From a virus (Duplodnaviria > Caudoviricetes): 64,000 bases of DNA. Positions 1 to 64,000 of the stretch are shown piece by piece. Each line of letters opens with the position of its first letter. Positions within the stretch are counted from its first letter, which is position 1. The stretch lies in the IMG/VR virus record IMGVR_UViG_3300033487_000003, positions 18,900 through 82,899 of that record; one strand, 5' to 3'. A model generated the notes under the pieces. It did no database searches. It saw nothing but the letters and a program-made list of their open reading frames with translations, and had not been told where the DNA came from. A program made the position numbers and the translations under genes.

Positions 1-305
1 CGCGTCGCGTCGATGACCTCCTTAGCCGTCTGTAGCGTCACCCAGTTCGGCCGGTTACGGAGCCTGCCGAGATTAGCCAATGCCCGCTCATGGTTGGTGA
101 TCGCTCCCCGCAGCCGAGCGACGATCTGAGTGTCGCGCACACGATCGGACAACGCGTCGACAATGTCCTGACTCTTCGCGTAGAACCTCGCCGTCTTGGC
201 TGCACTGCGCTCATCTGGCGGACGCATCTCATAGCAGATCTCAGCCTCGACGGTGGTGTACAGGTCGTCGATCAGCTCGCCGATGGGACGATCGGACAGC
301 GACAT
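1..305 (-). CDS. hypothetical protein (partial, runs off window start)
   Basis: Hand-translated ORF MSLSDRPIGELIDDLY... with AAAGGTG RBS upstream of ATG at 305, open to base 1; divergent from the VRR-NUC gene. Confidence 0.65.
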   Translation of the reverse strand, partial: MSLSDRPIGELIDDLYTTVEAEICYEMRPPDERSAAKTARFYAKSQDIVDALSDRVRDTQIVARLRGAITNHERALANLGRLRNRPNWVTLQTAKEVIDAT

Positions 306-352
306 GGTGATCACCTTTCTGTGTGGTCGAACTGACCATCACAGTTTACGGT

Positions 353-392
353 CCCCCGAAATATTTCGCAACGGGTATGGGTAGTATGAGGT
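353..392 (+). promoter_or_regulatory. palindromic promoter/operator, degenerate copy; leaderless start of VRR-NUC gene
   Basis: CCCCCG-aaatat-N17(..ACGGGTATGGG)-TAGTAT, 5 nt before ATG 393. Confidence 0.45.
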
Positions 393-932
393 ATGGCACA
401 ACATCGACCATCACGCTTCACCCTCCCCGCATTTCCCCCACCAGCCCCATCGTCGACCCGCGCACCACGACGCCGAATCGAAGCAGGCTTCCAAGCAGCG
501 GTCATCGACCTCATCACCTATCGGCAGCTGTGGTGCTTCCACCTGACAGACTCCCGTACCGCCCCGGCGGGCTGGCTGGACCTGACGATCCTCGGCCAGG
601 GCGGTATCCTGTTCCGCGAACTCAAGACCGCGACCGGACGCCTGTCCAAGGCGCAGAAACATGTCATCGGACTGCTAGAAGCCGCCGGACGAGACGTCAA
701 GGTCTGGCGGCCCGTAGACCTCCAGTCAGGGCTGATCGTCCGGGAACTCGACACGATCCGTCGACCACGTCCCCGACTCCAACCCGAGGACGTCGCCTGG
801 CTAGTGCGCGAGCTACGCGGCTACGACCAGGCACGTCCAACCGGAGACCAGGTTTGGTCCCACTGGCGGAACCTGCTAGAGATCATGCTCAAAGTTGACG
901 TCGGAACTCTCGACACCACCACGAACCACTAG
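393..932 (+). CDS. VRR-NUC domain nuclease (PD-(D/E)xK)
   Basis: E..FQ..V..L..Y..LW.FH; GWLDL..L; ILFRELKTATGRLSKAQ. Confidence 0.85.
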   Translation: MAQHRPSRFTLPAFPPPAPSSTRAPRRRIEAGFQAAVIDLITYRQLWCFHLTDSRTAPAGWLDLTILGQGGILFRELKTATGRLSKAQKHVIGLLEAAGRDVKVWRPVDLQSGLIVRELDTIRRPRPRLQPEDVAWLVRELRGYDQARPTGDQVWSHWRNLLEIMLKVDVGTLDTTTNH

Positions 933-941
933 GAGAAACAG

Positions 942-1223
942 ATGTTGGTGACTATTCAGGTCGAGTCTGACTCGACCGTACTGGAGATCCGTCAGGAGAA
1001 TTTGCTACCACATATGACATCACAGAAGACATTCGACGCAAACCTGGTTTCCGCCGTAGTGACGATGGGCGAGTGCGCTGGTCGGATGATCGCCGCTCTG
1101 GTAGCTGGGGGTGAAACGCCGATAGACGTCATGATCGAAGAGTTTCAGAAGAAAGTCATTCGATCGGCGCGGAGCAGCATCTCTGATACGGCGCACGTCT
1201 GTGATGGGACTGGGTGCCGCTGA
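942..1223 (+). CDS. hypothetical protein
   Basis: AGGAG RBS, follows VRR-NUC gene. Confidence 0.6.
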   Translation: MLVTIQVESDSTVLEIRQENLLPHMTSQKTFDANLVSAVVTMGECAGRMIAALVAGGETPIDVMIEEFQKKVIRSARSSISDTAHVCDGTGCR

Positions 1224-1292
1224 GGGTTCCTCAGGTTTCGTATTTACCGTGACCCCGAACAGTGTGTTCGGGGTCACATTTTTCGGGAGGGA

Positions 1293-1328
1293 GTGACAGA
1301 ACACTCCGGGGGGACGTAGACTTGTGGC
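1293..1328 (+). promoter_or_regulatory. sigma70-type promoter with GGGGGGACG operator half-site, leaderless
   Basis: GTGACA-N18-TAGACT then 6 nt to ATG 1329. Confidence 0.6.
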
Positions 1329-1901
1329 ATGACGACAATGACCCTCAAGACCGAAAACGCCCAGATCATCGTGGAAGTCATCAGCTACATGTCCTCCAGG
1401 ACGGTCCTCCGTGGGGTTACGGAAATCAACACCCTGCTCGATGACGCCATCACCTACGTCACCAACAGGCACCGCTACAACCACCGCTACAACCACAACT
1501 GCGCCGACTCCAAAGGGTGCCAGTTTGGCAATCCGGAGCACATCGACCGTCTGCTCTCCGAAGCCAAGTACTACATCGTGAACTTCGTTCGTGTTTACGC
1601 CACTCCCACCTCCAAAGAACTTCGGGAACTGGCGGATCTGATCGAGGCAGCTAGCAATCTCTACCTCGGCATCCTCGCCGCGCGCGACGAGGGCATGCTT
1701 GCCATCCCCGAGGACGCCGAGGTAGAGATCAAGTTCGGACATGCGAGCGGCTCCGACATCACGATCGTCGTATCCGCGATCGACCCGGGTGGTCTCCCCA
1801 TCCTGGACCAGGTCCACACCGTGATCGGTGAAATCCTCGCCGACTCGACCTGGTGCGATTACACCCACGCCACCATCGCTGGTTCTCTGATCGCCCAGTA
1901 G
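1329..1901 (+). CDS. hypothetical protein
   Basis: 190 aa ORF with phage-like codon use; 12-bp tandem repeat encodes HRYNHRYNHN. Confidence 0.65.
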   Translation: MTTMTLKTENAQIIVEVISYMSSRTVLRGVTEINTLLDDAITYVTNRHRYNHRYNHNCADSKGCQFGNPEHIDRLLSEAKYYIVNFVRVYATPTSKELRELADLIEAASNLYLGILAARDEGMLAIPEDAEVEIKFGHASGSDITIVVSAIDPGGLPILDQVHTVIGEILADSTWCDYTHATIAGSLIAQ

Positions 1902-1923
1902 TCAGCCACCACCCAAATATCCC

Positions 1924-1964
1924 ACGTCCCCCCGTAGCGTCTATGCTATGGGGGGACGTATACT
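1924..1964 (+). promoter_or_regulatory. palindromic promoter/operator
   Basis: ACGTCCCCCCG-TAGCGT...GGGGGGACG-TATACT. Confidence 0.6.
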
Positions 1965-1998
1965 TGTGGGAGTACCGCACATCAAACCGGAGGACCCC

Positions 1999-2631
1999 AT
2001 GACCAGAGCGAACTACCAAACCGGAGCGCTCCGCGCACTCAAATACCTGGCAGACAGTTCCATGAGCAACAACGTTCCGCTACGAACCAAAATCGAACAC
2101 GTGATCGAATACTACGAACTGGTCGAGCTGAAAGACTTCGCCGACGCGATCGACTACGCGATGCACTACCTCGCCATAGCAGCGAGGCAGGTCCCCACCG
2201 CGTTCGTACCGTCGATGACCTCCGTCGCCGACCTCATCGAAGTCGACCGCACCTACACCATCGGATCAATCTGTCGACAGGCGATAGAGCTCATGACCTG
2301 CGACATGCCCCCCAGCATCCTCGATCACCAGCTGGCAGCGCAGGCTCTCCGAGGAATCGCCCACACCATCACCACGACACCCGGGGATACGATTCTGAAT
2401 CTTCTCAACTCGGCCACGTTCGGCGCTCTGATCCGGAAAGAGCTTAAGCAACCCGGCTACCACGACGCCGACCACCCGAACTGCATCCGTAGAGCCATCT
2501 GCGCCAGACTCACCAAGGCCGCAGACCAGGAAGTCAACCTGGAGAACTTCCCCCTGGACGTCGTCCCACTGACTAGCCTGGTTGGTCTGTTCAACCGGGC
2601 AGCGAACATGGTCGATCCGATCTGGCCGTAA
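1999..2631 (+). CDS. hypothetical protein
   Basis: GGAGG RBS before ATG 1999. Confidence 0.7.
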   Translation: MTRANYQTGALRALKYLADSSMSNNVPLRTKIEHVIEYYELVELKDFADAIDYAMHYLAIAARQVPTAFVPSMTSVADLIEVDRTYTIGSICRQAIELMTCDMPPSILDHQLAAQALRGIAHTITTTPGDTILNLLNSATFGALIRKELKQPGYHDADHPNCIRRAICARLTKAADQEVNLENFPLDVVPLTSLVGLFNRAANMVDPIWP

Positions 2632-2652
2632 CGGTCCAGAACCCAGACGAGG
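2575..2652 (+). repeat. 78-bp imperfect direct repeat, copy 1 (copy 2 at 3810-3887)
   Basis: agcctggttggtctgttcaaccgggcagcgaacatggtcgatccgatctggccgtaacggtccagaacccagacgagg. Confidence 0.9.
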
Positions 2653-2742
2653 TAGACGACCTCATAGACGATGCCCTTGGCATCTGACCAATCCACCTGG
2701 CCCGATGGACAACCACCGGGCCGCAACCACGAAAGGACAACC

Positions 2743-3732
2743 GTGAGCAAAATCTACTTCCACACCCTGACCCACACGGTAGAACTCATGGGCTCCGAAC
2801 GCGGCTGGCTCCGCGCTGTGGCCGCGAACACCGCTCGACCCTGGTGGGGCCTGGACGGATCAATACCAACAAGCGAATGGACCTCACACCGGGCATTCGA
2901 CATCATCGACATGATTACCCCCGGGACGTGTGGCCAATACGTCATCGACGTCGCCAGATCCGTCCGGAACGGCCGATACGACGACGCCACGATCAAGACC
3001 CTCATCGACGTCCTCGCCACCTGCCTTCGCGTCAACGACGTCCCATTCCGCGTCGGCGACCACGTCGTGTCGTCGGCGAACGTCGAACTCAACACCGCGC
3101 TCGCCACCGGCAACGACCTCGTGTGCCTTGCCGCGAAGATCCACGGATGGTGTGAGATCCACCCCTGGTTCGAGGAGACCGACCGAGCGTGGTGCGCTGA
3201 CATCATCGAACGCGCCCTCACGGCCGGCGTGTACCGCTCCGGTCTGTGGTACACCGGCCACTGCGGGCAACGCACCTGGTGCGAGCAGGGATGGACGGAT
3301 GTCGTCGCCCTTCTCCGTGACACCACCACACACCCCGGACCGGTAGTCCTGTCCTACTCGATTTGCGACGGATTTCCGAATCCCGACGTAGCCCTCACCA
3401 TGCCGACCTGGCCGAACGGAATCCCCAAGGACTGGAATGCATTGACCACGGTCCAGCAAGAAGAACGCCGTACGGCGATCACGGCCTGGTACAACCTCCC
3501 CGAATCCCAACAGTGGGAGACCGCCATGGACGGTATCCGCCGTGACCAGTCATGGGCGAACATCGGACCGACGAACCTCACGACCACCACGTTTGGTCCG
3601 CCCATCACCCTGTTCGACCTGTTTCATACGGACAGAGTCGACCGAGTTCACGCGGCGTACGCCTCTGCCGTAGTAGACGGAAAAGCCGAAGATACGGCAC
3701 GGAATGACCCGAGGAGAACAGGCGACAGATGA
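2743..3732 (+). CDS. hypothetical phage protein
   Basis: GAAAGGA RBS before GTG 2743; ~330 aa Trp-rich ORF. Confidence 0.75.
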   Translation: MSKIYFHTLTHTVELMGSERGWLRAVAANTARPWWGLDGSIPTSEWTSHRAFDIIDMITPGTCGQYVIDVARSVRNGRYDDATIKTLIDVLATCLRVNDVPFRVGDHVVSSANVELNTALATGNDLVCLAAKIHGWCEIHPWFEETDRAWCADIIERALTAGVYRSGLWYTGHCGQRTWCEQGWTDVVALLRDTTTHPGPVVLSYSICDGFPNPDVALTMPTWPNGIPKDWNALTTVQQEERRTAITAWYNLPESQQWETAMDGIRRDQSWANIGPTNLTTTTFGPPITLFDLFHTDRVDRVHAAYASAVVDGKAEDTARNDPRRTGDR

Positions 3733-3866
3733 CCAGCATGATCTTCAAGGTTGATCCGGAATCCGACGCCGACCGATACATGATCTAGTCCACCGTGAAC
3801 GACATGCCGAGCCTGGTCGGTTTGTCAAACCGGGCAGCGAACATGGTCGACCCGATCTGGTCGTAA
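3729..3866 (+). pseudogene. small chimeric ORF interrupted by in-frame TAG
   Basis: ATGA-coupled to upstream gene; MTSMIFKVDPESDADRYMI*STVNDMPSLVGLSNRAANMVDPIWS; TAG at 3786-3788; C-terminus matches that of 1999..2631. Confidence 0.6.
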
Positions 3867-3887
3867 CAGTCCAGAACCCAAACGAGG
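3810..3887 (+). repeat. 78-bp imperfect direct repeat, copy 2
   Basis: Aligns without gaps to 2575-2652. Confidence 0.9.
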
Positions 3888-3917
3888 GACGCCCCGAAAA
3901 CATCCGGGGCGTCCCTC
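3884..3917. terminator. hairpin between convergent genes
   Basis: 13-bp perfect stem gagggacgccccg/cggggcgtccctc. Confidence 0.75.
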
Positions 3918-3933
3918 GTCGTTCGACCACCCG

Positions 3934-4845
3934 CTACCCACCCAGCATAGCCGCGAACGCAGCCTGATGACGCACCTCATCACCCCGGATCTCGACGAAC
4001 AGCTCAGCTTCCGCCACATCACCAACAGCCGTCGCCTCACCCGCCCACGTCGCATACGAGGCGACCGCACCATCCTCAGCCGCGAGCGCCGACGTGAGAT
4101 TCTCCGTGGTGTCGACCGAGACCAGGCCAGCAAGACTGGCCAGCTCAGCGAAGTGCTCGTACAACTCGATCTCCGACAGACGCAGGAAGAACGCCCCAAC
4201 GGTCGTGTTACCGCGCTGATAGGCAGCTTGCGAGAACATCAGGTACCGCGCCGACGCGAACGCCTCACCACGCATCGCCGCCCACAGATTCGTCAGGGTC
4301 CGTCCCGTTGACTGCGTCGGTCCGGCAACGATCGCAACCGGACTGACCGTGGGCAGTACTGGCCACCTACCGCCGACTCTCACGACGTGTCGGACCCGCG
4401 TCAGCGTCCTCTGGTGCGAGCACTCGTCTCTGGCCAACTCCGCGAACAACTCCTCAGCCACCACGTCTCCGTCAACGCCAGCCTGAGCAGAGAACCCCGG
4501 ATAGAGCGTCCTGGCCTCGGCGCGCTCATCGACGATCGCCGTCCCGAGATTCGCCACGTCCGAACCGACCAGCTGGTACGCGGCGGCCAGCTGGGAAAAG
4601 TGATCGTCTCTCTCCTCGTTGGCGGTCGCGACCAGCAAGCTGGCGACATCCGGGTTTCCGGTAGCAGTCGCGCGTACCGACCAGGCGTGATATTCGGCGT
4701 ACGCAAGCGCCTCATCGTGCATCGCGGTCGACAGGTTGATAGTGGTCTGTCCGGACGTGGCGACTGCCGGATGACCCGACCCAGCGACCAGGGCGCAGAC
4801 CAACCCGCCAGCAACGATCACGTTCGTCAGTGCTCTGAAACGCAT
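3934..4845 (-). CDS. secreted tandem rubrerythrin/ferritin-like protein
   Basis: N-terminal signal-like peptide; two repeats of E-A...Y / ExxH di-iron-type motifs (HDEALAYAEY, NEERDDH, DECSH; RGEAFASARY, IELYEH, DEVRH). Confidence 0.8.
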   Translation of the reverse strand: MRFRALTNVIVAGGLVCALVAGSGHPAVATSGQTTINLSTAMHDEALAYAEYHAWSVRATATGNPDVASLLVATANEERDDHFSQLAAAYQLVGSDVANLGTAIVDERAEARTLYPGFSAQAGVDGDVVAEELFAELARDECSHQRTLTRVRHVVRVGGRWPVLPTVSPVAIVAGPTQSTGRTLTNLWAAMRGEAFASARYLMFSQAAYQRGNTTVGAFFLRLSEIELYEHFAELASLAGLVSVDTTENLTSALAAEDGAVASYATWAGEATAVGDVAEAELFVEIRGDEVRHQAAFAAMLGG

Positions 4846-5122
4846 TTCGTGTCCCTCCTACGATTGAGTGATGACTGGATTCACCATCTTGCATACCACC
4901 GAGGATGACTCCACGGCATCCGCCACGCAGCAATAAGGTGTCTATCTGCCGTAGGGCTACCCCATACGAGGTCTGATCGAGGACGGTTCGCGAGTGAGGA
5001 TGCTCCGGAGAAGGCGATCTGTCATACGCAAGAGGGGAGCGAATTACTTCGTCCAGTAGTTGATCAAGTCTAGGGACGCCGCGAAACGTAAGATAGCGGA
5101 CTACAAAGACTGGCCCCACCCG

Positions 5123-5157
5123 TTGTCGAAACCTACGGGGTAGGGTAGACTTTTGGT
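5123..5157 (+). promoter_or_regulatory. palindromic sigma70-type promoter, leaderless
   Basis: TTGTCG-N17(..ACGGGGTAGGG)-TAGACT then 6 nt to ATG 5158. Confidence 0.7.
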
Positions 5158-5505
5158 ATGGCGAACGACATCACCCACACCTACACCAACGACGGCAACG
5201 AAAACCCCTACACCGTCTATCGCATACTCCAGGAAACCGGCAACAGGCTCATGACCACCGACAGCGTGGTCGAAGCGATCGAAGCAGCCATGACCGAAAT
5301 CGTTCCCAACGTCTCCGATCCCGGAGACCACTTTGCCGCAGCCCTCGACGTAGCCGTAAACGCCGGCATCTCCTTCTTCGACGGAATCACCGACCAGCCC
5401 TGGCTGGTACGTCGTGGACGCGAGGAGACCCTTCTTGCCGAGGCTCTCGTCTACGCTCGTCAGCTGTGCCCCGCCGTATTCACCTTCACCCCGCGTATCG
5501 GCTGA
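5158..5505 (+). CDS. hypothetical protein
   Basis: ORF behind a good promoter. Confidence 0.7.
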   Translation: MANDITHTYTNDGNENPYTVYRILQETGNRLMTTDSVVEAIEAAMTEIVPNVSDPGDHFAAALDVAVNAGISFFDGITDQPWLVRRGREETLLAEALVYARQLCPAVFTFTPRIG

Positions 5506-5514
5506 TCAAACACT

Positions 5515-5550
5515 GAAGTGCCCGCTAACCTTCGTGGTGGCGGGCACTTC
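5515..5550. terminator. hairpin between convergent genes
   Basis: stem gaagtgcccgc/gcgggcacttc. Confidence 0.7.
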
Positions 5551-5572
5551 CCATTTTCAAGACCAACAAAGG

Positions 5573-5791
5573 TCAGGGAGCGTTTCCGTCAGCGTACGGA
5601 CGGTTTCCGAGAACTCCTAGGAGCCATTCGGCAGCCCACCGGTACATGCCCTCGCAGACGATCATCTCCCGCCATCCCTCGTCGCATCGGATCATGTAGC
5701 GGTCGGTGGCGTCTCCGGTGTCTTCCAGCACCATCGTGTACGTCGGACACTCCGGAGTTGGCCGGGATGTCACATATCCAGTTTCACCCAT
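5573..5791 (-). CDS. hypothetical protein
   Basis: AAGGAAG RBS before ATG 5791 (MGETGYVTSRP...). Confidence 0.6.
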   Translation of the reverse strand: MGETGYVTSRPTPECPTYTMVLEDTGDATDRYMIRCDEGWREMIVCEGMYRWAAEWLLGVLGNRPYADGNAP

Positions 5792-5897
5792 TTTGTCTTC
5801 CTTTCTAGACACGGGATGGGGTCGCACGGGGAGACCCTCCCTACCCCACGAACAACATCATGATCATACTTAGGTGACAACCCCATCGGGAGGAACC

Positions 5898-6647
5898 ATG
5901 TCTTATGCCGTCGTCGTCCTGTCCGGAGGACTGGACTCCACCGTGGCGCTCTGGAGTGAGCTGCTGACCGCCACGATCGATCTTCGGCTAGGGCCCACGA
6001 TCGAAGAAAGATGTGCCAGAGGTGTCACCGCCGTAACTGTCGATTACGGCCAACGTCACCGCAGGGAGATCAGCGCCGCGCGCGCGGTGGTCGAGTGCTG
6101 GCAAGCTGAAGCCGCCCACCGTATGAGCGAAGGACGGCGAGCTATCACGCTCGACCACGTGATTGTCGAGGCGCCGAGCCTCGGCCACGTGCTGTCAGGG
6201 TCTGCGCTTACCGACCAGACGATAGCCGTCCCCCACGGTCACTACACGGCGCCCACGATGGTGGACACGATCGTCCCGAACCGAAATATGATCATTTCCT
6301 CGATCGCGGCGGGAATCGCCGTGGCGCGTAAAGCGGAACGCCTCGTACTCGGCGTTCATGCTGGGGACCATCCGATCTATCCCGACTGTCGTCCAGAGTT
6401 CGTGCAGTCGCTACAGCACTGCATTCAGGTCGGCACGGGAACACGACTTCATGTAGATGCCCCGTTCCTGACCATGACGAAAGACCAGATCGTCAGAATG
6501 GGCGCCGATATGGCCACACCCATGAATCTGACATGGTCGTGCTACCAGGGCGGCAACAAGCACTGCGGAAAGTGCGGTACCTGCGTGGAACGACGCGAGG
6601 CGTTCTCCCTCGCGAACGTAAGCGACCCAACCGAATACGAGGAGTGA
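5898..6647 (+). CDS. queC: 7-cyano-7-deazaguanine (preQ0) synthase
   Basis: SGGLDS PP-loop, YGQRH, VPNRN, YPDCRPEF, C-x8-C-x2-C-x2-C zinc site; no N-terminal GATase domain. Confidence 0.95.
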   Translation: MSYAVVVLSGGLDSTVALWSELLTATIDLRLGPTIEERCARGVTAVTVDYGQRHRREISAARAVVECWQAEAAHRMSEGRRAITLDHVIVEAPSLGHVLSGSALTDQTIAVPHGHYTAPTMVDTIVPNRNMIISSIAAGIAVARKAERLVLGVHAGDHPIYPDCRPEFVQSLQHCIQVGTGTRLHVDAPFLTMTKDQIVRMGADMATPMNLTWSCYQGGNKHCGKCGTCVERREAFSLANVSDPTEYEE

Positions 6648-6648
6648 C

Positions 6649-7131
6649 ATGTATCGGATTACGAAACGGTGGAAGTTCGACGCCGCACACCAACTACACG
6701 GACTCCCCGACGACCACAAGTGTGGTCGACTTCATGGTCACACCTACACCGTGGAAGTCGAGGTATCAGCGGAAGACCTTGACGATCGTGGATTTGTGGT
6801 CGACTTCGCCGACCTCGCACCGGTCAAGCAGCTGATCGACGGAGTTTACGATCATAGGTTCCTCAACGACATCTTGCCAGCGTCATTCAACCCGACGGCG
6901 GAGAATCTGGCCTCGCTGCTCTACGCGCATATCACGATGATCTACCACGTGCGTGGTCGATCGGCTACGAATGACCCTATCGATCTTGAAATCGTCCTGC
7001 CACGTTGCGAACCGCTCCTACTTCACAAGGTCGTACCACTACGGGAAGGGGTAGAGATCACCGCTATCCGCGTGTCGGAGACCGGATCCAGCTGGGCGGA
7101 GTACCGGAATGACCTCCCTGCCAGTCGTTGA
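6649..7131 (+). CDS. queD: 6-carboxy-5,6,7,8-tetrahydropterin synthase
   Basis: FDAAHQL..KCGRLHGHTY, VVDF, DHRFLND, PTAENLA, VSET. Confidence 0.93.
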   Translation: MYRITKRWKFDAAHQLHGLPDDHKCGRLHGHTYTVEVEVSAEDLDDRGFVVDFADLAPVKQLIDGVYDHRFLNDILPASFNPTAENLASLLYAHITMIYHVRGRSATNDPIDLEIVLPRCEPLLLHKVVPLREGVEITAIRVSETGSSWAEYRNDLPASR

Positions 7132-7843
7132 GATCATCGGCCCTACCGTGCAGGGAGAAGGACCACGCGTCGGTCGCCGCGTCGCCCTGATCCGTCTCGG
7201 AGGATGCAATCTGACCTGCGAATCCTGCGATACCCGGTACTCCTGGGACGGTAGCGAACCAACAGTTCAGGCCGGAAACCAGGCGATCATGGAACAGCTG
7301 GCGGACGTCGCAGGGAAACACCCCCTGTACCAGGTCGTCATCACGGGTGGAGAACCGCTTATCCACCAAAATCGAAACGCGTTCCGGGAACTCGTCATCG
7401 GCATACTCGCTCGGGGTATGTCGGTAGAGATCGAGACGAACGGCACGATCGTCCCCGCGCCATGGTTTCAGCCCCGACTGGTCGCGGGTGGTCTCGACGT
7501 CGTGGCGGTGTCGTTCTGCGTGTCTCCAAAGATCGTGGGAGGGCTCGCGACCGATCCCGAACCGAAACGGATCAAGGGAAACGCATTGCGTTGGTTCGCA
7601 GCGTGTGACTGCGCCACATTCAAGATCGTTTGCCGGACCGTGGACGACGTCACCCGTATCGGCACCTGGGCCGACATCAACCACATCAACCGCCACCAAA
7701 TCTGGATCATGCCGGAGGGTGCCACCTGGAATGATCACATCACACGAGCGCGCGCGCTCGTCGACCGCATCCTGACCGAGGGAATGCATATCTCTTCCCG
7801 GCTACACCTGGGACTGTGGCCAACCACGATGAGGGGACGTTGA
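7109..7843 (+). CDS. queE: 7-carboxy-7-deazaguanine synthase (radical SAM)
   Basis: TVQGEG, IRLGGCNLTCESCDT, VITGGEP, IETNG. Confidence 0.95.
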   Translation: MTSLPVVEIIGPTVQGEGPRVGRRVALIRLGGCNLTCESCDTRYSWDGSEPTVQAGNQAIMEQLADVAGKHPLYQVVITGGEPLIHQNRNAFRELVIGILARGMSVEIETNGTIVPAPWFQPRLVAGGLDVVAVSFCVSPKIVGGLATDPEPKRIKGNALRWFAACDCATFKIVCRTVDDVTRIGTWADINHINRHQIWIMPEGATWNDHITRARALVDRILTEGMHISSRLHLGLWPTTMRGR

Positions 7844-8439
7844 TGACCGCAGCCATGGAGGGCGAACCCAAACACGATGCGGAAGATGCCCTATACCGCA
7901 ATCTCCTTCACTTCATGGGACTAACCGCTCACGTCGATGACCAAACCGCGACCCGCTACGTCCGAGCGCTACGACAACTCACCTACGGGACGGCGGTCGA
8001 TCCGGAACGACACCTCCAGGTGACCTTTCCCCCGGTCACAACCACCGCCGTCCTCGTGACCGTCGCGGACGTACCCTATGTCTCGATGTGTGCCCATCAC
8101 ATGCTGCCCTTTTGGGGTACCGCGACGATCGCCTACCTACCCAGACCAGGAGCGAAGATCGTCGGACTGTCAAAAATCAGTAGATGCTTCCGAGAGCTGG
8201 CGGCACGTCCTCAGGTGCAAGAGCAGCTGGGTCAGCAGATGAGCGACGCGATTGCCAGGAATTTGGACGTCGATGGCGTGGCCGTTGCGATCTGTGGAAC
8301 CCACACCTGTATGGCGCTACGGGGTGCCACCACGGGAATCGGAGCACGGATGGTGACGACGAGCAGTTCTGGTGAGCTGGAACGAGAGCCCTGGCTGGGA
8401 CAGTTCCGCAGCATCGCGGATACCGTACTCAGAGGGTAG
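7843..8439 (+). CDS. folE: GTP cyclohydrolase I
   Basis: SMCAHHMLPFWG, VGLSK, RPQVQE, HTCMALRG. Confidence 0.93.
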   Translation: MTAAMEGEPKHDAEDALYRNLLHFMGLTAHVDDQTATRYVRALRQLTYGTAVDPERHLQVTFPPVTTTAVLVTVADVPYVSMCAHHMLPFWGTATIAYLPRPGAKIVGLSKISRCFRELAARPQVQEQLGQQMSDAIARNLDVDGVAVAICGTHTCMALRGATTGIGARMVTTSSSGELEREPWLGQFRSIADTVLRG

Positions 8440-8443
8440 ATGT

Positions 8444-8469
8444 CGGGGGGCTCTGATAAGAGCCCCCCG
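8444..8469. terminator. hairpin between convergent genes
   Basis: 11-bp perfect stem cggggggctct/agagccccccg. Confidence 0.75.
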
Positions 8470-8470
8470 G

Positions 8471-8854
8471 TCAGAGAAGTTCGAGCAGCGTAGTTCCGGA
8501 AATTCCCGTGTCCTTCTTACGGCGAGATCGCCGTGGTTTGAACGCCTTGTTCACCAGGTTCCGACACCACAGCAGATGTTCGGATCGTTCGTTGCGGGCA
8601 CCGGGATCAGTAGTCTCGGCCAGCTGATCAGACCGGTAGGTCCTGCGTCTGGCCAGATAGAGCAGGTGTGAGATGCCGGTCTTGACGATGATGTTCTTCG
8701 TGGCGTCGCGGATCTCACGGATGCCGGGCTCTCGGTCGAATCCGAAGTCGATCTCACCGAGAATCGCTACCAGGTCGCGGGGATCGAGTTCGAACTCGAC
8801 CTTGATCTTTATTGGTCGGTCGCTACCAGTGACAGTGGGTTCTACGGTTTCCAT
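8471..8854 (-). CDS. hypothetical protein
   Basis: 127 aa ORF divergent from terminase. Confidence 0.6.
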   Translation of the reverse strand: METVEPTVTGSDRPIKIKVEFELDPRDLVAILGEIDFGFDREPGIREIRDATKNIIVKTGISHLLYLARRRTYRSDQLAETTDPGARNERSEHLLWCRNLVNKAFKPRRSRRKKDTGISGTTLLELL

Positions 8855-8927
8855 ACCACAACACTACCAGTACCCATAATATTAGTCTACGGGGGGAAGT
8901 AGTAGGCGGAATAAATATCATCCGATC

Positions 8928-10646
8928 ATGACAACGTCCCAGCTACGAGAACCCTGGACGATGGCAGACGCCGAACTACTCGCCGAAGCAAGGGAACTTC
9001 AGCGCCAAGACGACCAGGACGCTGCCCACGATCCCGCCAAACTCCTACACCACCTCACCCCAACCACCTACCGCTACCGCACCCACCTGAAAGTCATCTC
9101 GTCCGCCCTGGTCGACGTCCGTCAGCAGCACGACGCGCGCACCAGCGTTCACGGACCCCGACTACTCATCGAAGAACCACCACAAACCGGAAAAACCGTT
9201 ACCGCCGTGGTCGGAGCGGCCTTCTGGTGGCTCATCCACCACCCCACCCACCGAATCGTCATCGGCTCACACGGCGACGCCCTCGCCGTCGACCGGGGCA
9301 GCGACATCAAAAAACTCGTCGAGGAACACGGCGACCGCTACGGACTCAAACTTGCCAGGGGCTCCACCAGCAAACAAGACTGGCGACTGGCAACCAGAGG
9401 CGGCGTCAAGAGCGTTGGTGTCGGTACCGGCATCGCAGGATGGCCAGCTGACGTCGTATTCGTGGACGACCCGCACAAAAGCAGACAGGAGGCTGACAGC
9501 ATCGTCAGCCGCGAGCGAGTCTGGAAGTGGTTCAGCGCGGACATCACGTCACGACTGGCACCAGGAGCCCCGGTCATCCTGATCATGACTCCCTGGCATC
9601 CCGACGACCTCGCCGCACGGCTCATATCAGAACAGGGCCGAATCGAAGAAAGCGGCAGGTGGCGGGTCCTACGCATGCCAGCCTTCTGCGACGATCCGAA
9701 ACGTGACCCCCTCGGCCGCAAATTCGGTGACCCCCTGCCACACCCCTTGATCCACCCCCGCGACACCAAATCACTCATCGACCACTGGAACGGACGCCGC
9801 GCGGCCTCGACCGTGCAGGACTGGCACAGCCTGTACATGTGCGACCCGAAACCCGAAGAAGGCGCCCTACTCCAACGCGCGCTTCTTCGCGAACGCCGCT
9901 GCTACATGACCAGCTCACCCAGTCACCCATGCGACCAGAAACCGACGAAAGCCGCCGTGGCGGTCGACCCATCTGGTGGTGGCCGAGACACCGCCGGGAT
10001 CGTCGGTGGTTACCTTGGTTCCGACAAACGCCTCTATATCAGCCACGATTACACCGGCGTCATGCCCTCGGACCAATGGGCCAGAAGAGCATGCGAAATG
10101 GCCGTGCTGATCGATGCCGACCATGTGGTGATCGAAAACAACTTCGGTGGCGACATGGGTAGGTTGGCGATCCGCAGTGCGTGGGACGTCCTGATCCGAG
10201 AGGTCATGGAGCGCTACCAGAAGGCCAGAGACGAGGTAGGCCGCGACCGAACTCTTTCACCAGACACCCGACGCGCGGCCCTGGCCGAACTGGATGCCAC
10301 GGTGCGCGCCTACCGGAGATTGTGTCCGAGGATCTCAACGGTCCGCGCCCGAAAGAACAAGCGGCTACGCGCAGAGCCGATCGCCCAGCAATGGACCGAA
10401 GACCGCATCAGAACCGCCACATACCTACCCGAACTGGAAGATGAGTGGGCAACATGGCAACCAGACCTCCGCGACTCACCAGGTCGAATCGACGCGAGCG
10501 TGTACCTCGCCTACGACCTATTACCAATACCAGGAATGGGATCCGGTACGGTCCGCAAGGAACCAACCGGAAACCTACCCACCTCGGGTATGTCCCCGTT
10601 GGGTGGATCGAGTGGGGGAGTGTCGAGCCTCGGCCCACTCGGATGA
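8928..10646 (+). CDS. terL: terminase large subunit
   Basis: Walker A EEPPQTGKT, Walker B VFVDDP, IMTPWHPDDL, RNaseH-like AVDPS..GRD, E.NFGGD, PGRIDA; TATCAT 6 nt before ATG suggests leaderless start. Confidence 0.93.
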   Translation: MTTSQLREPWTMADAELLAEARELQRQDDQDAAHDPAKLLHHLTPTTYRYRTHLKVISSALVDVRQQHDARTSVHGPRLLIEEPPQTGKTVTAVVGAAFWWLIHHPTHRIVIGSHGDALAVDRGSDIKKLVEEHGDRYGLKLARGSTSKQDWRLATRGGVKSVGVGTGIAGWPADVVFVDDPHKSRQEADSIVSRERVWKWFSADITSRLAPGAPVILIMTPWHPDDLAARLISEQGRIEESGRWRVLRMPAFCDDPKRDPLGRKFGDPLPHPLIHPRDTKSLIDHWNGRRAASTVQDWHSLYMCDPKPEEGALLQRALLRERRCYMTSSPSHPCDQKPTKAAVAVDPSGGGRDTAGIVGGYLGSDKRLYISHDYTGVMPSDQWARRACEMAVLIDADHVVIENNFGGDMGRLAIRSAWDVLIREVMERYQKARDEVGRDRTLSPDTRRAALAELDATVRAYRRLCPRISTVRARKNKRLRAEPIAQQWTEDRIRTATYLPELEDEWATWQPDLRDSPGRIDASVYLAYDLLPIPGMGSGTVRKEPTGNLPTSGMSPLGGSSGGVSSLGPLG

Positions 10647-10688
10647 CGTCCTCCATATCATGATCTATTTGGATTGGTCTGGTGCTTG

Positions 10689-11012
10689 ATGGTCGATGAC
10701 AGTATCGTGACGTGGTTACATATCCAACTCGACGCGGACGAGACCTCTGCCCGGGGACTCTCCGAGCAGACACGGAAAATCAAACCCGATGTAGTACGGA
10801 TGGCTACTGGAGTCCTCGCGGACATCGAAGCCAAGCGGGCAATTCTGGACGCACATGAAAATGCCCGTAGTACCTATCACCGTCGCTATCGGCGTGGGGT
10901 CGGAACGGCCACAGAACGCGCGACAATCTATGCGCTAGACCACGTGGTGTGCCTGTTGGCTAACACGTACGCTGACCGCCCCGGGTTCCGCGAGGAGTGG
11001 AGGTCGCGTTGA
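10689..11012 (+). CDS. DUF6221-like protein
   Basis: WL..QLD.DE..A...VLADIEAKRAIL...LA..YADRPGFREEW; paralogous to 44646..45062. Confidence 0.7.
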   Translation: MVDDSIVTWLHIQLDADETSARGLSEQTRKIKPDVVRMATGVLADIEAKRAILDAHENARSTYHRRYRRGVGTATERATIYALDHVVCLLANTYADRPGFREEWRSR

Positions 11013-11191
11013 GCGCCGCGCCGACCCCGTCGCTGATGAGCCGTAGCACGGTGGTACTCGGTGGCTTGGGGACGCTGACCGCCCTGGTTGGGCTACTCGC
11101 TGCGGCGGTCGGCGCCCCACGCCTTGTCGCTGCTGTCGGGGGAGTGCTGGCGATCAGCTGTGCTCTGGTGGCTTCTGGTCGTAGGTGTTGA
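11009..11191 (+). CDS. small membrane protein
   Basis: TTGA overlap with upstream gene; two hydrophobic helices. Confidence 0.5.
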   Translation: MSAAPTPSLMSRSTVVLGGLGTLTALVGLLAAAVGAPRLVAAVGGVLAISCALVASGRRC

Positions 11192-11483
11192 TGGGTTCTA
11201 CGTCTACACCCATGAGGTGAGCCCGTATGATCCAGCCCACGATCACCTGTACTGTCGAGCGATTCATGACGCGACTAAGATCGATAATTGTTGTTTCTTC
11301 CAGTGATGACAGTCGTAACACTCCCGCCATCATGAGTGCTTCACGGAGAACTATGACGCCCTTGCTCGCGTCGTCTCCGGGTATTCCGTACGTCGAGGCG
11401 TCGAACTGGGATTCAGCGTCCTCGCGTGAGACGTACGGTCCGTTGTTTCGGATCGGAGAGGGTTCCATACCACAAACTACCAC
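11154..11483 (-). CDS. hypothetical protein
   Basis: 109 aa ORF, protein-like composition. Confidence 0.5.
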   Translation of the reverse strand: MVVCGMEPSPIRNNGPYVSREDAESQFDASTYGIPGDDASKGVIVLREALMMAGVLRLSSLEETTIIDLSRVMNRSTVQVIVGWIIRAHLMGVDVEPINTYDQKPPEHS

Positions 11484-11720
11484 CCACCCCGTTACGTGTT
11501 ACTACGGGGTAGAGCAAAATATGGTGGCTGGTAAACCACCATGGCAGCCAAGAAACCGCGTACCATAGCTCATGACGCGAGCGTACGAACGCTCACGTAC
11601 CTTTGTGATCTACAGAACGTGTGGACGGACGGACAACGACGCCCTCTCCCCGGAGAGGGCGTCGCCGTATCTACCCACCGAGATCGTGTGACTTTCACCA
11701 GCTCCCTTTATGATCACTAC

Positions 11721-12050
11721 ATGCCGTCTGTGCTGGTACTCCTGATCTACGCCCTCGCGGTAGCCCGCCTAACGACCATCATCACCACAGACGAGATCAG
11801 TCGACCTGTCCGCCAAGCGCTGGTTCGTCGATTCGACCCGACCAAACGGCTGCATCGTTGGATCGTCTACCTACTCGGCGACGCCGAGGATGGCACCGCC
11901 AGCGGCTGCCCCTGGTGCGTGTCCATCTGGATCGGACTACTGTCCGCGCCGCTGGTATGGGCGGCCCCCACGAGTCCATGTCTGCTCGTACCGCTCATGG
12001 GGCTTGCCGCATCGCAGGTCACGGGAATGATATTCAGGATCGGCAGGTAG
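11721..12050 (+). CDS. DUF1360-like membrane protein preceding portal
   Basis: LAVARLT..ITTD.I...CPWCVSIW; TATGAT 6 nt before ATG 11721 (longer start 11541 also possible). Confidence 0.75.
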   Translation: MPSVLVLLIYALAVARLTTIITTDEISRPVRQALVRRFDPTKRLHRWIVYLLGDAEDGTASGCPWCVSIWIGLLSAPLVWAAPTSPCLLVPLMGLAASQVTGMIFRIGR

Positions 12051-12054
12051 TGAG

Positions 12055-14112
12055 ATGGTCGGTATCCCCCGGCAACGCAAGCCGGCCGCCAAAGACCAGA
12101 AACCCACCATCGAACAAGACCCCGCAATCGCTGACGCAAACCGCCGCGCACGGGCGATTGACCATGCCGAGCAGCTGGCCTACGTCGAAGAGCAACGCCG
12201 TAAGCAGCTGGAAGACGAACTTACCCATCCCGCACCAATAGACCCGGAGATTCGTCACGTTGCCCTGAAAGCCGCCGCGACCCGAACCCACACCATCACA
12301 GCGGCGGTTAGCCGGGTAGAACTCGACGGCGTCAGCTGGAAAAGCTACCGATTCGGTGACCGTGCCTGGCAGGCTGACGCGTGGCGACTGTACGACATAA
12401 CCGGACAACTCAGATTCGTGTCGAACTGGGCCGGGAACTGCCTCTCCCGCTGCATCCTACGCGTCCACGAGGTCGACGAGCAAGGAAACATTGGTGCGGC
12501 GGTCGAGAATCCGGAGATCGCACAGCTCGGATCCGGCCCACTAGGGGTAGGTGACTCCCGCGCGGAATCACTCCGACTGTGCGGCATTGACCTGTTCGTG
12601 TCCGGTGAGGCATTCCTGATCGCCGAGGCCGAGGGTAGCCCAGACGGCTCTGATCTCTGGTGGGTAGTGACCGCCAGACAGATCAAGCGGAATGGCGACG
12701 TCATCACCATTCCCCGCTCACCCCTCCACGGTGGTGGAATATTCACCTACCGTGATGGTATTGATCTGATCCTACGATGCTGGACCCCTCACCCCAACGA
12801 CACCAACGAACCAGATTCCTCAACCAGATCCGCGATTCCGGACCTACGGAAAATGGAAGCCATCCGCAAGAGAGAATTCGCGGAACTCGACTCCCGTCTG
12901 ATCGGCGCCGGAGTCATGTTCGTCCCAGACAGCATGGACCTTCCCCGGGGAGAAGACGACCCACAGGGACCTGAAGGATTCTCCGCGCTCCTGATGCGCA
13001 CCATGGCAGCATCGTTGCGCGATCGGTCCTCGTCCGCCGCCATGGTGCCGATCATCGTGCAGGGCAACGCCACCGACATCGACAGGGTCAAGCATCTAAC
13101 ATTCTGGTCGCCGATGTCGGAACAGCTGTCCGGCATGTGGCAGAACACCCTGATCAGCCTGGCCGAAGATCTCGACGTCCCACCCGAGGTCATGACCGGA
13201 CTCGGCGGGTCGAATCATTGGAGTGCCTGGGCGGTCAGTGACGCTGCGGTCACCGAACAGATCAAGCCATTGGCGTCCCGGATAGCCTCCGCCCTGACCA
13301 TCGGCTACCTCTGGCCAGCGTTGGAAAGCCTCGGCGTCGAAGACGTCACCCAGTTTGCCTACCAGTTCGACACGGCACTGCTGACGGTCCGACCGAACCG
13401 ATCCAGCGATGCGATGACCTACCACACCGCTGGTTTGATCTCCGACGAAACCGCGCGTACCGCCGGAGCGTGGGGAGACGACGATGCCCCATCCGAAGAG
13501 GAACGCGCACGACGTATCGCCGAGCAACTTCTCCTGTCCGCACCACAGATCGCCCTCGCCGACCCCGGTATCCGTCAGCTCCTTTCCCTCCCGGAAATAG
13601 GTGCGGTACCAGCGAACACAGACCAGGGACCGACCGGAGAGCAGCCAGCGCTCGAACCCGGTAACGAGGAGAACGGGCCACCAGACACGCAACCCCAGGG
13701 GACCGACGGCCGCCCCGACGACCAGCAATCCCCACCACCACCAGTAGCAGCGATCGACCTCCATGGCTTGGACGTCGCACTTACCCTCATGGCACGTAGG
13801 GCTATGACCCTCGCCGGACAGCGTCTGGTACCACACACCCAGCGCTCCCGGTATGGCAAGGTTCCTGGATACCAGCTTTCCGCCAAACACGGCGCCGTAC
13901 TCGCCGATCAGGTGTCCACCCTGCTCGCTAAAGCCTGGACTGACCTTGACATGGTCGCCCTACGGTACCGACTGGACACCACAGCACTGACAGAGCTCAT
14001 GGACGGGTTCTGCCGGGAACTACTGATCCGAGGTATCGCCTATGGAGACGACCTCCTGAAGGACCTACTGTCCTCTCCAAACGTCATCCGGAGGTTGACG
14101 AACCATGTCTGA
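12055..14112 (+). CDS. portal protein
   Basis: Position after terminase; WQADAWRLYD..GQLRF, WTPHP, R.IGAGVMFVP, L...LDVPPEV.TG...SNHWSAW. Confidence 0.9.
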   Translation: MVGIPRQRKPAAKDQKPTIEQDPAIADANRRARAIDHAEQLAYVEEQRRKQLEDELTHPAPIDPEIRHVALKAAATRTHTITAAVSRVELDGVSWKSYRFGDRAWQADAWRLYDITGQLRFVSNWAGNCLSRCILRVHEVDEQGNIGAAVENPEIAQLGSGPLGVGDSRAESLRLCGIDLFVSGEAFLIAEAEGSPDGSDLWWVVTARQIKRNGDVITIPRSPLHGGGIFTYRDGIDLILRCWTPHPNDTNEPDSSTRSAIPDLRKMEAIRKREFAELDSRLIGAGVMFVPDSMDLPRGEDDPQGPEGFSALLMRTMAASLRDRSSSAAMVPIIVQGNATDIDRVKHLTFWSPMSEQLSGMWQNTLISLAEDLDVPPEVMTGLGGSNHWSAWAVSDAAVTEQIKPLASRIASALTIGYLWPALESLGVEDVTQFAYQFDTALLTVRPNRSSDAMTYHTAGLISDETARTAGAWGDDDAPSEEERARRIAEQLLLSAPQIALADPGIRQLLSLPEIGAVPANTDQGPTGEQPALEPGNEENGPPDTQPQGTDGRPDDQQSPPPPVAAIDLHGLDVALTLMARRAMTLAGQRLVPHTQRSRYGKVPGYQLSAKHGAVLADQVSTLLAKAWTDLDMVALRYRLDTTALTELMDGFCRELLIRGIAYGDDLLKDLLSSPNVIRRLTNHV

Positions 14113-14368
14113 CAAACCAAAGATCGACGCGCTAGAAGCAGCCCAGTCGTCACCAAACGCCATGGTCAATGCTCGGGGCGACGTATTCTACCCAGACGAC
14201 GGAACAGAAGCAGCATGGTTCGCCATCGAACACGGAGCACGTCCCCTGTCTCCTGACCGGTTCCCATTCACTCCAGATCCGTTGACGGTCAAATATCTCT
14301 GGCCAGCGTTGAAAAGCCTCGACGTCGATGACGCCACCCAATATCGCCTCGAATGGGAACAGCAGTGA
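14105..14368 (+). CDS. small protein whose C-terminus copies a portal segment
   Basis: LTVKYLWPALKSLDVDDATQY vs portal LTIGYLWPALESLGVEDVTQF. Confidence 0.6.
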   Translation: MSDKPKIDALEAAQSSPNAMVNARGDVFYPDDGTEAAWFAIEHGARPLSPDRFPFTPDPLTVKYLWPALKSLDVDDATQYRLEWEQQ

Positions 14369-15177
14369 CCGAACCGTGGACCGGAGAAGGTACTGACCCG
14401 TGGCTTCCTGACCGGATCGGATTCGCCGAACAGGCCGCCGCCGCTGAGATGGCGGTACGTAAGCAGATATGGGCCGAACTGTCCGGCTGGCTGGTCGACG
14501 TGTCCCGCGTGGTTCTTGCCACGGCGCGTCCCGATCCGGTCGCAGTGTTCTCTCAGCAGCCGGCCTGGTCAGCTGCTGTGAACCGGATCGTGTCGGACAC
14601 GATCACCGACACGATCGGTACCGCGTACAAGACGATGCTCGGCGATGATTATCGGTTCGAGTCGCGGCCGATGGTCGTTGATCACCTCGCTCAGGTCACC
14701 AACCGCATGGTCCGTACCCCGGATCAGGTCTTCGATCTGGTGGCGTCCGAGGTCGCCAGGGGTGCTGAGCTGGGCGAGTCGATTCCGAAGATCGCCAATC
14801 GAATCGAGGATGTGCTTGACGTGACGCGCACGGAGCGTTGGGCTAACCGGGCGACCGTGGTAGCTCGTACGGAGACGATGGGCGCGCTGAACGCAGGTCG
14901 TACCGGGGCGTTCGCGGCGGTTGCCGAGGAGACCGGCGACGAGTTCGAACAGGTGTGGTTGGCGACGATCGACCGCCGCACCAGGTCCACGCACAAGACA
15001 GCAGATGGGCAACGGGTTCCGGTTGGGCAGCCGTTCATGGTTGGTGGCGCGTCTCTGAGGTATCCGGGTGATCCTCTCGGACCGGCCAAAGAGATCATTC
15101 AATGCCGATGCTCGTCTTTGCTTGTGGAGCCTGGCGAAACGCTGGACCTGTCGAATCGTCAGTTTCGGACGGGGTGA
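14365..15177 (+). CDS. MuF-like minor head (head morphogenesis) protein
   Basis: ARTET..A.NAG, WLAT.DRRTR.TH..ADGQ, LRYPGDP, IQCRC. Confidence 0.9.
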   Translation: MTEPWTGEGTDPWLPDRIGFAEQAAAAEMAVRKQIWAELSGWLVDVSRVVLATARPDPVAVFSQQPAWSAAVNRIVSDTITDTIGTAYKTMLGDDYRFESRPMVVDHLAQVTNRMVRTPDQVFDLVASEVARGAELGESIPKIANRIEDVLDVTRTERWANRATVVARTETMGALNAGRTGAFAAVAEETGDEFEQVWLATIDRRTRSTHKTADGQRVPVGQPFMVGGASLRYPGDPLGPAKEIIQCRCSSLLVEPGETLDLSNRQFRTG

Positions 15178-15181
15178 TCTT

Positions 15182-15400
15182 ATGGACGATCAACAGTGCT
15201 GGTTTTGTGAAGAAAGAAACGTATCCGTCTGGCATGCGGCTTTTTGTTCAGTACGTGAGCTGTTTGGTGGTACTCCGCTGACAACCACCTGGACCGGTAG
15301 CACGGTTCCAGGGAAAGCCGCGCTGATCATCACCCTCACCACGATCATTACCGGAATGCTCACAGTCATCTACGCAAACATGACCATATGGACAAACTGA
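15182..15400 (+). CDS. small protein with C-terminal TM helix
   Basis: CxxC near N-terminus, hydrophobic C-terminus. Confidence 0.5.
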   Translation: MDDQQCWFCEERNVSVWHAAFCSVRELFGGTPLTTTWTGSTVPGKAALIITLTTIITGMLTVIYANMTIWTN

Positions 15401-15419
15401 GCCGAAAGGGGCCAGCATC

Positions 15420-17291
15420 ATGGGCACACGGTGGCGGGGCATGCTCGCCCCACTAGGAATACCAACAGGAGACGGACGCCGGTTTCTCGCCGACGGCATC
15501 ACCTACCGAGAACTCCCCCTTGCGCTGAAATGGCAACGCACCGACGAGGGAGGACACGACACCTCAGTCGTCGTCGGACTGGTCGACACGATCGACGTCC
15601 AAACCGACGCGGCGTGGGGAGAAGGAGAATTCTTCGATGACCTAGACCCAATCGAGTTTGAGCGTCTCCTGAAAGACGTCCGAGAGGCCATGCTCCTTAC
15701 CGGCAAGAAGGTCATCGGCCCGTCCGTCGACCCTGGTGCGGTAGAGATGGCCTACGTCAGAACAGGTGATGACACTCCCCTGACCAGTGATGAGCTTGAC
15801 GAGCTCTTCTGGGAAGAGATGGAGACCGGAGAACCCACCCAACTGGAACTCCTGTTCACCAAATACGAGATCAGCGCTGCGACCCTGGTCACAACCCCCG
15901 CGTTCGCCGAGTGTCGTCCGTTCGAACTCCTCGAACCAGCCCTGACCGCAGCCATTCGCTCATCAGGATGGGATCAGTTCCCACTGGGCGCGCGGGAAGC
16001 CGAATGGGACGAATCAGAAGCAGAGCGCCGTATCGCCGACGACGCGGGTATCGGGGGAGACAACCCCGACTGGGCCCGGTACGCGGAGGCGTTCCTGTAC
16101 CGCGAGGACGACGCCGACCCAGAGCTGAAAGGATCGTACGGGTTCCAGATCATTGACGTAGTCGATGGTGAGCGGGTCATCATGCCCCGAGGAGTGTTCA
16201 CCGTCGCTGGGGTGCTGGAAGGATCGATGGGGGGAACCAACATCCCCGACCAGGATCAGCAGAACATGAAGGAAGTCGTTTCCGGCTTGTACGAGAGGAT
16301 GGCCGAGGAGTTCGACGACGACACGATCGTCGTACCGTGGGAAACGTCCGCGTCGTCGTCCGCCGCCCTGGTCGCGTCGTTGACCGCCGCCGCTGCGACG
16401 CGCGTGTACGACCTCGCAGCGTTCGCGCCACCCGAGACCCCAGAGGACGGATTGGTCGGCCTGACCGTCACCGACGACGGTAGGGTGTACGGACACATCG
16501 CCGCCCACGACGTGTGTCACCTCGGCATCCCCGGGGTGTGCATGACCGCCCCGGTCGACCTCGTCGGATTCGACCAGTTCCACCGCTACCCGGTAATGGG
16601 CTCCGACGGGGAGCCGATCGCGGTAGGACGCCTCACCTACGGTGGGGGAAAGTTCGCCCACGCCTGTTCCTGTTGCCGGGGCAGTGACGATCACGCGTGC
16701 AATGCCCTGTCGATGGGTGGGGCGATCGCCCACCACGACCAGATGACCACCGTGGCGTACGTGCGCGCGTGGGAAGACGCGGCGAACAACGCGATCAGAA
16801 TTTCGGGGGTCCTTGCCGAGGGTGTGACCGCCGATCAGATCAAGGCACTTGCCCGGGGACGGGTATCCGGGGACTGGCGGGCATACGGTACCGATCTGGC
16901 CCTGACAGAGATCCTGGTGCTCTCCCGAGAACGCCCTGGGTTCCCGCTGCCACGGGGTCGGATGGCAAATCAGCGGATGATGGCGCTGACAGCAGCCGGA
17001 ACGATCAGTCCGCGCCGTAAGAGCATGGCCGCTACCGTCCCGGACATCGACTACGAACGGTTGGCTGGGCTGATCGCGGACAGACTGACGTCGGCTGGTC
17101 TGCTCTCCAACGGGGTGGACAACACCACCCGGCAGGATGACGAGCGTCCTGTTGACAGCGCCGATACTGGTCAAACCGGTGAGGTGGAGAACCTGGTCGC
17201 CGAGCTGGGCGTGATCTTCGCAGGACGCGACGAGGTGGAAGCCCGCCGGTTGGCGGGAGAAGTGGAGATGATCACTTATGTGCTGCGGTAA
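15420..17291 (+). CDS. prohead maturation protease/scaffold-type protein
   Basis: Position after MuF; TGDGRRF, GRVYGHIA.H..CH, SGDWR, PGFP..R motifs typical of actinophage head proteins. Confidence 0.75.
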   Translation: MGTRWRGMLAPLGIPTGDGRRFLADGITYRELPLALKWQRTDEGGHDTSVVVGLVDTIDVQTDAAWGEGEFFDDLDPIEFERLLKDVREAMLLTGKKVIGPSVDPGAVEMAYVRTGDDTPLTSDELDELFWEEMETGEPTQLELLFTKYEISAATLVTTPAFAECRPFELLEPALTAAIRSSGWDQFPLGAREAEWDESEAERRIADDAGIGGDNPDWARYAEAFLYREDDADPELKGSYGFQIIDVVDGERVIMPRGVFTVAGVLEGSMGGTNIPDQDQQNMKEVVSGLYERMAEEFDDDTIVVPWETSASSSAALVASLTAAAATRVYDLAAFAPPETPEDGLVGLTVTDDGRVYGHIAAHDVCHLGIPGVCMTAPVDLVGFDQFHRYPVMGSDGEPIAVGRLTYGGGKFAHACSCCRGSDDHACNALSMGGAIAHHDQMTTVAYVRAWEDAANNAIRISGVLAEGVTADQIKALARGRVSGDWRAYGTDLALTEILVLSRERPGFPLPRGRMANQRMMALTAAGTISPRRKSMAATVPDIDYERLAGLIADRLTSAGLLSNGVDNTTRQDDERPVDSADTGQTGEVENLVAELGVIFAGRDEVEARRLAGEVEMITYVLR

Positions 17292-17474
17292 CACGATCGC
17301 CAGGAACTACGGTCAGGCAGGCGACAGTCAGCAGACAGGGTGGGTCGTGACCTACCCGAACGGAGCGACCGAGACGAAGACGACTGAGGTCGCCGCGCGG
17401 TTGGCCGCAGCCCTGGTGCCTGGGGCGAAGTATGTCAAGGCTGAGACATCCGTGTGACATTGACAGTGTGATGA

Positions 17475-17506
17475 TCGAGGCGCGGACCACCCGGTCCGCG
17501 CCTCGA
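17475..17506 (+). terminator. 14-bp perfect hairpin at left edge of glycosyltransferase cassette
   Basis: tcgaggcgcggacc-accc-ggtccgcgcctcga. Confidence 0.55.
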
Positions 17507-17522
17507 CCCGTAGGGAGAGCAG

Positions 17523-17789
17523 ATGATTCAGCCAGACACCACTCCTAGGATCACCTGGGCTGTGCTGACGGTCCAGGACAGCGACGGCAAGGTCAGCGTC
17601 ATGGAGATCCCGGTCGGTAACAACATCGATGTGGAGTACGAAACTAGTTACAGGGAGTCACCGTATTTTCTTCTCGATGAGACGGTACCTGTGTCTACGA
17701 GATCTCTCGGACAGAAATTGACAGTCGTGATCGAGGCGACGGTGGGAAACCCGAATGTGCCCCTGATGGTGCTGAGGGGCCATGGATGA
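17523..17789 (+). CDS. hypothetical protein
   Basis: AGGGAG RBS; ATGA overlap with next gene. Confidence 0.65.
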   Translation: MIQPDTTPRITWAVLTVQDSDGKVSVMEIPVGNNIDVEYETSYRESPYFLLDETVPVSTRSLGQKLTVVIEATVGNPNVPLMVLRGHG

Positions 17790-18454
17790 GCGGATACACG
17801 GACGCCGATCTTGTGATCCTCGTTCCGATGTTGGGACGGCCGCAGCACGTCGCTCCACTGTTGGCCACGATCGAGGCGACGGTCCCGAACGCCGAGGTGT
17901 TGTTCCTGTGTTCCCCGCAGGACTGGGCAGTTCTTGACGAGATCAAGAGCGCGGATAGGTCGTACGTCGAGGTTCCGTACTACCCGGTTGGTGACTACGC
18001 CCGGAAGATCAACAGGGGGGTGTTCGCCACCACCCATTCGCTGATCTTCCTTGGCGCGTCAGACCTCGCGTTCTACCCGAACTGGTTCGAACACGCGATC
18101 GAACACCTCCATCCCGGGATCGGTGTCGTAGGAACCAACGACCTCGGAAACGCGCGAGTCATCGCCGGAACCCACTCCACCCACTCCCTTGTGACCAGGG
18201 AATACGCCGCCCTGGGAACCATCGACGCCCGAGAGAAGTTGCTCCATGAGGGCTATCACCACGAGTTCGTCGATGACGAGTTCATAGAAACTGCCCGATT
18301 CAGACAAGCGTTCGAAATGGCCCCAGAATCGATCGTCGAACACCTACACCCCAACTGGGGAAAGGCCACCACCGACCCGCTCTACGACCAACAACGACGC
18401 CGCATGGCCTACGGCCATCGGCTCTACAACCACCGGAGACGACTGTGGCAATGA
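17786..18454 (+). CDS. glycosyltransferase, GT-A fold (GT2-like)
   Basis: ILVPMLGRP, KINRG, FLGASDL (DxD variant), FVDDEF. Confidence 0.8.
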   Translation: MSGYTDADLVILVPMLGRPQHVAPLLATIEATVPNAEVLFLCSPQDWAVLDEIKSADRSYVEVPYYPVGDYARKINRGVFATTHSLIFLGASDLAFYPNWFEHAIEHLHPGIGVVGTNDLGNARVIAGTHSTHSLVTREYAALGTIDAREKLLHEGYHHEFVDDEFIETARFRQAFEMAPESIVEHLHPNWGKATTDPLYDQQRRRMAYGHRLYNHRRRLWQ

Positions 18455-18669
18455 CCCTTTCCCTGAGCGACCACGGCCCGACGATTCCACGCGAGCAGAG
18501 CATGAACACAGCAATCGCACAAATTGGATGGATTGGAAAGACCGGAACCGTGTACCGACTCGACCAGCCACCCACGAGCAGTAGCGAACCGGGAGGTTTC
18601 GCACCGCTGCTGATCTCCGTCGGAACGTGGGAACACCTCGGAAACGAACATTGGGGTATCCATGACTGA
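18451..18669 (+). CDS. hypothetical protein
   Basis: Overlaps both neighbours at stop/start. Confidence 0.55.
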   Translation: MTLSLSDHGPTIPREQSMNTAIAQIGWIGKTGTVYRLDQPPTSSSEPGGFAPLLISVGTWEHLGNEHWGIHD

Positions 18670-19273
18670 CGTGACCATCCTGGTCGCCACCTACGGTGAT
18701 CAGGCATGGGAGCACCTCGCTCAGGTTCGTGCGATCCCATCGGCACAGGAGCAGGGTGTTCCGGTCATACACCGCCATGGCGCGACATTGCACGAGGCAC
18801 GTAACGCCTGCCTGCACGCGGCGCGAACCACGTGGGTCGTACACCTGGACGCCGACGACGAACTAGAAGACCACTACATCACCACCTTGATGAGCGGATC
18901 ATCCGACGTCCGTGCCCCATCAGTGCGCTACGTGCAGGGCAACTACGCCCAACCACCACGGGTCCCCACCGTCTACGGACATTCGCACACCTGTACGGCA
19001 GAGTGTTTGCCCTACGGGAACTGGATCATCGTCGGAGCGCTGGCACGCAGACAGCTGCTCATCGACATTGGTGGATGGCGTGACTTCAGCTGGTCGGAGG
19101 ACTGGGACCTCTGGTTACGTTGTCACCTCGCCGGCGGAAGTATCGAGACAATCCCACAAGCCATCTACCGCGCACACGTCCGACTCGCCTCCCGTAACCG
19201 GGCAGCCAGCCACGAGCAACGCCTGGCTGTGCACCGCGCGATCGCCCAAGCGAATGGAGTACCCATACCGTGA
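18662..19273 (+). CDS. glycosyltransferase family 2
   Basis: ARNACL, HLDADDEL, IGGW, EDWDLWLR. Confidence 0.9.
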   Translation: MTDVTILVATYGDQAWEHLAQVRAIPSAQEQGVPVIHRHGATLHEARNACLHAARTTWVVHLDADDELEDHYITTLMSGSSDVRAPSVRYVQGNYAQPPRVPTVYGHSHTCTAECLPYGNWIIVGALARRQLLIDIGGWRDFSWSEDWDLWLRCHLAGGSIETIPQAIYRAHVRLASRNRAASHEQRLAVHRAIAQANGVPIP

Positions 19274-20283
19274 CGCAATTCGACCCGTACGCGCTTCTCG
19301 GCCGTGATCCGATCCAGATCAACCCCGACGGTTCGTACCTCACGGGCAAACGGGTTCTGGTCACCGGGGCTGGTGGGTCGATCGGATCCGTGATCTGTCG
19401 ACACGTCACCCGGTTCAACCCCGAAGAGCTGATCATGCTCGACCGGGACGAGTCCGCGCTTCACGCTGTCCAACTCGCCCTGACCGGTCGCGCCCTTCTC
19501 GCCGACGCGTCAACCATCCTCGGTGACCTCCGTGACCGTATGTGGATCTATCGGATTCTGACCCAACGGCGTCCCGAGATCGTGTTCCACGCGGCTGCCC
19601 TCAAGCACCAACCGCTCTTGGAGCGCTTCCCTGGTGAGGCGTTCAAGACCAACGTCCTCGGCACCCGGAACCTGGTACAGGCAGCGATGACCATCGGCGT
19701 AGGTGTCCTCGTGAACATCTCAACCGACAAGGCCGCTAACCCGTGCTGTGCGCTCGGTACGTCGAAGCGGATCGCCGAGCGCCTGGCATCCGGGTGTGCT
19801 CCCCGCCAGTACGTTTCCGTTCGGCTCGGCAACGTTCTCGGGTCGCGGGGATCGATACTGGAGACGTTCTCAGCCCAGTTGGATGCCGGCGTACCGCTGA
19901 CCGTGACCGACCCAGGCATGATGCGGTTCTTCATGACCGCTGACGAAGCGGTGTCCCTGATCGTGCACGCGGGGGCGATTGGGCGACCGGGTGAGGTGCT
20001 AGTACCCGACATGGGAACACCTGTACGAATCGTCGACATCGCCGAGCGGATGATATCCATGACCAGAGGAAATGGGAAGATCGCATACACGGGACTACGA
20101 CCAGGGGAGAAGGTGAACGAAGAACTTCTAGGGGCGGGGGAGCGCGACGAACGCCCATACCATCCGATGATCTCGCAGATTCCAGTTCCCGCGCTTACTT
20201 CGTCCGCGCTGAACATCGTCACGAGTTCCGACAACGGCTTTCCTGAGATCGCACAACAGATGATCACACTATGTAATCAATAA
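19270..20283 (+). CDS. UDP-N-acetylglucosamine 4,6-dehydratase, CapD/PglF/FlaA1-type (soluble catalytic domain only)
   Basis: VLVTGAGGSIGS, FHAAALKH, TNVLGT, STDKAANP, LGTSK, GNVLGSRGS, RFFMT, GLRPGEK. Confidence 0.92.
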   Translation: MTQFDPYALLGRDPIQINPDGSYLTGKRVLVTGAGGSIGSVICRHVTRFNPEELIMLDRDESALHAVQLALTGRALLADASTILGDLRDRMWIYRILTQRRPEIVFHAAALKHQPLLERFPGEAFKTNVLGTRNLVQAAMTIGVGVLVNISTDKAANPCCALGTSKRIAERLASGCAPRQYVSVRLGNVLGSRGSILETFSAQLDAGVPLTVTDPGMMRFFMTADEAVSLIVHAGAIGRPGEVLVPDMGTPVRIVDIAERMISMTRGNGKIAYTGLRPGEKVNEELLGAGERDERPYHPMISQIPVPALTSSALNIVTSSDNGFPEIAQQMITLCNQ

Positions 20284-20294
20284 GGAGGCGTTTG

Positions 20295-21005
20295 GTGAAC
20301 GACGAGCAAACGATCGCCCTGGTCATCATCGGCGACGGCCGCGACGACTACCTCCGGAAGTGCGTCACCTCACTGCACTACCTCTCCGGGCCCATCGTCG
20401 AACTGTGGATGTACGACGACACCGGAGACCCGATCTACCGCGACGACCTCGCCAGGCGATACCCGCCCTTTCGACACATCAACGGCGGACCACGCCAAGG
20501 CTGCGCAGGGGCATTTCAGCAGGTCTGGCGACAGGTCCGCAAAGACACCACGGCCCGGTTCGTGTTCCTCGTAGAGCAGGATTTCCGGTTCATCCGCCCG
20601 GTAGACCTCGTTGGAATGGCCGATCTCCTCGACGCTCGTCCGCACCTCGCCGAGGTAGCGCTACGTCGGCAGCCGTGGAACGAGGTCGAGAAAGCCGCCG
20701 GGGGCATCGTCGAGTCACACCCCGACTGGTACATCGACATGGAGGACGACGCCGGTCGGCAGTGGCTAGAGCAGGGCGCGTTCTTCACCACGAACTGTCC
20801 CTTGTTCCGCACGTCCCTTCTCGACGTCCCCTGGCCAGACTCGCGACCAGGCTGCTACTCCGAAGGCACCTTCCACCAACACCTCAAGATCCACGGAACA
20901 CCCGAGGTACCGGGAGATCAGGTCACCTACGCCTACTGGGGTGCCAGAGACTCCGGGGTATGGGTAGAACACATCGGCCAACACCGGATAGGAACAGGGT
21001 ACTGA
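20295..21005 (+). CDS. putative glycosyltransferase (GT-A)
   Basis: AAGGAGG RBS; MYDD, FLVEQDF, FTTNCPL, VEHIG..R.G.GY. Confidence 0.75.
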   Translation: MNDEQTIALVIIGDGRDDYLRKCVTSLHYLSGPIVELWMYDDTGDPIYRDDLARRYPPFRHINGGPRQGCAGAFQQVWRQVRKDTTARFVFLVEQDFRFIRPVDLVGMADLLDARPHLAEVALRRQPWNEVEKAAGGIVESHPDWYIDMEDDAGRQWLEQGAFFTTNCPLFRTSLLDVPWPDSRPGCYSEGTFHQHLKIHGTPEVPGDQVTYAYWGARDSGVWVEHIGQHRIGTGY

Positions 21006-21007
21006 TC

Positions 21008-21727
21008 ATGCTCACTGTCATCGTCCCCAGCCGTGGCCGTCCGGACGCGATGCTCGACCTGATCAATTCTGTGGTCGATACCCGACAGGTCGCCACGACG
21101 AACGTGGTGCTCGCCGTTGACGACACTGACCCGATGCTCGACCTGTACGAAGAAGTGGTCAACGTTCGACCAGACGTCAGCAGACTGGAGGTCGTACGCG
21201 GTGGGTGGATGGTCGCCGCCCTGAACGAGGCCGCCCAGCGAGTCGTGGCGGACCCAGCCGTAACCGCTGTCGGATTCCTCGGAGACGACCACCGACCACG
21301 CACGAAAGGCTGGGATGCCGCCTATCTGACCGCCCTACGACAGATGGGTGCGGGAATCGTCTACGGTGACGACCTTCTACAGCACGACTTCGTACCAACC
21401 CAGTGCGCGATGACAGCAGACATCATCCGACGAGTGGGATGGATGGCTCACCCGTCGCTACGGCACATGTACGTCGACACGCTGTGGCGAGACATGGCCA
21501 GAGGAGTCGGCAAGCTCCGCTACCTTCCGGACATCGTCGTTGAGCACCTTCACTACCTGAACGGAAAGGCGATCGAGGACGACGGCTACAAGCGCGTCAA
21601 CGACCCGCAGGTCTACAAGGCCGACGAGGATGCGTTTCGGCGACTCCACGCGACTGGGGTTGTCCGGTCGGCGTCCGAGGTGATCCGGCAGCTGGCGAAC
21701 GTCGCACTCAACCAAAAGGAAATGTAG
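21008..21727 (+). CDS. glycosyltransferase (GT2-like)
   Basis: VIVPSRGRP, ALNEAA, FLGDDH, GIVYGDD, H.YVD, EHLHY. Confidence 0.85.
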   Translation: MLTVIVPSRGRPDAMLDLINSVVDTRQVATTNVVLAVDDTDPMLDLYEEVVNVRPDVSRLEVVRGGWMVAALNEAAQRVVADPAVTAVGFLGDDHRPRTKGWDAAYLTALRQMGAGIVYGDDLLQHDFVPTQCAMTADIIRRVGWMAHPSLRHMYVDTLWRDMARGVGKLRYLPDIVVEHLHYLNGKAIEDDGYKRVNDPQVYKADEDAFRRLHATGVVRSASEVIRQLANVALNQKEM

Positions 21728-21822
21728 TGAGCATATACGAGTTCGTTATTCCATTACCAACTGTAATGGAATGTGGAAGATGTCAAAACGCACGCCGAAA
21801 CGTCGGAGGTGAGAAGTTGTGA
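21727..21822 (+). CDS. 31-aa peptide with CxxC, coupled at both ends
   Basis: TAGTG overlap upstream, GTGA overlap downstream; MSIYEFVIPLPTVMECGRCQNARRNVGGEKL. Confidence 0.45.
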   Translation: MSIYEFVIPLPTVMECGRCQNARRNVGGEKL

Positions 21823-22832
21823 AAGTTCTTGTGACAGGATCTTCTGGATTTGTTGGTCGGCACATGTGCGAGCAGCTAAAACGTCTCGGATGGGACGTTG
21901 TTGGTGTCGACCAGAATAAAAATCGTAACGTATTGCAGAAGTTGACATTTTCGTCTGACAGCATTTTTGATGAGGAAAAGCCTTGGAACGTGTTCGTGCA
22001 TTCTGATGTACGGACCATCTTCTGGGAACGCTGTCGTCCTTTCTCCGAGAATGTCTTCGACGAACTGGCGGAAACCAGATACGACCTGGTGGTGCACTGC
22101 GCCTACCACGTCGGTGGGCGGGCTGCGATCGATGGAAACCCGTCGCTCCTGGCTCTGAATCTGGAACTCGACGCGCGGCTGTTCGAGTGGGCGGTCCGTA
22201 CCCGACAGCGCGCGGTCATGTACTTCTCGTCGTCGGCGGTCTACCCGATCAAGTATCAGCAGGGCGGGAAGCAGCCACCGCTGTCTGAGCACCTGATCAG
22301 TGTTGATGGTCCGGTTCAGCCTGACGCGCGGTATGGGTGGGCGAAGTTGACCGGGGAACATCTGGCAGATGCTGCCACGACGCAGGGACTACGGGTCCAT
22401 GTGCTTCGGCCGTTCTCTGGGTATGGGGCTGACCAGGACGACACCTACCCGTTCCCAGCTATCTTGGCTCGGGTCCTTGCTGGTGACCTCTCCGTGTGGG
22501 GACCACCTGGTCAGATCCGTGACTGGATCCATATCGACGATGTGGTTGGTGGTGCGCTTGCGGTCTACGAGAAGGATTATCGGGAACCAGTCAATTTGTG
22601 TACCGGGGTTGGTACGGAGTTCGGCGTTCTGGCCACGATGATGGCGCGGCGATTAGGAATCGATGTCGGTGCTGTTGATCCCCGGGGGCGCGCTGAGCGG
22701 GTGACGTATCTAGAGGATCGACCAACGGGAGTATTGTGTCGGGTTGGTGATCCGACAAGGATGTTGAATATTTATGAGCCAGAGATTGGTCTTGATGAGG
22801 GAATTCGTCGCGCGATTGGTGACCTAACTTGA
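21819..22832 (+). CDS. NAD-dependent epimerase/dehydratase (extended SDR)
   Basis: VLVTGSSGFVG, FSSSAVY, YGWAK (YxxxK), RPFSGYG, RDWIHIDD. Confidence 0.92.
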   Translation: MKVLVTGSSGFVGRHMCEQLKRLGWDVVGVDQNKNRNVLQKLTFSSDSIFDEEKPWNVFVHSDVRTIFWERCRPFSENVFDELAETRYDLVVHCAYHVGGRAAIDGNPSLLALNLELDARLFEWAVRTRQRAVMYFSSSAVYPIKYQQGGKQPPLSEHLISVDGPVQPDARYGWAKLTGEHLADAATTQGLRVHVLRPFSGYGADQDDTYPFPAILARVLAGDLSVWGPPGQIRDWIHIDDVVGGALAVYEKDYREPVNLCTGVGTEFGVLATMMARRLGIDVGAVDPRGRAERVTYLEDRPTGVLCRVGDPTRMLNIYEPEIGLDEGIRRAIGDLT

Positions 22833-22936
22833 CCTGCGATCAGAGATCTTATGACACGATTCGATCCGAGACCGATGTGATCGAGGACATTGTGGGGAAT
22901 GGAATCAGTAAGACGCTCGCGGAGGTGTGGTCGTGA
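22829..22936 (+). CDS. 35-aa peptide coupled at both ends
   Basis: TTGA overlap upstream, GTGA overlap downstream; MTCDQRSYDTIRSETDVIEDIVGNGISKTLAEVWS. Confidence 0.35.
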   Translation: MTCDQRSYDTIRSETDVIEDIVGNGISKTLAEVWS

Positions 22937-23733
22937 AGGTCGTTGGTATCTCAATGGTCCGTAACGAAGCGGACATCATCGCACAAACCGTGCTTCATAT
23001 GGCGTATCACTGCGACCACCTGATCGTCTCCGACAACATGTCGGACGACGGCACCCGAGAGATCCTGGACTACCTCGCCGAAGACCTTCCCCTCGACGTC
23101 GTCACCGACTCGGATCCGGCGTACTACCAGTCCAGGAAGATGACTTCCCTTGCCGAGCTGGCCGCGACCAGGTTTGGCGACGAGGATCTGTGGATCGTTC
23201 CGTTCGATGCCGATGAACTGTGGAATCCGTGGGATGATCCGAACCAGCCGATCCGGGAACTACTGGTCGACCGACTGTGCTGCGTCGCGCAGGCCGCCCT
23301 GTTCGACTACCGGGCAACGGCCCTCGATCCCCCCGGGATCTATCCGGTGAAGACGATGCAGTGGTGTACGGCGAAACCCGCAGGGTTGCCGAAGGTCGCC
23401 TTCCGGTGGCAGGAAGGAGCGCGGATCCATCAGGGCAACCACGGGGTGGACCTACCCGACGGCGGGTCGACGGAGATCCTTCTCCGCGTCAACCACTTTC
23501 CCTACCGATCCGCGTCGCAGTTCGTGTCGAAGGCCCTTCAAGGCGCTGCCGCGTATGCGGCCACTGATCTGCCCGAGGACATGGGTGCACACTGGCGCGC
23601 ATACGGTCGGCTATACCAGACCTATGGGCAACAGGTCTTGGAGGATGTGTTCCGACAGTACTTCTGGACGTTGTCTCCGACAGATAGCGACCTGATCCAC
23701 CAGCCGGTCACCTACCACGGGGACGATCTGTGA
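22933..23733 (+). CDS. glycosyltransferase family 2 (Glyco_tranf_2_4-like)
   Basis: MVRNEADII, DNMSDDGT, PFDADE, HQGNH, HFPYRS. Confidence 0.88.
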   Translation: MKVVGISMVRNEADIIAQTVLHMAYHCDHLIVSDNMSDDGTREILDYLAEDLPLDVVTDSDPAYYQSRKMTSLAELAATRFGDEDLWIVPFDADELWNPWDDPNQPIRELLVDRLCCVAQAALFDYRATALDPPGIYPVKTMQWCTAKPAGLPKVAFRWQEGARIHQGNHGVDLPDGGSTEILLRVNHFPYRSASQFVSKALQGAAAYAATDLPEDMGAHWRAYGRLYQTYGQQVLEDVFRQYFWTLSPTDSDLIHQPVTYHGDDL

Positions 23734-24485
23734 CCAGCGTTGGTGTGGTGATCCCCTGGTACCAGAAAGGTCCGGATCCGTGGCGTGAGCGGGCACTGGC
23801 TCATGTGCGCGCCTGGTGGGACACGGCTTTTCCGGGGAGAGTCGTCCTTGGGACCATCAGTAGCGACGATGGACCATGGCGTAAGGGCCTCGCCGTACAC
23901 CGGGGGATCGCCGAACTCGACGCGGAGATCGTTGTGGTTTCCGACGCGGACGTGATTTGCGAGGGAGTAGACGACGCAATCGCTCAGATCAGCCGGTTTG
24001 ACGTCGGTTGGGCAATCCCGCATCGCATGGTCTGCCGACTGACGGCGGACGCCACGACCATGCTGCTACAGGACAACACCTACCCGCCTACTCCGACCCG
24101 CACCGGGGTAACAGGTCCCCACTACGCGGAGGTCTATCCTGGCGCTCCCGGTGGTGGCCTGGTCGTTCTCCCCCGAAGACTCCTGGAGGATGTTCCGATC
24201 GACCCGCGTTTCTGCGGCTGGGGTCAGGAGGACTACGCCTGGGCAAGGGCGCTGACGATGATCGCCGGACATCCGTGGCGAGGACGTTTCCCCCTGTTCC
24301 ATCTCTTCCATGAGCCACAGCAGCGAATGAGCCGAGGTATCGGCTCGTCGGACAGTCACAGATTGTGGCAGCGTTATCACACTGCCCCGAATCTTCCGGT
24401 CATGCTGGACCTGATCGAGGAAGCACGGAAGGCTCTCCACACGACGACCGAGAAGACATTGTCAGATCCGCTGGCTACAATCTAG
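23730..24485 (+). CDS. glycosyltransferase (GT2/GT7 galactosyltransferase-like)
   Basis: VVIPW, VVSDADV, GGGLVV, DPRFCGWGQED, HLFH. Confidence 0.88.
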   Translation: MTSVGVVIPWYQKGPDPWRERALAHVRAWWDTAFPGRVVLGTISSDDGPWRKGLAVHRGIAELDAEIVVVSDADVICEGVDDAIAQISRFDVGWAIPHRMVCRLTADATTMLLQDNTYPPTPTRTGVTGPHYAEVYPGAPGGGLVVLPRRLLEDVPIDPRFCGWGQEDYAWARALTMIAGHPWRGRFPLFHLFHEPQQRMSRGIGSSDSHRLWQRYHTAPNLPVMLDLIEEARKALHTTTEKTLSDPLATI

Positions 24486-24528
24486 ACTTGTCGTGGTCCT
24501 TGAGGGGCCGACGTCGAAACGCATTCAC

Positions 24529-24559
24529 ACAATGTCCCCGACCACGCCGGGGACATTGT
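24529..24559 (+). terminator. hairpin at right edge of glycosyltransferase cassette
   Basis: 12-bp stem acaatgtccccg/cggggacattgt. Confidence 0.65.
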
Positions 24560-24711
24560 CATTTCCGACCAGGGTATCTCGTGCTACCTTCCCATTAGCG
24601 ATCATGTGATCTGGTGCTGCTACGGTCCGGCTAGATCTTCCGATCGTGGGACGACGCACCAGCGCTGCCATGGTCCGGCTGGGTGTCGCGCTTCCGTGAG
24701 GAATCACGACC

Positions 24712-26481
<1,770 letters not shown>

Positions 26482-26522
26482 CCAGGAGCGACCGTAACCG
26501 ACCAGCTGAGAGACGGTGACCG

Positions 26523-27302
26523 ATGGCAATCACACCCAGGATGGTCGTCGATCCTCCAGAGCCCCGTGGTTTGCGGTACGGGCTGTTCGTCGTCGCCAAC
26601 GGCCCGAACGACCTCTTGCCGCACGGGGCTGCGGGTGGGGTGACCTACGACCCGGTGTCCTGCGGGCAGGCGCGCTACTACGACACGGCGTGCGGGGGTG
26701 ACGGGGGCGAGAAGACCTTCGACTCCAACGACGCGCTGATCACGGCGAACCCATTCACCGTGTACGCGTCGCTGACGTGCGGTTCCGCTGGTAGGACTGC
26801 GGCCGAACTGGAAACGAAGGTCCTGCGACGGCTGGCCAACGGAGAGCAGACGATCGCCGAGTACGGAATGGGTCTGGTTCTGGCAGCCGGTGCGACACCG
26901 CTCGCACCAGCTGACGGAACGATGACCGGGGTTGTCGCGGACCTTGAGGGCTGGCTGTACGGGATCGGCGGGGCCAACTACGGCAACGTTGGCTACCTGC
27001 ATGCCTCGTCCAGGATGGCCGCGTACGCGGCAGAAGAGAGCCTGGTGGTTCGTGACGGACCGCTGCTGAAGACCCCATTGGGATCGATCTGGTCTTTCGG
27101 TGGTGGCTATCCGGACAACGGAATGATCTACATCTCTGGTCAGGTGACCGTGTGGCGAACCCCGGGGATCTTCGTGACGCCACCTGGACAGGTCCTCAAT
27201 CTGACCACGAATCAGTACTACATGCTTGCTGAGCGGGAGTACGCGGTGGCGTACGACTGCGTGGCGGCATCAGCGGTATTCGATTGGATGCCACTTTCAT
27301 GA
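26523..27302 (+). CDS. conserved capsid-associated/minor structural protein
   Basis: Directly after MCP; RYGLF, PFTVYAS.TC, AEREY.V.YDC. Confidence 0.65.
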   Translation: MAITPRMVVDPPEPRGLRYGLFVVANGPNDLLPHGAAGGVTYDPVSCGQARYYDTACGGDGGEKTFDSNDALITANPFTVYASLTCGSAGRTAAELETKVLRRLANGEQTIAEYGMGLVLAAGATPLAPADGTMTGVVADLEGWLYGIGGANYGNVGYLHASSRMAAYAAEESLVVRDGPLLKTPLGSIWSFGGGYPDNGMIYISGQVTVWRTPGIFVTPPGQVLNLTTNQYYMLAEREYAVAYDCVAASAVFDWMPLS

Positions 27303-27553
27303 TCATTATCAAGAATGTTCCTGGGCTCACCACGCCCGAAGTCATGGCGGCGATCGCTGACCAGGTCCCACTCGAACAGGTCGAAACCGGCTATGGCGGA
27401 ATCGTCGTCAACGAACGCACCGCCCTGACCTTCCTTCAGCGATACCTCGCGGCGGTCGACGGCGAACCACTCAGTACGAGCGAGGTACCCCCACCAGAGG
27501 GAACAACCAGGGCGCGCAGCCCTCGGAAGAGGAAAGAGGAGGTGGCGCCATGA
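27299..27553 (+). CDS. hypothetical protein
   Basis: ATGA overlaps at both ends. Confidence 0.65.
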   Translation: MIIIKNVPGLTTPEVMAAIADQVPLEQVETGYGGIVVNERTALTFLQRYLAAVDGEPLSTSEVPPPEGTTRARSPRKRKEEVAP

Positions 27554-28248
27554 CGGCAACCTGCGACGAGTTCCTCCAGGGCTTCGCCGTTCGGCTGACC
27601 AAACTTGACACCTGTGGGGCGGTGGTCGCCGGAGCCTGCTCGACAGCCATCTCCGAGGGGTTCATCAAGGTTGAACTCGAAGCGGACGAGGCCGATGGTG
27701 AGGAGATCGAACAGACCCTAGCCAACGGAAAGCGCTGCTACTACCGCAAGACCGCTAAGCAGCTCAACGGGTACACGGTCAATATCGAATTCTGTAACGT
27801 GGACCCGGAGCTGTTCAACATCGCCACCGGCGTCAGTTTGATGCTCGACGATGCGGCATCGCCGGTGGCGCAGGGTTTCGCCGTCGACTCAGCTACCTAC
27901 GCCACGGCGCATTTCGCCCTGGAGATCTGGACGGATCTATCAGACGGTGGATGCCTGGACCCCAGTGGTCGCAAGTGGGGATACATGCTCCTACCGTGGC
28001 TGCACAACGGCACGGTGTCACCACCGACGATCGAGAACGGGTCGGCAAACTTCATCGTCAATGAGGCGATGACCCGCGACGGTAACCAGTGGGGTGTGGG
28101 GCCGTACAACATCCAGACCACTCAGCTGGGTGTGCCGTCGCCGTTGTTCTCCCCGATCACTTCGACGACGCACTACGTCCTGTATAAGGTAAACACCGCT
28201 CCGCCAACGGGAGTGTGTGGTTGTCAGACCCTGGTACTGCCCACCTGA
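27550..28248 (+). CDS. major tail protein
   Basis: RLTKLDTCG, FCNVDPELF, FALEIW, WGYMLLPW, WGVGPY; followed by terminator. Confidence 0.82.
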   Translation: MTATCDEFLQGFAVRLTKLDTCGAVVAGACSTAISEGFIKVELEADEADGEEIEQTLANGKRCYYRKTAKQLNGYTVNIEFCNVDPELFNIATGVSLMLDDAASPVAQGFAVDSATYATAHFALEIWTDLSDGGCLDPSGRKWGYMLLPWLHNGTVSPPTIENGSANFIVNEAMTRDGNQWGVGPYNIQTTQLGVPSPLFSPITSTTHYVLYKVNTAPPTGVCGCQTLVLPT

Positions 28249-28254
28249 TCGACC

Positions 28255-28290
28255 AGCCGGGGCACGGATAGTCATCTGTGCCCCGGCTTT
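28255..28290 (+). terminator. rho-independent terminator
   Basis: agccggggcacggat/atctgtgccccggct followed by ttt. Confidence 0.75.
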
Positions 28291-28307
28291 CCCAGGAGGG
28301 ACTGAGC

Positions 28308-31076
28308 ATGGCGCTCCCACCAGATATCAACGTTGTCACGATCACCGGAACGTACATTGGCGGAGACGCGGTAGCGGAATCAGGTTTCGTGACGTTCCTG
28401 CCCTCCGTCGACACGATCCGAGATCCCGCGAGCGACCAGGTTGTGAAACTGGCACCACAGCGGGCGGTGCTCGACGTGGCTGGACATTTCACGATCGATG
28501 TAATCGCTTCGGACGATCCGGACATCGTCCCGACTGGCTGGTACTACACCGTCACGGAGCGGGTCACCCGTCATGATCAACGTAGTTGGTTCATCCGGGT
28601 CCCATACACTTTGGTCAGTATCGATCTAGCGGACATTCCAGAAGTCACTGATCCCTCTGGCCCAACCTACCCAGCAATGACCTCTGCCGTTACCTCCGTC
28701 GTCGGACAGGTTGGCGACGTTACCGGAGCGGAGATCTTGGCCGATGCCACGGTGGCCGCAGCGTTCGCTACCAAGGCCGATGAGGCTGACCTCACTACCC
28801 TGGCTGGGGTTGTCGCTACCAAGGCCGATGAGGCTGACCTCACTACCCTGGCTGGGGTTGTCGCTACCAAGGCCGATACCAGCGCGCTCGCCACGTTGGT
28901 CCCGTACACCGGGGCTACGAATGACGTGGATCTTGGCACGCGCTCGCTGCGCTCCGATAACGTCGCCGTCAACGAGGGCACGTTGACCGATCCCACGGTC
29001 ACTGATCTTGGTGGATTGCAGGTATCGGTAACCTCCGTCGATTGCCTGATCCGCTCCGACACCACCTACGGAGACGACGGATGGCTGTACCGGGCAACCG
29101 TCCCCGCAGCGATTCTGCCTGTCGTGGACAACGCGGTTAACCACCTGTACGTCACCTATAACGCTGGTACACCGGTCTACGCGATGACGACTGACCGTAA
29201 TGTGTTGAACCTGTCGAATACGATCCCGACGTTCCGTCTTCTGGTACAGGGCGGTGCGGTCACCGCGATGCTGCCGTTCGGTTTCATGGGGCGTTCGGCT
29301 GGTATTCGGTGGCTCTTGCGTGAAGTTCGGATCACCGATCCGGTGGGTGGGGTGCGCGAGTCCGGACTGGGGTTGAGCGAAACCGCGACCAGGGTTGTCA
29401 ACGTCGCTTCTGGTACAGCCTGGTTCGTTTTGAATCACCTCGTACTTCCTGCTGTCGCTCAGGGCGGTGCGGGCGTCTCGTCGTATCTGCTTCACCACGT
29501 GGCTGGGGTATGGACAGAAACTTCAATAACCCAGTACAACAATATGCAGTATGACAACGGTACAGATCTGGTCACGTTGACGAACAATCGGTATGCCGTG
29601 AACTGGGTGTATCGAAGTCTCGCCACGTCCGAAATCATCATCGTCTTGGGTGGTGGCGACTACTCGGCTAGCAGTGCCTTGACGTCAGCCGTTCCGACAA
29701 CCCCATCACACATCGACGAATTTTACTATCTGTGTGGGCGGATCATCGTCCAGAAAAACGCGAGCACTGCCTATAGCATCGAGAACACCGATACCGCGCA
29801 ATTCGCGTCCAGTGCTGTGACGTCCCACAACGATCTCGATGGGTTGCAGGGTGGGCAGATCGGGGAGTACTACCATCTGACAGCAGCCGAACACACGTCG
29901 ATCGGTACGATATCAACGGGGATGGTTCCGTATACCGGAGCTACCGGAAACGTCGATCTCGCCACGCACTCGCTGTATGCGGACAACGTGCCATTCACCG
30001 AGGGTGTGGTCACCGATCCGGTGATCACCGATGCGACCGGGGTCGCTGTGGCGATCACCTCCTGTGAGGTGCTCATCCGGTCGGATGACCTGTGGGGTGG
30101 CGACGAGCGGCTATACCGGATGACCGTACCGGCGGTGGCCAGTCTTGCCCTGACCGACAACACGGTGAACTATATCGATGTGATCTGGAATGGTGGATCA
30201 CCCATTTACGCGGCCACCACCGACAGATTCACCATCAACTTCTCCGATCGTATTCCAGTCGCACGGGTCGGCATGGAGTCCGGAAGCATCGAATACCAAC
30301 TGATGTACGGATACCTAGCAAAGGGATCAACGTCGAGGAACACTGACCGGGTGTTGAAGACCCGGGGCCGTGGTGGTATCGAACGCGAATCTGGACTGGG
30401 AATCAGCGAGTCCGCGACACGGGTCGTGAGTATCGGATCAGGTGCCGTGTGGTTCGGACTTCAAAGATTCTCTTTGAGTGCTGTGACGTCCGGAGTCGGA
30501 GGAACTGGTTTCCATCTGTGGTATCACTCGTCCGGTGTGTGGACGAATACGACGATCACCCAGTACAACAACACCCAGTACGACAACGGTACCAATCTAG
30601 CGACTCTCACCTCCAACAGATACGGCGTTAACTGGGTATACCGGAATCTCGTCACGGACGAAATCGACATCGTCCTGGGAATCGGGGACTACACCCTAGC
30701 TCAAGCTGAGGCGTCAACTCTCCCGTCCATTCCGGAAATGGTTGCCGCATTTTACGTTCTGTGTGGGCGGATCATCGTCCAGAAAAACGCGAGTACGGCG
30801 ACGACCATCGAAAACGTCTCAACGACCACGTTCAATACAGCCGCCGTATCGATCCACAACGACCTGTCCGGAATACAAGGTGGAACCACCGGCGAGTACT
30901 ACCACCTCACCAGCTCCCAACATGCCGCGTACGGAACCGCAACCGCACTGGCAGCTGGAACACCTGCGTCAAGTGCGGCAGCTGGAACACCTGGACAGGT
31001 TCTCTACGACACTAACTACATCTATGTCTGTGTTGCCCCAAATACCTGGCGACGTGCCACTTTGAACATTTTTTGA
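28308..31076 (+). CDS. large fibre-like structural protein with internal 342-aa duplication
   Basis: N-terminal adaptor-like domain, ATKAD coiled repeats, two ~342-aa beta-rich repeats each ending HNDL.G.QGG..GEYYHLT. Confidence 0.7.
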   Translation: MALPPDINVVTITGTYIGGDAVAESGFVTFLPSVDTIRDPASDQVVKLAPQRAVLDVAGHFTIDVIASDDPDIVPTGWYYTVTERVTRHDQRSWFIRVPYTLVSIDLADIPEVTDPSGPTYPAMTSAVTSVVGQVGDVTGAEILADATVAAAFATKADEADLTTLAGVVATKADEADLTTLAGVVATKADTSALATLVPYTGATNDVDLGTRSLRSDNVAVNEGTLTDPTVTDLGGLQVSVTSVDCLIRSDTTYGDDGWLYRATVPAAILPVVDNAVNHLYVTYNAGTPVYAMTTDRNVLNLSNTIPTFRLLVQGGAVTAMLPFGFMGRSAGIRWLLREVRITDPVGGVRESGLGLSETATRVVNVASGTAWFVLNHLVLPAVAQGGAGVSSYLLHHVAGVWTETSITQYNNMQYDNGTDLVTLTNNRYAVNWVYRSLATSEIIIVLGGGDYSASSALTSAVPTTPSHIDEFYYLCGRIIVQKNASTAYSIENTDTAQFASSAVTSHNDLDGLQGGQIGEYYHLTAAEHTSIGTISTGMVPYTGATGNVDLATHSLYADNVPFTEGVVTDPVITDATGVAVAITSCEVLIRSDDLWGGDERLYRMTVPAVASLALTDNTVNYIDVIWNGGSPIYAATTDRFTINFSDRIPVARVGMESGSIEYQLMYGYLAKGSTSRNTDRVLKTRGRGGIERESGLGISESATRVVSIGSGAVWFGLQRFSLSAVTSGVGGTGFHLWYHSSGVWTNTTITQYNNTQYDNGTNLATLTSNRYGVNWVYRNLVTDEIDIVLGIGDYTLAQAEASTLPSIPEMVAAFYVLCGRIIVQKNASTATTIENVSTTTFNTAAVSIHNDLSGIQGGTTGEYYHLTSSQHAAYGTATALAAGTPASSAAAGTPGQVLYDTNYIYVCVAPNTWRRATLNIF
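28765..28877 (+). repeat. identical 48-bp tandem repeat (about 2.4 copies)
   Basis: Unit encodes ATKADEADLTTLAGVV. Confidence 0.95.
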
Positions 31077-31085
31077 TGGAGAACC

Positions 31086-31502
31086 ATGACGATCAGACTT
31101 CCGATCGCATCCCGGAACGCAGCGGCTAACGCGGTCGTCGACTTGGTCGATGCCGGGGCCGGTTCCGGTCTGATTCGGCTCTATTCCGGATCCCAGCCGG
31201 CCAGCGCTGACCTTGCCGCCACCGGAACACTCCTAGCTATATTCACATGCAACGATTCGGCGTTCGGGCCGGCAGCGGGTGGGACGGCGACCCTCGTGGT
31301 TACCCCAGCACTGTCGGCGACCGGGGTCGCCGCTGGTAACGCCGGGTGGTTCCGGGTCGTCGACAGCACCGGAGCAACCGTGTTTGACGGATCTGTCACA
31401 GCAAGTGGTGGCGGCGGAGATCTGATCATGAGTACGGTCACGGTCAGCGTCGGTCTGGCACTGAATCTGACCGCTGGTACGACGACGATGCCGGCATCCT
31501 GA
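31086..31502 (+). CDS. conserved virion-region protein
   Basis: IRLYSGSQP, AGNAGWFRVVD, DGSV..SGGGGDL. Confidence 0.65.
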   Translation: MTIRLPIASRNAAANAVVDLVDAGAGSGLIRLYSGSQPASADLAATGTLLAIFTCNDSAFGPAAGGTATLVVTPALSATGVAAGNAGWFRVVDSTGATVFDGSVTASGGGGDLIMSTVTVSVGLALNLTAGTTTMPAS

Positions 31503-31702
31503 TGGCAACAGACTGCCAGCTTGCCGCGAACCTACCAGCCGTGGATCTAGCGCTTACGGAATCGAGTTCGGCAACCGGAGCGGTCACCGCGTCCCTGCCC
31601 GATCTCGCAGCACACATCACGGTAGGGGCGGTAACCCCACCACCGGCGATGGTGGCGACAGCGGCGACGCGGGACCTGCTCGCCACCGCCACGGTTGTCT
31701 GA
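31502..31702 (+). CDS. hypothetical protein
   Basis: TGATG coupling. Confidence 0.5.
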   Translation: MATDCQLAANLPAVDLALTESSSATGAVTASLPDLAAHITVGAVTPPPAMVATAATRDLLATATVV

Positions 31703-31711
31703 GGAGAAGCG

Positions 31712-32062
31712 ATGCCATCCAACGTCCTGCTAACCCTACGGCAGAGCAACGACGAGATCATCGACGTGGTGATCACACCAAACTCGGCGCTCGACGATCT
31801 GTCCCTGGTCACCCAGCTGGTAGCTGTGCTGAAGCCGGATCAGTGCACGACGGACACCGACGCGTCCACGCTGACATTGACGAGTAATGATCCAACGCAG
31901 ATCGTGATCACGGCGCAAACCGCCCTGTCGATCTCCGCGACGGTGTACGTGCCCGCGTCAGCGCTACTGGTGCCCTATAACCGCTGGTGGCGGCTGGACG
32001 CGTACGTGGGGACGTTGAAACGGACCGCTCTGTATGGTCTGGTCACCCTGATCGACCTCTAG
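31712..32062 (+). CDS. hypothetical structural protein
   Basis: AGGAG RBS; beta-rich. Confidence 0.6.
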   Translation: MPSNVLLTLRQSNDEIIDVVITPNSALDDLSLVTQLVAVLKPDQCTTDTDASTLTLTSNDPTQIVITAQTALSISATVYVPASALLVPYNRWWRLDAYVGTLKRTALYGLVTLIDL

Positions 32063-32075
32063 GAAAAGGGCAACG

Positions 32076-32864
32076 ATGGTATCTCCGTGCGGATGGACGG
32101 TCACGAAGTGTGGATGTGGGACCTGTTGGGATACCTATACCCCGCAGGTCAAGGCCACGGCGAGCGCCCTGGCAACGATGGTGATGTGGGCGGCGACCGG
32201 ACGTCAGTTCGGCAGGTGCCAGATCACGGTACAGCCCTGTACCCGACGGGAGCTGATCCCCGAGTACCAGACCTATCCGGTTGCGGCTGAGGGGTTCATG
32301 TCCGGGCCGTACATCTCAGGTGGGGTTTGGCACAACGACTGCCCAGGGTTGGACGAATCGACCTGTCCGTGTTCGGTCGACGGGTCCTGTTCGGTGCTGC
32401 TGTCCGGAACAACCACCACGGCGGGCATCGTCGCGATCACGATTGGTGGGGTGCTGCTTCCGGCCGGATCGTACGTGATCATCAATGGCAACACGCTGGT
32501 GCGTACTGATGGTCAGTGCTGGCCTTCGTGCCCGTCCCTGACCAGTCAGACGATCCCGGATTTTGAGGTCACCTACCTGGTGGGGTTGCCGATTCCCGAA
32601 GCTGTCCAGGCCGCCACGGAGCGGCTCGCGTGCGAATTTGCAAAAGCCTGCAAGGGTGGGCCGTGCGTGCTCCCCCAGGCGCTGAAGTCTTTGACCAGAC
32701 AGGGCGTCGAGGTGGAGATTGCCAGTCTCCCGGAGGACCCGAACCTGATCCGTACCGGAATCAGGGAGGTCGACCTGGTGATCGTGGCGATGAACCCCAA
32801 CGGACTGATGCAGCGACCGACGGTCCTGAGTCTGGACCTGTCGATGCCGAGGAGAGTCACCTGA
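32076..32864 (+). CDS. head-to-tail adaptor
   Basis: LWAATGRQFGRC.ITV.PC pattern, RLACEFAKAC, TRQGVEV, TGIREVD. Confidence 0.75.
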   Translation: MVSPCGWTVTKCGCGTCWDTYTPQVKATASALATMVMWAATGRQFGRCQITVQPCTRRELIPEYQTYPVAAEGFMSGPYISGGVWHNDCPGLDESTCPCSVDGSCSVLLSGTTTTAGIVAITIGGVLLPAGSYVIINGNTLVRTDGQCWPSCPSLTSQTIPDFEVTYLVGLPIPEAVQAATERLACEFAKACKGGPCVLPQALKSLTRQGVEVEIASLPEDPNLIRTGIREVDLVIVAMNPNGLMQRPTVLSLDLSMPRRVT

Positions 32865-33412
32865 TGACGACGCCGTTGTATGACCTGGTGGTCGCCCCGG
32901 TGGTGGCTGATCTACTTGCGTGTCTGACGGTTGAGATGGGGAAGACTCCGCAGCCTCCGGCGAGCGTGTGTGTGCGGATCGGTAACCGGGTGGACCTTCT
33001 GCTGTCGGAGATCTATGACGAGTGCTGCGTGGGGTTGGCGTGGGTGCGGTTGGTCCGACAGTATCCGTCTCGCTCTTTTCCCGATCCTGACGAGACGGCC
33101 TCTCCCTGTTCGGTCTCCAGGTGGGCGCTGGTATTGGAGCTGGGGGTGGCGCGGTGTGCCCCGACGGGGGACGCGGGGACCATTCCGACATGTGAGGACT
33201 GGACGGCGGCGGCGGTCACCCACTACGCGGATCTTGCCGCGTTACGGCGAACGGTGTGCTGCTACGAGAAAGCGCACCATCCGGACCGGAAGGTCGTGAT
33301 CTCCGATGCGGTTCCCCAGACGGTCGAGGGTGGTTGTACGTCCGTGACGATGCAGGTCACGATATCGGCGTTGGCATGTGATCCGGTGTGTAGGGAGAGT
33401 CCTGGTGGGTAG
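32864..33412 (+). CDS. tail completion/terminator-like protein
   Basis: TGATG coupling; CC.GLAWVR, ELGVARC, GGC. Confidence 0.65.
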   Translation: MTTPLYDLVVAPVVADLLACLTVEMGKTPQPPASVCVRIGNRVDLLLSEIYDECCVGLAWVRLVRQYPSRSFPDPDETASPCSVSRWALVLELGVARCAPTGDAGTIPTCEDWTAAAVTHYADLAALRRTVCCYEKAHHPDRKVVISDAVPQTVEGGCTSVTMQVTISALACDPVCRESPGG

Positions 33413-33659
33413 AAAACAACGTGGCGTTGCGGTAGATGTTCCGGTGCCAGTGGTGACGGGGGAACCGGGTGCCGTGGTCGATGCGAGGGTGGTCGAGTCG
33501 CCCCGGGTTGATCGAGTGTGGGTACGGGTCGAGGTAGCTCACGATGGCCTGTACGCGGGGCAGGTGTACGAAATGGTGCTGTCGCAGCGAGTTCAGGCGC
33601 TGATCAGGGCCGGATATTTGGAGATTGTGGTACCTCCGGATGGTGTCTGGCCAGTCTGA
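33405..33659 (+). CDS. hypothetical protein
   Basis: AGGGAG RBS before GTG 33405. Confidence 0.55.
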   Translation: MGRKQRGVAVDVPVPVVTGEPGAVVDARVVESPRVDRVWVRVEVAHDGLYAGQVYEMVLSQRVQALIRAGYLEIVVPPDGVWPV

Positions 33660-33670
33660 TAGGTGGTGTC

Positions 33671-34159
33671 GTGGCTGATCTGTTTGTGATCAAGTTTACG
33701 AAGGTCACGATCACGGTTGATCGACCTGCGGCGACCAGGGTCGCACGGGACGAGGGCGTTCGCCGGGTGACGACGTTCTGCCGACGGACACAGAACCAGT
33801 CGATCATCGACTGTCCGGTGGACACGGGGAACTTGCGTGGTCATCATCGAATGCGGGTCAAGACGATGGCGACAAAGGTCGTTGGTGAGGTCTACAACGA
33901 TGCCGAGTACGCGGCGGCGGTCCACGATGGCAGCAAACCTCATGTGATCGTCGGACGCAGGATGCGTAAGCCGACGAGGAAGCGTAAGTACCGGGGTGTG
34001 AAGACTTTGCGTTTCACGATCGGGGGGATGGTGATCTACCGGCGACGCGTCAATCATCCGGGTAGCAAGGGGCGGCCGTGGCTTCGGGAGGCTGCTAAGA
34101 AGATCGCTCAGTCGGAGGGGTTTGACTGGAGTTCTGGATCCGCTGGTGAGGCCGCGTAA
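33671..34159 (+). CDS. HK97 gp10-like tail component
   Basis: CPVDTGNLR, YAAAVHDG, VNHPGSKGRPWL. Confidence 0.85.
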   Translation: MADLFVIKFTKVTITVDRPAATRVARDEGVRRVTTFCRRTQNQSIIDCPVDTGNLRGHHRMRVKTMATKVVGEVYNDAEYAAAVHDGSKPHVIVGRRMRKPTRKRKYRGVKTLRFTIGGMVIYRRRVNHPGSKGRPWLREAAKKIAQSEGFDWSSGSAGEAA

Positions 34160-34200
34160 GGTTTGATCATCGTATCGGACACGGAGGAAGTGAGGACGCG

Positions 34201-34758
34201 ATGACATCACCGAAACGGACCGCATCGGGGCATGCCACGGGTGCCAAGGGTGCCACGCGGAAAGTGACAGCTGTGCCAGCGGACGGTGTACCGGACACGG
34301 ACGAGATTGCTGTGGTCGGTGAGGGTCCGTCTGTGGGTGAGACTCAGCAGGGCGGGAAAGAACGGCCGGCGGGGATGGTCACAGCCGATGGGCAGAAGCT
34401 GAAGACTGATCATGTGACGTTCAGGGGTCGCACGATGGTCGTGGGTGTTCCGGACGAGGTGCAGTTGTCGATCATGCAGCGGTTCTCTGATCAGTACTCG
34501 GCTATGGCGGACAGCAAGATGGTCGACGCTAAGGTCGCCGTTCGGATGTCCGGGAGGGCGATATCGATCATCCAGTCCGTCCTGACTGACGAGGATGACA
34601 AGGCGTGGGTAGAGGACGCCCTGCTCCGTAAGGATTTCGAGATCATGGACGCGCTGTGGATCGTCGAGGAAGCCATGGCACGGCTCAAGGTCGCGAATGC
34701 GCCGAACCGCGAGGGACGGCGTGCGGCAGGAAAGAAATCCCGCCTTGTGACCAGTTGA
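34201..34758 (+). CDS. putative tail assembly chaperone
   Basis: Position between gp10-like gene and tape measure. Confidence 0.6.
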   Translation: MTSPKRTASGHATGAKGATRKVTAVPADGVPDTDEIAVVGEGPSVGETQQGGKERPAGMVTADGQKLKTDHVTFRGRTMVVGVPDEVQLSIMQRFSDQYSAMADSKMVDAKVAVRMSGRAISIIQSVLTDEDDKAWVEDALLRKDFEIMDALWIVEEAMARLKVANAPNREGRRAAGKKSRLVTS

Positions 34759-34759
34759 G

Positions 34760-35296
34760 GTGAAGGACTCAGATGGTCTGGCTGCACTTCGGTGCTGGCC
34801 GGTCGAGGTGGAGCTGGCCGGACGGTCCTATCGTATTTCGGGTCGTCCGGCCATAGATTGGATCTTGAAGTTAGCTTACGAGAACTGGCTGGGAATCGTC
34901 CCCGGGATGGTCGAGGGTGACGAGATCGACGACATGATCGAGAGCGGGGATATTTCTCTCAGGGCGCTGGTGGCAGCGGGGAGGGACGCTACGGCGACGG
35001 CTACGGGTATGCCGTGGTGGGCTGCCTGCCGGTTAGTTAAGGCAACGGTAAGTGATGTCGAGTTGGTTGGCGCGCTGGTGCTGGCTGGGGTCGACGTCGA
35101 GCGCGTGTCGATCGGGGCCTACGTCGCTGCTACGTACCGGCTGATGATGGACGGTCGGGACAAGAAGCAGCGGGCGTCTCTGGACGCGGACATCACTAAG
35201 GTTCCGAAGGGGATCCGGACTGAGGAGTTGTACGACTCGCAGAAGGCGGGTCAGCAGTTCGAGAGGGCGTTTGCCAGGCAGCGCACGCCACAGTAA
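34760..35296 (+). CDS. putative second tail assembly chaperone
   Basis: Adjacent to first chaperone. Confidence 0.55.
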   Translation: MKDSDGLAALRCWPVEVELAGRSYRISGRPAIDWILKLAYENWLGIVPGMVEGDEIDDMIESGDISLRALVAAGRDATATATGMPWWAACRLVKATVSDVELVGALVLAGVDVERVSIGAYVAATYRLMMDGRDKKQRASLDADITKVPKGIRTEELYDSQKAGQQFERAFARQRTPQ

Positions 35297-35357
35297 CGGA
35301 CCTGATTTGGGGGAGATGGGATACACATGGTGATGCCACACCATTTGACGACGCGGA

Positions 35358-35657
35358 GTGATGATGAGCAGAAAGCACAAGGACGGCGACGAGGTACCGG
35401 TGGAGATCGTCCACGCGAACAACAGATCACGATTTTCCATCATCGGTGGGGTGATCTGCGCCATCGTCGTAGTGGTTTTTGAGATCGTTGGCGCCGATTT
35501 ATGGTCAATCACGGTTGTTTCGGTAACGGCGATAGGCCAATTTGGTCGAGCCTTGTGGCATCAGGGGTACTCGACCGGCTATCGGGGTGGTCTGTCGTCG
35601 ACCTACCGTGTCGAGCCGCTCGGGCAAGCCACCGATACGCGGTGGGACGTTTCGTGA
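35358..35657 (+). CDS. small membrane protein
   Basis: Two hydrophobic segments. Confidence 0.5.
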   Translation: MMMSRKHKDGDEVPVEIVHANNRSRFSIIGGVICAIVVVVFEIVGADLWSITVVSVTAIGQFGRALWHQGYSTGYRGGLSSTYRVEPLGQATDTRWDVS

Positions 35658-36060
35658 CACCCCACAGATCGGCTATGGCGGTAGCTGGCCCACCAGGACG
35701 GTTCGTGTTTGTCGCCCAGGTAGCGACCGACAGCACGTGATCCCAGTGGTTGTCCGGCCAGCTGCGTGACCCGGAAGGTTTCAGGCTCGCGGCGGCCGTC
35801 CACCACACCTCGTCAGGGGTGATGGTCTGGACGGCCGCCGCGAGTCGTTGTATCTGGGGTAGGGGGAGACGAGATAGGGCCGCTTGGTTGATCCGGCCGG
35901 TTGGATGTCTGGTCGTGATGGTCAGTTGACTGATCCGGTGGTGCTCGTCGAGGCGGATCGTGACGAGCAGGGGTGATCCTGGATCGTCGATGGTGATCGC
36001 TCCCTGGTCGCCGATGGTTACTTGGGCGTCTTCTGGGTTGAGGAGTGTCATCATCACCAT
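35509..36060 (-). CDS. DUF6214-like protein with C-terminal HTH, antisense within tail operon
   Basis: PATAIADLWGVTKRPTAYRWLARA; own promoter TTAAGA-N17-TATGAT-N6-ATG. Confidence 0.65.
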   Translation of the reverse strand: MVMMTLLNPEDAQVTIGDQGAITIDDPGSPLLVTIRLDEHHRISQLTITTRHPTGRINQAALSRLPLPQIQRLAAAVQTITPDEVWWTAAASLKPSGSRSWPDNHWDHVLSVATWATNTNRPGGPATAIADLWGVTKRPTAYRWLARAARHGRSTTDHPDSRSSTPDATRLDQIGLSPLPKQP

Positions 36061-36115
36061 GGGATGATCATATTCTGACGTTGGATTGATCTTAACCACC
36101 AATCATGATCATGAT
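36061..36115. promoter_or_regulatory. overlapping divergent leaderless promoters
   Basis: + strand TTGGAT(36081)-N17-CATGAT-N6-ATG 36116; - strand TTAAGA(36095)-N17-TATGAT-N6-ATG 36060. Confidence 0.65.
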
Positions 36116-39100
36116 ATGGCGAAGACCGGTGAAGCCTCGATCCTGGCCGTAGCGGATGTCAGTAAATTCGCCGCCCAACTCCAAAAAGACCTAAACTCCG
36201 CCATAGCGGGCATAAAGCTCAACGCTGACAACCTAGGCAAGCAAATCAGCCAGGGCGTCAAAGAAGGCGTCGACCAGGCGAACACCGAACTCCGCCGTCT
36301 GGGCGATCAGTCTGGCCAGACCACCAACATCATCACTGCCAACTCGACTCGCGCCGGACAGAGCATGGCCGCCGCGTTCAGCCGCGTCGGATCTGAGATG
36401 AGCGGCATCGGCGAGCAGATGTCGATGTTCGTGTCGTTGCCCCTGGCTGCCGCTGGCGCAGCGTCGGCGAGAGCGGCCGGAAATTTTGAACAGATGATGA
36501 ACCGGGTCAAGGCCGCCACAGAGGCGACCGGGCCGGTGTTCGAGCAGCTACGACAGCAGGCAATCGATCTGGGTGCCACCACCGCGTTCTCGGCGACTGA
36601 AGCCGCTGGTGCTATGCAGATCCTGGCAACTGCCGGATTCAACACCACGCAGATCATGGAAGCCGTACCCGCCGTCCTCGACATGGCAGCCGCCGGAGCG
36701 GTCGACCTCGCAACGGCTGCCGAGATCGGCTCGGACATCCTCAACGGTTTTGGTTTCGAGGCCAAGGACCTGAGCAAGGTCAACGACGTGCTGGCGCGCA
36801 CGTTCATGGCGACCGCGACGAATCTCGTCGACCTGGGAAACAGCTTCAAGTACGTCGGTCCGATCGCTAAGGGCGTCGGATTGTCGTTCGAGGAAACCTC
36901 GGCGGCTATCGGATTGATGGGCAACGCGGGCATCAAGGGCGACATGGCGGGCACCGCCCTACGGGGAGCGCTTTCTCGGCTCATGTCCCCGACGAAGGAC
37001 GTCACCGAGGTGTTGACGAAATTAGGCATCTCACTTACCGACTCCAGTGGGAAGATGCTGCCGCTCGTCGACATCATGAGACGCCTGGAAAACTCTGGGG
37101 CGTCCACTGCCGACATGCTGAAGCTCTTCGGCCAGGAAGCCGGTCCGGGCATGATGGCCCTGCTGACGCAGGGATCCGGAGCGTTGGCGAATCTGACGAC
37201 GCAGCTGCGAAATTCTGGTGGTACGGCTGACAAGGTAGCGAAGACCCAGATGCAGGGGCTGAATGCCCAGCTGGACAACCTGTCGGGTGCTGTGGAAACC
37301 CTGATGATCGCGATCGGCGATGCTGGTCTGCTCGCGGTACTGACACGGGTAGCAACCAAGATGACAGATCTTGTCGGGTCGATGGCACAGACCTCTCCGG
37401 TCGTCTTGAATGTCGTGACGGTTATCGGCGCGTTACTGGCCGCTGCGGGTCCCTTGCTGTTCATCACGGGGAAGATCGCCGAGGCGATCGGGTTCCTCCT
37501 TCCGTGGATCAAGAAGTTTGGTACGGCTTTCAAGGCGTTCGGCACGGGAGCAATGGCATTCTTCGCGACGCCGGCTGGGTGGGTGGTGCTGGCAATCGCG
37601 GCGATCGTGGCCGCGATGGTGATCGCCTACAAGTACTCCGACAAGTTCCGGGCGTTCGCGCAGCGTGCTTTCGTGGCGGTTGGGAACGCGGGTAAGTGGC
37701 TCTGGGAGAGCGCGTTGCAGCCGGCGTTCAAGGGCATCGTCAAGGGAATGCAGCTGTTACGGCAGAGAGTCGGGCAGCTGTGGACCGTGGTGCGTCCGAT
37801 CTTCACGGGTCTTGGGCGGGTACTCATGGCTGCGTGGAGTGGGCAGATCCGGCCGGTGTTGCAGGGTTGGGCGGCTGGGTTCGTGTCTGCGGGAGCGAGG
37901 ATCAGGGCGTTCTGGATTAGTTCGGTGGTACCAGCGATCGGGGCGATTGTCGGCTGGTTCCGCGTGTTGGCAAATGTGATCCGTACCTGGTGGGCGGGGA
38001 ACGGTGATGCTGTTTTCAGTGCTGCCCGGGGTGTGATGACCCAGGTCGGCGGGATGATCGCGACGATATGGTCGGGTGTGATAGCCGTTTTTCGGGCGGT
38101 TGGGGCGGTTGTCGGCTGGGTATTCACAAATGTGGTTATTCCGGTCGTGAAGGCCGTAATCGCTGTGATCAAACTCTTAATCGATGTGATCATCGCCTTG
38201 AAGCCGGTGTGGATCATCATCGGTGCGGTCATCGCCGTAGCCGTTGGTGTGATCATCGCGGTGGTGCGGGTTCTCTGGGCGGCATTCGTGTGGGCGTTCA
38301 ACGCGATAGCGGCCGTCGTTCAGTGGCTGTGGGGATCGGTGATCAAACCGGTGTTCTCACTTCTTGGCGTGCTGATCCAGGGCGTGGCGGCTGTGATCCA
38401 GTGGCTGTGGACGTCGGTGATATCGCCAGTCGTGATGTTGATCGCGACCGCGATCGGCGTGCTCGGGTCGGTGCTGATCTGGTTGTGGAGCAACGTCGTG
38501 GTACCGGTCTGGAATGCGATCGGCGCCGTGATCTCGTTCGTGTGGACCTCGATCATCATGCCGGTCTTCAACGCGCTGAGGACGGCGGTCGGCGCGGTGG
38601 TCGCCGTGTTCCAGTGGTTGTGGAATACGTTCTCACCGGTGTTCGCGGCGATCGGGAATCTCATGTGGACTATCTGGTCAGGGATCATCTCGATTGTGTT
38701 CGACCTGATCAAGGTGGGGTTCGCCGTGATCTGGGGCGTGATTCAGGTCTGGTGGACGGGTTTCAAGATGGTGCTCAACGCTCTCGGCGCGGTGTTCACC
38801 TGGTTGTGGGGTGTGATCAGTCCGGTGTTCGCGGCGATCGGCGCGGTGTTCGTCTGGTTGTGGAATGTCGCGAAGATGGCGATAGATGGTGTTGGTATGA
38901 CGTTTGCCTGGCTGTGGGGAGTCGTCTCTCCGGTGATCAGCATGATTAGTAGTGCGTTGTCGTGGTTGTGGGGCGTGATTGTAACGATCTTCAACGCTGT
39001 CGTGATGTTCGTTCGCTCGGCGATCACCCAGATTGTTACTGCGGCAAATGGGGTGACCGCATTTGTCAATGCGATATCTGGACACTTCCAGGCGGTTGTC

Positions 39101-39694
39101 AATTCGGTTCGCGAAAAAATCGGTGCCGTCACGGATTTTGTTCGCGGACTTCCTGGTCGGATCATCGCAGCTGTAGGTAATCTTGGAAGTCTTTTGTACA
39201 ATGCTGGTCAGAATGTGATCAATGGCCTTATCGATGGTATAGCGTCACGAATAGGGGCATTGCGAGACAAGATGGCATCGGCTGCCCAGTCGATCAGAGA
39301 CCATCTGCCATTCTCACCCGCGCGGATCGGCCCACTGTCAGGACGGGGAGATCCCACCCTGTCCGGCGGTAAGATCATGACGATGATCGCGGGGGGTATG
39401 GATTCGAAGATTCCAGAGATCCTGTCCTCGATTGGATCGATAGCGGGTGCCATCTCTACCGGGCTGGCAACTTCTGGATCCATGGGGATGGCCCCGGTGT
39501 CTGACGTGCTTGGCGTGTCCCGTACCGCGCTGGCCGTCGCTAGTCCTGGTGGCGTTGGTGTCCCGGGTGCTGAAAGGACGACGCTCACCTATCAGATCAC
39601 GGTCAACAGCCTTGACTCACGAGGGGCCGCCACCGCTGTCGTGGACGCGATCAAGGAGTACGAGCGACGTAATGGTAAAGGCTGGCGCACATGA
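36116..39694 (+). CDS. tape measure protein (TP901-family)
   Basis: T.FSATEAA.AM..LA.AG, GIKGDMAGTALR, periodic W/F helical repeats, FSPARIGPLSG. Confidence 0.95.
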   Translation: MAKTGEASILAVADVSKFAAQLQKDLNSAIAGIKLNADNLGKQISQGVKEGVDQANTELRRLGDQSGQTTNIITANSTRAGQSMAAAFSRVGSEMSGIGEQMSMFVSLPLAAAGAASARAAGNFEQMMNRVKAATEATGPVFEQLRQQAIDLGATTAFSATEAAGAMQILATAGFNTTQIMEAVPAVLDMAAAGAVDLATAAEIGSDILNGFGFEAKDLSKVNDVLARTFMATATNLVDLGNSFKYVGPIAKGVGLSFEETSAAIGLMGNAGIKGDMAGTALRGALSRLMSPTKDVTEVLTKLGISLTDSSGKMLPLVDIMRRLENSGASTADMLKLFGQEAGPGMMALLTQGSGALANLTTQLRNSGGTADKVAKTQMQGLNAQLDNLSGAVETLMIAIGDAGLLAVLTRVATKMTDLVGSMAQTSPVVLNVVTVIGALLAAAGPLLFITGKIAEAIGFLLPWIKKFGTAFKAFGTGAMAFFATPAGWVVLAIAAIVAAMVIAYKYSDKFRAFAQRAFVAVGNAGKWLWESALQPAFKGIVKGMQLLRQRVGQLWTVVRPIFTGLGRVLMAAWSGQIRPVLQGWAAGFVSAGARIRAFWISSVVPAIGAIVGWFRVLANVIRTWWAGNGDAVFSAARGVMTQVGGMIATIWSGVIAVFRAVGAVVGWVFTNVVIPVVKAVIAVIKLLIDVIIALKPVWIIIGAVIAVAVGVIIAVVRVLWAAFVWAFNAIAAVVQWLWGSVIKPVFSLLGVLIQGVAAVIQWLWTSVISPVVMLIATAIGVLGSVLIWLWSNVVVPVWNAIGAVISFVWTSIIMPVFNALRTAVGAVVAVFQWLWNTFSPVFAAIGNLMWTIWSGIISIVFDLIKVGFAVIWGVIQVWWTGFKMVLNALGAVFTWLWGVISPVFAAIGAVFVWLWNVAKMAIDGVGMTFAWLWGVVSPVISMISSALSWLWGVIVTIFNAVVMFVRSAITQIVTAANGVTAFVNAISGHFQAVVNSVREKIGAVTDFVRGLPGRIIAAVGNLGSLLYNAGQNVINGLIDGIASRIGALRDKMASAAQSIRDHLPFSPARIGPLSGRGDPTLSGGKIMTMIAGGMDSKIPEILSSIGSIAGAISTGLATSGSMGMAPVSDVLGVSRTALAVASPGGVGVPGAERTTLTYQITVNSLDSRGAATAVVDAIKEYERRNGKGWRT

Positions 39695-41058
39695 CATTGG
39701 TTCTGTTCGAGGACGCGTGTGAACCCGGGGTAGAGCTGATCGTAGAGCTAGGTCTGATGACTCCGACCAGTTCGTCTGCGATCTGGGACGTGTCTCTGTG
39801 GGACTCGGCGATATGGGGTACCGGCCCGGATCGAACGGATGTTTCTGCCTATGTTAGGTCGTTTGAGACGGATAGGTCTTTTTCGTCCGATATGAGAACA
39901 TGGAATGCCGGATCTGTTCGAATAGTGCTAGATAATCCTGACGGTAGATTCAGTCCGGACAACCTGGAACCAGGCGCACCTTATGTCGCCGCCGGATTAA
40001 GTGGTATGAGACCAGGTTGTCATATCTGGATATCAATGGTGTACAACGGAACAACCTATCCCATATTTTTTGGATACGTGACAGACCTCGACGAGGGATG
40101 GGCTCTGCACGGAATCAGCCCCAGCGACTGCAACACGAGCGACCCAGAACTCCTTGAACGAACCGGCGACGCCATCATGACGATCGTTGGAGTTGACGAC
40201 TGGGGACGGCTGGCACGCCAGAAGAAGCAACTTCCCGTAGCACCAATCGGCGCTGGGGACACCTTTGGACAGCGGGTCTCACGAATTCTGTCCGCAGCCG
40301 GCTATACCGGGCCGGTGACCCTTGGTCTAGGTGTCATCACATGTCAGGACACCGATCTTTCTACTGAGGTGGTCACAGAGCTCAACAAGGTTGCGCAAAG
40401 CGAGGGTGGGGCCATCTGGGACAATGTAGAAAATATTGTCGCCAAAGGTAGATACTCACTCATTGAGGAACCAAGATCGTCAACCGTGCAGGTTGCCTAC
40501 GGGGACAACCCAGATGCCGGAGAGATCATGTGGTCCGACATAAGTGTCGCTCCGGTCAGTGACGAAAAGATAATCAATCACGCCGTCTACGCACGATCGG
40601 GTGGAACACCTCAGGAATACAGAGATGCTACGAGCACGGTCCTGTACGGGGTGTGTGATGACGATAGTCAACCCACTGATCTGATCTGCGAAACTGATGC
40701 GCAGGTAGCGGGTTTGGCGCAGTGGAGAGTAATAGTCGGTAAGGACCCCGAAGCACGCATCGAATACATAGAGCTGAAACCACGGTGTGATCTTGCTTTG
40801 CTGGCGCCTCTGGTTCTGGAGACACAGATACGTGATCTCGTATCGGTAAGAGTCAGACCACCATCAGCTCAACATCACTACATGTATCGAGAATGCTTCA
40901 TATCAGGAATAATTTTTACTGTGGCACAAAATGATTGGACGGTAAGATTCGGTCTCTCTACCGCAACCGCATATCGCATCTACAGCAACAGTAAATGGGG
41001 ATCGGGAACATGGGGCGCCAATGATACCGATCAGACAGCGGCGAGGTGGTTCGTGTGA
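39691..41058 (+). CDS. minor tail / distal tail protein
   Basis: ATGA-coupled to TMP; WDVSLWD..IWG, LDNPDGRFSP. Confidence 0.75.
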   Translation: MTLVLFEDACEPGVELIVELGLMTPTSSSAIWDVSLWDSAIWGTGPDRTDVSAYVRSFETDRSFSSDMRTWNAGSVRIVLDNPDGRFSPDNLEPGAPYVAAGLSGMRPGCHIWISMVYNGTTYPIFFGYVTDLDEGWALHGISPSDCNTSDPELLERTGDAIMTIVGVDDWGRLARQKKQLPVAPIGAGDTFGQRVSRILSAAGYTGPVTLGLGVITCQDTDLSTEVVTELNKVAQSEGGAIWDNVENIVAKGRYSLIEEPRSSTVQVAYGDNPDAGEIMWSDISVAPVSDEKIINHAVYARSGGTPQEYRDATSTVLYGVCDDDSQPTDLICETDAQVAGLAQWRVIVGKDPEARIEYIELKPRCDLALLAPLVLETQIRDLVSVRVRPPSAQHHYMYRECFISGIIFTVAQNDWTVRFGLSTATAYRIYSNSKWGSGTWGANDTDQTAARWFV

Positions 41059-41399
41059 GTGATGAGTTAGGACGAGAGTTTCTTACGCCGGACATAGTAG
41101 TGTGGATTCATCCCATAAACACTACTGCACATCCGTCTTATCGTCCCGGATACCGCTGGGCGGTACACGCTGGCGGGAAAGCTCCATCAGACCTTCGATT
41201 CTGTTGCAATGCCGGACGTGAGGACACGTTGACGGAAGCACGGATCGTTGGGGAGTCGCATGGGGTCGCGGCGTGCAAGGCGACAAGAATACTGGGTGTA
41301 AGCGCGCGATATTTTGTGCGCGAAATCGGATGGGATCCCATACCGTCAGCAGCCGATGATATTCCACATGAAATATGGAAGGAGGGACCCTTGCCATGA
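41055..41399 (+). CDS. hypothetical protein
   Basis: GTGA/ATGA coupling. Confidence 0.6.
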   Translation: MSDELGREFLTPDIVVWIHPINTTAHPSYRPGYRWAVHAGGKAPSDLRFCCNAGREDTLTEARIVGESHGVAACKATRILGVSARYFVREIGWDPIPSAADDIPHEIWKEGPLP

Positions 41400-42061
41400 G
41401 TCTCATATCTGATGTGGTGGCGGGAACGGTCATCACGGTGTCGTGGGGGAACGCTATTCGCGATCAGGTGATCGCGACGTTTCCAGACGAGGCGACCAGG
41501 GACGGAAGTCTTGCCGCTACCGCCGGAAGATATGCGGATGTCGCAAGTATAAACTCTCTGACGCGAGGTAATGGCGCGACATGGGATATTGTGGCGTCGA
41601 AAAATCTGTTCGCTAGTCTTTCGGCAAGTGCTGCGGGCATATCGAACAATACTGTTCTTGCCAGTATCGCGGGTCTTTCCATTCCAGTTTTGGCTAATCG
41701 TGTATATCAGCTCTATGCGGATATTCTGTACGATGCAGCTGGTGGAGCTGGTGCGGCACAGATGAAAGCCGGATGGTCTGGACCGGCAGGAGCGACCATG
41801 GTATGGGACAACCTGGGTCCTGTGGTCAATGGTCCTGCCGGAGTCTCCGCAACTCCAACGTTTGACGTGTCTGCCATAACCGACGCGCGAAGCTTTGGTG
41901 CTGCCGGAGTAGGAACTCCGGTACACGTCATCATCAACGGACGACTTGTCGTAGCCGGAACAGCTGGAAATCTGGCTTTCCAGGCCGCACAGGTCGTATC
42001 ATCGGCCAATGTTACGACGATTCGTGTAGGCTCGTACATGAGTCTTGTCATGCTGGCATAG
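41396..42061 (+). CDS. minor tail protein
   Basis: WGNAIRDQV..F.DEA.RD N-terminus, beta-rich C-terminus. Confidence 0.65.
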   Translation: MSLISDVVAGTVITVSWGNAIRDQVIATFPDEATRDGSLAATAGRYADVASINSLTRGNGATWDIVASKNLFASLSASAAGISNNTVLASIAGLSIPVLANRVYQLYADILYDAAGGAGAAQMKAGWSGPAGATMVWDNLGPVVNGPAGVSATPTFDVSAITDARSFGAAGVGTPVHVIINGRLVVAGTAGNLAFQAAQVVSSANVTTIRVGSYMSLVMLA

Positions 42062-42070
42062 ACTAGCTCC

Positions 42071-43225
42071 ATGCTGCTGAAGAGAATGTGCTACGCCGTG
42101 GTACTTGCCACGGCGATGGCAACAACAGTGATGTTCTGTACGACACCCGAATTTGGTGCTAGTGCTGACACGCCGATGCCTCCCGTTTCAGGCGTTACCC
42201 TGTCTGGGCTCGACGCGCACGACGGAACCATCTACCAGGACGATTCCACGCTTTACCTGGTTGGCACACGGTACGGATGTGGCTACGAATGGCAAAACGC
42301 GAATTCGCCATTCTGCGGTTTTGGGGCGTGGGAATCAACGTCTGGAATAGGTGGTCCGTGGACGTACCGTGGGCTGCTGTTCGACCCGACCGGTATGAAC
42401 ACGACTCGGAACGAGCCGTGGAAGACCACGTGTAACACCGGCGGCAACGGATGTTTCAACCCCCGAATGGTCCAACGCCATGACGGGGTTTGGGTGCTCT
42501 ACTTCAACGCCCCCGCCGAGACGATCCGGGGCCGCGACGAGGCGTACTACGTGATGGGCTGCAACGGTCCTACCGGGCCGTGTGGTGCGTCAGCTGGTGC
42601 TCCGCACGGGTCGACGCGTCAGTTGCCAATGGGTGCCTGCAACATGGGAGGCGATTTTTCGATCATTGTCGATGGAGCCACCGCCTATCTGGCGTGCTCG
42701 TCCGGATCGATAACAATCGAACAGCTAGATTACTGGTGGACCACGGGTATCGCGAATCAGGTGACTGGCGCTGGTGCGGTACGCAATGTCTCGTACCTGA
42801 GCAATGCGGAGGCCCCAGGATTTTTCAAGGCCCCGGACGGCATGTGGGTGATGACGTACGGGGATCCGATGTGCGGCTACTGCGCTGGCACCGGGACGGC
42901 GTACTCGGTTGCACAGACTGCTATGGGCAATCCCACGCCGGCTACCAGCCCGCTGGGGGTGTGGCTGCCACCTGCGAACGTCGGGTGGGCCGCTCCGAGC
43001 AGCGGCCGACGCAGTATCTCTGGCACCTCCTGTGGTGGTCAGCCGCGTACCGTCGTCAGCGTTGACGGCCAGCCCTACCAGTGGATCGACCTCTGGTACG
43101 GATCCGCCAACGAGACCAACGCCAGCGTGCGCCTGGAGCCGATCGTGCTGACCGGACAGGCATGGCGCGCACCGGCTGACGGTCAGGTTTGGCGCGGCGC
43201 CATCCGCGCCTTCACCTGCGAGTAG
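42071..43225 (+). CDS. secreted GH43-like (five-bladed beta-propeller) glycoside hydrolase
   Basis: Signal peptide; DAHDG, FNPRM, GDFS, EAPGFF acidic motifs; many Cys. Confidence 0.7.
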   Translation: MLLKRMCYAVVLATAMATTVMFCTTPEFGASADTPMPPVSGVTLSGLDAHDGTIYQDDSTLYLVGTRYGCGYEWQNANSPFCGFGAWESTSGIGGPWTYRGLLFDPTGMNTTRNEPWKTTCNTGGNGCFNPRMVQRHDGVWVLYFNAPAETIRGRDEAYYVMGCNGPTGPCGASAGAPHGSTRQLPMGACNMGGDFSIIVDGATAYLACSSGSITIEQLDYWWTTGIANQVTGAGAVRNVSYLSNAEAPGFFKAPDGMWVMTYGDPMCGYCAGTGTAYSVAQTAMGNPTPATSPLGVWLPPANVGWAAPSSGRRSISGTSCGGQPRTVVSVDGQPYQWIDLWYGSANETNASVRLEPIVLTGQAWRAPADGQVWRGAIRAFTCE

Positions 43226-43235
43226 GGGGGGACGT

Positions 43236-44042
43236 ATGAGCTGGAGAGTCGCACGCAGTCTTGAGGTTCTACGCGATCAGATCAACGCTGCGTACCCGGG
43301 TCGGAATACGGCGTCGGATGGCACGATCGGGGACGCCGCCCACCAGGCCAGCGTCAGTGATCACAACCCGGACGCTGGCGGGGTGGTCCGCGCGTTGGAC
43401 ATCACCCACGACCTGGACAGCGGGTGTGACATCGACCGGCTTACCGACGAGCTGGTCGCGAGTCGTGATCCTCGGATCTCGTACCTGATCGCCAATGGCC
43501 TGATCACGGGACCGGACTACGGATGGGTATGGGATTCCTACGATGGATCGGATCCCCACACCAATCACTTCCATCTGTCGGTGGTGGGAGATGGGCGCGC
43601 GGACGATCCCCGTCCGTGGGATATCGCAACTGCCGTGAGCGTTCCGGGAAAGGATGATCGAGAAATGCGTACTTTGATGCGGTATAAGGGTAGTCCGCAC
43701 GTTTTCCTCACCGATGGTCTGATCGCCCGATGGATCAGGAATGAGGCAGAAATAGCCGATCTCCGCACACTCGGCGCGGATGGGTCCATCCGTCTCGGCA
43801 ACGGCGGTCAGGTGCGGATCGTCACCCGTGAGGAGTTGATCGGTCGCATCATCGGCCCTGTACCCGCTGAGTGGGAGGACTACGCCGATAGTCCCGTGAC
43901 CATCACCGATCAACAGCTCTTCGTGCTCGCTGCGGAGGTCGCAAAGGTACTGGGTGCGCGGATGGATGATGTGGACGGCATGGTCGGTCGGATTGTCTCC
44001 GCCCTCGTGGCGGCGGGTAATGCCGCTGGGACAGTGGAGTGA
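43236..44042 (+). CDS. endolysin (LAS/M15-like Zn peptidase domain)
   Basis: DGTIGD..H, SDHNPD, ALDIT, HTNHFHLS; precedes holin. Confidence 0.8.
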   Translation: MSWRVARSLEVLRDQINAAYPGRNTASDGTIGDAAHQASVSDHNPDAGGVVRALDITHDLDSGCDIDRLTDELVASRDPRISYLIANGLITGPDYGWVWDSYDGSDPHTNHFHLSVVGDGRADDPRPWDIATAVSVPGKDDREMRTLMRYKGSPHVFLTDGLIARWIRNEAEIADLRTLGADGSIRLGNGGQVRIVTREELIGRIIGPVPAEWEDYADSPVTITDQQLFVLAAEVAKVLGARMDDVDGMVGRIVSALVAAGNAAGTVE

Positions 44043-44290
44043 TCAAAGGCGGCTGGAAGTCGATCGTGTTCCTCGGAGCCATCGGTGCCGTCCTGGGATG
44101 GGAGATTTTCGCGTCCTGGGACGGCGACGAGACTTCCTCACCGTTGACCGATCTGATAGTGACCTACGTACCGGCTGAGGTCACCACGGTGATACTGGGT
44201 GGGCTGATCGTATGGCTACCGGTACATTTCGCGATTCGGTACTACAGGAAGACCCGAAGACAGCGGGACGATGACGTGGGCGGATCGTGA
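44039..44290 (+). CDS. holin
   Basis: Two TM helices, basic C-terminus, GTGA-coupled to endolysin. Confidence 0.7.
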   Translation: MIKGGWKSIVFLGAIGAVLGWEIFASWDGDETSSPLTDLIVTYVPAEVTTVILGGLIVWLPVHFAIRYYRKTRRQRDDDVGGS

Positions 44291-44328
44291 TTCGTGATTT
44301 GTGAAGTTTGATCAATTTCATGGTGAGT

Positions 44329-44369
44329 ACAGTTCGAAGGTCCGGCATGGTGTCGGACCTTCGAACTGT
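44329..44369 (+). terminator. long hairpin after lysis cassette
   Basis: acagttcgaaggtccg/cggaccttcgaactgt. Confidence 0.7.
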
Positions 44370-44386
44370 CAGGGGAGAATGTGACC

Positions 44387-44653
44387 ATGGCAAAATTCTT
44401 CGAGCGATTCGAGGATCGGCATCCCTCCGTTACTGGCGTGCTCCGATTCCTGGAGTTCGAGCACCTCGGGAATCCTGCGGCCCACGCGCTGTCGCGTGAG
44501 TTCGCGCGACTGGCTGAGCTACTACTTGAGGTGCTTCCTGACGATCCGGAGCTGAGCGCGACACTTCGTAAGCTCCGCGAGGCCAAAGACTGTGCGGTTG
44601 GATTGGTGGCTGTGGTGGATAAGTCTCGGGTGGAGAAGGACAGCGATGCTTGA
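44387..44653 (+). CDS. small helical-hairpin protein
   Basis: FEHL...SREFARLA...PELSATLRKLREAKDCAV. Confidence 0.7.
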   Translation: MAKFFERFEDRHPSVTGVLRFLEFEHLGNPAAHALSREFARLAELLLEVLPDDPELSATLRKLREAKDCAVGLVAVVDKSRVEKDSDA

Positions 44654-45062
44654 TGATCTTGTTGTGTGGTTGAAATTCCAGCTGGCCAGGGAAGAAGCCA
44701 TGGCCAGGGATGCGGGAGACGGAGACGCCGGACGCTGGAATTTCGAGACTGATAGTGGTGGTGGATGTGCGCAGATACGCAATGGCGTTGGGGACGTCGT
44801 TGTGTATGGCGAGGGCAATGCGACTGATGAAGAAGCCGCCCATATCGCATATCATGATCCACTTTTTGTCAGCAGTGATATTTCGGCCAAAAGACGAATC
44901 ATCATCCGCTGTCTGGAGGTGATCGAGACGGCGAGTGACCATCACACCGTCGAGTCGTGTGACGAGGATGATGCAGTCCTCGCCGAGGCCGTGCTCCGGG
45001 CACTCGCGTCGGCCTACGCTGATCGTCCCGGATATCGCGAGAAGTGGAGGCCGTGGTGTTGA
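44646..45062 (+). CDS. DUF6221-like protein
   Basis: DDLVVWL..QL..EE..AR, HDPLFV..DISAKRRII, LASAYADRPGYREKW. Confidence 0.75.
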   Translation: MLDDLVVWLKFQLAREEAMARDAGDGDAGRWNFETDSGGGCAQIRNGVGDVVVYGEGNATDEEAAHIAYHDPLFVSSDISAKRRIIIRCLEVIETASDHHTVESCDEDDAVLAEAVLRALASAYADRPGYREKWRPWC

Positions 45063-45141
45063 TGACCTGGTGGTGGCGCCGTGGAGACGTACATAATGCT
45101 ACGCTTGGGGGTAGTTATATGGTACGTTACCCCGTTAAATC

Positions 45142-46332
45142 ATGGTGATGATGATGGATCTCGCTGCTCGTGATGTTTCGTTTTTGAGGCGTGAGCTGAT
45201 CGACTGGCTCGATCAGCAGGGGGTGGACTGGTTTCATACGATGATCTTGATGGGACGGCAACAGATCCGGCCTGAAGGTCCACCCCGTCAGGTTGCCGAG
45301 TTTCTAGCGGCGTATGAGCGTAAGCGTCTTTCCGATGCGGATCTGTGGTTTGTCGATGGAGACACCTGCGACCTGGTGAATGCCGCGCATGAGTCGATGC
45401 CGCCTTTCGCTCCTGTTCCCAGTGATCTACCGTCGAAGTCTGGATTCGCCTTGTTTCGGCGTCCGGTCATGATCCGGGATCCGATCAGCGATGCGCGTAT
45501 TAAGGAAATCATTACCCGGTTGTCGCTGTTTACCGCTCACGTTGACGAGGCTCGCGTCATCGAGCAGGTGCACTATTTATCTGTTATGTCTGATGAGTCT
45601 GTGTCGAGTGTGATCGCGTCGATGTCTGCTGTCGCTGGCGGTGGTGATTCTCTGAAAACCGAACAACTCCGACAGGAGATCAGCAGAATTTGCAACGCCG
45701 ATGTTCACGCGACACACGAGAAACTCCTGAAGCAGCATGTGAAGATCGTGGGCGTGTCGTGGTCGCCAGCTCTTGTCAGTAAGGATCCTAGGTTTCCCGT
45801 CGGAGGGGTGTGGATGTCGTTTTACGCGGCATCGAACCTGCCCGAGGTGATCTCTGATGAGGGGGTCCTGACTCGGTACCGAGATCTGGTTCCGACGTTG
45901 ATGATCGACAACGAGGCGGTTATCCCCTGGTATCCCGGTGAGGGGGAGCGCTCCCCGTTCCTACTGCCGATGGATACGGCGACCACCTGGGGATGGGCGC
46001 GGTTGGTGTTCGGGGCGTTCCGACTTGGTGCGCAGCGTGGTCTGTGCGAGCGGGTGTCGCAGCGTACGGAGCGCGCGGAACGTCGTCGGACCCAGCGGGC
46101 CCAGTTGCCACCGCGAGACGTGACCGTGGTGCGGTTGCGGCGGTCACACCAATCGGAGAAACCTGGAGTCGGGGAAAAAACGAAGCATAGGTATAGGTAT
46201 CCGGTGCGTGGCCATTGGAGGTCACAGTGGTATCCATCGGTCGAGGATCATCGGCCGATTTGGATTGATCAGCATCTTCGGGGGCCGGAGGGCACGGAGT
46301 TGCGGGGTGGTGAGCGCGTCACGGTAGTATGA
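45142..46332 (+). CDS. hypothetical phage protein
   Basis: C-terminal VRGHWRSQW..IWI..HLRGP motif. Confidence 0.7.
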   Translation: MVMMMDLAARDVSFLRRELIDWLDQQGVDWFHTMILMGRQQIRPEGPPRQVAEFLAAYERKRLSDADLWFVDGDTCDLVNAAHESMPPFAPVPSDLPSKSGFALFRRPVMIRDPISDARIKEIITRLSLFTAHVDEARVIEQVHYLSVMSDESVSSVIASMSAVAGGGDSLKTEQLRQEISRICNADVHATHEKLLKQHVKIVGVSWSPALVSKDPRFPVGGVWMSFYAASNLPEVISDEGVLTRYRDLVPTLMIDNEAVIPWYPGEGERSPFLLPMDTATTWGWARLVFGAFRLGAQRGLCERVSQRTERAERRRTQRAQLPPRDVTVVRLRRSHQSEKPGVGEKTKHRYRYPVRGHWRSQWYPSVEDHRPIWIDQHLRGPEGTELRGGERVTVV

Positions 46333-46343
46333 GATCTCCACCA

Positions 46344-46393
46344 CTGACAGAAAGAGGACCACCTGGGATTCCAGGTGGTCCTCTTTCTGTCAG
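46344..46393. terminator. 23-bp perfect inverted repeat, bidirectional terminator at junction of rightward and leftward blocks
   Basis: ctgacagaaagaggaccacctgg-gatt-ccaggtggtcctctttctgtcag. Confidence 0.85.
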
Positions 46394-46400
46394 GGGAATG

Positions 46401-46742
46401 TCAGATGAGCTGTAATTCCTGTGCTGGTGGGTTTCGATGTGTGACATAGGTCTGGTTGGTGACGGATCGATACACGATCCAGGTCACGGGGTGTTCGGGG
46501 ACGTAGACGTCTAGGTAGAGAAGTTTGGCATAATCGCGGGCTGCACGCTCCTGGTGATGGTCGCTACCGGGGAAGTTGCGGCCTTCGCGGATGGGGCGTC
46601 CCCAGAGGTCGAGCATGGTGACACGGTAGTAGGTGTCGGTTCGGATTATTGTGATCTTGATTCCTGGACTGATATCGGCGGTGATATGGTCACCGACGTT
46701 CATACGAGCCTTCGGATTGGCCTCTCGGTTCGTGTCTGGCAT
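46401..46742 (-). CDS. hypothetical protein (leaderless)
   Basis: TATGAT 6 nt before ATG. Confidence 0.6.
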   Translation of the reverse strand: MPDTNREANPKARMNVGDHITADISPGIKITIIRTDTYYRVTMLDLWGRPIREGRNFPGSDHHQERAARDYAKLLYLDVYVPEHPVTWIVYRSVTNQTYVTHRNPPAQELQLI

Positions 46743-46787
46743 CACACCATCATATACCCATGGGTGATGTTCGGGGTGGCGTGAATA

Positions 46788-47045
46788 TCACCCATTCCGT
46801 TCGTGGTGTCGCGAGATCCGACGATAGACCATTCCTACGGATACCCCAAGTAGCTGGGCAACTTCGTTATAGGTGTACTGGGTGGCGAGTTCGCTGGTAG
46901 CGGCATCAGCTTCCGCTACCAGCCAGCCCCGGACCTTCGTATCCGCTAACAGCGCGCCTACCTTGACGCGCCATTCTGGGGGAAGTGAGGTGATGCAGGC
47001 TTGTAGGGCTTCCAGGTCGCGTAGGTGTTCGGGAGGTATCTCCAT
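46788..47045 (-). CDS. HTH DNA-binding protein (leaderless)
   Basis: YTYNEVAQLLGVSVGMVYRRI; TATGGT 6 nt before ATG. Confidence 0.7.
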   Translation of the reverse strand: MEIPPEHLRDLEALQACITSLPPEWRVKVGALLADTKVRGWLVAEADAATSELATQYTYNEVAQLLGVSVGMVYRRISRHHERNG

Positions 47046-47162
47046 GGATCAACCATAATCCATGGGTAACGTCTGATGGCGGGGGGTACCGGACAGTCAA
47101 AGATGATCTATACACTGTGGCGAGGTGCCATCTGGTACTGGTCACGGATGGCACCTCATCTC

Positions 47163-47735
47163 TCACTGGTTGTAGTGCAGCTCTGCCTCTTTGAAGGCGA
47201 GGTGTACGGTGTGCATCGTCGCGTCCGGAAGATTTCTGGTAGGTCCGTAGATTTCGTTGATCTGGTAGCCAGACCAACCGGACTCGCGCCGAGTGCATCG
47301 GATCGCCTCGGCGATGATGACTCCATGGTCGGGGGAAACGTCGATCTGGTAGGGGTTGCCCTCGCCGATGACGAGGACCCAGTGTCCATAGTTCGGATGA
47401 CGCTCGACGCGTGGCGCGGTATGAATCGGCGCGGTTCCCTCGATGCGCAGGAACGGATTGTCACCGGGGCGACGAGCCTGGTAGTTACGGATTCCTGCTT
47501 GGCGTCCGTACCGAGTGAAGTAGATCTCGAAGCAGTATCCGTTTTCGGCTGTGCGGAAGTAGGCGATTCGACGGGTGCGTCGGGTGCATGTTCCGGTATC
47601 GGGGTTCGGGACGTAGGCAGTCTTGAGGGAATAGATTTTGAGGATTTCGCCAGTTGTGCCCGTATCGAGAATGAAAAGTCGATTATGGTCTTTGTCGTAG
47701 GCGGTGACGGTTACGTTTTCGATCTTGGTTGGCAC
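47163..47735 (-). CDS. hypothetical protein
   Basis: GAGGAG RBS before GTG 47735. Confidence 0.7.
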   Translation of the reverse strand: MPTKIENVTVTAYDKDHNRLFILDTGTTGEILKIYSLKTAYVPNPDTGTCTRRTRRIAYFRTAENGYCFEIYFTRYGRQAGIRNYQARRPGDNPFLRIEGTAPIHTAPRVERHPNYGHWVLVIGEGNPYQIDVSPDHGVIIAEAIRCTRRESGWSGYQINEIYGPTRNLPDATMHTVHLAFKEAELHYNQ

Positions 47736-47771
47736 TGGTACTCCTCGTGAAGTAGGTGGTTCCAACCACAC

Positions 47772-47818
47772 AATAGTACGTCCCCCCGTAGGTTTCCACA
47801 ACGGGGGGACGTAGAAAT
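47772..47818. promoter_or_regulatory. palindromic promoter/operator
   Basis: TACGTCCCCCCGT..ACGGGGGGACGTA; - strand TTGTGG-N17-TACTAT. Confidence 0.75.
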
Positions 47819-47822
47819 CTGA

Positions 47823-48254
47823 TCAGACTGGGTCAGTCTGGCTGATGTCGAACACGTATGCCATCCGGAACATCTGCCGGACCTCTGTTTTCTTGCCCTG
47901 CTTGCCCTGCTCGCCCTGCTCGCCCTGCGGAGAGGTGTCCTTCGCGGCGGATCCGGAAATCTCGTACCTTCCGGCCGGAGCAAGGATCTGAATCCCGTGT
48001 TCTCCCTTGCGGACCCTACGTCCCTCGTCTTTCCAGCCGTGGATGCCTCGGACGATGGTCGCTTCTGGCATTTGCATGACGATCAGGAGGGCGTTACGTG
48101 CGCTGTAGTGGTCGAACCTAGCCGCGTATACCCCCCGCTGGGTTTCGTCAAGGGAGTCCGCGAAGGTCGTGTATCGCTCGGCCAGTGCTGCGACCTTTGC
48201 CGCGCGCTCTTCCATCGTGGTGGTACGGCGGGTACGGGTGGTGGTTTTGGCCAT
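47823..48254 (-). CDS. ArdC-like N-terminal ssDNA-binding domain protein
   Basis: YSARNALLI..Q.P.AT.V.G...W...GR.VRKGE.GIQILAP, VFDISQT. Confidence 0.8.
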   Translation of the reverse strand: MAKTTTRTRRTTTMEERAAKVAALAERYTTFADSLDETQRGVYAARFDHYSARNALLIVMQMPEATIVRGIHGWKDEGRRVRKGEHGIQILAPAGRYEISGSAAKDTSPQGEQGEQGKQGKKTEVRQMFRMAYVFDISQTDPV

Positions 48255-48293
48255 GGTGTCCTCCGACTTGGGCGGATTGGTTCCGACCATCTA

Positions 48294-48339
48294 ATCATAC
48301 GTCCTACCGTAGGATGTTGGCAACGGGGGAGCGTAGGAT
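48294..48339. promoter_or_regulatory. bidirectional palindromic promoter/operator
   Basis: - strand TTGCCA-N18-TATGAT; + strand TAGGAT-N18-TAGGAT-N5-GTG. Confidence 0.7.
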
Positions 48340-48344
48340 CACGG

Positions 48345-48488
48345 GTGTCAGACGAGGAATACGTGAAATATCAACTACTGTCCGATGCGGTGATTGTGAA
48401 CAACTCTGACCGCCGTATCCTGGAGGTGGTTCCTGCCTGGAATCGCCGCGTGATCAGCAGCACGTACATCAGCAAGCCCCCGTCTTGA
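48345..48488 (+). CDS. 47-aa leaderless small protein
   Basis: MSDEEYVKYQLLSDAVIVNNSDRR...; between promoter and terminator. Confidence 0.45.
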   Translation: MSDEEYVKYQLLSDAVIVNNSDRRILEVVPAWNRRVISSTYISKPPS

Positions 48489-48504
48489 AACCAAGACGGG
48501 GGCT
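48475..48504. terminator. hairpin
   Basis: 13-bp stem agcccccgtcttg/caagacgggggct. Confidence 0.75.
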
Positions 48505-48516
48505 CGTTATGTCTGA

Positions 48517-49302
48517 TCAGATTTTCAGACTTTCACGGATATTCTTCACCGTTTCTGGAGTAAGAAATTTCTTATTTCCGATTCGACAACTGGAATACTC
48601 GTAGGTACTAATTGCTTCAGCCACGACGTCAGCGTCGTATCCTTCTCTGACTAGTTCAATGGTCAGAGACTTTTCGGTTGGATATTTCATCCACTGGTTT
48701 CTAACTTGTGCGATGATGGACTTGTAGTCGATCTTGGCTGCCAGTTGGCTGTCGAGATTATCTTCTCGACTTACTACCACGACGTGTGGCATCGCTTTCG
48801 TTTCTTTGTCGTCAAGGTTAGCAAGCCACGTACCCGGAGTTCCATCACTGTCGAGCGTGAGAACTACAGCGTAGTTCCCTTCTTTAGTCTGGAGATCTGT
48901 GATTGCGTGTGCGGTTTCGTTGACGATCAGATCACTCCATGGGGTAGTTCCCAGCCACAAGGTAATTCCCTCGCGGATGGCCGCAGACCGAGTAATTCCA
49001 GCGCGTTTGGCGGTTTCGGTGAGGATAGACAAAATTGCTGGGTCTACGGTGAGCATGATTCTCACGGAATGTGATCCGTCGGCAAGGGAAGGACGTCCAT
49101 TACTGGTACGGCTGACACGATACTTGATGCCATCTACCAAGATCGCATCTTCGTCGTAATGGCCTGCCTCTTCGAGAGTCTTGATGGATTCCTCATGGAT
49201 CCTCAGGGAGCGTCCCGTGATCTTGGATTCCACTCCGTGAGTACGGATCAGTCTGGCCACGTGGCTGGCCTGGTCAGTGCTGTCGAACGTAACGATTAGC
49301 AT
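48517..49302 (-). CDS. protein with internal ribbon-helix-helix (CopG-like) motif
   Basis: VRIMLTVDPAILSILTETAKRAGITRSAAIREGI; AAGGAG RBS. Confidence 0.65.
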   Translation of the reverse strand: MLIVTFDSTDQASHVARLIRTHGVESKITGRSLRIHEESIKTLEEAGHYDEDAILVDGIKYRVSRTSNGRPSLADGSHSVRIMLTVDPAILSILTETAKRAGITRSAAIREGITLWLGTTPWSDLIVNETAHAITDLQTKEGNYAVVLTLDSDGTPGTWLANLDDKETKAMPHVVVVSREDNLDSQLAAKIDYKSIIAQVRNQWMKYPTEKSLTIELVREGYDADVVAEAISTYEYSSCRIGNKKFLTPETVKNIRESLKI

Positions 49303-49312
49303 CTTGCTCCTT

Positions 49313-49360
49313 CATGGGTTTCTGATATCACAAGTCTACCATGGATTTCTGATATCACAA
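49313..49360 (-). promoter_or_regulatory. two 21-bp direct repeats flanking a TAGACT -10, candidate operator
   Basis: catgg(g/a)tttctgatatcacaa at 49313 and 49340. Confidence 0.6.
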
Positions 49361-49410
49361 ATTATTACTGTCATCTGATCGAGTGCCATACTCGCCACTA
49401 CCAAAAGAGC

Positions 49411-49442
49411 CAGCCCTCCACTACGACAGCAGTGGAGGGCTG
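49411..49442. terminator. hairpin
   Basis: 12-bp stem cagccctccact/agtggagggctg. Confidence 0.7.
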
Positions 49443-49454
49443 TTGGCACGACCA

Positions 49455-50420
49455 TCAATTCTTATCAATCTTACCAATGACCTGCACTCGGGTATGAGAC
49501 AATCCCGCGCGATCTCCGATCGCGCGGGTGCTGTCACCCCACGACAGCTGTCGCACGATGAGCTCATCCCTACGGATAGTCAGGGTGGCCAGCTGATCTC
49601 CCACCGTGTCAAGCTCTTCCCGAAGCTCGTCCCGAAGCTCTTCTCGAAGCGTATGGAAGTACTCCTTGGCTCCGGTGAGAACTACGTTATCGTTAAGAGC
49701 ATCGCGTACCTCGATTGCGACCAGCTGGTCCAGCTGGTCGTCAGTGGTGTCTGCGGTAATGTCCAGATGCGCGATCGCACTCGGATCTCCCTGTACATAC
49801 CACTCGTCCGCTGGATACGTTTTCAGCAGTTCGTCAAAGTCATCGTACGTTTTGATTACTTCGTTGATTTCATATGCCGCATCTATCGCTTCCGTAGTTA
49901 TCTGATGTCCGCGATGGGTTTCGCCGTCCCAGTAGATCTCTGAGCCGTCGAGGATCAGCTGGGCGATCGGTGCGACCTCGTCAAGCAGAGCGTTTGCCGC
50001 GTCCGCTGTGAGGCAGGGTACCTCCCAGCATAGAATTCGCCCATCGGCCACTCCTCGTGGCATGTTGTCTCCGATCGGGTCACAGAAGATGGTGAGATCA
50101 CCATCTGATAAGTACAGGTGCATACGGATGCGCTGTTCGTTCACCCGACGTGGATCACGACAGTGGAGTTCGTCCACCTCGTTGATGTATCTTTTGTTTA
50201 CTGGGATGATGTGAGTATCCGGGGTGATGTGCGTATCCGGGGTGATTGCTTCCAGGTCGGCGATGAGCTGATCGAGGTCGGTCAGCTCATCGCCCGTGCT
50301 CGCTTCGCGTGCGTTTCTGGCAGCGACGAGAATACCAGCGGGGGTATCCAGATAAGGAAAGTATTGTACGACCGTCGGATCGAGTTCGATGAGTCGATCT
50401 CTGTAGACGTCGAGTGTCAT
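49455..50420 (-). CDS. hypothetical protein with C-terminal HTH
   Basis: RRDELIVRQLSWGDSTRAIGDRAGLSHTRVQVI. Confidence 0.7.
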   Translation of the reverse strand: MTLDVYRDRLIELDPTVVQYFPYLDTPAGILVAARNAREASTGDELTDLDQLIADLEAITPDTHITPDTHIIPVNKRYINEVDELHCRDPRRVNEQRIRMHLYLSDGDLTIFCDPIGDNMPRGVADGRILCWEVPCLTADAANALLDEVAPIAQLILDGSEIYWDGETHRGHQITTEAIDAAYEINEVIKTYDDFDELLKTYPADEWYVQGDPSAIAHLDITADTTDDQLDQLVAIEVRDALNDNVVLTGAKEYFHTLREELRDELREELDTVGDQLATLTIRRDELIVRQLSWGDSTRAIGDRAGLSHTRVQVIGKIDKN

Positions 50421-50645
50421 GACGCTCCCTGGTAGGTTGGAAACAATGTTACCACAGAAGCTCCACTGCTGTCATCTTTGTTTCCAGTAGATCAGTTGAT
50501 CTCTTTGACCATCAGATATTGATCATGTACCATCACAGTGGTTTTGCTCCGTGCGCGAAACCTTTCCCCGCGTTAGCGGGGATGACGACACATTGGCCCC
50601 CAGCTCCTGATCGAGCTGGGGGCCAATGTGGATATATGTGGATCA

Positions 50646-50930
50646 TCACATGGAGACTGGATTTTCCAAAAGCCATCGCTCCCAGGCAGCAAGTGGCTCG
50701 ACCCTGGCAGCCGCGATCATCCGCTGGTGCTCGTCGATCCGCTCTTGCGCCTCCACCTGACGAATACGCACCGCGAAACGCACAGAAGCGGCAGCCGCAT
50801 CAACCTGCCAGGCTGCGTCTTCCCGCCAGTCTGGTCGGGAGCGGTGCATACGCAGGATCCTGGCCGCCGCGAGAGCACGATAGGCATTGAGTTTACAGGT
50901 GTCGATCATCGCCTCGCGGTCTTTCATCAC
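50646..50930 (-). CDS. hypothetical protein
   Basis: AGGGG RBS. Confidence 0.6.
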   Translation of the reverse strand: MMKDREAMIDTCKLNAYRALAAARILRMHRSRPDWREDAAWQVDAAAASVRFAVRIRQVEAQERIDEHQRMIAAARVEPLAAWERWLLENPVSM

Positions 50931-50983
50931 TTTCCCCTGTCCGTGTCTGTGGTAGTGAATCTTCAGTTCTCTTCCTACCGAAT

Positions 50984-51020
50984 AACGTACTCCCCCCGTT
51001 GATGGAAGTCAACGGGGGCC
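50984..51020 (-). promoter_or_regulatory. palindromic promoter/operator
   Basis: CCCCCG-TTGACT-N17(..ACGGGGGGAG)-TACGTT. Confidence 0.75.
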
Positions 51021-51063
51021 CGTTAAATTGGTATCGGTAAGGTGGTCACCCGGTTGACTCCGG

Positions 51064-51558
51064 TCACACCCCATGGCCCAGCCGAGCCCGACGTACCGTG
51101 CTGGTCGGGTTTTTCTTTCCGGCCGTGGTTCTATAACCACGGTCATCGATAAGGATCTCGAACCCCCCATAGCGGGGATCATCTACGGTCCAGAGGCACC
51201 CCTGGGGGCAGGACAGCGTCTGTGACGACCGTTCGCCAGATCCACGCTCATCGCGGACCTGACGTTCCAGATACTTCAGGGAATCCGTGGTGAGACGGTC
51301 GCCGACCTTGAGGTTGGCGAGGATCCTCTGGGTCGCCACGGCGTCCCGCTCCATGGCCCATGCCAGCCTGTTGAGGGCTACCGTACTTGCTCGGTACGCC
51401 GTCCTGTCGATGCTTTCCCGCCGAAGCAGGGCAGTGATCACTCTGCTGATGATCTCGATCGTGACGGTGGCCGGGTCGATATGGCGAGCGAGATCCGCCG
51501 CGTACTCGCTCTCCAGGGCTGACTTCGCCTCGTCCACCAGTGTTGCGATGTCTGACAT
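51064..51558 (-). CDS. hypothetical protein
   Basis: AGGAAGG RBS. Confidence 0.65.
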   Translation of the reverse strand: MSDIATLVDEAKSALESEYAADLARHIDPATVTIEIISRVITALLRRESIDRTAYRASTVALNRLAWAMERDAVATQRILANLKVGDRLTTDSLKYLERQVRDERGSGERSSQTLSCPQGCLWTVDDPRYGGFEILIDDRGYRTTAGKKNPTSTVRRARLGHGV

Positions 51559-51654
51559 TTTTCCTTCCTAGGTTCGTCCCCATCCGGGGCAGTGAGTGGG
51601 TGCCCGGGGCGATGTTCTCCGTGGCGGCGTGGGTACCGCGCACCCCAGAGTGGG

Positions 51655-52077
51655 TCAGCTGCGCCAGCTGACGATCCACTCTCCGCAATCCTCCGCGAGC
51701 ACCTCACGCGGGTCCCCTCCGTCCGCGTCAATCGCCAGACCAGCGGCACGGAATGCCGAGATCAGAGCTTCAGCCTGGTTTGAGCGCTCCATTTCCAGGT
51801 CGTTTCGCCAGGCGATTTCGTGTTCTGTCCGCTCTTGGTGCGCGGCGGGGGAGTCGTCGTAGTCCGGATCGTCGGGGTCGCCCACGAAGTCGGGGGGCAT
51901 CGGCCATCCGGGCAGGGAGACCGTGACTCGGATTGGATCGTCTGTACGGGGCCAGGACTGTGCCGTTTTCTGGGTTGGGGTGCGGCTGATTCGGGTCTCG
52001 ATCTTCACCCCGTACGTGGCGGCGGCGGCCCGGATGGTGTGGAGAAGTTTCTTGGTGGGTGATGCGGTGGTAGACAT
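51655..52077 (-). CDS. hypothetical protein
   Basis: AAGGAG RBS before ATG 52077. Confidence 0.65.
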   Translation of the reverse strand: MSTTASPTKKLLHTIRAAAATYGVKIETRISRTPTQKTAQSWPRTDDPIRVTVSLPGWPMPPDFVGDPDDPDYDDSPAAHQERTEHEIAWRNDLEMERSNQAEALISAFRAAGLAIDADGGDPREVLAEDCGEWIVSWRS

Positions 52078-52122
52078 CGTTCTCCTTGTTGGTTCTGGTG
52101 GGTGGAGTGACCCACTCACCAA

Positions 52123-52164
52123 ACAATACGTCCCCCCGTTGGTTTTGTCCAACGGAGGGACGTC
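52123..52164 (-). promoter_or_regulatory. palindromic promoter/operator
   Basis: CGTCCCTCCG-TTGGAC-N18(..ACGGGGGGACG)-TATTGT. Confidence 0.75.
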
Positions 52165-52180
52165 GAAATTTGTTAGGTGA

Positions 52181-52600
52181 TCATCCCATCTTCTTGATCT
52201 TCTCTTCCGCCAGATCGATAGCGTCACGCAATGCCGCTATCGATCCATATCCAGCGTTGTCTGCCTGGACCATCCGAGACACTAGATCAGCAAGAAGACT
52301 TCCGTGACGATCAGCGAGGGACAGTAGCTCCACGATCATCGCGGCAGCCCCATCGGGCCCAAAAAGGTAGCCGACCTGTACCTGACGGGTCGTTTTGTTG
52401 ACCCGTCCCTGAAGCGTCATGTAAATAGCCTGACCAGCTAATTTACCAGCGATGACCTGGTCGACGGTGCACACGTCGATCCCATTCAGGAGGACACAGC
52501 CGGTAGTGTCGATAATGAACGCCCCCCGATCGTGTGGTCCACCAGGACCTGAGATGCTACCGCCGAGACGGATTGGGTCGATATTTTCCGAAGTGCTCAC
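52181..52600 (-). CDS. hypothetical protein
   Basis: AAAGG RBS. Confidence 0.6.
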   Translation of the reverse strand: MSTSENIDPIRLGGSISGPGGPHDRGAFIIDTTGCVLLNGIDVCTVDQVIAGKLAGQAIYMTLQGRVNKTTRQVQVGYLFGPDGAAAMIVELLSLADRHGSLLADLVSRMVQADNAGYGSIAALRDAIDLAEEKIKKMG

Positions 52601-52640
52601 TGTTGTTACCTTTCACTCGAAAGTGGTACGTGCTGTCTTC

Positions 52641-52988
52641 TCAGCGTGCCAGTAGGGCCACGACTGCTATAGCCACCATCACGGCCACGGCTACCTTGCC
52701 TCGCCGCGACTTTGGGTGATAGCTGGTCGGAGGATTCCACCACCAGGCCGCCACCAGGACGACGGCGAGAGCGGCCAGAATGCCTCCGACTACCCACGGC
52801 ATCCAGTCGACCCCGATGTCGGACAGGATCGCCGGCATGTGGTCCAGGAGGGCCGCGATTGCTCCGATGACGACCACGATGAGGATCGTCGGCGCGAGTT
52901 TCCAGGCCATCTCGAATGCGACGATCCACTTCCACCAGCGATTGCCGAACGTCGTCCACGCTGCGCTACGTGCCTTGTTCCACCCCAT
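52641..52988 (-). CDS. membrane protein, possibly Spd-like
   Basis: Three hydrophobic helices; directly downstream of traA-like gene. Confidence 0.55.
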   Translation of the reverse strand: MGWNKARSAAWTTFGNRWWKWIVAFEMAWKLAPTILIVVVIGAIAALLDHMPAILSDIGVDWMPWVVGGILAALAVVLVAAWWWNPPTSYHPKSRRGKVAVAVMVAIAVVALLAR

Positions 52989-53000
52989 CCGAGGTCTCTC

Positions 53001-53360
53001 CTACTTGTCTGGGTCAAAGCCACGGGAGGTCTCCTGTGGGCGGTTGAGGAACAGGGCGGTGTACTGCGTATAGGAGCGGGTGATGGCCTTCGCTGCCTCG
53101 TCTTCAAGGGCTGCGGCGTGGAGAAGGTTCCGGACGACCTTCCTGGCTGCGAGGCGTACGTCTACTCCCATGAGACCTCTACGTCCCCTGATCTTGCAGA
53201 GGCCGCGATACAACTCAGCCGCCATGACCACCAGCTGGTCGTGCATGGCGTGGTGATGAGCGCGCGCCTTGTCCGCCATTTTGTGGAACTCAGTCGTGGT
53301 GTACGGGGTCACCAGGGACGGATGTCCGCGAGTCGAATCAGACTGGGATGGGGTGCTCAT
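53001..53360 (-). CDS. TraA-like plasmid transfer protein
   Basis: ARKVVRNLLHAAALEDEAAKAITRSY..Y resembles the small TraA proteins found beside traB on actinomycete plasmids. Confidence 0.55.
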   Translation of the reverse strand: MSTPSQSDSTRGHPSLVTPYTTTEFHKMADKARAHHHAMHDQLVVMAAELYRGLCKIRGRRGLMGVDVRLAARKVVRNLLHAAALEDEAAKAITRSYTQYTALFLNRPQETSRGFDPDK

Positions 53361-53391
53361 GTGTCAGACCTCATTTTCGTTACTGTGGGTA

Positions 53392-53525
53392 GTCGTCAGA
53401 GGGGTGTCAGGAGGGTGTCAGAGGGGTGTCAGGAGGGTGTCAGGAGGGGTGTCAGGAGGGGTGTCAGGAGGAATTTCCCTATAGGGGAGAGCGCCTCTCT
53501 GACACCTGACACGTCAGACCTGACA
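53392..53525. repeat. clt-like array: six GGGTGTCAG copies at 11-12 bp period plus inverted CTGACAC copies
   Basis: Copies start at 53402, 53413, 53424, 53435, 53447, 53459; inverted copies at 53499, 53506, 53520; immediately 3' of traB. Confidence 0.85.
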
Positions 53526-53528
53526 TTA

Positions 53529-55664
53529 TTACGCACTGTTACCAGTTTGGTGGATGGTGGCAGAGCGCGTCAGCCGGTACTCGCCGACCTTTCCGGTACG
53601 CGACAGGGTCAGTCCTGGGAAGGACCTATCTCCGTCCACGAGTTCGGTGAGCTGTTCGGAGAACCATGGTCGGGAGCGGAACTTGTACCGGTCGACGAGC
53701 AGCGCGACCTGGAACGTCACCCCCGTGTCGTCTCCATCCCGAAGGGTCTCGTCGTTCGCTATCTCGTTGAGTGCTCGCTCGAATGCCTTGAGAGCGTCTT
53801 CCCTGGTGGGGGCGAATTTCTTGTCGTCACCCCACGACAGGTCGTCTGCCGGGGGGGCTGCGATGGGCTGGGATGGGTCGATCATGTCGGCTTCTGGGTC
53901 GATCTGTGCGGGGATAGCGCCAGTTTTGCGCATTTCGTTCACGTCCTCCTTCATCTGTTTGATTACCATTTCGGCATCTTCGGCATCTTCGGAATCTTTT
54001 GTGTCCTCTGGTACGGATTTCGGAGTCGAAGTGGTGACCGTTATGTCCTGTTCGGATACCCATCGGGCACGGAGCCGCTGCGTGGTCTCGGCCGCGTCCG
54101 TGTACCAGTCTCCGAGGGCATTGATCGATCCCTGGTCGAGGGGCGTCAGGTGGGGAGCCCATCGACTGATGTGGGTCTCCATCTGCTCATCGCTGGCCAG
54201 GAACGCCTTACGGACCACTGGCCAGCGATCCTCGGGGATACCGATTCCCTCTGTGTAGTGGTATCCGGGCTTGGACTGCTTCCAGTTCTCGGGGTGTGCC
54301 CCGGCGTCGATCGTCGCGTCGGACAACGCGAACGACGCCGAGTACGAGTCACCGCACCCGAAGCACGACCAGGTGCCGATGTTGAACCGCAGCGCGGTTG
54401 GCATCCCCTCAGCACTGGCGCGTTGCAGCGAGAACCCGCACACCACTCCCGCTGACAAGCCCTTGGACGCGAGGAAAACCATCTCCCCGGCGGCGGTGTC
54501 GCACAGCTCGTCGCATTCTTCGAAGTGCGCGTACAGCAGCCCCATCAACAGCCGGGGGTCCTCAGCACACCTCGGTTCCCACGTCCGGTATCCGCACTCG
54601 CCCAGTCGGTCAGCGCGCCATCTCACCAGCTTGCACAGAGCTTTCATGCCAAATCGGAACACCCTCGGGTCGTCGCTGGCCACGATGATGCCCAGTCCGT
54701 CCCGCAGTGGCCTAACCGTCTGGGCGCCCTTGACGGTGTCGAACCACATCGGGGGTGCCACGTGCCGACGGCTGACGATTTCTAGCAGGCTGATTTGGGC
54801 TTCCATGGTCTTTCCGGTGCGGGTCATGCCCATCCACCCCCGCGACGAGGGGTTCGGGGCTTCCGGGTGCCCTCCGGCGAGGTAGATCTTCGCGAGTTCC
54901 TGATCCTCGTACATGCCGGTGACCAGGGGTTCTGTGATGGACGCGCCCGGAGCTGACGGTCCGGGGTAGGTGATGGCGCCCTGTAACACGTCTTTCGTGA
55001 CGATCGTCAGCATTGATGTTCCAGCGTTCTCACCGGGTACAACGCGGGAACGTCCCCGAGGTGCGTTCGCGAGGGACTCGATAGCCGGTACGGCGGCCTG
55101 GACCACGGAGACGGTTTCTCCGCCGGTGTGCCTGACGGGCACCTCGATCCGGGTCACATCGCCTTGTTGGTCGACAAACTGCTTGGGCTTGCCGAATCGG
55201 GTGTTTTCCAGCCCGAGTTTCCTGGTCAGCGGGTCCTCCGCAGTCTCACTGTCTCCGCTCTGACGTAAGCTGTCCAGCCGGTACAGGCACCACGATCCGG
55301 CTAGGAAAAGTCCGATGAGGATGAACGTCACCATCCACCACCCGATGGCACCCACGGCGACGGTTATGGCCTCGCCGAGTCCAGCGAGCACGATGCTGAC
55401 GGTGAGGTGCCAGCGGATCAGGGCACGCCGTCCAGCGGCCACGTGGTAGGACAGGTGGGCCAGTAGGGCTGTTCCGGCGACGATCCCGCCGGTGGTGATG
55501 GCAAGTCCGGTGGGTTTGTCCTTGACGATGGTGTGGACGATCACTCCGGCGAGGAGTGCCCCGGGGACGGTGAGGGCTAGGCCAGCGAATGGCAACGTCC
55601 GGTCGGCGAGCTTGCGGTTACGGCCATCGGTTTTGCTGGTGGTCGCCGTGGCTGTGCGGCCCAC
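53529..55664 (-). CDS. traB: TraB-type FtsK/SpoIIIE conjugative dsDNA translocase
   Basis: N-terminal TM helices, Walker A GMTRTGKT, Walker B AHFEE, LQRAS..GMPT..RFN.G...CFG, C-terminal winged helix RSRPWFSEQL; strong RBS. Confidence 0.85.
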   Translation of the reverse strand: MGRTATATTSKTDGRNRKLADRTLPFAGLALTVPGALLAGVIVHTIVKDKPTGLAITTGGIVAGTALLAHLSYHVAAGRRALIRWHLTVSIVLAGLGEAITVAVGAIGWWMVTFILIGLFLAGSWCLYRLDSLRQSGDSETAEDPLTRKLGLENTRFGKPKQFVDQQGDVTRIEVPVRHTGGETVSVVQAAVPAIESLANAPRGRSRVVPGENAGTSMLTIVTKDVLQGAITYPGPSAPGASITEPLVTGMYEDQELAKIYLAGGHPEAPNPSSRGWMGMTRTGKTMEAQISLLEIVSRRHVAPPMWFDTVKGAQTVRPLRDGLGIIVASDDPRVFRFGMKALCKLVRWRADRLGECGYRTWEPRCAEDPRLLMGLLYAHFEECDELCDTAAGEMVFLASKGLSAGVVCGFSLQRASAEGMPTALRFNIGTWSCFGCGDSYSASFALSDATIDAGAHPENWKQSKPGYHYTEGIGIPEDRWPVVRKAFLASDEQMETHISRWAPHLTPLDQGSINALGDWYTDAAETTQRLRARWVSEQDITVTTSTPKSVPEDTKDSEDAEDAEMVIKQMKEDVNEMRKTGAIPAQIDPEADMIDPSQPIAAPPADDLSWGDDKKFAPTREDALKAFERALNEIANDETLRDGDDTGVTFQVALLVDRYKFRSRPWFSEQLTELVDGDRSFPGLTLSRTGKVGEYRLTRSATIHQTGNSA

Positions 55665-55692
55665 GGGGCACTCCTTCCTTTCAGTGCGGGGG

Positions 55693-55821
55693 TCAGATGC
55701 TGGCTAGGCCGTTGCCGATGAGGTATGCGGCGATGAGTATGGCGAGGTAGGTGAGTATTCCGAGGATCGATGTGACAATATGGAATAATTTGGACAAATT
55801 AACAGTAGGCTTTTGGATCAT
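55693..55821 (-). CDS. 42-aa single-TM peptide (Spd79-like by size and position)
   Basis: Hand-translated MIQKPTVNLSKLFHIVTSILGILTYLAILIAAYLIGNGLASI; between spd-like gene and traB. Confidence 0.55.
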   Translation of the reverse strand: MIQKPTVNLSKLFHIVTSILGILTYLAILIAAYLIGNGLASI

Positions 55822-55845
55822 GGTTTTCTCGATTCCCCTTGTGGA

Positions 55846-57171
55846 TCAGTCCTCGTTTTGCTGGACGTACACGAGCAGCAAGCGTCGGATCTTGTTTCCG
55901 GTGGACGAACTTGAGTAGCCGAGTACCGCAGCAAGCTCGCGCGCGGATGGGAAGTTCGTTCGCCATCCGGGCCGTTCGTTGTCGAGTCGTTCGATCAGCT
56001 TCGGATCGATCGAGTCCTGTACGCCGTTCGCACGAACGTCGTTCGGTGTGCGGCGTGCGCGAACGGGACGAACGAGGTCGTCCAGCATTGGCCGTACGAA
56101 CACGTGGTGTTCGCTGGGGTCGGTGTTCGCGGTTAGTTCGTTCGCCAGATGTTCGTGGTCAGTTCGTTCGTTCGACGTCGTCGTGGTGTTCGTGTCGGTG
56201 CTGGCGTTCGGGGTGCTCGCCCGTGCGATCGCCGGTTGCTCGTTCGCCAGCTGTTTGGTTTCCCGTTCGGTGTTCGACGTCGTGGTGTTCGCCTCGGCGA
56301 GGGTGTTCGAGGTGTTCGGACGTGCGATGACCAGGTTCAGATCGTCAAGCCTGGGAGCGTCCTTCCAGGGCTTGGCGCGGGTCACGTACTCGTCGAACAA
56401 CCCGATCAGGTAGGCGGTGGTCGCGCATCCGATCGGACCGATTGCGTGGGGAAGGGCGGTGACGATGCCGCGCCAGTCGCTCCAAGAGGTGCCAATCGGC
56501 CAGCCACCGATGATGTTCAGGGCGAGGCTGAGACCGATGGCGGTCCATTCGATACAGGTCGCGCGCCAGTCGGTTCCACCGCCCGAGGAACGCAGCACAG
56601 CCCGCCCGATGATGATCATCGCAACGATAGTGATGATCGCGGGTTCCACGCCCCAGGAGGCGACCCAGGCAAACGACCCGCTGGTCAGGTTGAGGACGCG
56701 GACGACGCCGTCCTGCACGCCGGAGGTCGACCAGGCCGCGAAGGCGAGCAGAACCGGGATGCCGACGAGCATGGTGACCTTGTGGACCGAGGCGACGCGG
56801 AGCGCGCGCATCTCAGCTGAGCCCTGGATCTGTGCCCTGATGTAGGCGCGGGTACCGGATTCGGTGGCTCGGCGGTAGAGGTCGGCGAGGGACACCGCGT
56901 CGCGGGCGTCGCGGTAGCGTTCGCGACGCGAACGTTTGGCGTTCGCTACGCGTTCGGCGAGGTCAGCCAGGGCGATTTCGTGTTCGGCTTTGTGTTCGCG
57001 GGTGGCTAGCTGATGGTCGTCGCGAACGCGCGACCTGGCGAGTACGTTCGCCAGCTTTGCGCGGAGACGTTCGATCGCGAGCCGTTCGGTGTCCTTGGAG
57101 CGACCGAACGTGCGGCCGTTCGCGGACATCGGGGTGTTCGCGGTTTCGGTGGTGTTCGTTCGTTCGGTCAT
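55846..57171 (-). CDS. SpdB/DUF2637-like plasmid spread membrane protein
   Basis: Coiled coil, four TM helices, low-complexity T/N linker, C-terminal HTH (PSARELAAVLGYSSSSTG); leaderless start 57171. Confidence 0.7.
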   Translation of the reverse strand: MTERTNTTETANTPMSANGRTFGRSKDTERLAIERLRAKLANVLARSRVRDDHQLATREHKAEHEIALADLAERVANAKRSRRERYRDARDAVSLADLYRRATESGTRAYIRAQIQGSAEMRALRVASVHKVTMLVGIPVLLAFAAWSTSGVQDGVVRVLNLTSGSFAWVASWGVEPAIITIVAMIIIGRAVLRSSGGGTDWRATCIEWTAIGLSLALNIIGGWPIGTSWSDWRGIVTALPHAIGPIGCATTAYLIGLFDEYVTRAKPWKDAPRLDDLNLVIARPNTSNTLAEANTTTSNTERETKQLANEQPAIARASTPNASTDTNTTTTSNERTDHEHLANELTANTDPSEHHVFVRPMLDDLVRPVRARRTPNDVRANGVQDSIDPKLIERLDNERPGWRTNFPSARELAAVLGYSSSSTGNKIRRLLLVYVQQNED

Positions 57172-57207
57172 GCCCACATGATACACAGTCTCGACAGTTT
57201 CGACAGT
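57172..57207 (-). promoter_or_regulatory. leaderless promoter of transfer operon with 9-bp direct repeats
   Basis: CTGTCG-N17-TATCAT-N6-ATG; actgtcgaa/actgtcgag/actgtg repeats. Confidence 0.6.
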
Positions 57208-57311
57208 GGGAGTCATGATGGTGCTGTACATCAACTCGTGCGACGATCGTGTATACACAGCGTCGACAGCCTGACGGGAGTACGACCGTGACCAGGGGGC
57301 AAGGGAATGAC

Positions 57312-57740
57312 GTGACGTGGACTCAGGACAGGATCAGCCTGATACAGCGGGCACTGGATGGCCCATGGATCAAACCCGGCATGGCGGCCGGAGCGCTCGG
57401 GGTACACCGGGCGACTGTGCACAACTACATGGCTGATGGGCGGCTGACCTGCGCTCATCTGAGTGGAAGTCGACTACGGTCGGTGGCATCGATCGATGTA
57501 CTGCGATTGGTGCTAGAGGAAATCGACAAAGATGAGCAGATAGGTTGTGACATGGGTCACTGTTCGCGAACGTTCGCCGCACGCGTGCGCCACGTGGTGA
57601 CCGAACACGACGCCCGGATGATTTCCGCGCGAGCACCGAACGGTTCTTGGATGTGCGATCAGCCGAACGACGAACACCGAACGACGAACGACGAACAAAC
57701 GAACGACGAACAAACGAACGACGACTTCGGAAGGGAGTGA
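57312..57740 (+). CDS. HTH (Xis/MerR-like) DNA-binding protein divergent from transfer operon
   Basis: WIKPGMAAGALGVHRATVHNYMADGRL; start could be 57249. Confidence 0.65.
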   Translation: MTWTQDRISLIQRALDGPWIKPGMAAGALGVHRATVHNYMADGRLTCAHLSGSRLRSVASIDVLRLVLEEIDKDEQIGCDMGHCSRTFAARVRHVVTEHDARMISARAPNGSWMCDQPNDEHRTTNDEQTNDEQTNDDFGRE

Positions 57741-57773
57741 CCCAAGGGATCTGGCTAAGACTGACGAACACGC

Positions 57774-57809
57774 GAACGGCGCCCCAGGGAAGACCCAGGG
57801 GCGCCGTTC
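57774..57809. terminator. hairpin between convergent genes
   Basis: 12-bp stem gaacggcgcccc/ggggcgccgttc. Confidence 0.7.
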
Positions 57810-57817
57810 GTTGATGG

Positions 57818-58183
57818 TCACCGATCAGAAAACATGATCTTTGGATCATCCCATGCGGGTCCGAAACCTATCCGTACCGAACAGATCTCGCAATCATGGA
57901 ACCTGAACTCCATTGGGTTTTCTGTGAACGTATGCCGCGACCAGGGATCGATATCGAAGGTCGGACGTCCGGTGGGAAGACTTTGTCCCTCCAGGAGGAT
58001 CCCCTCGGCGACGATGTACCCGTCTTGGATAGATGCGCTGGTGACTTCTCCTACGAGGTTGCCATCGACGCCAAATAAGGGCGCTTTGTCAGTTACGGTG
58101 ATTTCAGCAGAAGAAGCGATGATTTGTGCGTTTAGTCCGGTGATACCAACTGGGGCGAGTACCGCTGTCCATTTCCGTGTCAT
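57818..58183 (-). CDS. stand-alone protein resembling N-terminus of prohead protease
   Basis: MTRKWTAVLAPVG..VGEVTSASIQDGYIVAEG vs MGTRWRGMLAPLG..VGLVDTIDVQTDAAWGEG. Confidence 0.55.
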   Translation of the reverse strand: MTRKWTAVLAPVGITGLNAQIIASSAEITVTDKAPLFGVDGNLVGEVTSASIQDGYIVAEGILLEGQSLPTGRPTFDIDPWSRHTFTENPMEFRFHDCEICSVRIGFGPAWDDPKIMFSDR

Positions 58184-58247
58184 GGTGATCTCCTAATATT
58201 GCGCATGGATGGGACGATCCGAATACAATTCTAGACTTCGATCGACT

Positions 58248-58664
58248 TCAGGTAGTGAAGCGAAGCTCATCTGGTATCACCTGCCGCTCTTCCTGGTAGA
58301 TCCCATGCTGGTCTGGCCAGATCAGCTGATATGCGGTATCTGTGGCCAGTCCTCCGGTGATAGCCCAGTAGACGTTCATGTACTGGGCGGTGACCTGCTT
58401 CACCTGTAGCCGCACGGACCAACCGACGTCGACCAGGGAACCGGGTACGAACCGTTCGGCGAGGTGTCGGATGGCGGCCGAGTTCAGGATCTCTGTGGCC
58501 ATGTCCATAGGAAGTCCGACGATGATCAGTTCGGGACGGTCACGGAATCTCAGACCGACGGTGTATGTCCAGGGAAGAATAGTGCCGACACCCTGGACCA
58601 TCCACCCATAATCGATGATGATCTCATGGCACTTGTCGACGTACTTCTGATACAGGTCATCCAT
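58248..58664 (-). CDS. DUF4262-domain protein
   Basis: YGWMVQGV..WTYTVGL...PELIIVGLP, QLIWPD..G. Confidence 0.8.
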   Translation of the reverse strand: MDDLYQKYVDKCHEIIIDYGWMVQGVGTILPWTYTVGLRFRDRPELIIVGLPMDMATEILNSAAIRHLAERFVPGSLVDVGWSVRLQVKQVTAQYMNVYWAITGGLATDTAYQLIWPDQHGIYQEERQVIPDELRFTT

Positions 58665-59094
58665 TGGACATCCATTTCTCGATACATGCCTGCGCTATCT
58701 CGCGAGCGCTGTCGGGCTTGTCTTCGTCGAGCCGTTCGACGATCTTCACCATGGCGTGGACGACGTTACCTATCAGGGGAGTAGCGGGGTCCACTCCGCA
58801 TAGGGCGATCACCTCGCTCTTGCGTCGCCTGACGAGGGTCATGAAGTGCATACGGTTAGCGTTGCGTTCGTCTACTCTGGCTTTTTCCGTAAGATATCTC
58901 TCCGAGGGCATTCCCGATGTTGGTCTCATCTTGGACAGTCTCAGACGGTCCTGGCCGATGTGGTTTTCTACCTCTGATCTGATCTGGGTCAGTACCCGCA
59001 GCCAGAGCAGTGGATGATCGGTGAGCCAGCGGCGCTCTTCCGCAGTCACTTGGTTTCGCAGCTCGGCATCAGCCAGTGCCCTCGCGTAGATCAT
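58657..59094 (-). CDS. hypothetical protein
   Basis: Start MIYARAL at 59094, overlaps next gene. Confidence 0.6.
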   Translation of the reverse strand: MIYARALADAELRNQVTAEERRWLTDHPLLWLRVLTQIRSEVENHIGQDRLRLSKMRPTSGMPSERYLTEKARVDERNANRMHFMTLVRRRKSEVIALCGVDPATPLIGNVVHAMVKIVERLDEDKPDSAREIAQACIEKWMSNG

Positions 59095-59108
59095 GGGAGA
59101 TTCGCGGG

Positions 59109-59717
59109 TCATGCCGCGCTCCGGATGTGTGGGGCGAGTTCGGCGAGCTTCTGGTCGGTGTACTGACGGGCCAGGGTGACCACGACTACGTTTTTCGGAT
59201 CGAGCGGGTCGGTGACTGCATCCGTGATCATGTCGCCGATGTGCGCGTATTCCTGCGCTACCAGGTCGTCCACTAGCTTCGACCTCCAGGTCTCGATCAT
59301 GTTTCGGAGGCCGTTTGTCCACATCCTGATGATGATGTCTTCTCCGACCGGACACTTCCGACTGGCATCACGTGAGATGCAGGTGTGTATATCTACGTGC
59401 AGGTAGGACACGACCTCGAATTCGACCCGTACTCGCCGTGCGATGTGCTGTAGGTGGGCAAGGTGTCCCCACCTGAGGTTCGTATCATCTGCGACGACGG
59501 AGATCCCTCGCCGCAGAAGTTTGAGTATTCCGGCGTCGCGGACGTCGGTAACCTGGTCTTCCTGCTCGCGGGTGCCGAGGTATCCGCCGTGGAGCATAAG
59601 GCGTAGGTCGTCCCGGTTGATGCGGGCCCGGTTGGTCGGGTCGACGTTCACCCAACGAATCGCATCTGTGGTCTTTCCAGAACCAGGGGCTCCTACGGTC
59701 GTGCGTAGTACGGTCAT
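59109..59717 (-). CDS. polynucleotide 5'-kinase (T4 PseT kinase domain / AAA_33)
   Basis: GAPGSGKTT, RINRDDLR.ML, VVADDTNL, CISRDASR. Confidence 0.85.
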   Translation of the reverse strand: MTVLRTTVGAPGSGKTTDAIRWVNVDPTNRARINRDDLRLMLHGGYLGTREQEDQVTDVRDAGILKLLRRGISVVADDTNLRWGHLAHLQHIARRVRVEFEVVSYLHVDIHTCISRDASRKCPVGEDIIIRMWTNGLRNMIETWRSKLVDDLVAQEYAHIGDMITDAVTDPLDPKNVVVVTLARQYTDQKLAELAPHIRSAA

Positions 59718-59769
59718 GGTCTTCCTTCCGGAAGGGGGATAGCCGTTTGGCTATCCCCCAGCGTGGTGG

Positions 59770-60372
<603 letters not shown>

Positions 60373-60495
60373 TCTTCTACCTCTCCGAGGGGGACGGGGT
60401 AACTCTGACGAAAATGAGGTTACCATAGCGAGCCTAAATCGCGGAAGTAGGTTACACTAGGTGTGTTGAGTTCCCCCGCGTAAGGACAAAGTGTC

Positions 60496-60882
60496 ATGCT
60501 GGTAACCGTAGGTATAACTACTAATCACAAGAGTCACAAGGTCCACCGTCACCTGAACGGGTGGGCAGCGTGTGGCGCGGGACGCCTGATCCAGTCCCCC
60601 CGGCCCGTCGCAGACGGAGACCAGCTGTGCCGTAGATGTGCCAAGCACCTGCACACGCTGCTTCTCTGGGAGATCGACGACATGCGGCGTAAGGGATGCA
60701 CCACCCTGGTATCCATGCTGGAGAAGTTCGTCGACTCTGGTAAGAGCCCCGCTGAGCTGGCGGAGCGGGACGCGTTCCGCGCCAAGCTAGGTGCCAGGCT
60801 CGTCGCGCGGTGGGCAGACCAGGAGCGCGCGAAGCCTCTGCCGGTAGTGGATCGGTACGCCGGTACCCTCACCCTGTTCTAG
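60496..60882 (+). CDS. hypothetical protein, possible Zn-binding
   Basis: H...ACG...CRRC. Confidence 0.55.
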   Translation: MLVTVGITTNHKSHKVHRHLNGWAACGAGRLIQSPRPVADGDQLCRRCAKHLHTLLLWEIDDMRRKGCTTLVSMLEKFVDSGKSPAELAERDAFRAKLGARLVARWADQERAKPLPVVDRYAGTLTLF

Positions 60883-60938
60883 TAGGTTACACAGGAGGTA
60901 CTATTTCCGTGGTTTGTCTACAGATAAAGGAGACGATC

Positions 60939-61286
60939 ATGGAAATGGACACCGATCAGGGCGAGGACTGGCGCACACAGGTACCGGAGAGATTCCGCAG
61001 TCTCCCGGATCAGATCACTGTCACGGACATTTCCGACATCTTCTGGTTTAGCAAGGAGTACGTACGCAGACTGCGACTCGTTCGCCTACACGAGGACGAA
61101 CGAGGAAATACAGGACCTCTGGTCAATGCGCTACCCAAAGCGCTCGGGGTATTCCGACGTCCCCTCTACTGGAATACGAGGGAGATCATCGAGTGGGGGT
61201 TGCAGACCGGTCGGCTCGATCCCACCAGTGGAGAGCCACGTCGACTTCCCTCTCCGGGTCGACCACCAAGGAAAACTAAAAAGTGA
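60939..61286 (+). CDS. AlpA/Xis-like winged-HTH protein
   Basis: AAAGGAG RBS; ITVTDISDIF..SKEYVRR, LP.ALG...PLYWNTREIIEW. Confidence 0.6.
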   Translation: MEMDTDQGEDWRTQVPERFRSLPDQITVTDISDIFWFSKEYVRRLRLVRLHEDERGNTGPLVNALPKALGVFRRPLYWNTREIIEWGLQTGRLDPTSGEPRRLPSPGRPPRKTKK

Positions 61287-61507
61287 TCGTGGACGACGGC
61301 GAGGCGGTTTCCTGCGGGGGGCTGCCTCGCCGTCGTCCACAGCGGATACGATCTCTGAAAAGAATGAGGGCCCGTCGCGGAAACGGGCCCAGAAATCGTC
61401 CATCGCCAGACAGAACACGATCAAACTCGCTACCGGTGATCATGATTACGATCTCGCTACCAAGCGTAGCGTGATGGAGTCATGATCGGAATCTGAGAGG
61501 ATTTCTA

Positions 61508-62695
61508 GTGACAACCACCACTTATGACGACGACATCAGTTCGGCCTCCGGGGACGAGATAGAAATAGTGGCTGGCAGGGGAGATCTTCCCTGGACCCAG
61601 GTGCATGACTGGGTGGCCCTCTCCGGAGTCGGCAATGCATCGATCGCCGCGTACCTGTTCCTGAAAATGCACCTGAATCGTCAGACTGGTCTGGTAAATC
61701 CAGGAACGGTACGCCTCGCTGCGCTGCTCGGACTACCTCGGGCCGACAAAGTCGCCGCTGTGATCCGACCTCTCGTGACGATCGGGGCGGTGGAGGTCAA
61801 GACCTACGGCATGCCCCGCCGAAATCGATACATCGTTCACTCTCTGCCACCAGCTGACTACGATGGCCCGTTGAGTCTTGGCCAATGGGCGAAGATCCAC
61901 GCGTCACAGCTCGACGACGAGCGGAAGAAGCACGCCAAGAAAGCAGAGAACGCAAGAAATCGCAGGTCAGGCCCAGTAACCCCAGATTCGGGGTTACTGG
62001 AGACAGATCAAGACGACTCGCCAGTAACCCCGAATCTGGGGTTACAAGTAACCCCAGATTCGGGGGTACATGTAGCCCCAGATTCGGGGTTAGAACCAGA
62101 TGTAGGTGAACCTGATGTAGGTGAACCTGATGTAGTACCTCCTCCTCCTCCTAGCGTCGGCCCCGATCCGACCGCCGTGGTCGATGCTCGGGACGAGGAG
62201 GAAGAGGAAGAGGAAATGCGACCAGAGCAAGACGCCGATCTGACCGAGGCAGCACGGGAAGTGCTCCGTAGAACGACCGCCGGTCTGTCCCCGGCGAGGT
62301 TTCCCAACCGCGTCCAGGCCGGACACCTGGTCGCCCTGGTCGCCGCCGCGCTTCGGTCTGGCTGGAAAGCTGACGATCTCGCCCACCAACTCGGCGAGGG
62401 AGATCTGGCGAAGGCCAACTCGATTTACGCGGTGATTCGGCACCGGATCGGCGCCCTTGACGTCCCTCCGACTCGCAGCGTCTCCGACTGTCACACCATG
62501 TCTCCTGACCCTAGCTGGCGTGATCCTCGACCTCCGGCTACCGACGCGAGCGCCGATGCCAGGGTCTTCGCGAGGATGGTGGCCAAGTCGCGGAAGCGTC
62601 CGGAGCGTGACCAGATCTCCAGGGTGGATCCGACCAGGACGGACGAGGAACACGATCCGGAGCGCCTGATCGATCTGGTCACGTCACCCGCGTGA
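61508..62695 (+). CDS. replication initiator (N-terminal winged HTH, internal iterons)
   Basis: AIAAYLFLKMHL-type HTH, NRYIV, repeat linker VTPDSGL, C-terminal helical domain. Confidence 0.7.
   Translation: MTTTTYDDDISSASGDEIEIVAGRGDLPWTQVHDWVALSGVGNASIAAYLFLKMHLNRQTGLVNPGTVRLAALLGLPRADKVAAVIRPLVTIGAVEVKTYGMPRRNRYIVHSLPPADYDGPLSLGQWAKIHASQLDDERKKHAKKAENARNRRSGPVTPDSGLLETDQDDSPVTPNLGLQVTPDSGVHVAPDSGLEPDVGEPDVGEPDVVPPPPPSVGPDPTAVVDARDEEEEEEEMRPEQDADLTEAAREVLRRTTAGLSPARFPNRVQAGHLVALVAAALRSGWKADDLAHQLGEGDLAKANSIYAVIRHRIGALDVPPTRSVSDCHTMSPDPSWRDPRPPATDASADARVFARMVAKSRKRPERDQISRVDPTRTDEEHDPERLIDLVTSPA
61976..62135. repeat. iteron-like palindromes and 15-bp repeats, candidate replication origin
   Basis: Four GTA(A/G)CCCC-N6-GGGG(T/G)TA(C/G) at 61976, 62024, 62048, 62072, then three AACC(A/T)GATGTAG repeats. 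Confidence 0.8.
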
Positions 62696-62752
62696 TCGTC
62701 GTGTTGGTGTTCAGGATGACCATGGGGTTCTACGATCACGGACACGGACACC

Positions 62753-62968
62753 ATGAGAGGACAGTCGATGGCAGGACAGGGCAAGAAACTCACGAGTGCA
62801 GAGCGGGCTGAGATCGTCTATCTGTATACGAATGGCGTGCCGATGCGGGAGGTCGCGCGCAGGGTTGGTAGGTCGTATGGGGCGGTGAATCTGGTTCTTC
62901 ACCAGCAAGAAGAGATAGATATCAATCCTCGGGGAGGATATCGCCGTCCTGAGACACCGGGTCGGTGA
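62753..62968 (+). CDS. HTH DNA-binding protein
   Basis: LTSAERAEIVYLY..GVPMREVARRVGRSYGAV. Confidence 0.75.
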   Translation: MRGQSMAGQGKKLTSAERAEIVYLYTNGVPMREVARRVGRSYGAVNLVLHQQEEIDINPRGGYRRPETPGR

Positions 62969-63161
62969 TGATCGGGTTTGTGGTCCGTGGTCTGCGGTGG
63001 TTTCTGCGGTTGTTGGCGGAAGGATCTCTTCCTGTCCGTCCTGGGCTGGGATTGTGCGCGGTGGTACAAGATGCGATCAGAGCGCGTGATCAGCCGGATA
63101 GCGGGGAAGGTGACTGCCCATCCACCACCTACGTAACCTAGATACTTGTAATGAGGTACCA

Positions 63162-63563
63162 TTGGTGGTCACATCGCCTACCGGAAGCCTGGTCATGATC
63201 ACACCAACCACATATCCAGACAGATCACCGTCTGTGGACAACGACGTCACGATCGTCATGCCGATACCTCTGACCGAATTCCAAATTCCAGACATTTCCA
63301 CTTCAATGTCGGAAGTTTTCAGATGGATCTCCAGTCTTGCCAAGCTGTATGGTGAGCCACTGAGCGTGGATATCTCGGCCCCATTGAGGGAAATGACCAT
63401 CTCACTTCCGTCACACGAGGACTTCACCACCTGGAGTACCCGGATGACGGTCGGGCACATCAGGTCGACGACAGACGACCTTGGAACGCTCGTGATCGCC
63501 GAATGTGGTGATCCGGCAGCCGGATCATGGAGAATGCGACTTGTCTGGCACAACAGGGGATGA
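63162..63563 (+). CDS. hypothetical protein
   Basis: 133 aa ORF. Confidence 0.5.
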   Translation: MVVTSPTGSLVMITPTTYPDRSPSVDNDVTIVMPIPLTEFQIPDISTSMSEVFRWISSLAKLYGEPLSVDISAPLREMTISLPSHEDFTTWSTRMTVGHIRSTTDDLGTLVIAECGDPAAGSWRMRLVWHNRG

Positions 63564-63564
63564 C

Positions 63565-63810
63565 GTGGATCTCCATCGCGTCACCACCGGTGCCAGAGAA
63601 CACGAGATTCCATCCACGTACGTGCTGCCGTGGCTACGCGGATACCTCGCGTGCCTGGGAAGAGACGATGACAGCTCTCAGCTGGCAGCGCGGATCATTC
63701 CCCAGATCACCCCGCTAGACGGAGAGTCCTTCCATCAGACGTGCTATAGGGCACTGAAGGTATGCCATGATCAGGGCATTATCGTCTATCGAGGTATCCG
63801 GCGGGAGTAG
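63565..63810 (+). CDS. hypothetical protein
   Basis: GTG just after upstream stop. Confidence 0.45.
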   Translation: MDLHRVTTGAREHEIPSTYVLPWLRGYLACLGRDDDSSQLAARIIPQITPLDGESFHQTCYRALKVCHDQGIIVYRGIRRE

Positions 63811-63812
63811 CC

Positions 63813-64000
63813 ATGGCCATCACAGCCCAGAGTGGTACGGCGTCGAACTACATGACGCTCACACATCGAGGGGGCCCCACCATGCCGAGCCGAGCACACA
63901 CCGTAGCTGTCATCTTGGGTGTCCTCGCTATCGTCCTGGTGGTGGGATCTGCTATCGCTGGGATAGTAGATCTTCGACACCTGGCAGTCGCCATGGTCTC
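63813..64000 (+). CDS. membrane protein (partial, runs off window end)
   Basis: GGGAG RBS; VAVILGVLAIVLVVGSAIAGIV. Confidence 0.45.
   Translation, partial: MAITAQSGTASNYMTLTHRGGPTMPSRAHTVAVILGVLAIVLVVGSAIAGIVDLRHLAVAMV

Follow-up and report, generated by a model that had tools for sequence, protein, structure and literature searches.

A putative virion O-glycosylation cassette between a protease-like gene and the major capsid gene of an uncultured actinophage

Organization of the cassette and its flanks

The window analyzed in this work is a 64,000-nucleotide stretch of the genome of an uncultured phage, whose hosts are actinomycete-type bacteria. At 17523–24485 it contains a cassette of ten mostly overlapping ORFs (g1–g10), all on the same strand. 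The cassette, its flanks and the structural genes that follow are listed below.

15420–17291, +, left flank: head protein similar to Rosebush gp13 and phiAsp2 Pas7 (phrog_21470, 1e-103; phrog_18402, 3e-19)
17278–17457, +, 59-aa ORF starting MCCGN, outside the cassette, between it and the protease-like gene
17475–17506, +, upstream hairpin, 14 bp, GC-rich, without a U tract (-31.7 kcal/mol, z -7.3)
17523–17789, +, g1, 88 aa, with a good Shine-Dalgarno sequence
17786–18454, +, g2, GT-A glycosyltransferase (phrog_14945, 8e-7; AF2 model)
18451–18669, +, g3, 72 aa, overlapping both neighbours
18662–19273, +, g4, GT2 glycosyltransferase (PF13632, 41 bits)
19270–20283, +, g5, PglF/WbpM/CapD-type UDP-GlcNAc 4,6-dehydratase, soluble, N-terminally truncated (PF02719, 300.8 bits)
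20292–21005, +, g6, GT-A/GT2-like glycosyltransferase (phrog_3047, 1e-9)
21008–21727, +, g7, GT-A glycosyltransferase (phrog_14945, 1.5e-37)
21747–21773, +, 11-bp hairpin in the 91-nt spacer preceding g8 (z -3.9)
21819–22832, +, g8, extended-SDR nucleotide-sugar 4-epimerase or 4-ketoreductase (PF01370, 130 bits)
22927–23733, +, g9, GT2 (Glyco_tranf_2_4) glycosyltransferase (PF13704, 47.6 bits)
23730–24485, +, g10, GT-A glycosyltransferase of the Che8 gp109/Corndog gp37 family (phrog_1721, 1e-14)
24529–24559, +, downstream hairpin, 12 bp (-20.9 kcal/mol, z -5.9)
24712–26481, +, major capsid (hexamer) protein (MCP), ending ...GCCHS, proposed acceptor (phrog_777, 5e-140)
26523–27302, +, Rosebush gp16-like protein, ending ...MPLS, proposed acceptor (phrog_779)
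27550–28248, +, major tail (tube) protein, ending ...LVLPT, proposed acceptor (phrog_792, 1e-71)

The ten genes comprise six GT-A glycosyltransferases, the g5 dehydratase, the g8 SDR protein and two small ORFs, g1 and g3. The initial annotation described an eight-enzyme cassette: all eight enzymes were recovered, and the two small ORFs bring the gene count to ten (g3 had not been mentioned there). From g1 to g10 the junctions measure -4, -4, -8, -4, +8, +2, +91, +94 and -4 nt, so that the description of a mostly stop/start-overlapping run is correct. None of the ten products contains a hydrophobic segment, and all are predicted to be soluble. No homologue of g1 was present in any relative locus retrieved, and none was found for g3.

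As had been proposed, the cassette separates a protease-like gene from the MCP gene, with the 59-aa ORF, a positional counterpart of Rosebush gp14 (start MACGC), also intervening. Residues ~328–540 of the 15420–17291 product gave tblastn matches to annotated capsid maturation proteases; Pfam and PDB searches with this product gave no match. Both hairpins said to bound the cassette were confirmed. The upstream one looks like a terminator-like or RNA-processing boundary ahead of the cassette, and the downstream one sits in a 226-nt structured leader (z -3.5) preceding the MCP gene.

The glycosyltransferases

Pfam and PHROG matches, acidic motifs and, for g2 and g10, AF2 models agree with the earlier assignment of six genes to GT-A glycosyltransferases. 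The g2 model (pLDDT 93) has a GT-A fold matching PcManGT, WrtF, GpgS and SpsA; D93 and H186/H188 are invariant, and the acidic motif is ASD, where its family counterpart is ADD. This gene is a distant paralogue of g7, in which the conserved acidic motif is GDD. The ORF listed for g7 (20360–21727) includes an upstream extension, and its start was placed at the ATG at 21008, where the domain begins; in distant relatives this domain forms a fusion with Methyltransf_24 and is encoded elsewhere in the genome. In g4, which also matches phrog_14775 (2e-8) and phrog_8858 (8.5e-6), the DADDE motif is invariant, DAD being the conserved acidic motif. The g6 product falls just below the PF00535 cut-off (23.1 bits against 23.3) and retains an invariant E95-x-D97 (acidic motif EQD), while FDADE is invariant in g9 (acidic motif DAD). 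The g10 model (pLDDT 93) has a GT-A fold like those of beta4GalT, ppGalNAc-T and chondroitin synthase, with a conserved DAD motif.

The sugar-remodelling enzymes

The CapD/PglF-type dehydratase proposed initially is well conserved in g5, whose best solved relative is Campylobacter jejuni PglF (PDB 5BJU, E 2.6e-58). The NAD-binding site of PglF (GxxGxxG), the T-D-K catalytic motif (STDKA) and the downstream Lys are retained, and at the position of the canonical SDR Tyr both proteins have a hydrophobic residue (Met in PglF, Leu in g5). Compared with PglF, WbpM and CapD, the phage-borne g5 product is only 337 aa long and has no membrane or CoA_binding_3 N-domain. Its closest cellular relatives among the matches listed are mostly actinobacterial proteins of 400–590 aa, many with a PF13727 N-domain. 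By tblastn, the dehydratase was found in no cultured actinophage. Since g5 has no partner aminotransferase or acetyltransferase, the bacillosamine route is not encoded.

The second enzyme, g8, had been called an SDR epimerase. It is indeed an extended SDR, with a YGWAK motif; both an epimerase and a 4-ketoreductase fit. Its profile matches GME, MoeE5, GalE and Fcl to a similar degree, and an invariant Ala140 replaces the Cys acid/base of 3,5-epimerases. The gene is isolated between the two long spacers, and its GC3 (0.595) is below that of its neighbours. Judged from contigs of equal length in the two sets of matches, homologues of g5 and g8 occur together on at least 15 phage-sized contigs; g8 is also present without g5 in four loci (L006, L009, L010 and L087), so that a role of g8 as the reductase of the g5 product is not required.

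Recurrence of a core module in virion structural operons

The distribution of the cassette genes was studied in 54 loci that encode a g10 homologue with no less than 5 kb of sequence upstream. A core module opening with g2 and continuing with g4, g6, g9 and g10 was found in this fixed order in 19 of them. In every case it was embedded in an operon of virion structural genes; at least two head-gene lineages with no relation to each other were represented, as were prophage-like loci of actinomycetes. In the lineage of the window (L087, L107, L124 and L007) the module lies downstream of the protease-like gene and upstream of the MCP gene. In an unrelated siphovirus lineage (TerL phrog_19179, portal phrog_104, MCP phrog_1328) it lies between the head-tail adaptor Ad1 and head closure Hc1 genes, and in Actinomycetota genome contigs (Parafrankia, Patulibacter, Nostocoides and a Mycobacterium MAG) it is downstream of phage TerL/portal relatives. 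The cassette is not unique, and metagenomic actinophages and prophages commonly have smaller versions of it; that of the window is the largest among the loci compared, with two modules joined and the dehydratase added.

The commonest cassette member in the census was g10, frequently the sole transferase of related structural operons, and this wide distribution makes it a candidate for the initiating protein O-transferase.

Comparison with known systems

Virion O-glycosylation is known in mycobacteriophages Che8 (gp108–110), Corndog (gp35–38) and Myrna, whose virion proteins are glycosylated (PMC12363180; PMC11256854; PMC4351075). Two cassette members belong to the same families: g10 shares phrog_1721 with Che8 gp109 and Corndog gp37 (blastp with the latter, 1e-12 over 195 aa), and g4 shares phrog_14775 and phrog_8858 with the N-terminal transferase domain of Che8 gp108. 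The enzymes are likewise soluble GT-A proteins, and the host range is likewise actinobacterial. Che8 had been cited as an example of transferases in the virion region; however, its transferase genes are located at the right genome end, outside that region. [quoted passage not shown]

The window differs from these systems in having six transferases rather than two or three, in the added UDP-GlcNAc 4,6-dehydratase and SDR epimerase/reductase, and in its Rosebush/phiAsp2-type structural genes, which belong to another lineage. Che8 gp110/Corndog gp38 (phrog_854) is essential for capsid glycosylation (PMC12363180). No counterpart was found in the window cassette, and hhalign of g6 against these two proteins gave probabilities below 10%. 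SAM methyltransferases are present in the cassettes of relatives as they are in Che8 and Corndog, which favours a virion target; they are likewise absent from the cassette of the window, and the lack of both counts against such a target.

Caudovirales GX15bay (MK557849), a metagenomic phage from mangrove soil deposited with carbohydrate-enzyme annotations only, encodes homologues of g4 and g9 (33–39% identity). Both belong to a seven-gene run that consists of six transferases and one methyltransferase, with no dehydratase or SDR, and is located upstream of the terminase gene rather than in the protease–capsid slot.

C-terminal residues of the putative acceptors

The Che8 MCP and tail tube protein and the Corndog MCP all end in Gly-Ser. 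The Che8 glycans are reported to be at the C-termini (Freeman et al. 2023, Cell Host Microbe 31:1216). Terminal hydroxyl residues are also present in the window, as His-Ser (MCP), Leu-Ser (gp16-like protein) and Pro-Thr (tail tube). Rosebush gp16 is annotated as the major capsid pentamer protein, and we read this together with the phiAsp2 pas15 note.

In the lineage of the window, all nine g10 carriers have an MCP with a C-terminal Ser (Ser/Thr in 11/50 records without g10), and Ser/Thr ends their pentamer (9/9 vs 17/50) and tail tube proteins (9/9 vs 29/46). Of the 17 unique MCPs accompanied by g10 in the second lineage, 16 end in Ser, compared with two of eight without it (Fisher 0.001). The association is confounded by phylogeny. 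The g10 carriers of the window's lineage all form one clade, and a Ser end is also seen in many of its records that have no g10.

Possible function of the cassette

The homology to Che8 and Corndog enzymes, the placement in structural operons, the Ser/Thr termini and the absence of parts needed for DNA or envelope targets support the virion glycosylation proposed initially, and the cassette probably O-glycosylates the phage's own virion proteins. In the scheme below we infer the acceptor proteins and residue, the transferase order and the sugar identities. A phage-encoded cytoplasmic pathway would modify the major virion proteins while the late genes are expressed. The first sugar would be attached by g10 to the Ser/Thr at the C-terminus of three proteins (capsid hexamer, capsid pentamer and tail tube), and g9, g6, g4, g2 and g7 would lengthen it into a hetero-oligosaccharide. 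Host UDP-GlcNAc would be converted by g5 to UDP-4-keto-6-deoxy-GlcNAc, and g8 would either reduce this product, giving a donor of the 6-deoxy-HexNAc kind (QuiNAc or FucNAc type), or 4-epimerise a UDP-sugar independently of g5, supplying the transferases with donors that the host may not provide. The resulting glycan may be a longer one, with 6-deoxy or epimerised sugars. The cassette would be an enlarged form of a system that has been demonstrated for just a few mycobacteriophages. Surface shielding or stability may be the benefit.

The same enzymes could instead synthesize or modify a glycan of the host cell envelope, on a host-primed lipid or cell-wall acceptor, serving superinfection block or release. 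Surface-polysaccharide loci of bacteria typically contain GT2/GT-A enzymes and PglF-type dehydratases, the nearest cellular g5 relatives among the matches listed are actinobacterial polysaccharide-biosynthesis proteins, and soluble GT-A enzymes often act on undecaprenyl-phosphate-linked acceptors. However, no priming transferase (PF02397, PF00953) or PF01041 aminotransferase was found in the genome, none of the ten soluble products has a membrane segment and the membrane N-domain present in cellular relatives of g5 has been lost from it; the module lies in late structural operons of unrelated phages and co-occurs with Ser-terminated capsid proteins. An envelope target is therefore unlikely. 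Transfer of sugars to the DNA of the phage, known from T-even phages and others whose hydroxymethyl-pyrimidines are glycosylated, appears very improbable. Hypermodification of DNA with diverse glycans by phage transferases has been described (Pyle et al. 2024, as cited in PMC12619734), and this genome invests in DNA modification, with queC, queD, queE and folE at 5874–8439. Yet no hydroxymethylase of the thymidylate-synthase family (PF00303), which would create the acceptor base, was found in the genome. The 7-deazaguanine route, to which the que genes belong, involves no sugar transfer; moreover, the cassette is in the head module, distant from these genes, and the C-terminal Ser association indicates proteins.

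It is also doubtful that the cassette serves an auxiliary metabolic function or another target, such as a small molecule or a non-structural protein of the phage or its host, with the head-gene site being merely permissive. The slot between the protease-like and MCP genes is a hot spot whose contents vary widely among relatives (in phiAsp2 it holds six unrelated genes on the reverse strand), the flanking hairpins are moron-like, and the GX15bay cluster lies away from head genes. A neutral insertion site does not, however, explain why the module recurs among head genes of at least two types that are unrelated, and after phage TerL/portal relatives in actinomycete contigs, and the membership of two cassette proteins in PHROG families of Che8 virion-glycosylating enzymes, together with the C-terminal Ser association, points to virion proteins.

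Although their hosts are eukaryotic and their capsids unrelated, giant viruses (chloroviruses, mimivirus/megavirus) also encode transferases and nucleotide-sugar enzymes for their own virion glycans, including UDP-GlcNAc 4,6-dehydratase-type steps.

Organization of the cassette and its surroundings

The IMG/VR viral record that contains the window is 82.9 kb long (estimated completeness ~93%), and the head and tail genes of the window are of the type known from Rosebush and the Actinoplanes phage phiAsp2. Ten ORFs of the + strand, g1–g10, are located between a protease-like gene and the gene of the major capsid (hexamer) protein (MCP).

Features of the cassette and the adjacent structural genes (window positions)
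12055–14112: portal (phrog_776)
14353–15177: MuF-like protein
15420–17291: 623-aa protein, similar over residues ~328–540 to proteins with the annotation "capsid maturation protease"
17523–24485, + strand: cassette g1–g10, with predicted glycosyltransferases g2, g4, g6, g7, g9 and g10 and small ORFs g1 and g3
19270–20283, + strand: g5, predicted PglF/WbpM-type dehydratase
21819–22832, + strand: g8, extended SDR
24712–26481: MCP (phrog_777; 43% identity to phiAsp2 Pas14; C-terminus ...GCCHS)
26523–27302: Rosebush gp16-like protein (annotated in Rosebush as "major capsid pentamer protein"; C-terminus ...MPLS)
27550–28248: major tail (tube) protein (C-terminus ...LVLPT)

The initial annotation had described six glycosyltransferases, a dehydratase and an SDR bounded by hairpins. 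All of these were recovered, but the two small ORFs g1 (88 aa) and g3 (72 aa) had been left unmentioned or uncharacterized. No relatives of g1 and g3 were detected in Pfam, PHROG, NCBIfam, the fetched loci or the ESM Atlas; in the latter, g1 gave weak leads to small viral beta-sandwich/tail-tube-like clusters, under the reliable feature count, and g3 gave no lead. The successive junctions from g1 to g10 are -4, -4, -8, -4, +8, +2, +91, +94 and -4 nt. Three hairpins, at 17475–17506 (z -7.3), 21747–21773 (z -3.9) and 24529–24559 (z -5.9), are far more stable than shuffled sequence. They lack U tracts, and scans for sigma-70 promoters and intrinsic terminators gave no matches above chance. None of 50,697 phage records matched the cassette in a megablast search; the closest relative is a 79.5-kb JGI contig, with g5 and g10 at 72–75% identity.

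In phiAsp2 (L001) the equivalent slot between the protease-like and capsid genes (5567–8298) is occupied by six reverse-strand genes of unknown function. Foreign DNA tends to accumulate in this hot-spot slot in phiAsp2-like phages, and since it holds unrelated genes in phiAsp2, the position of the cassette is by itself weak evidence of its role.

Glycosyltransferases of the cassette

Six cassette proteins resemble glycosyltransferases. Two of them, g4 and g9, score above the Pfam GT2 thresholds and g6 falls 0.2 bit short, while g2, g7 and g10 are picked up by PHROG profiles. When g10 and g2 were modelled with AlphaFold on alignments of natural homologues, both models reached a pLDDT of 93, and all their top Foldseek matches were GT-A enzymes. 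An acidic motif of the DxD type (DAD, GDD, ExD or xDD) is kept in every transferase family. The modelled fold of g10 and g2, together with this presumed metal/nucleotide motif in all six, identifies the cassette transferases as predicted GT-A enzymes. No hydrophobic segment was found in any cassette product.

Similarity to the glycosylation genes of mycobacteriophages

The virions of Che8, Corndog and Myrna carry glycosylated proteins, and Che8 gp110 and Corndog gp38 have been named as essential (PMC12363180). [quoted passage not shown] Comparison with the cassette revealed that: (i) g10 shares phrog_1721 with Che8 gp109 and Corndog gp37 (E-value 1e-14 for g10, 1e-110 or better for gp109 and gp37), and g10 aligns to Corndog gp37 over 195 residues in a pairwise blastp comparison (1e-12); (ii) g4 resembles the transferase half of Che8 gp108, both matching phrog_14775 and phrog_8858 (2e-8 and 8.5e-6 for g4); while (iii) Che8 gp110 and Corndog gp38 belong to phrog_854, which no cassette protein matches. 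In hhalign comparisons of the g6 family with gp38 and gp110 the probabilities were 0.7% and 9.6%, which is not significant. Unlike the Che8/Corndog-type system, the ten ORFs of the window include no sugar O-methyltransferase partner; a SAM methyltransferase is present in the cassettes of four relatives (L006, L007, L009 and L153). The cassette is probably an enlarged variant of the known virion-glycosylation systems.

It should be mentioned that phrog_2675 (RefSeq pas34 of phiAsp2, NC_005885, 28945–29643), labelled "DNA methyltransferase", is a GT-A domain. In the two members checked (L167, 1342–3234, and L168, 475–2262, - strand) it is fused to Methyltransf_24. The label is therefore probably wrong, as this arrangement resembles the transferase–methyltransferase fusion of Che8 gp108.

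The only GenBank phage record with homologues of g4 and g9 is that of the metagenomic phage GX15bay (L206, MK557849). It contains a run of seven genes upstream of the terminase (8127–13250), composed of six transferases and a methyltransferase, and a further GT2 beside genes annotated as endoglucanase and mannanase.

Distribution of the cassette genes

Scanning of IMG/VR with the MCP revealed 79 related loci. Among these, cassette genes are confined to the closest clade (MCP identity 54–59%) and always lie upstream of the MCP gene. Their set varies: L007 carries g4 to g10; L006, L009 and L010 carry g7, g8 and g10, with a SAM methyltransferase added in L006 and L009, the two checked for it; L003 carries g9 and g10; and L004, L005 and L013 carry g10 with other genes. 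The g10 profile, which recovered five of five positive controls, found no match when run over the entire records of 50 more distant relatives, of which 25 are at least 90% complete. Of the complete distant relatives, about half (phiAsp2 among them) have instead a g7-like domain at another place in the genome, of the family that PHROG and RefSeq label "DNA methyltransferase". It is fused to Methyltransf_24 in the two cases checked, and open frames of ~600–800 aa suggest that the remaining g7-like proteins may also be such fusions.

Scans with the g10 profile yielded 80 loci from metagenomes and 37 from GTDB genomes. Over all scans, 54 loci had a g10 homologue and at least 5 kb of upstream DNA. 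The order g2-g4-g6-g9-g10, hereafter the core module, was found in 19 of the 54, g7-g8-g10 and g6-g10 in four each, and g10 alone in 21. In L087 the genes g2-g4-g6-g7-g8-g9-g10 lie right behind the portal, MuF and protease-like genes. It follows from this census that the window joins two recurrent modules and adds g5, g1 and g3; among the loci examined, g5 is common only to the window and L007.

A second lineage with the core module consists of siphoviruses whose structural genes are unrelated (TerL phrog_19179, portal phrog_104, a 327-aa MCP of phrog_1328, tail tube phrog_117). Here the module lies between the head-tail adaptor Ad1 and the head closure protein Hc1, in some cases accompanied by a methyltransferase or an SDR. 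Besides, it was found behind phage TerL/portal relatives on contigs assigned to Parafrankia soli, Patulibacter, Nostocoides and a Mycobacterium MAG, and a single g10 was found behind second-lineage MCP relatives in Streptomyces phytophilus and a Solirubrobacterales MAG. Nearly all of the better matches with an organism label belong to Actinomycetota (a few MAG contigs are labelled Gammaproteobacteria, Midichloriaceae or Paceibacterota), which is consistent with the kinship to phiAsp2.

C-terminal residues of the virion proteins

The 2023 study of Freeman et al. is reported to have located glycans on the C-terminal ends of the subunits that form the capsid and the tail tube. The Che8 MCP (gp6, ...KTGS), the Che8 tail tube (gp11, ...SDGS) and the Corndog MCP (gp41, ...LVGS) all end in Gly-Ser. 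The window proteins also end in a hydroxyl residue, Ser in the MCP and the pentamer protein and Thr in the tail tube, a likeness of sequence signature only.

In the window's lineage, Ser or Thr ends were found in all nine g10 carriers for each protein, against 11 of 50 g10-free relatives for the MCP, 17 of 50 for the pentamer protein and 29 of 46 for the tail tube. In the second lineage, Ser is the last residue of 16 of 17 unique MCPs encoded in loci with g10, compared with two of eight in g10-free relatives with 4 kb or more of downstream DNA (Fisher 0.001). The sole exception among the carriers appears truncated, and most g10-free MCPs end in Ala; the tail-tube proteins of this lineage nearly all end in Ser. 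All these counts are confounded by shared ancestry, the carriers of the window's lineage being a single clade; nevertheless, two capsid families that are unrelated to each other show the pattern, and so do the phages with proven glycosylation. It is the terminal residue alone that distinguishes the groups: the Ser/Thr fraction in the last 30 residues of the MCP and tail tube does not separate carriers from non-carriers. We consider the chances evenly balanced that the C-terminal Ser/Thr is the glycan acceptor.

Nucleotide-sugar enzymes

The g5 protein matches Polysacc_synt_2 (PF02719) with 300.8 bits against a curated cut-off of 20.2, and its best solved relative is PglF of C. jejuni (E-value 2.6e-58). 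Both its NAD-binding site and its STDKA motif are intact: TGAGGSIGS and ISTDKAANPCCALGTSKR of g5 align with ISTDKAVRPTNIMGCTKR of PglF, with GxxGxxG, T-D-K and the downstream Lys present. The position of the Tyr of classical SDRs is occupied by Leu in g5 and by Met in PglF. With 337 aa, g5 is devoid of the N-terminal membrane/CoA_binding_3 domain of the full-length cellular enzymes. Its nearest relatives among the listed matches are other ~335-aa forms on phage-sized contigs, followed at 55–60% identity mostly by longer actinobacterial enzymes (~400–590 aa), many of which, at 500–590 aa, have an N-terminal PF13727. The PglF match and the shorter length indicate a PglF/WbpM-type catalytic domain that has lost its membrane anchor. 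With good confidence we predict a reaction of the UDP-GlcNAc 4,6-dehydratase type, the product presumably being UDP-4-keto-6-deoxy-GlcNAc, as established for the PglF/WbpM family.

The inverting enzymes PseB and FnlA were rejected as identities of g5, since it scores 168 with TIGR03589 and 127.9 with TIGR04130 against NCBIfam equivalog cut-offs of 407.75 and 730, respectively. The bacillosamine route is not encoded, as there is no DegT-type aminotransferase in the genome. In cultured phages, tblastn with g5 revealed only doubtful Listeria/Staphylococcus "phage" fragments and weak cyanophage matches. An IMG/VR scan with the g5 protein alone found no relative; relatives were reached through the MCP and the g10 profile.

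The g8 protein is an extended SDR (PF01370, Epimerase, 130 bits) in which the catalytic Ser/Tyr-x3-Lys residues are represented by invariant S137/S138, Y172 and K176. Its family profile gives similar scores (1e-22 to 1e-24) with GDP-mannose 3,5-epimerase, MoeE5, GalE and GDP-fucose synthase. In the alignment to GDP-mannose 3,5-epimerase, the only one used for this point, an invariant Ala140 stands opposite the Cys of the SSAC motif, which we take to be the catalytic acid/base residue. On this alignment a 3,5-epimerase was rejected, and the Ala leaves a 4-epimerase or a 4-ketoreductase as candidates. Homologues of g5 and g8 occur on the same contig at least 15 times (contigs being equated by matching size), so functional coupling of the two is plausible from their co-occurrence; g8 homologues without g5 are found in L006, L009, L010 and L087. 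We put forward only tentatively that g8 acts as a reductase for the g5 product. Its GC3 is 0.595, compared with ~0.63–0.78 in the other cassette genes, and it is isolated by spacers of 91 and 94 nt (21728–22926), the upstream one containing the 21747–21773 hairpin. These features suggest that g8 was acquired independently and later than its neighbours, or that it is regulated on its own.

Possible function of the cassette

The initial interpretation, glycosylation of the virion, gained support from homology, from recurrence in structural operons and from the C-terminal Ser/Thr pattern, and we consider it the probable function. Particular weight comes from the fact that structural operons of different types share one module. 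Glycosylation would be a late, cytoplasmic O-linked reaction, with the Ser/Thr at the C-terminus of three proteins (capsid hexamer, capsid pentamer and tail tube) as acceptor. The first sugar would probably be attached by g10, given that it is the universal member and that some loci have no other transferase; the five remaining transferases would lengthen the chain, and a donor of the 6-deoxy-HexNAc type would come from g5, alone or together with g8.

Alternatively, the cassette could direct an undecaprenyl-phosphate-dependent surface glycan or seroconversion of the host. As a self-contained pathway this is weakened by the absence of the priming transferases PF02397 and PF00953 from the genome and of hydrophobic segments from the cassette products, although host enzymes could do the priming. 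Against glycosylation of DNA argues the lack of PF00303, the thymidylate-synthase family that would supply a hydroxymethyl-pyrimidine acceptor, in the 82.9-kb record, while control genomes score. The DNA-modification genes of the window (5874–8439) are queC, queD (PTPS), queE (radical SAM) and folE, all confirmed by Pfam, so the phage is able to make a 7-deazaguanine precursor.

Returning to virion glycosylation, a broader and more speculative proposal can be made, which we rate below an even chance: the core module is a transferable "glycan-coat" module that goes together with capsid and tail-tube proteins tagged by a C-terminal Ser/Thr, and this system is widespread in phages and prophages of Actinomycetota. 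The window would be its most elaborate form, with three major virion proteins bearing a hetero-oligosaccharide that contains a 6-deoxy-HexNAc from a phage-borne, anchor-free PglF-type dehydratase. To our knowledge, glycosylation of phage particles, which alters antibody recognition, has been shown only in a few mycobacteriophages. If the proposal is true, virion glycosylation would be common among environmental actinophages and prophages, a mobile five-transferase module with a simple C-terminal acceptor tag would move between unrelated structural operons, and phage-encoded sugar-nucleotide enzymes could enlarge such a system; this would be the first virion glycan of a tailed phage made from a phage-produced nucleotide sugar. 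A g10-type enzyme together with Ser/Thr-ended capsid and tail-tube proteins would then predict glycosylated phages, and the cassette would offer a compact enzyme set to place defined glycans on protein C-termini. The idea is testable at the bench, as two cultured strains, Parafrankia soli NRRL B-16219 and Streptomyces phytophilus PIP175, carry related modules on phage TerL/portal contigs.

Other features of the structural region

A 59-aa ORF (17278–17457) that begins with MCCGN overlaps the end of the protease-like gene. Its positional counterpart is Rosebush gp14 (57 aa, beginning with MACGC), whose middle section is alike; a family search with the ORF gave no match. The 226-nt leader located 5' of the capsid gene (24486–24711) folds at -97 kcal/mol (z -3.5 versus shuffles) and may have a role in the stability or processing of the highly expressed capsid message. 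Finally, most of the closer phiAsp2-like relatives (L001–L061) possess Cys-rich protein ends whether the cassette is present or absent: ...GCC with 0–5 further residues in the capsid protein and ...CGCQxLxxx in the tail-tube protein (26440–26481 and 28200–28248 in the window). Disulfide formation, metal binding or another modification are possible roles of these ends.

Follow-up and report, generated by a model that had tools for sequence, protein, structure and literature searches.

Conjugation and viral transfer are usually taken as alternative routes for mobile DNA, and a 2025 review of plasmid mobility sets them side by side (PMC12282955). In the pSVH1 system (TraB/TRS; SpdB3-Spd79-SpdB2), TraB is outlined as having an N-terminal membrane part, a translocase and a C-terminal winged helix that recognises 8-bp repeats through its helix alpha-3 (PMC4447253, PMC3583192; Vogelmann et al. 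2011 as cited there), and SpdB2 has an N-terminal coiled coil, four transmembrane (TM) helices and a C-terminal domain (PMC4447253). In pWTY27 (NC_013667), a 14-kb theta plasmid with RepAB, the TraA protein is a TraB-type translocase that footprints a clt composed of direct and inverted TGACACC copies, and the need for this clt in cis was addressed by deletion and mating tests (PMC3583192). As in the phage described here, pZL12 and pCQ3 (NC_013449), which are Streptomyces circular plasmids of ~85-90 kb, combine on a single replicon a TraB-type transfer locus with the virion genes of a tailed phage. The transfer locus of the plasmid-phage pZL12 has been characterised (Zhong et al. 2010, J Bacteriol 192:3747, as summarized in PMC3583192, PMC4487206 and PMC7157519); in these summaries, transfer requires the major tra gene and two neighbours (PMC3583192), and ParA/ParB and replication loci are mentioned for pZL12 and pSLE1 (PMC4487206). 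In pCQ3, traA-traB lie beside the capsid genes, with TraB ~10 kb from the major capsid gene. Furthermore, SpdB2 homologues of phages phiC31 and VWB were proposed to help spread phage DNA (Thoma et al. 2015, PMC4447253). Like the TraB described below, the FtsK/SpoIIIE-type ATPases of Bacillus SPO1-like phages and of Streptomyces phage Gilgamesh (gp10) are phage-encoded, but their role is unassigned and only 31-44% of a plasmid TraB aligns with them. The phages phiC31 and VWB are not known to carry TraB. The first-pass annotation of the DNA studied here regarded such transfer as no normal phage function; the combination of a tailed phage and a TraB transfer module is not without precedent, as pZL12, pCQ3 and the proposal of Thoma et al. 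precede it, and the phage module is of a kind already known, with pZL12 as the one laboratory precedent.

The phage, IMGVR_UViG_3300033487_000003, comes from wetland metagenomes and is a closed 82.9-kb genome with a 254-bp terminal repeat (253/254 identical). Coordinates below refer to the window, the whole 64,000-nt stretch of this record that was analysed (positions 18,900 to 82,899). Note that IMG/VR labels the record 'linear'. TerL, portal, capsid and tape measure genes are present together with TraB and the clt-like array on this one closed replicon, so phage and module do share one contig. An independent Logan contig of 11.7 kb spans 44100-55473 and crosses the left junction of the module, and a second contig of 83,043 bp carries the same TraB and P0002 proteins. 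As for the even coverage that the first-pass annotation had wanted confirmed, the check was made with Logan contigs in place of raw reads: short ones from two further samples covered both the module and its flanks at similar depth, and those of the source run left parts of 55.5-64 kb uncovered. Apparent deletion variants in run X2 ('skips' from 52698 to 56698 and from 53711 to 56878) had a shorter side of only 21-22 letters, extra letters in between and a depth of ~2, and were treated as other organisms or repeats.

An AICE is expected to have an integrase, and att sites flanking its transfer genes; we found no integrase or resolvase match (PF00589, PF00239) in the phage record, no att-like direct repeats flanking the module and no host flanks on the contig, which speaks against the chimera and the inserted AICE that had been named as pitfalls. 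GC content of the module was 0.62 and GC3 of traB 0.765, compared with 0.60/0.70 for the phage gene mean and 0.70-0.72/0.91 for the bacterial homologues. On the basis of terminal closure, GC/GC3 and the Logan bridge, the module belongs to the phage genome and is not a foreign insert. Unlike in pZL12, ParA and ParB were also not found in the whole record (0 matches), a negative that extends to the two models used, PF13614 and PF02195. Because the majority of the 110 ORFs called, including the majority of the scanned ones, have no known function, lysogeny or plasmid genes could be hidden in the phage. An Atlas search with a 423-aa early protein of the phage gave nothing informative, and no close lysogen was present among 401 Micromonosporaceae genomes. 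The 'plasmid-like prophage' of the first-pass annotation therefore found no support in integrase, resolvase, ParA or ParB domains or in a close lysogen, while the mycelial host that it proposed is indicated: unlike that of the Streptomyces plasmids pZL12 and pCQ3, the host is probably a filamentous, Micromonospora-like member of the Micromonosporaceae. The Micromonospora 'plasmid' CP108834 was phage-like with an integrase, and no TraB was annotated in the 50 kb read.

The module is a leftward operon at 52.1-57.8 kb in which all ORFs are unbroken, and each part of the complete, plasmid-type TraB/clt/Spd-like set was found where the first-pass annotation had placed it. At the right border, a GC-rich hairpin (57773..57810; 17-nt arms, 94% complementary) lies between a conserved phage gene at 57818-58183 on the minus strand and a divergent helix-turn-helix (HTH) gene. 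A homologue of this phage gene is retained in a capsid relative (G407), where everything to the left of it is absent. The divergent gene, a candidate regulator of ~150 aa (57288..57740, plus strand), is listed as an ORF from GTG 57249, although a start at 57288 or 57312 is more likely; its product has a Xis/MerR-type, HTH_17-like helix-turn-helix and an acidic repeat tail, with a weak match to Pfam HTH_17 that is under the cut-off (E 0.012, 16.3 bits). The divergent control region (57181..57287), into which the long P0002 ORF reaches with its 5' end, contains a perfect 10-bp palindrome, GTGTATACAC, at 57249-57258, three half-sites of the type ATACACAG..TCGACAG near the palindrome and one sigma-70-like match on the plus strand (57191-57219). 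The genes of the operon follow on the minus strand, namely those for the SpdB2-like membrane protein P0002 (55846..57258, 470 aa, or 461 aa in the database gene call from ATG 57231), a 42-aa single-TM peptide between P0002 and traB (55693..55821), TraB, a TraA-like protein and a small membrane protein. An ORF of 139 aa with no assigned function (52181..52600), possibly in the same transcription unit, is the last gene ahead of a terminator-like hairpin (52128..52163, minus strand; 15 pairs, then a T-rich tail), which is probably the left end of the unit. This hairpin is one of a repeat family with other members at 47762 and 48283.

The traB gene (53529..55664, minus strand) encodes a 711-aa, plasmid-type FtsK-like dsDNA translocase, as judged by NCBIfam match, fold and motifs. 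The NCBIfam model plasmid_TraB (NF041214) was its sole NCBIfam match at E<=1 (E 1.4e-91, 307.9 bits; residues 19-701 on model positions 2-635 of 639), and since this score is below the equivalog cut-off of 800 bits, TraB is a distant subfamily and not an equivalog. Identity to annotated Streptomyces plasmid traB genes was 27-29% over 80-98% of the length (tblastn), with pCQ3 TraB as the best plasmid match (27.8% identity, 97% coverage), whereas Pfam FtsK_SpoIIIE was not matched at E<=0.01. By sequence, TraB groups with plasmid TraB and not with chromosomal FtsK, as had been proposed. The only other name came from phrog_24831; Pfam and PDB sequence searches added none. The closest homologues (P0004-P0033) are 45-60% identical, and Walker A (GMTRTGKT, residues 278-286), Walker B and the SLQR motif are invariant across 21 homologues. 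The AlphaFold model (mean pLDDT 81) has four TM helices (19-135), a motor domain (150-540) and a C-terminus (621-700) with the order helix-strand-helix-helix-strand-strand, a winged helix by model topology with a predicted recognition helix at 666-677; this is the domain plan of pSVH1 TraB. Top Foldseek hits were FtsK motor domains (E about 1e-14, TM by target 0.67-0.69). No full-length TraB-type match was found in 50,697 GenBank phage records (megablast, tblastn). Note that the IMG/VR phage homologues described below surfaced with an alignment query, and a single-protein TraB scan of viral contigs gave 0.

Directly 3' of traB lies a putative clt-like site (53361..53512, minus strand), in which tandem repeats at 53395-53471 have a period of 11-12 and 6.8 copies (TRF score 126). 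In the orientation of the genes, two inverted copies of CTGACAC come first, then a CCCCTATAGGG core and six direct CTGACAC(C) copies with a phasing of 11-12 bp, and a seventh direct copy further downstream abuts the start of the TraA-like gene. These 152 bp hold 9 of the 14 CTGACAC sites of the 64-kb window (seven direct, two inverted); as the count over the whole window equals chance, the signal lies in the clustering. The 82.9-kb genome has no other dense repeat array. The pSVH1 recognition motif is GACCCGGA, unlike the CTGACAC of the phage. Eight of 11 other traB loci have an array of their own at the same place, and across the loci the motif varies (TGACACC, CTGACGC, TGCGCAC, TTCGCGA, CAGATAC). 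The predicted recognition helix starts with SRPW in all seven TGACAC/CTGACGC loci, pWTY27 included, and with SRTW, SVSW or KYSW at loci with other repeats. Because the ten loci compared make up about four independent groups, this covariation is supportive and not proof. The TGACACC core is common to the phage array, pWTY27 and the bacterial loci L007 and L051. Judging from the repeats, we propose the array as a clt-like element and the predicted docking site of TraB.

In the model of P0002, a long N-terminal helix (55-150) precedes four TM helices (155-294), and a disordered, T/N-rich linker joins these to an HTH of three helices at the C-terminus (419-469). This architecture resembles that of pSVH1 SpdB2 and, with the tra-operon position directly upstream of traB, makes P0002 SpdB2-like, as far as the model goes; no sequence similarity to Streptomyces SpdB2/DUF2637 proteins was detectable. 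A homologue with 34.6% identity is present in a tra operon with an FtsK-type translocase on Actinomadura plasmid pAGRA3207_1, and none of the P0002 homologues in Micromonosporaceae genomes adjoins this TraB type. Among the families that the first-pass annotation had suggested for profile searches, plasmid TraB was recovered, but neither FtsK_SpoIIIE, as noted above, nor DUF2637 (PF10935), which was matched by neither P0002 nor its 21 homologues (0 Pfam matches at E<=0.1); hhalign of P0002 with the pWTY27 DUF2637 protein gave a probability of 1.3%. The DUF2637 label for P0002 occurs only in Atlas automatic cluster names (score 0.87). The TraA-like protein (53001..53360, minus strand, 119 aa) is so named from its position after traB and the array, which is conserved in phage and bacterial loci, and from a weak NCBIfam NF041213 match (18.4 bits against a cut-off of 80, E 0.0018); the model matches four of six orthologues (best E 5.9e-7), and hhalign with pWTY27 TraA gave E 2.8e-4 (probability 41%). 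Next to it, a 3-TM membrane protein of 115 aa (52641..52988, minus strand) is a candidate Spd-type partner with counterparts at the equivalent place in L002, L004 and L007, the last with a weak match.

The translocase of pWTY27 is, like that of the phage, membrane-anchored and FtsK-like with a clt immediately after its gene (PMC3583192), and in pWTY27, too, a membrane protein with four helices (DUF2637 there) is encoded upstream, the operon includes a small TraA, a regulator lies divergently and the recognition helix starts with SRPW. However, the two translocases share only 26% identity, the clt of pWTY27 has four copies whereas that of the phage has seven direct and two inverted ones, the small traA gene precedes traB in pWTY27 and follows it in the phage, and the regulator is of the GntR type there and HTH_17-like here. 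The replicons differ as well, pWTY27 being a small theta plasmid and the present one a tailed phage. As for pCQ3, no clear repeat array follows its traB, unlike in the phage, and it was not among the plasmid records matched by the phage capsid protein.

TraB with a repeat array was also found in four other complete IMG/VR tailed phages of 57-71 kb (G001-G004; loci L002, L003, L004 and L006), in which the TraB homologue is 26-36% identical and the array behind it has its own motif. In G001-G003 a TraA-like gene follows, as in the present phage (G000), and integrase, resolvase and ParA domains were likewise not found, whereas G004 has a tyrosine integrase and the repeat TTCGCGA. All four differ from G000 in a GC content of 68-71%, and otherwise only TerL (about 31%) and tape measure are in common. 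TraB was absent from ten capsid relatives tested, seven of them at least 96% complete, indicating that the module is accessory in this capsid lineage. Compared with the other phage copies, a bacterial one (Rhizomonospora, 54%) is nearer to the G000 TraB, which indicates exchange with cellular elements. The bacterial contigs that carry the closest TraB copies, G005:C56 and G249:C12, have no virion genes and share with the phages only TraB, the TraA-like gene and a small TM gene, and were read as plasmid or AICE copies and not as lysogens.

From these intact parts, their conservation in phages and the match between repeats and recognition helix, we infer TraB binding, pumping and the phage genome as cargo, and consider it rather probable that a working plasmid-type module acts on the phage genome for virion-independent transfer of its dsDNA between hyphal compartments. 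TraB would be anchored in the membrane via its four N-terminal helices and form an FtsK-like ring, its winged helix would bind the phased CTGACAC(C) array that immediately follows the traB gene, and its ATPase would drive phage DNA, unprocessed and double-stranded, across septal cross-walls and sites of hyphal contact. The SpdB2-like, TraA-like and small membrane proteins may supply channel and spreading functions, and the divergent HTH protein probably controls the operon via the palindrome in the shared control region. Tentatively, the substrate may be a replicating or carrier-state genome during infection. Since the searches recovered no domain of an integrase, resolvase, ParA or ParB, we place this above a plasmid prophage of the pZL12 kind, stably maintained by a replicon that escaped recognition, which we regard as unlikely. 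The full scenario, in which a tailed phage without lysogeny functions pumps its replicating dsDNA genome through septal cross-walls and hyphal contacts via TraB/clt/Spd during infection, is somewhat doubtful.

It is improbable, in our view, that the module works on DNA other than the phage genome by mobilising host or plasmid DNA, by competing with or excluding resident conjugative plasmids and AICEs that rely on TGACACC recognition, or by loading spore compartments. The TGACACC core shared with pWTY27, L007 and L051 makes cross-talk with resident elements conceivable, phages with a related capsid manage without the module, and FtsK/SpoIIIE-like proteins of unassigned role exist in Bacillus phages and phage Gilgamesh; however, the phage itself bears the sole dense array, immediately after traB, which makes it the obvious cargo, and the entire plasmid gene order is retained, not the motor alone. 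The accessory status of the module and the nearness of its TraB to the Rhizomonospora copy would also fit an inert passenger that recombination had brought in from an AICE or plasmid and that the phage carries unused. This we hold to be more improbable still, given intact ORFs with invariant catalytic motifs, near-perfect and phased repeat copies, a composition fully adapted to the 60% GC phage and the persistence of TraB plus array in four other complete, very different phages. An artefact, in which the assembly is chimeric or a separate AICE had entered a prophage with att ends of its own, might be suspected in a metagenome assembly labelled 'linear' and checked by contigs rather than raw reads, but is scarcely credible: the terminal repeat closes the genome without host flanks, the second contig carries the same TraB and P0002, the Logan contigs cross the left junction and cover module and flanks at similar depth in two further samples, and the block has phage-like GC and neither integrase nor att-like flanking repeat.

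Here, a full single-protein system for dsDNA transfer, with a recognition site that can be predicted, is retained by a complete phage in which plasmid and integration functions are apparently lacking. If the full scenario is true, a bacterial virus would move from cell to cell without virions, by a logic comparable to plant-virus movement through plasmodesmata, so that receptors would be bypassed and each infection centre in the mycelium enlarged. Together with the four other complete IMG/VR phages, the present genome suggests that phages of filamentous actinomycetes may regularly spread without virions, and that this is not a curiosity of pZL12; it also bears on how phages propagate in a mycelium divided into compartments and on gene flow between actinomycetes that produce antibiotics. 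In addition, the motif/recognition-helix pairs of the ten loci constitute a natural specificity series.

The first-pass annotation had described a conjugation module in this phage, and each of its parts was found, with unbroken ORFs. The central gene (53529-55664, minus strand) encodes a 711-aa protein. Along its full length it matched NCBIfam NF041214, 'plasmid transfer protein TraB', with an E-value of 1.4e-91 and 308 bits, a score below the 800-bit equivalog cut-off. No Pfam match was obtained and no FtsK model was matched. The protein groups with plasmid TraB rather than chromosomal FtsK, as had been expected. In tblastn comparisons, it was 26-29% identical to the annotated traB of Streptomyces, Nonomuraea and Amycolatopsis plasmids over 80-98% of the length. 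In the structure model, built from 21 homologues and with a mean pLDDT of 81, four membrane helices at the N-terminus precede a globular region (150-540), and residues 621-700 form a C-terminal unit of the order helix-strand-helix-helix-strand-strand. FtsK motor domains were the top Foldseek matches of this model (E about 1e-14, TM by target 0.67-0.69), followed by the conjugation coupling protein TcpA and then EccC/EssC. Walker A (GMTRTGKT), an acidic Walker B stretch and an SLQR motif were invariant in the TraB alignment.

The 168-bp spacer directly 3' of traB holds a tandem array with a period of 11-12 and 6.8 copies. On the gene strand, the array consists of two inverted CTGACAC copies, the CCCCTATAGGG core, six direct CTGACAC(C) copies phased by 11-12 bp, and a seventh direct copy that abuts the start of the next gene. 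The array's 152 bp account for nine of the 14 CTGACAC sites that the 64-kb window contains, and no second CTGACAC cluster was found across the full genome. The TraB-type protein of pWTY27 footprints a clt that starts inside the 3' end of its own gene and is made up of four TGACACC direct repeats and inverted repeats (PMC3583192). We read this clt sequence in the plasmid record; the phage array has the same core and the same place relative to the translocase gene. A dense array of its own was also present directly 3' of traB in 8 of 11 other loci, with the motif TGACACC or CTGACGC in three phage loci (L002, L003 and L004), the bacterial locus L007 and pWTY27, TGCGCAC in the bacterial locus L008, TTCGCGA in the phage locus L006, and CAGATAC in L005. 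When the C-terminal domains were aligned, the predicted recognition helix started with SRPW in all seven loci of the TGACACC/CTGACGC group, and with SRTW, SVSW or KYSW where the motif differed (three loci). Such covariation, seen here across few independent groups, would be expected of a cognate protein-site pair. Separately, a YTATAGGG core lies between the inverted and direct copies (window 53470-53500, and the matching place in L002-L007) and is conserved in seven loci whatever their repeat motif, in the forms CTATAGGG, GTATAGGG, TTATAGGG and CTATGGGG; pWTY27 has CCCCTAGG at this place. The core may act as a bend, a nucleation site or the promoter of the next gene.

The 119-aa protein encoded after the array is conserved at this position in other loci too, both phage (L002-L004) and bacterial (L007 and L008). 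Four of its six orthologues matched NCBIfam plasmid_TraA (best E 5.9e-7), all below the cut-off, and profile comparison of the 119-aa protein with pWTY27 TraA gave an E-value of 2.8e-4. We read it as a distant TraA relative. Upstream of traB, the 470-aa membrane protein P0002 (55846-57258, minus strand) was modelled with one extended helix near the N-terminus (55-150, pLDDT above 90) that leads into four membrane helices; a linker predicted to be disordered comes next, and the C-terminus forms a three-helix HTH modelled with confidence. This predicted architecture matches that published for SpdB2, namely a coiled coil, four TM helices and a C-terminal domain, with DNA binding (PMC4447253). Sequence tests for DUF2637 failed, so that we call P0002 SpdB2-like by its modelled architecture and position only, and the SpdB-like assignment made at first pass stands in that restricted sense. 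P0002 homologues with 55-68% identity are common in Micromonospora, Catellatospora, Verrucosispora, Actinoplanes and relatives, and one with 35% identity is in an operon with the FtsK-type translocase of the Actinomadura plasmid pAGRA3207_1. Also in the set are a peptide of 42 aa with a single helix and a membrane protein of 115 aa with three helices. The divergent ORF had a weak HTH_17 match alone (E 0.012), and the shared control region contains a perfect 10-bp palindrome and repeated half-sites. At its two ends the unit has a hairpin (57773-57810) and a terminator-like hairpin (52128-52163). Members of a 34-nt repeat family (47762-47795, 48283-48316 and 52112-52145; 62-79% alike) overlap terminator/promoter-like hairpins between leftward genes, and one copy ends the TraB unit, indicating that the block is tied into the phage's own regulatory punctuation. 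Note that CGAACGA-type short tandem repeats at 57664-57724 and 56127-56330 code low-complexity stretches, acidic or T/N-rich, in the HTH protein tail and the P0002 linker.

Several independent lines of evidence show that the module belongs to the phage genome: genome closure, a second contig, contigs from other samples, the lack of integrase and att sites, and phage-like GC. The 82,899-bp IMG/VR record, of which the window covers bases 18900-82899, has a CheckV completeness of 93% and a 254-bp direct terminal repeat (record 1-254 and 82646-82899, the latter being window 63747-64000; 253/254 identical). The genome is therefore closed, either through overlap in the assembly or through genuine terminal redundancy, and in effect complete; there are no host flanks on the closed record. 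IMG/VR classes the same record as 'linear', despite the terminal repeat. The genome (GC 0.60) is that of a tailed phage, encoding a large terminase, portal, portal/protease-like protein, major capsid protein and 1202-aa tape measure, as well as a small terminase and an exonuclease. The second contig (83,043 bp) carries an identical TraB and a near-full-length P0002. Four wetland metagenomes, all from one study, contain the stretch. The probable source run yielded an 11.7-kb contig, assembled independently, that extends from 44100 into traB at 55473, and short contigs from two other samples match the module as well as its flanks, with 99-100% identity and a similarly low depth. An assembly chimera, or an AICE inserted with its own att ends, had been named as what could overturn the reading; the genome is closed, the second contig agrees, and neither integrase, resolvase nor att-like repeats flanking the block were found. 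The GC and GC3 of traB (0.63 and 0.77) are within one standard deviation of those of the phage genes (0.60 +/- 0.03 and 0.70 +/- 0.07), and the values for bacterial and other phage traB homologues are 0.68-0.72 and 0.89-0.92; the block has long been resident in a 60% GC genome.

Related phages both with and without the block, the comparison proposed at first pass, were found. A TraB profile search of IMG/VR returned five contigs. Four represent complete genomes, 57-71 kb in size, and terminal repeats are present in three of the four; three of the relatives have a homologue of the G000 terminase, and otherwise they have almost nothing in common with G000, the phage under study. No TraB match was found in ten phages picked by capsid similarity (43-59% identity; seven at least 96% complete), one being L108 (IMGVR_UViG_638275411_000001, 58,638 bp; capsid 43% identical). 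The closest capsid relatives, G406 and G407, have 34-38 of 110 genes in common with G000; the shared set takes in the entire virion module and some of the genes lying to the right of the block, and none of those between 47.8 and 57.8 kb. G000 TraB is 54% identical to the copy of Rhizomonospora bruguierae versus 26-36% to other phage copies, which points to exchange with cellular elements; no virion genes were found on the bacterial contigs with the closest TraB copies. By these comparisons, the module is accessory and mosaic.

We consider it reasonably probable that the module functions as a TraB-clt-Spd system whose substrate is the phage's own dsDNA. TraB would dock on the phased repeats and pump the phage genome across hyphal contacts and cross-walls, and the membrane partners would serve spread. 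A functional module with another role is unlikely. Slightly lower we place an inert passenger; patchy occurrence among relatives would suit it, and the unbroken frames point to function. That the module is an artefact is very improbable in a closed genome with agreeing contigs.

The host is probably a member of the Micromonosporaceae, the family to which the named relatives of TraB (Rhizomonospora, Dactylosporangium), P0002 and capsid point; capsid homologues occur in 14 of 401 Micromonosporaceae genomes. The family is filamentous and spore-forming, in keeping with the mycelial host suggested earlier. As the cargo of a working transfer system, we tentatively prefer a replicating or carrier-state genome, because no maintenance genes were found, over a plasmid prophage like that of pZL12, a Streptomyces plasmid-phage with a transfer locus, which seems doubtful. 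The whole-record search gave no tyrosine integrase, serine recombinase, ParB or ParA (AAA_31) domains, and no close lysogen was seen among the 401 genomes (capsid identity at most 42%, TraB and capsid matches never together), so that the plasmid-like prophage of the first-pass annotation was not borne out. The majority of the 110 called ORFs, like the majority of those scanned, could be assigned to no family, and a replicon or repressor may therefore be hidden among them. Of the other TraB-carrying phages, G004 has a tyrosine integrase, and G001-G003 had no match to the three families searched (tyrosine integrase, serine recombinase and ParA).

A precedent is the plasmid-phage pZL12, whose transfer locus has been characterised (Zhong et al. 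2010, as cited in PMC3583192, PMC4487206 and PMC7157519). The best plasmid match of G000 TraB is that of pCQ3, in which some 10 kb separate traA-traB from genes for capsid, head-tail and tape-measure proteins. According to a proposal by Thoma et al. (2015; PMC4447253), the SpdB2 homologues of phiC31 and VWB spread phage DNA. The FtsK-motor matches among cultured phage records, found in Bacillus phages and Streptomyces phage Gilgamesh, were all partial, and no record contained a full-length relative of G000 TraB. What is specific to G000 is its probable Micromonosporaceae host, no recognisable lysogeny or plasmid functions having been found, and a recognition core common to the experimentally footprinted clt of pWTY27; the helix/motif covariation series is specific to its analysis. 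On pWTY27, a conjugative plasmid of 14 kb, a gene just downstream of traB and clt is annotated as 'phage major capsid protein' (L034 10642-12102).

A 7-deazaguanine set (QueC-like, QueE-like and GTP cyclohydrolase genes; window 5874-8439) and a tandem pair of TGT/DpdA-like genes immediately ahead of the window (record 16968-18742, L012) suggest that the phage DNA is probably modified; such modification, if present, would also shield TraB-moved dsDNA from restriction. A protein with an ArdC N-terminal (anti-restriction) domain is encoded at window 47823-48290 on the minus strand (Pfam E 1.4e-9), a family typical of conjugative plasmids. Finally, a GGDEF diguanylate-cyclase-like gene (window 59770-60426, minus strand; Pfam E 1.5e-25) contains a perfect 21-bp tandem duplication (59857-59898); its homologues are present in G406 and G407, and another adjoins a P0002 homologue in a Micromonosporaceae genome (L023/L024).
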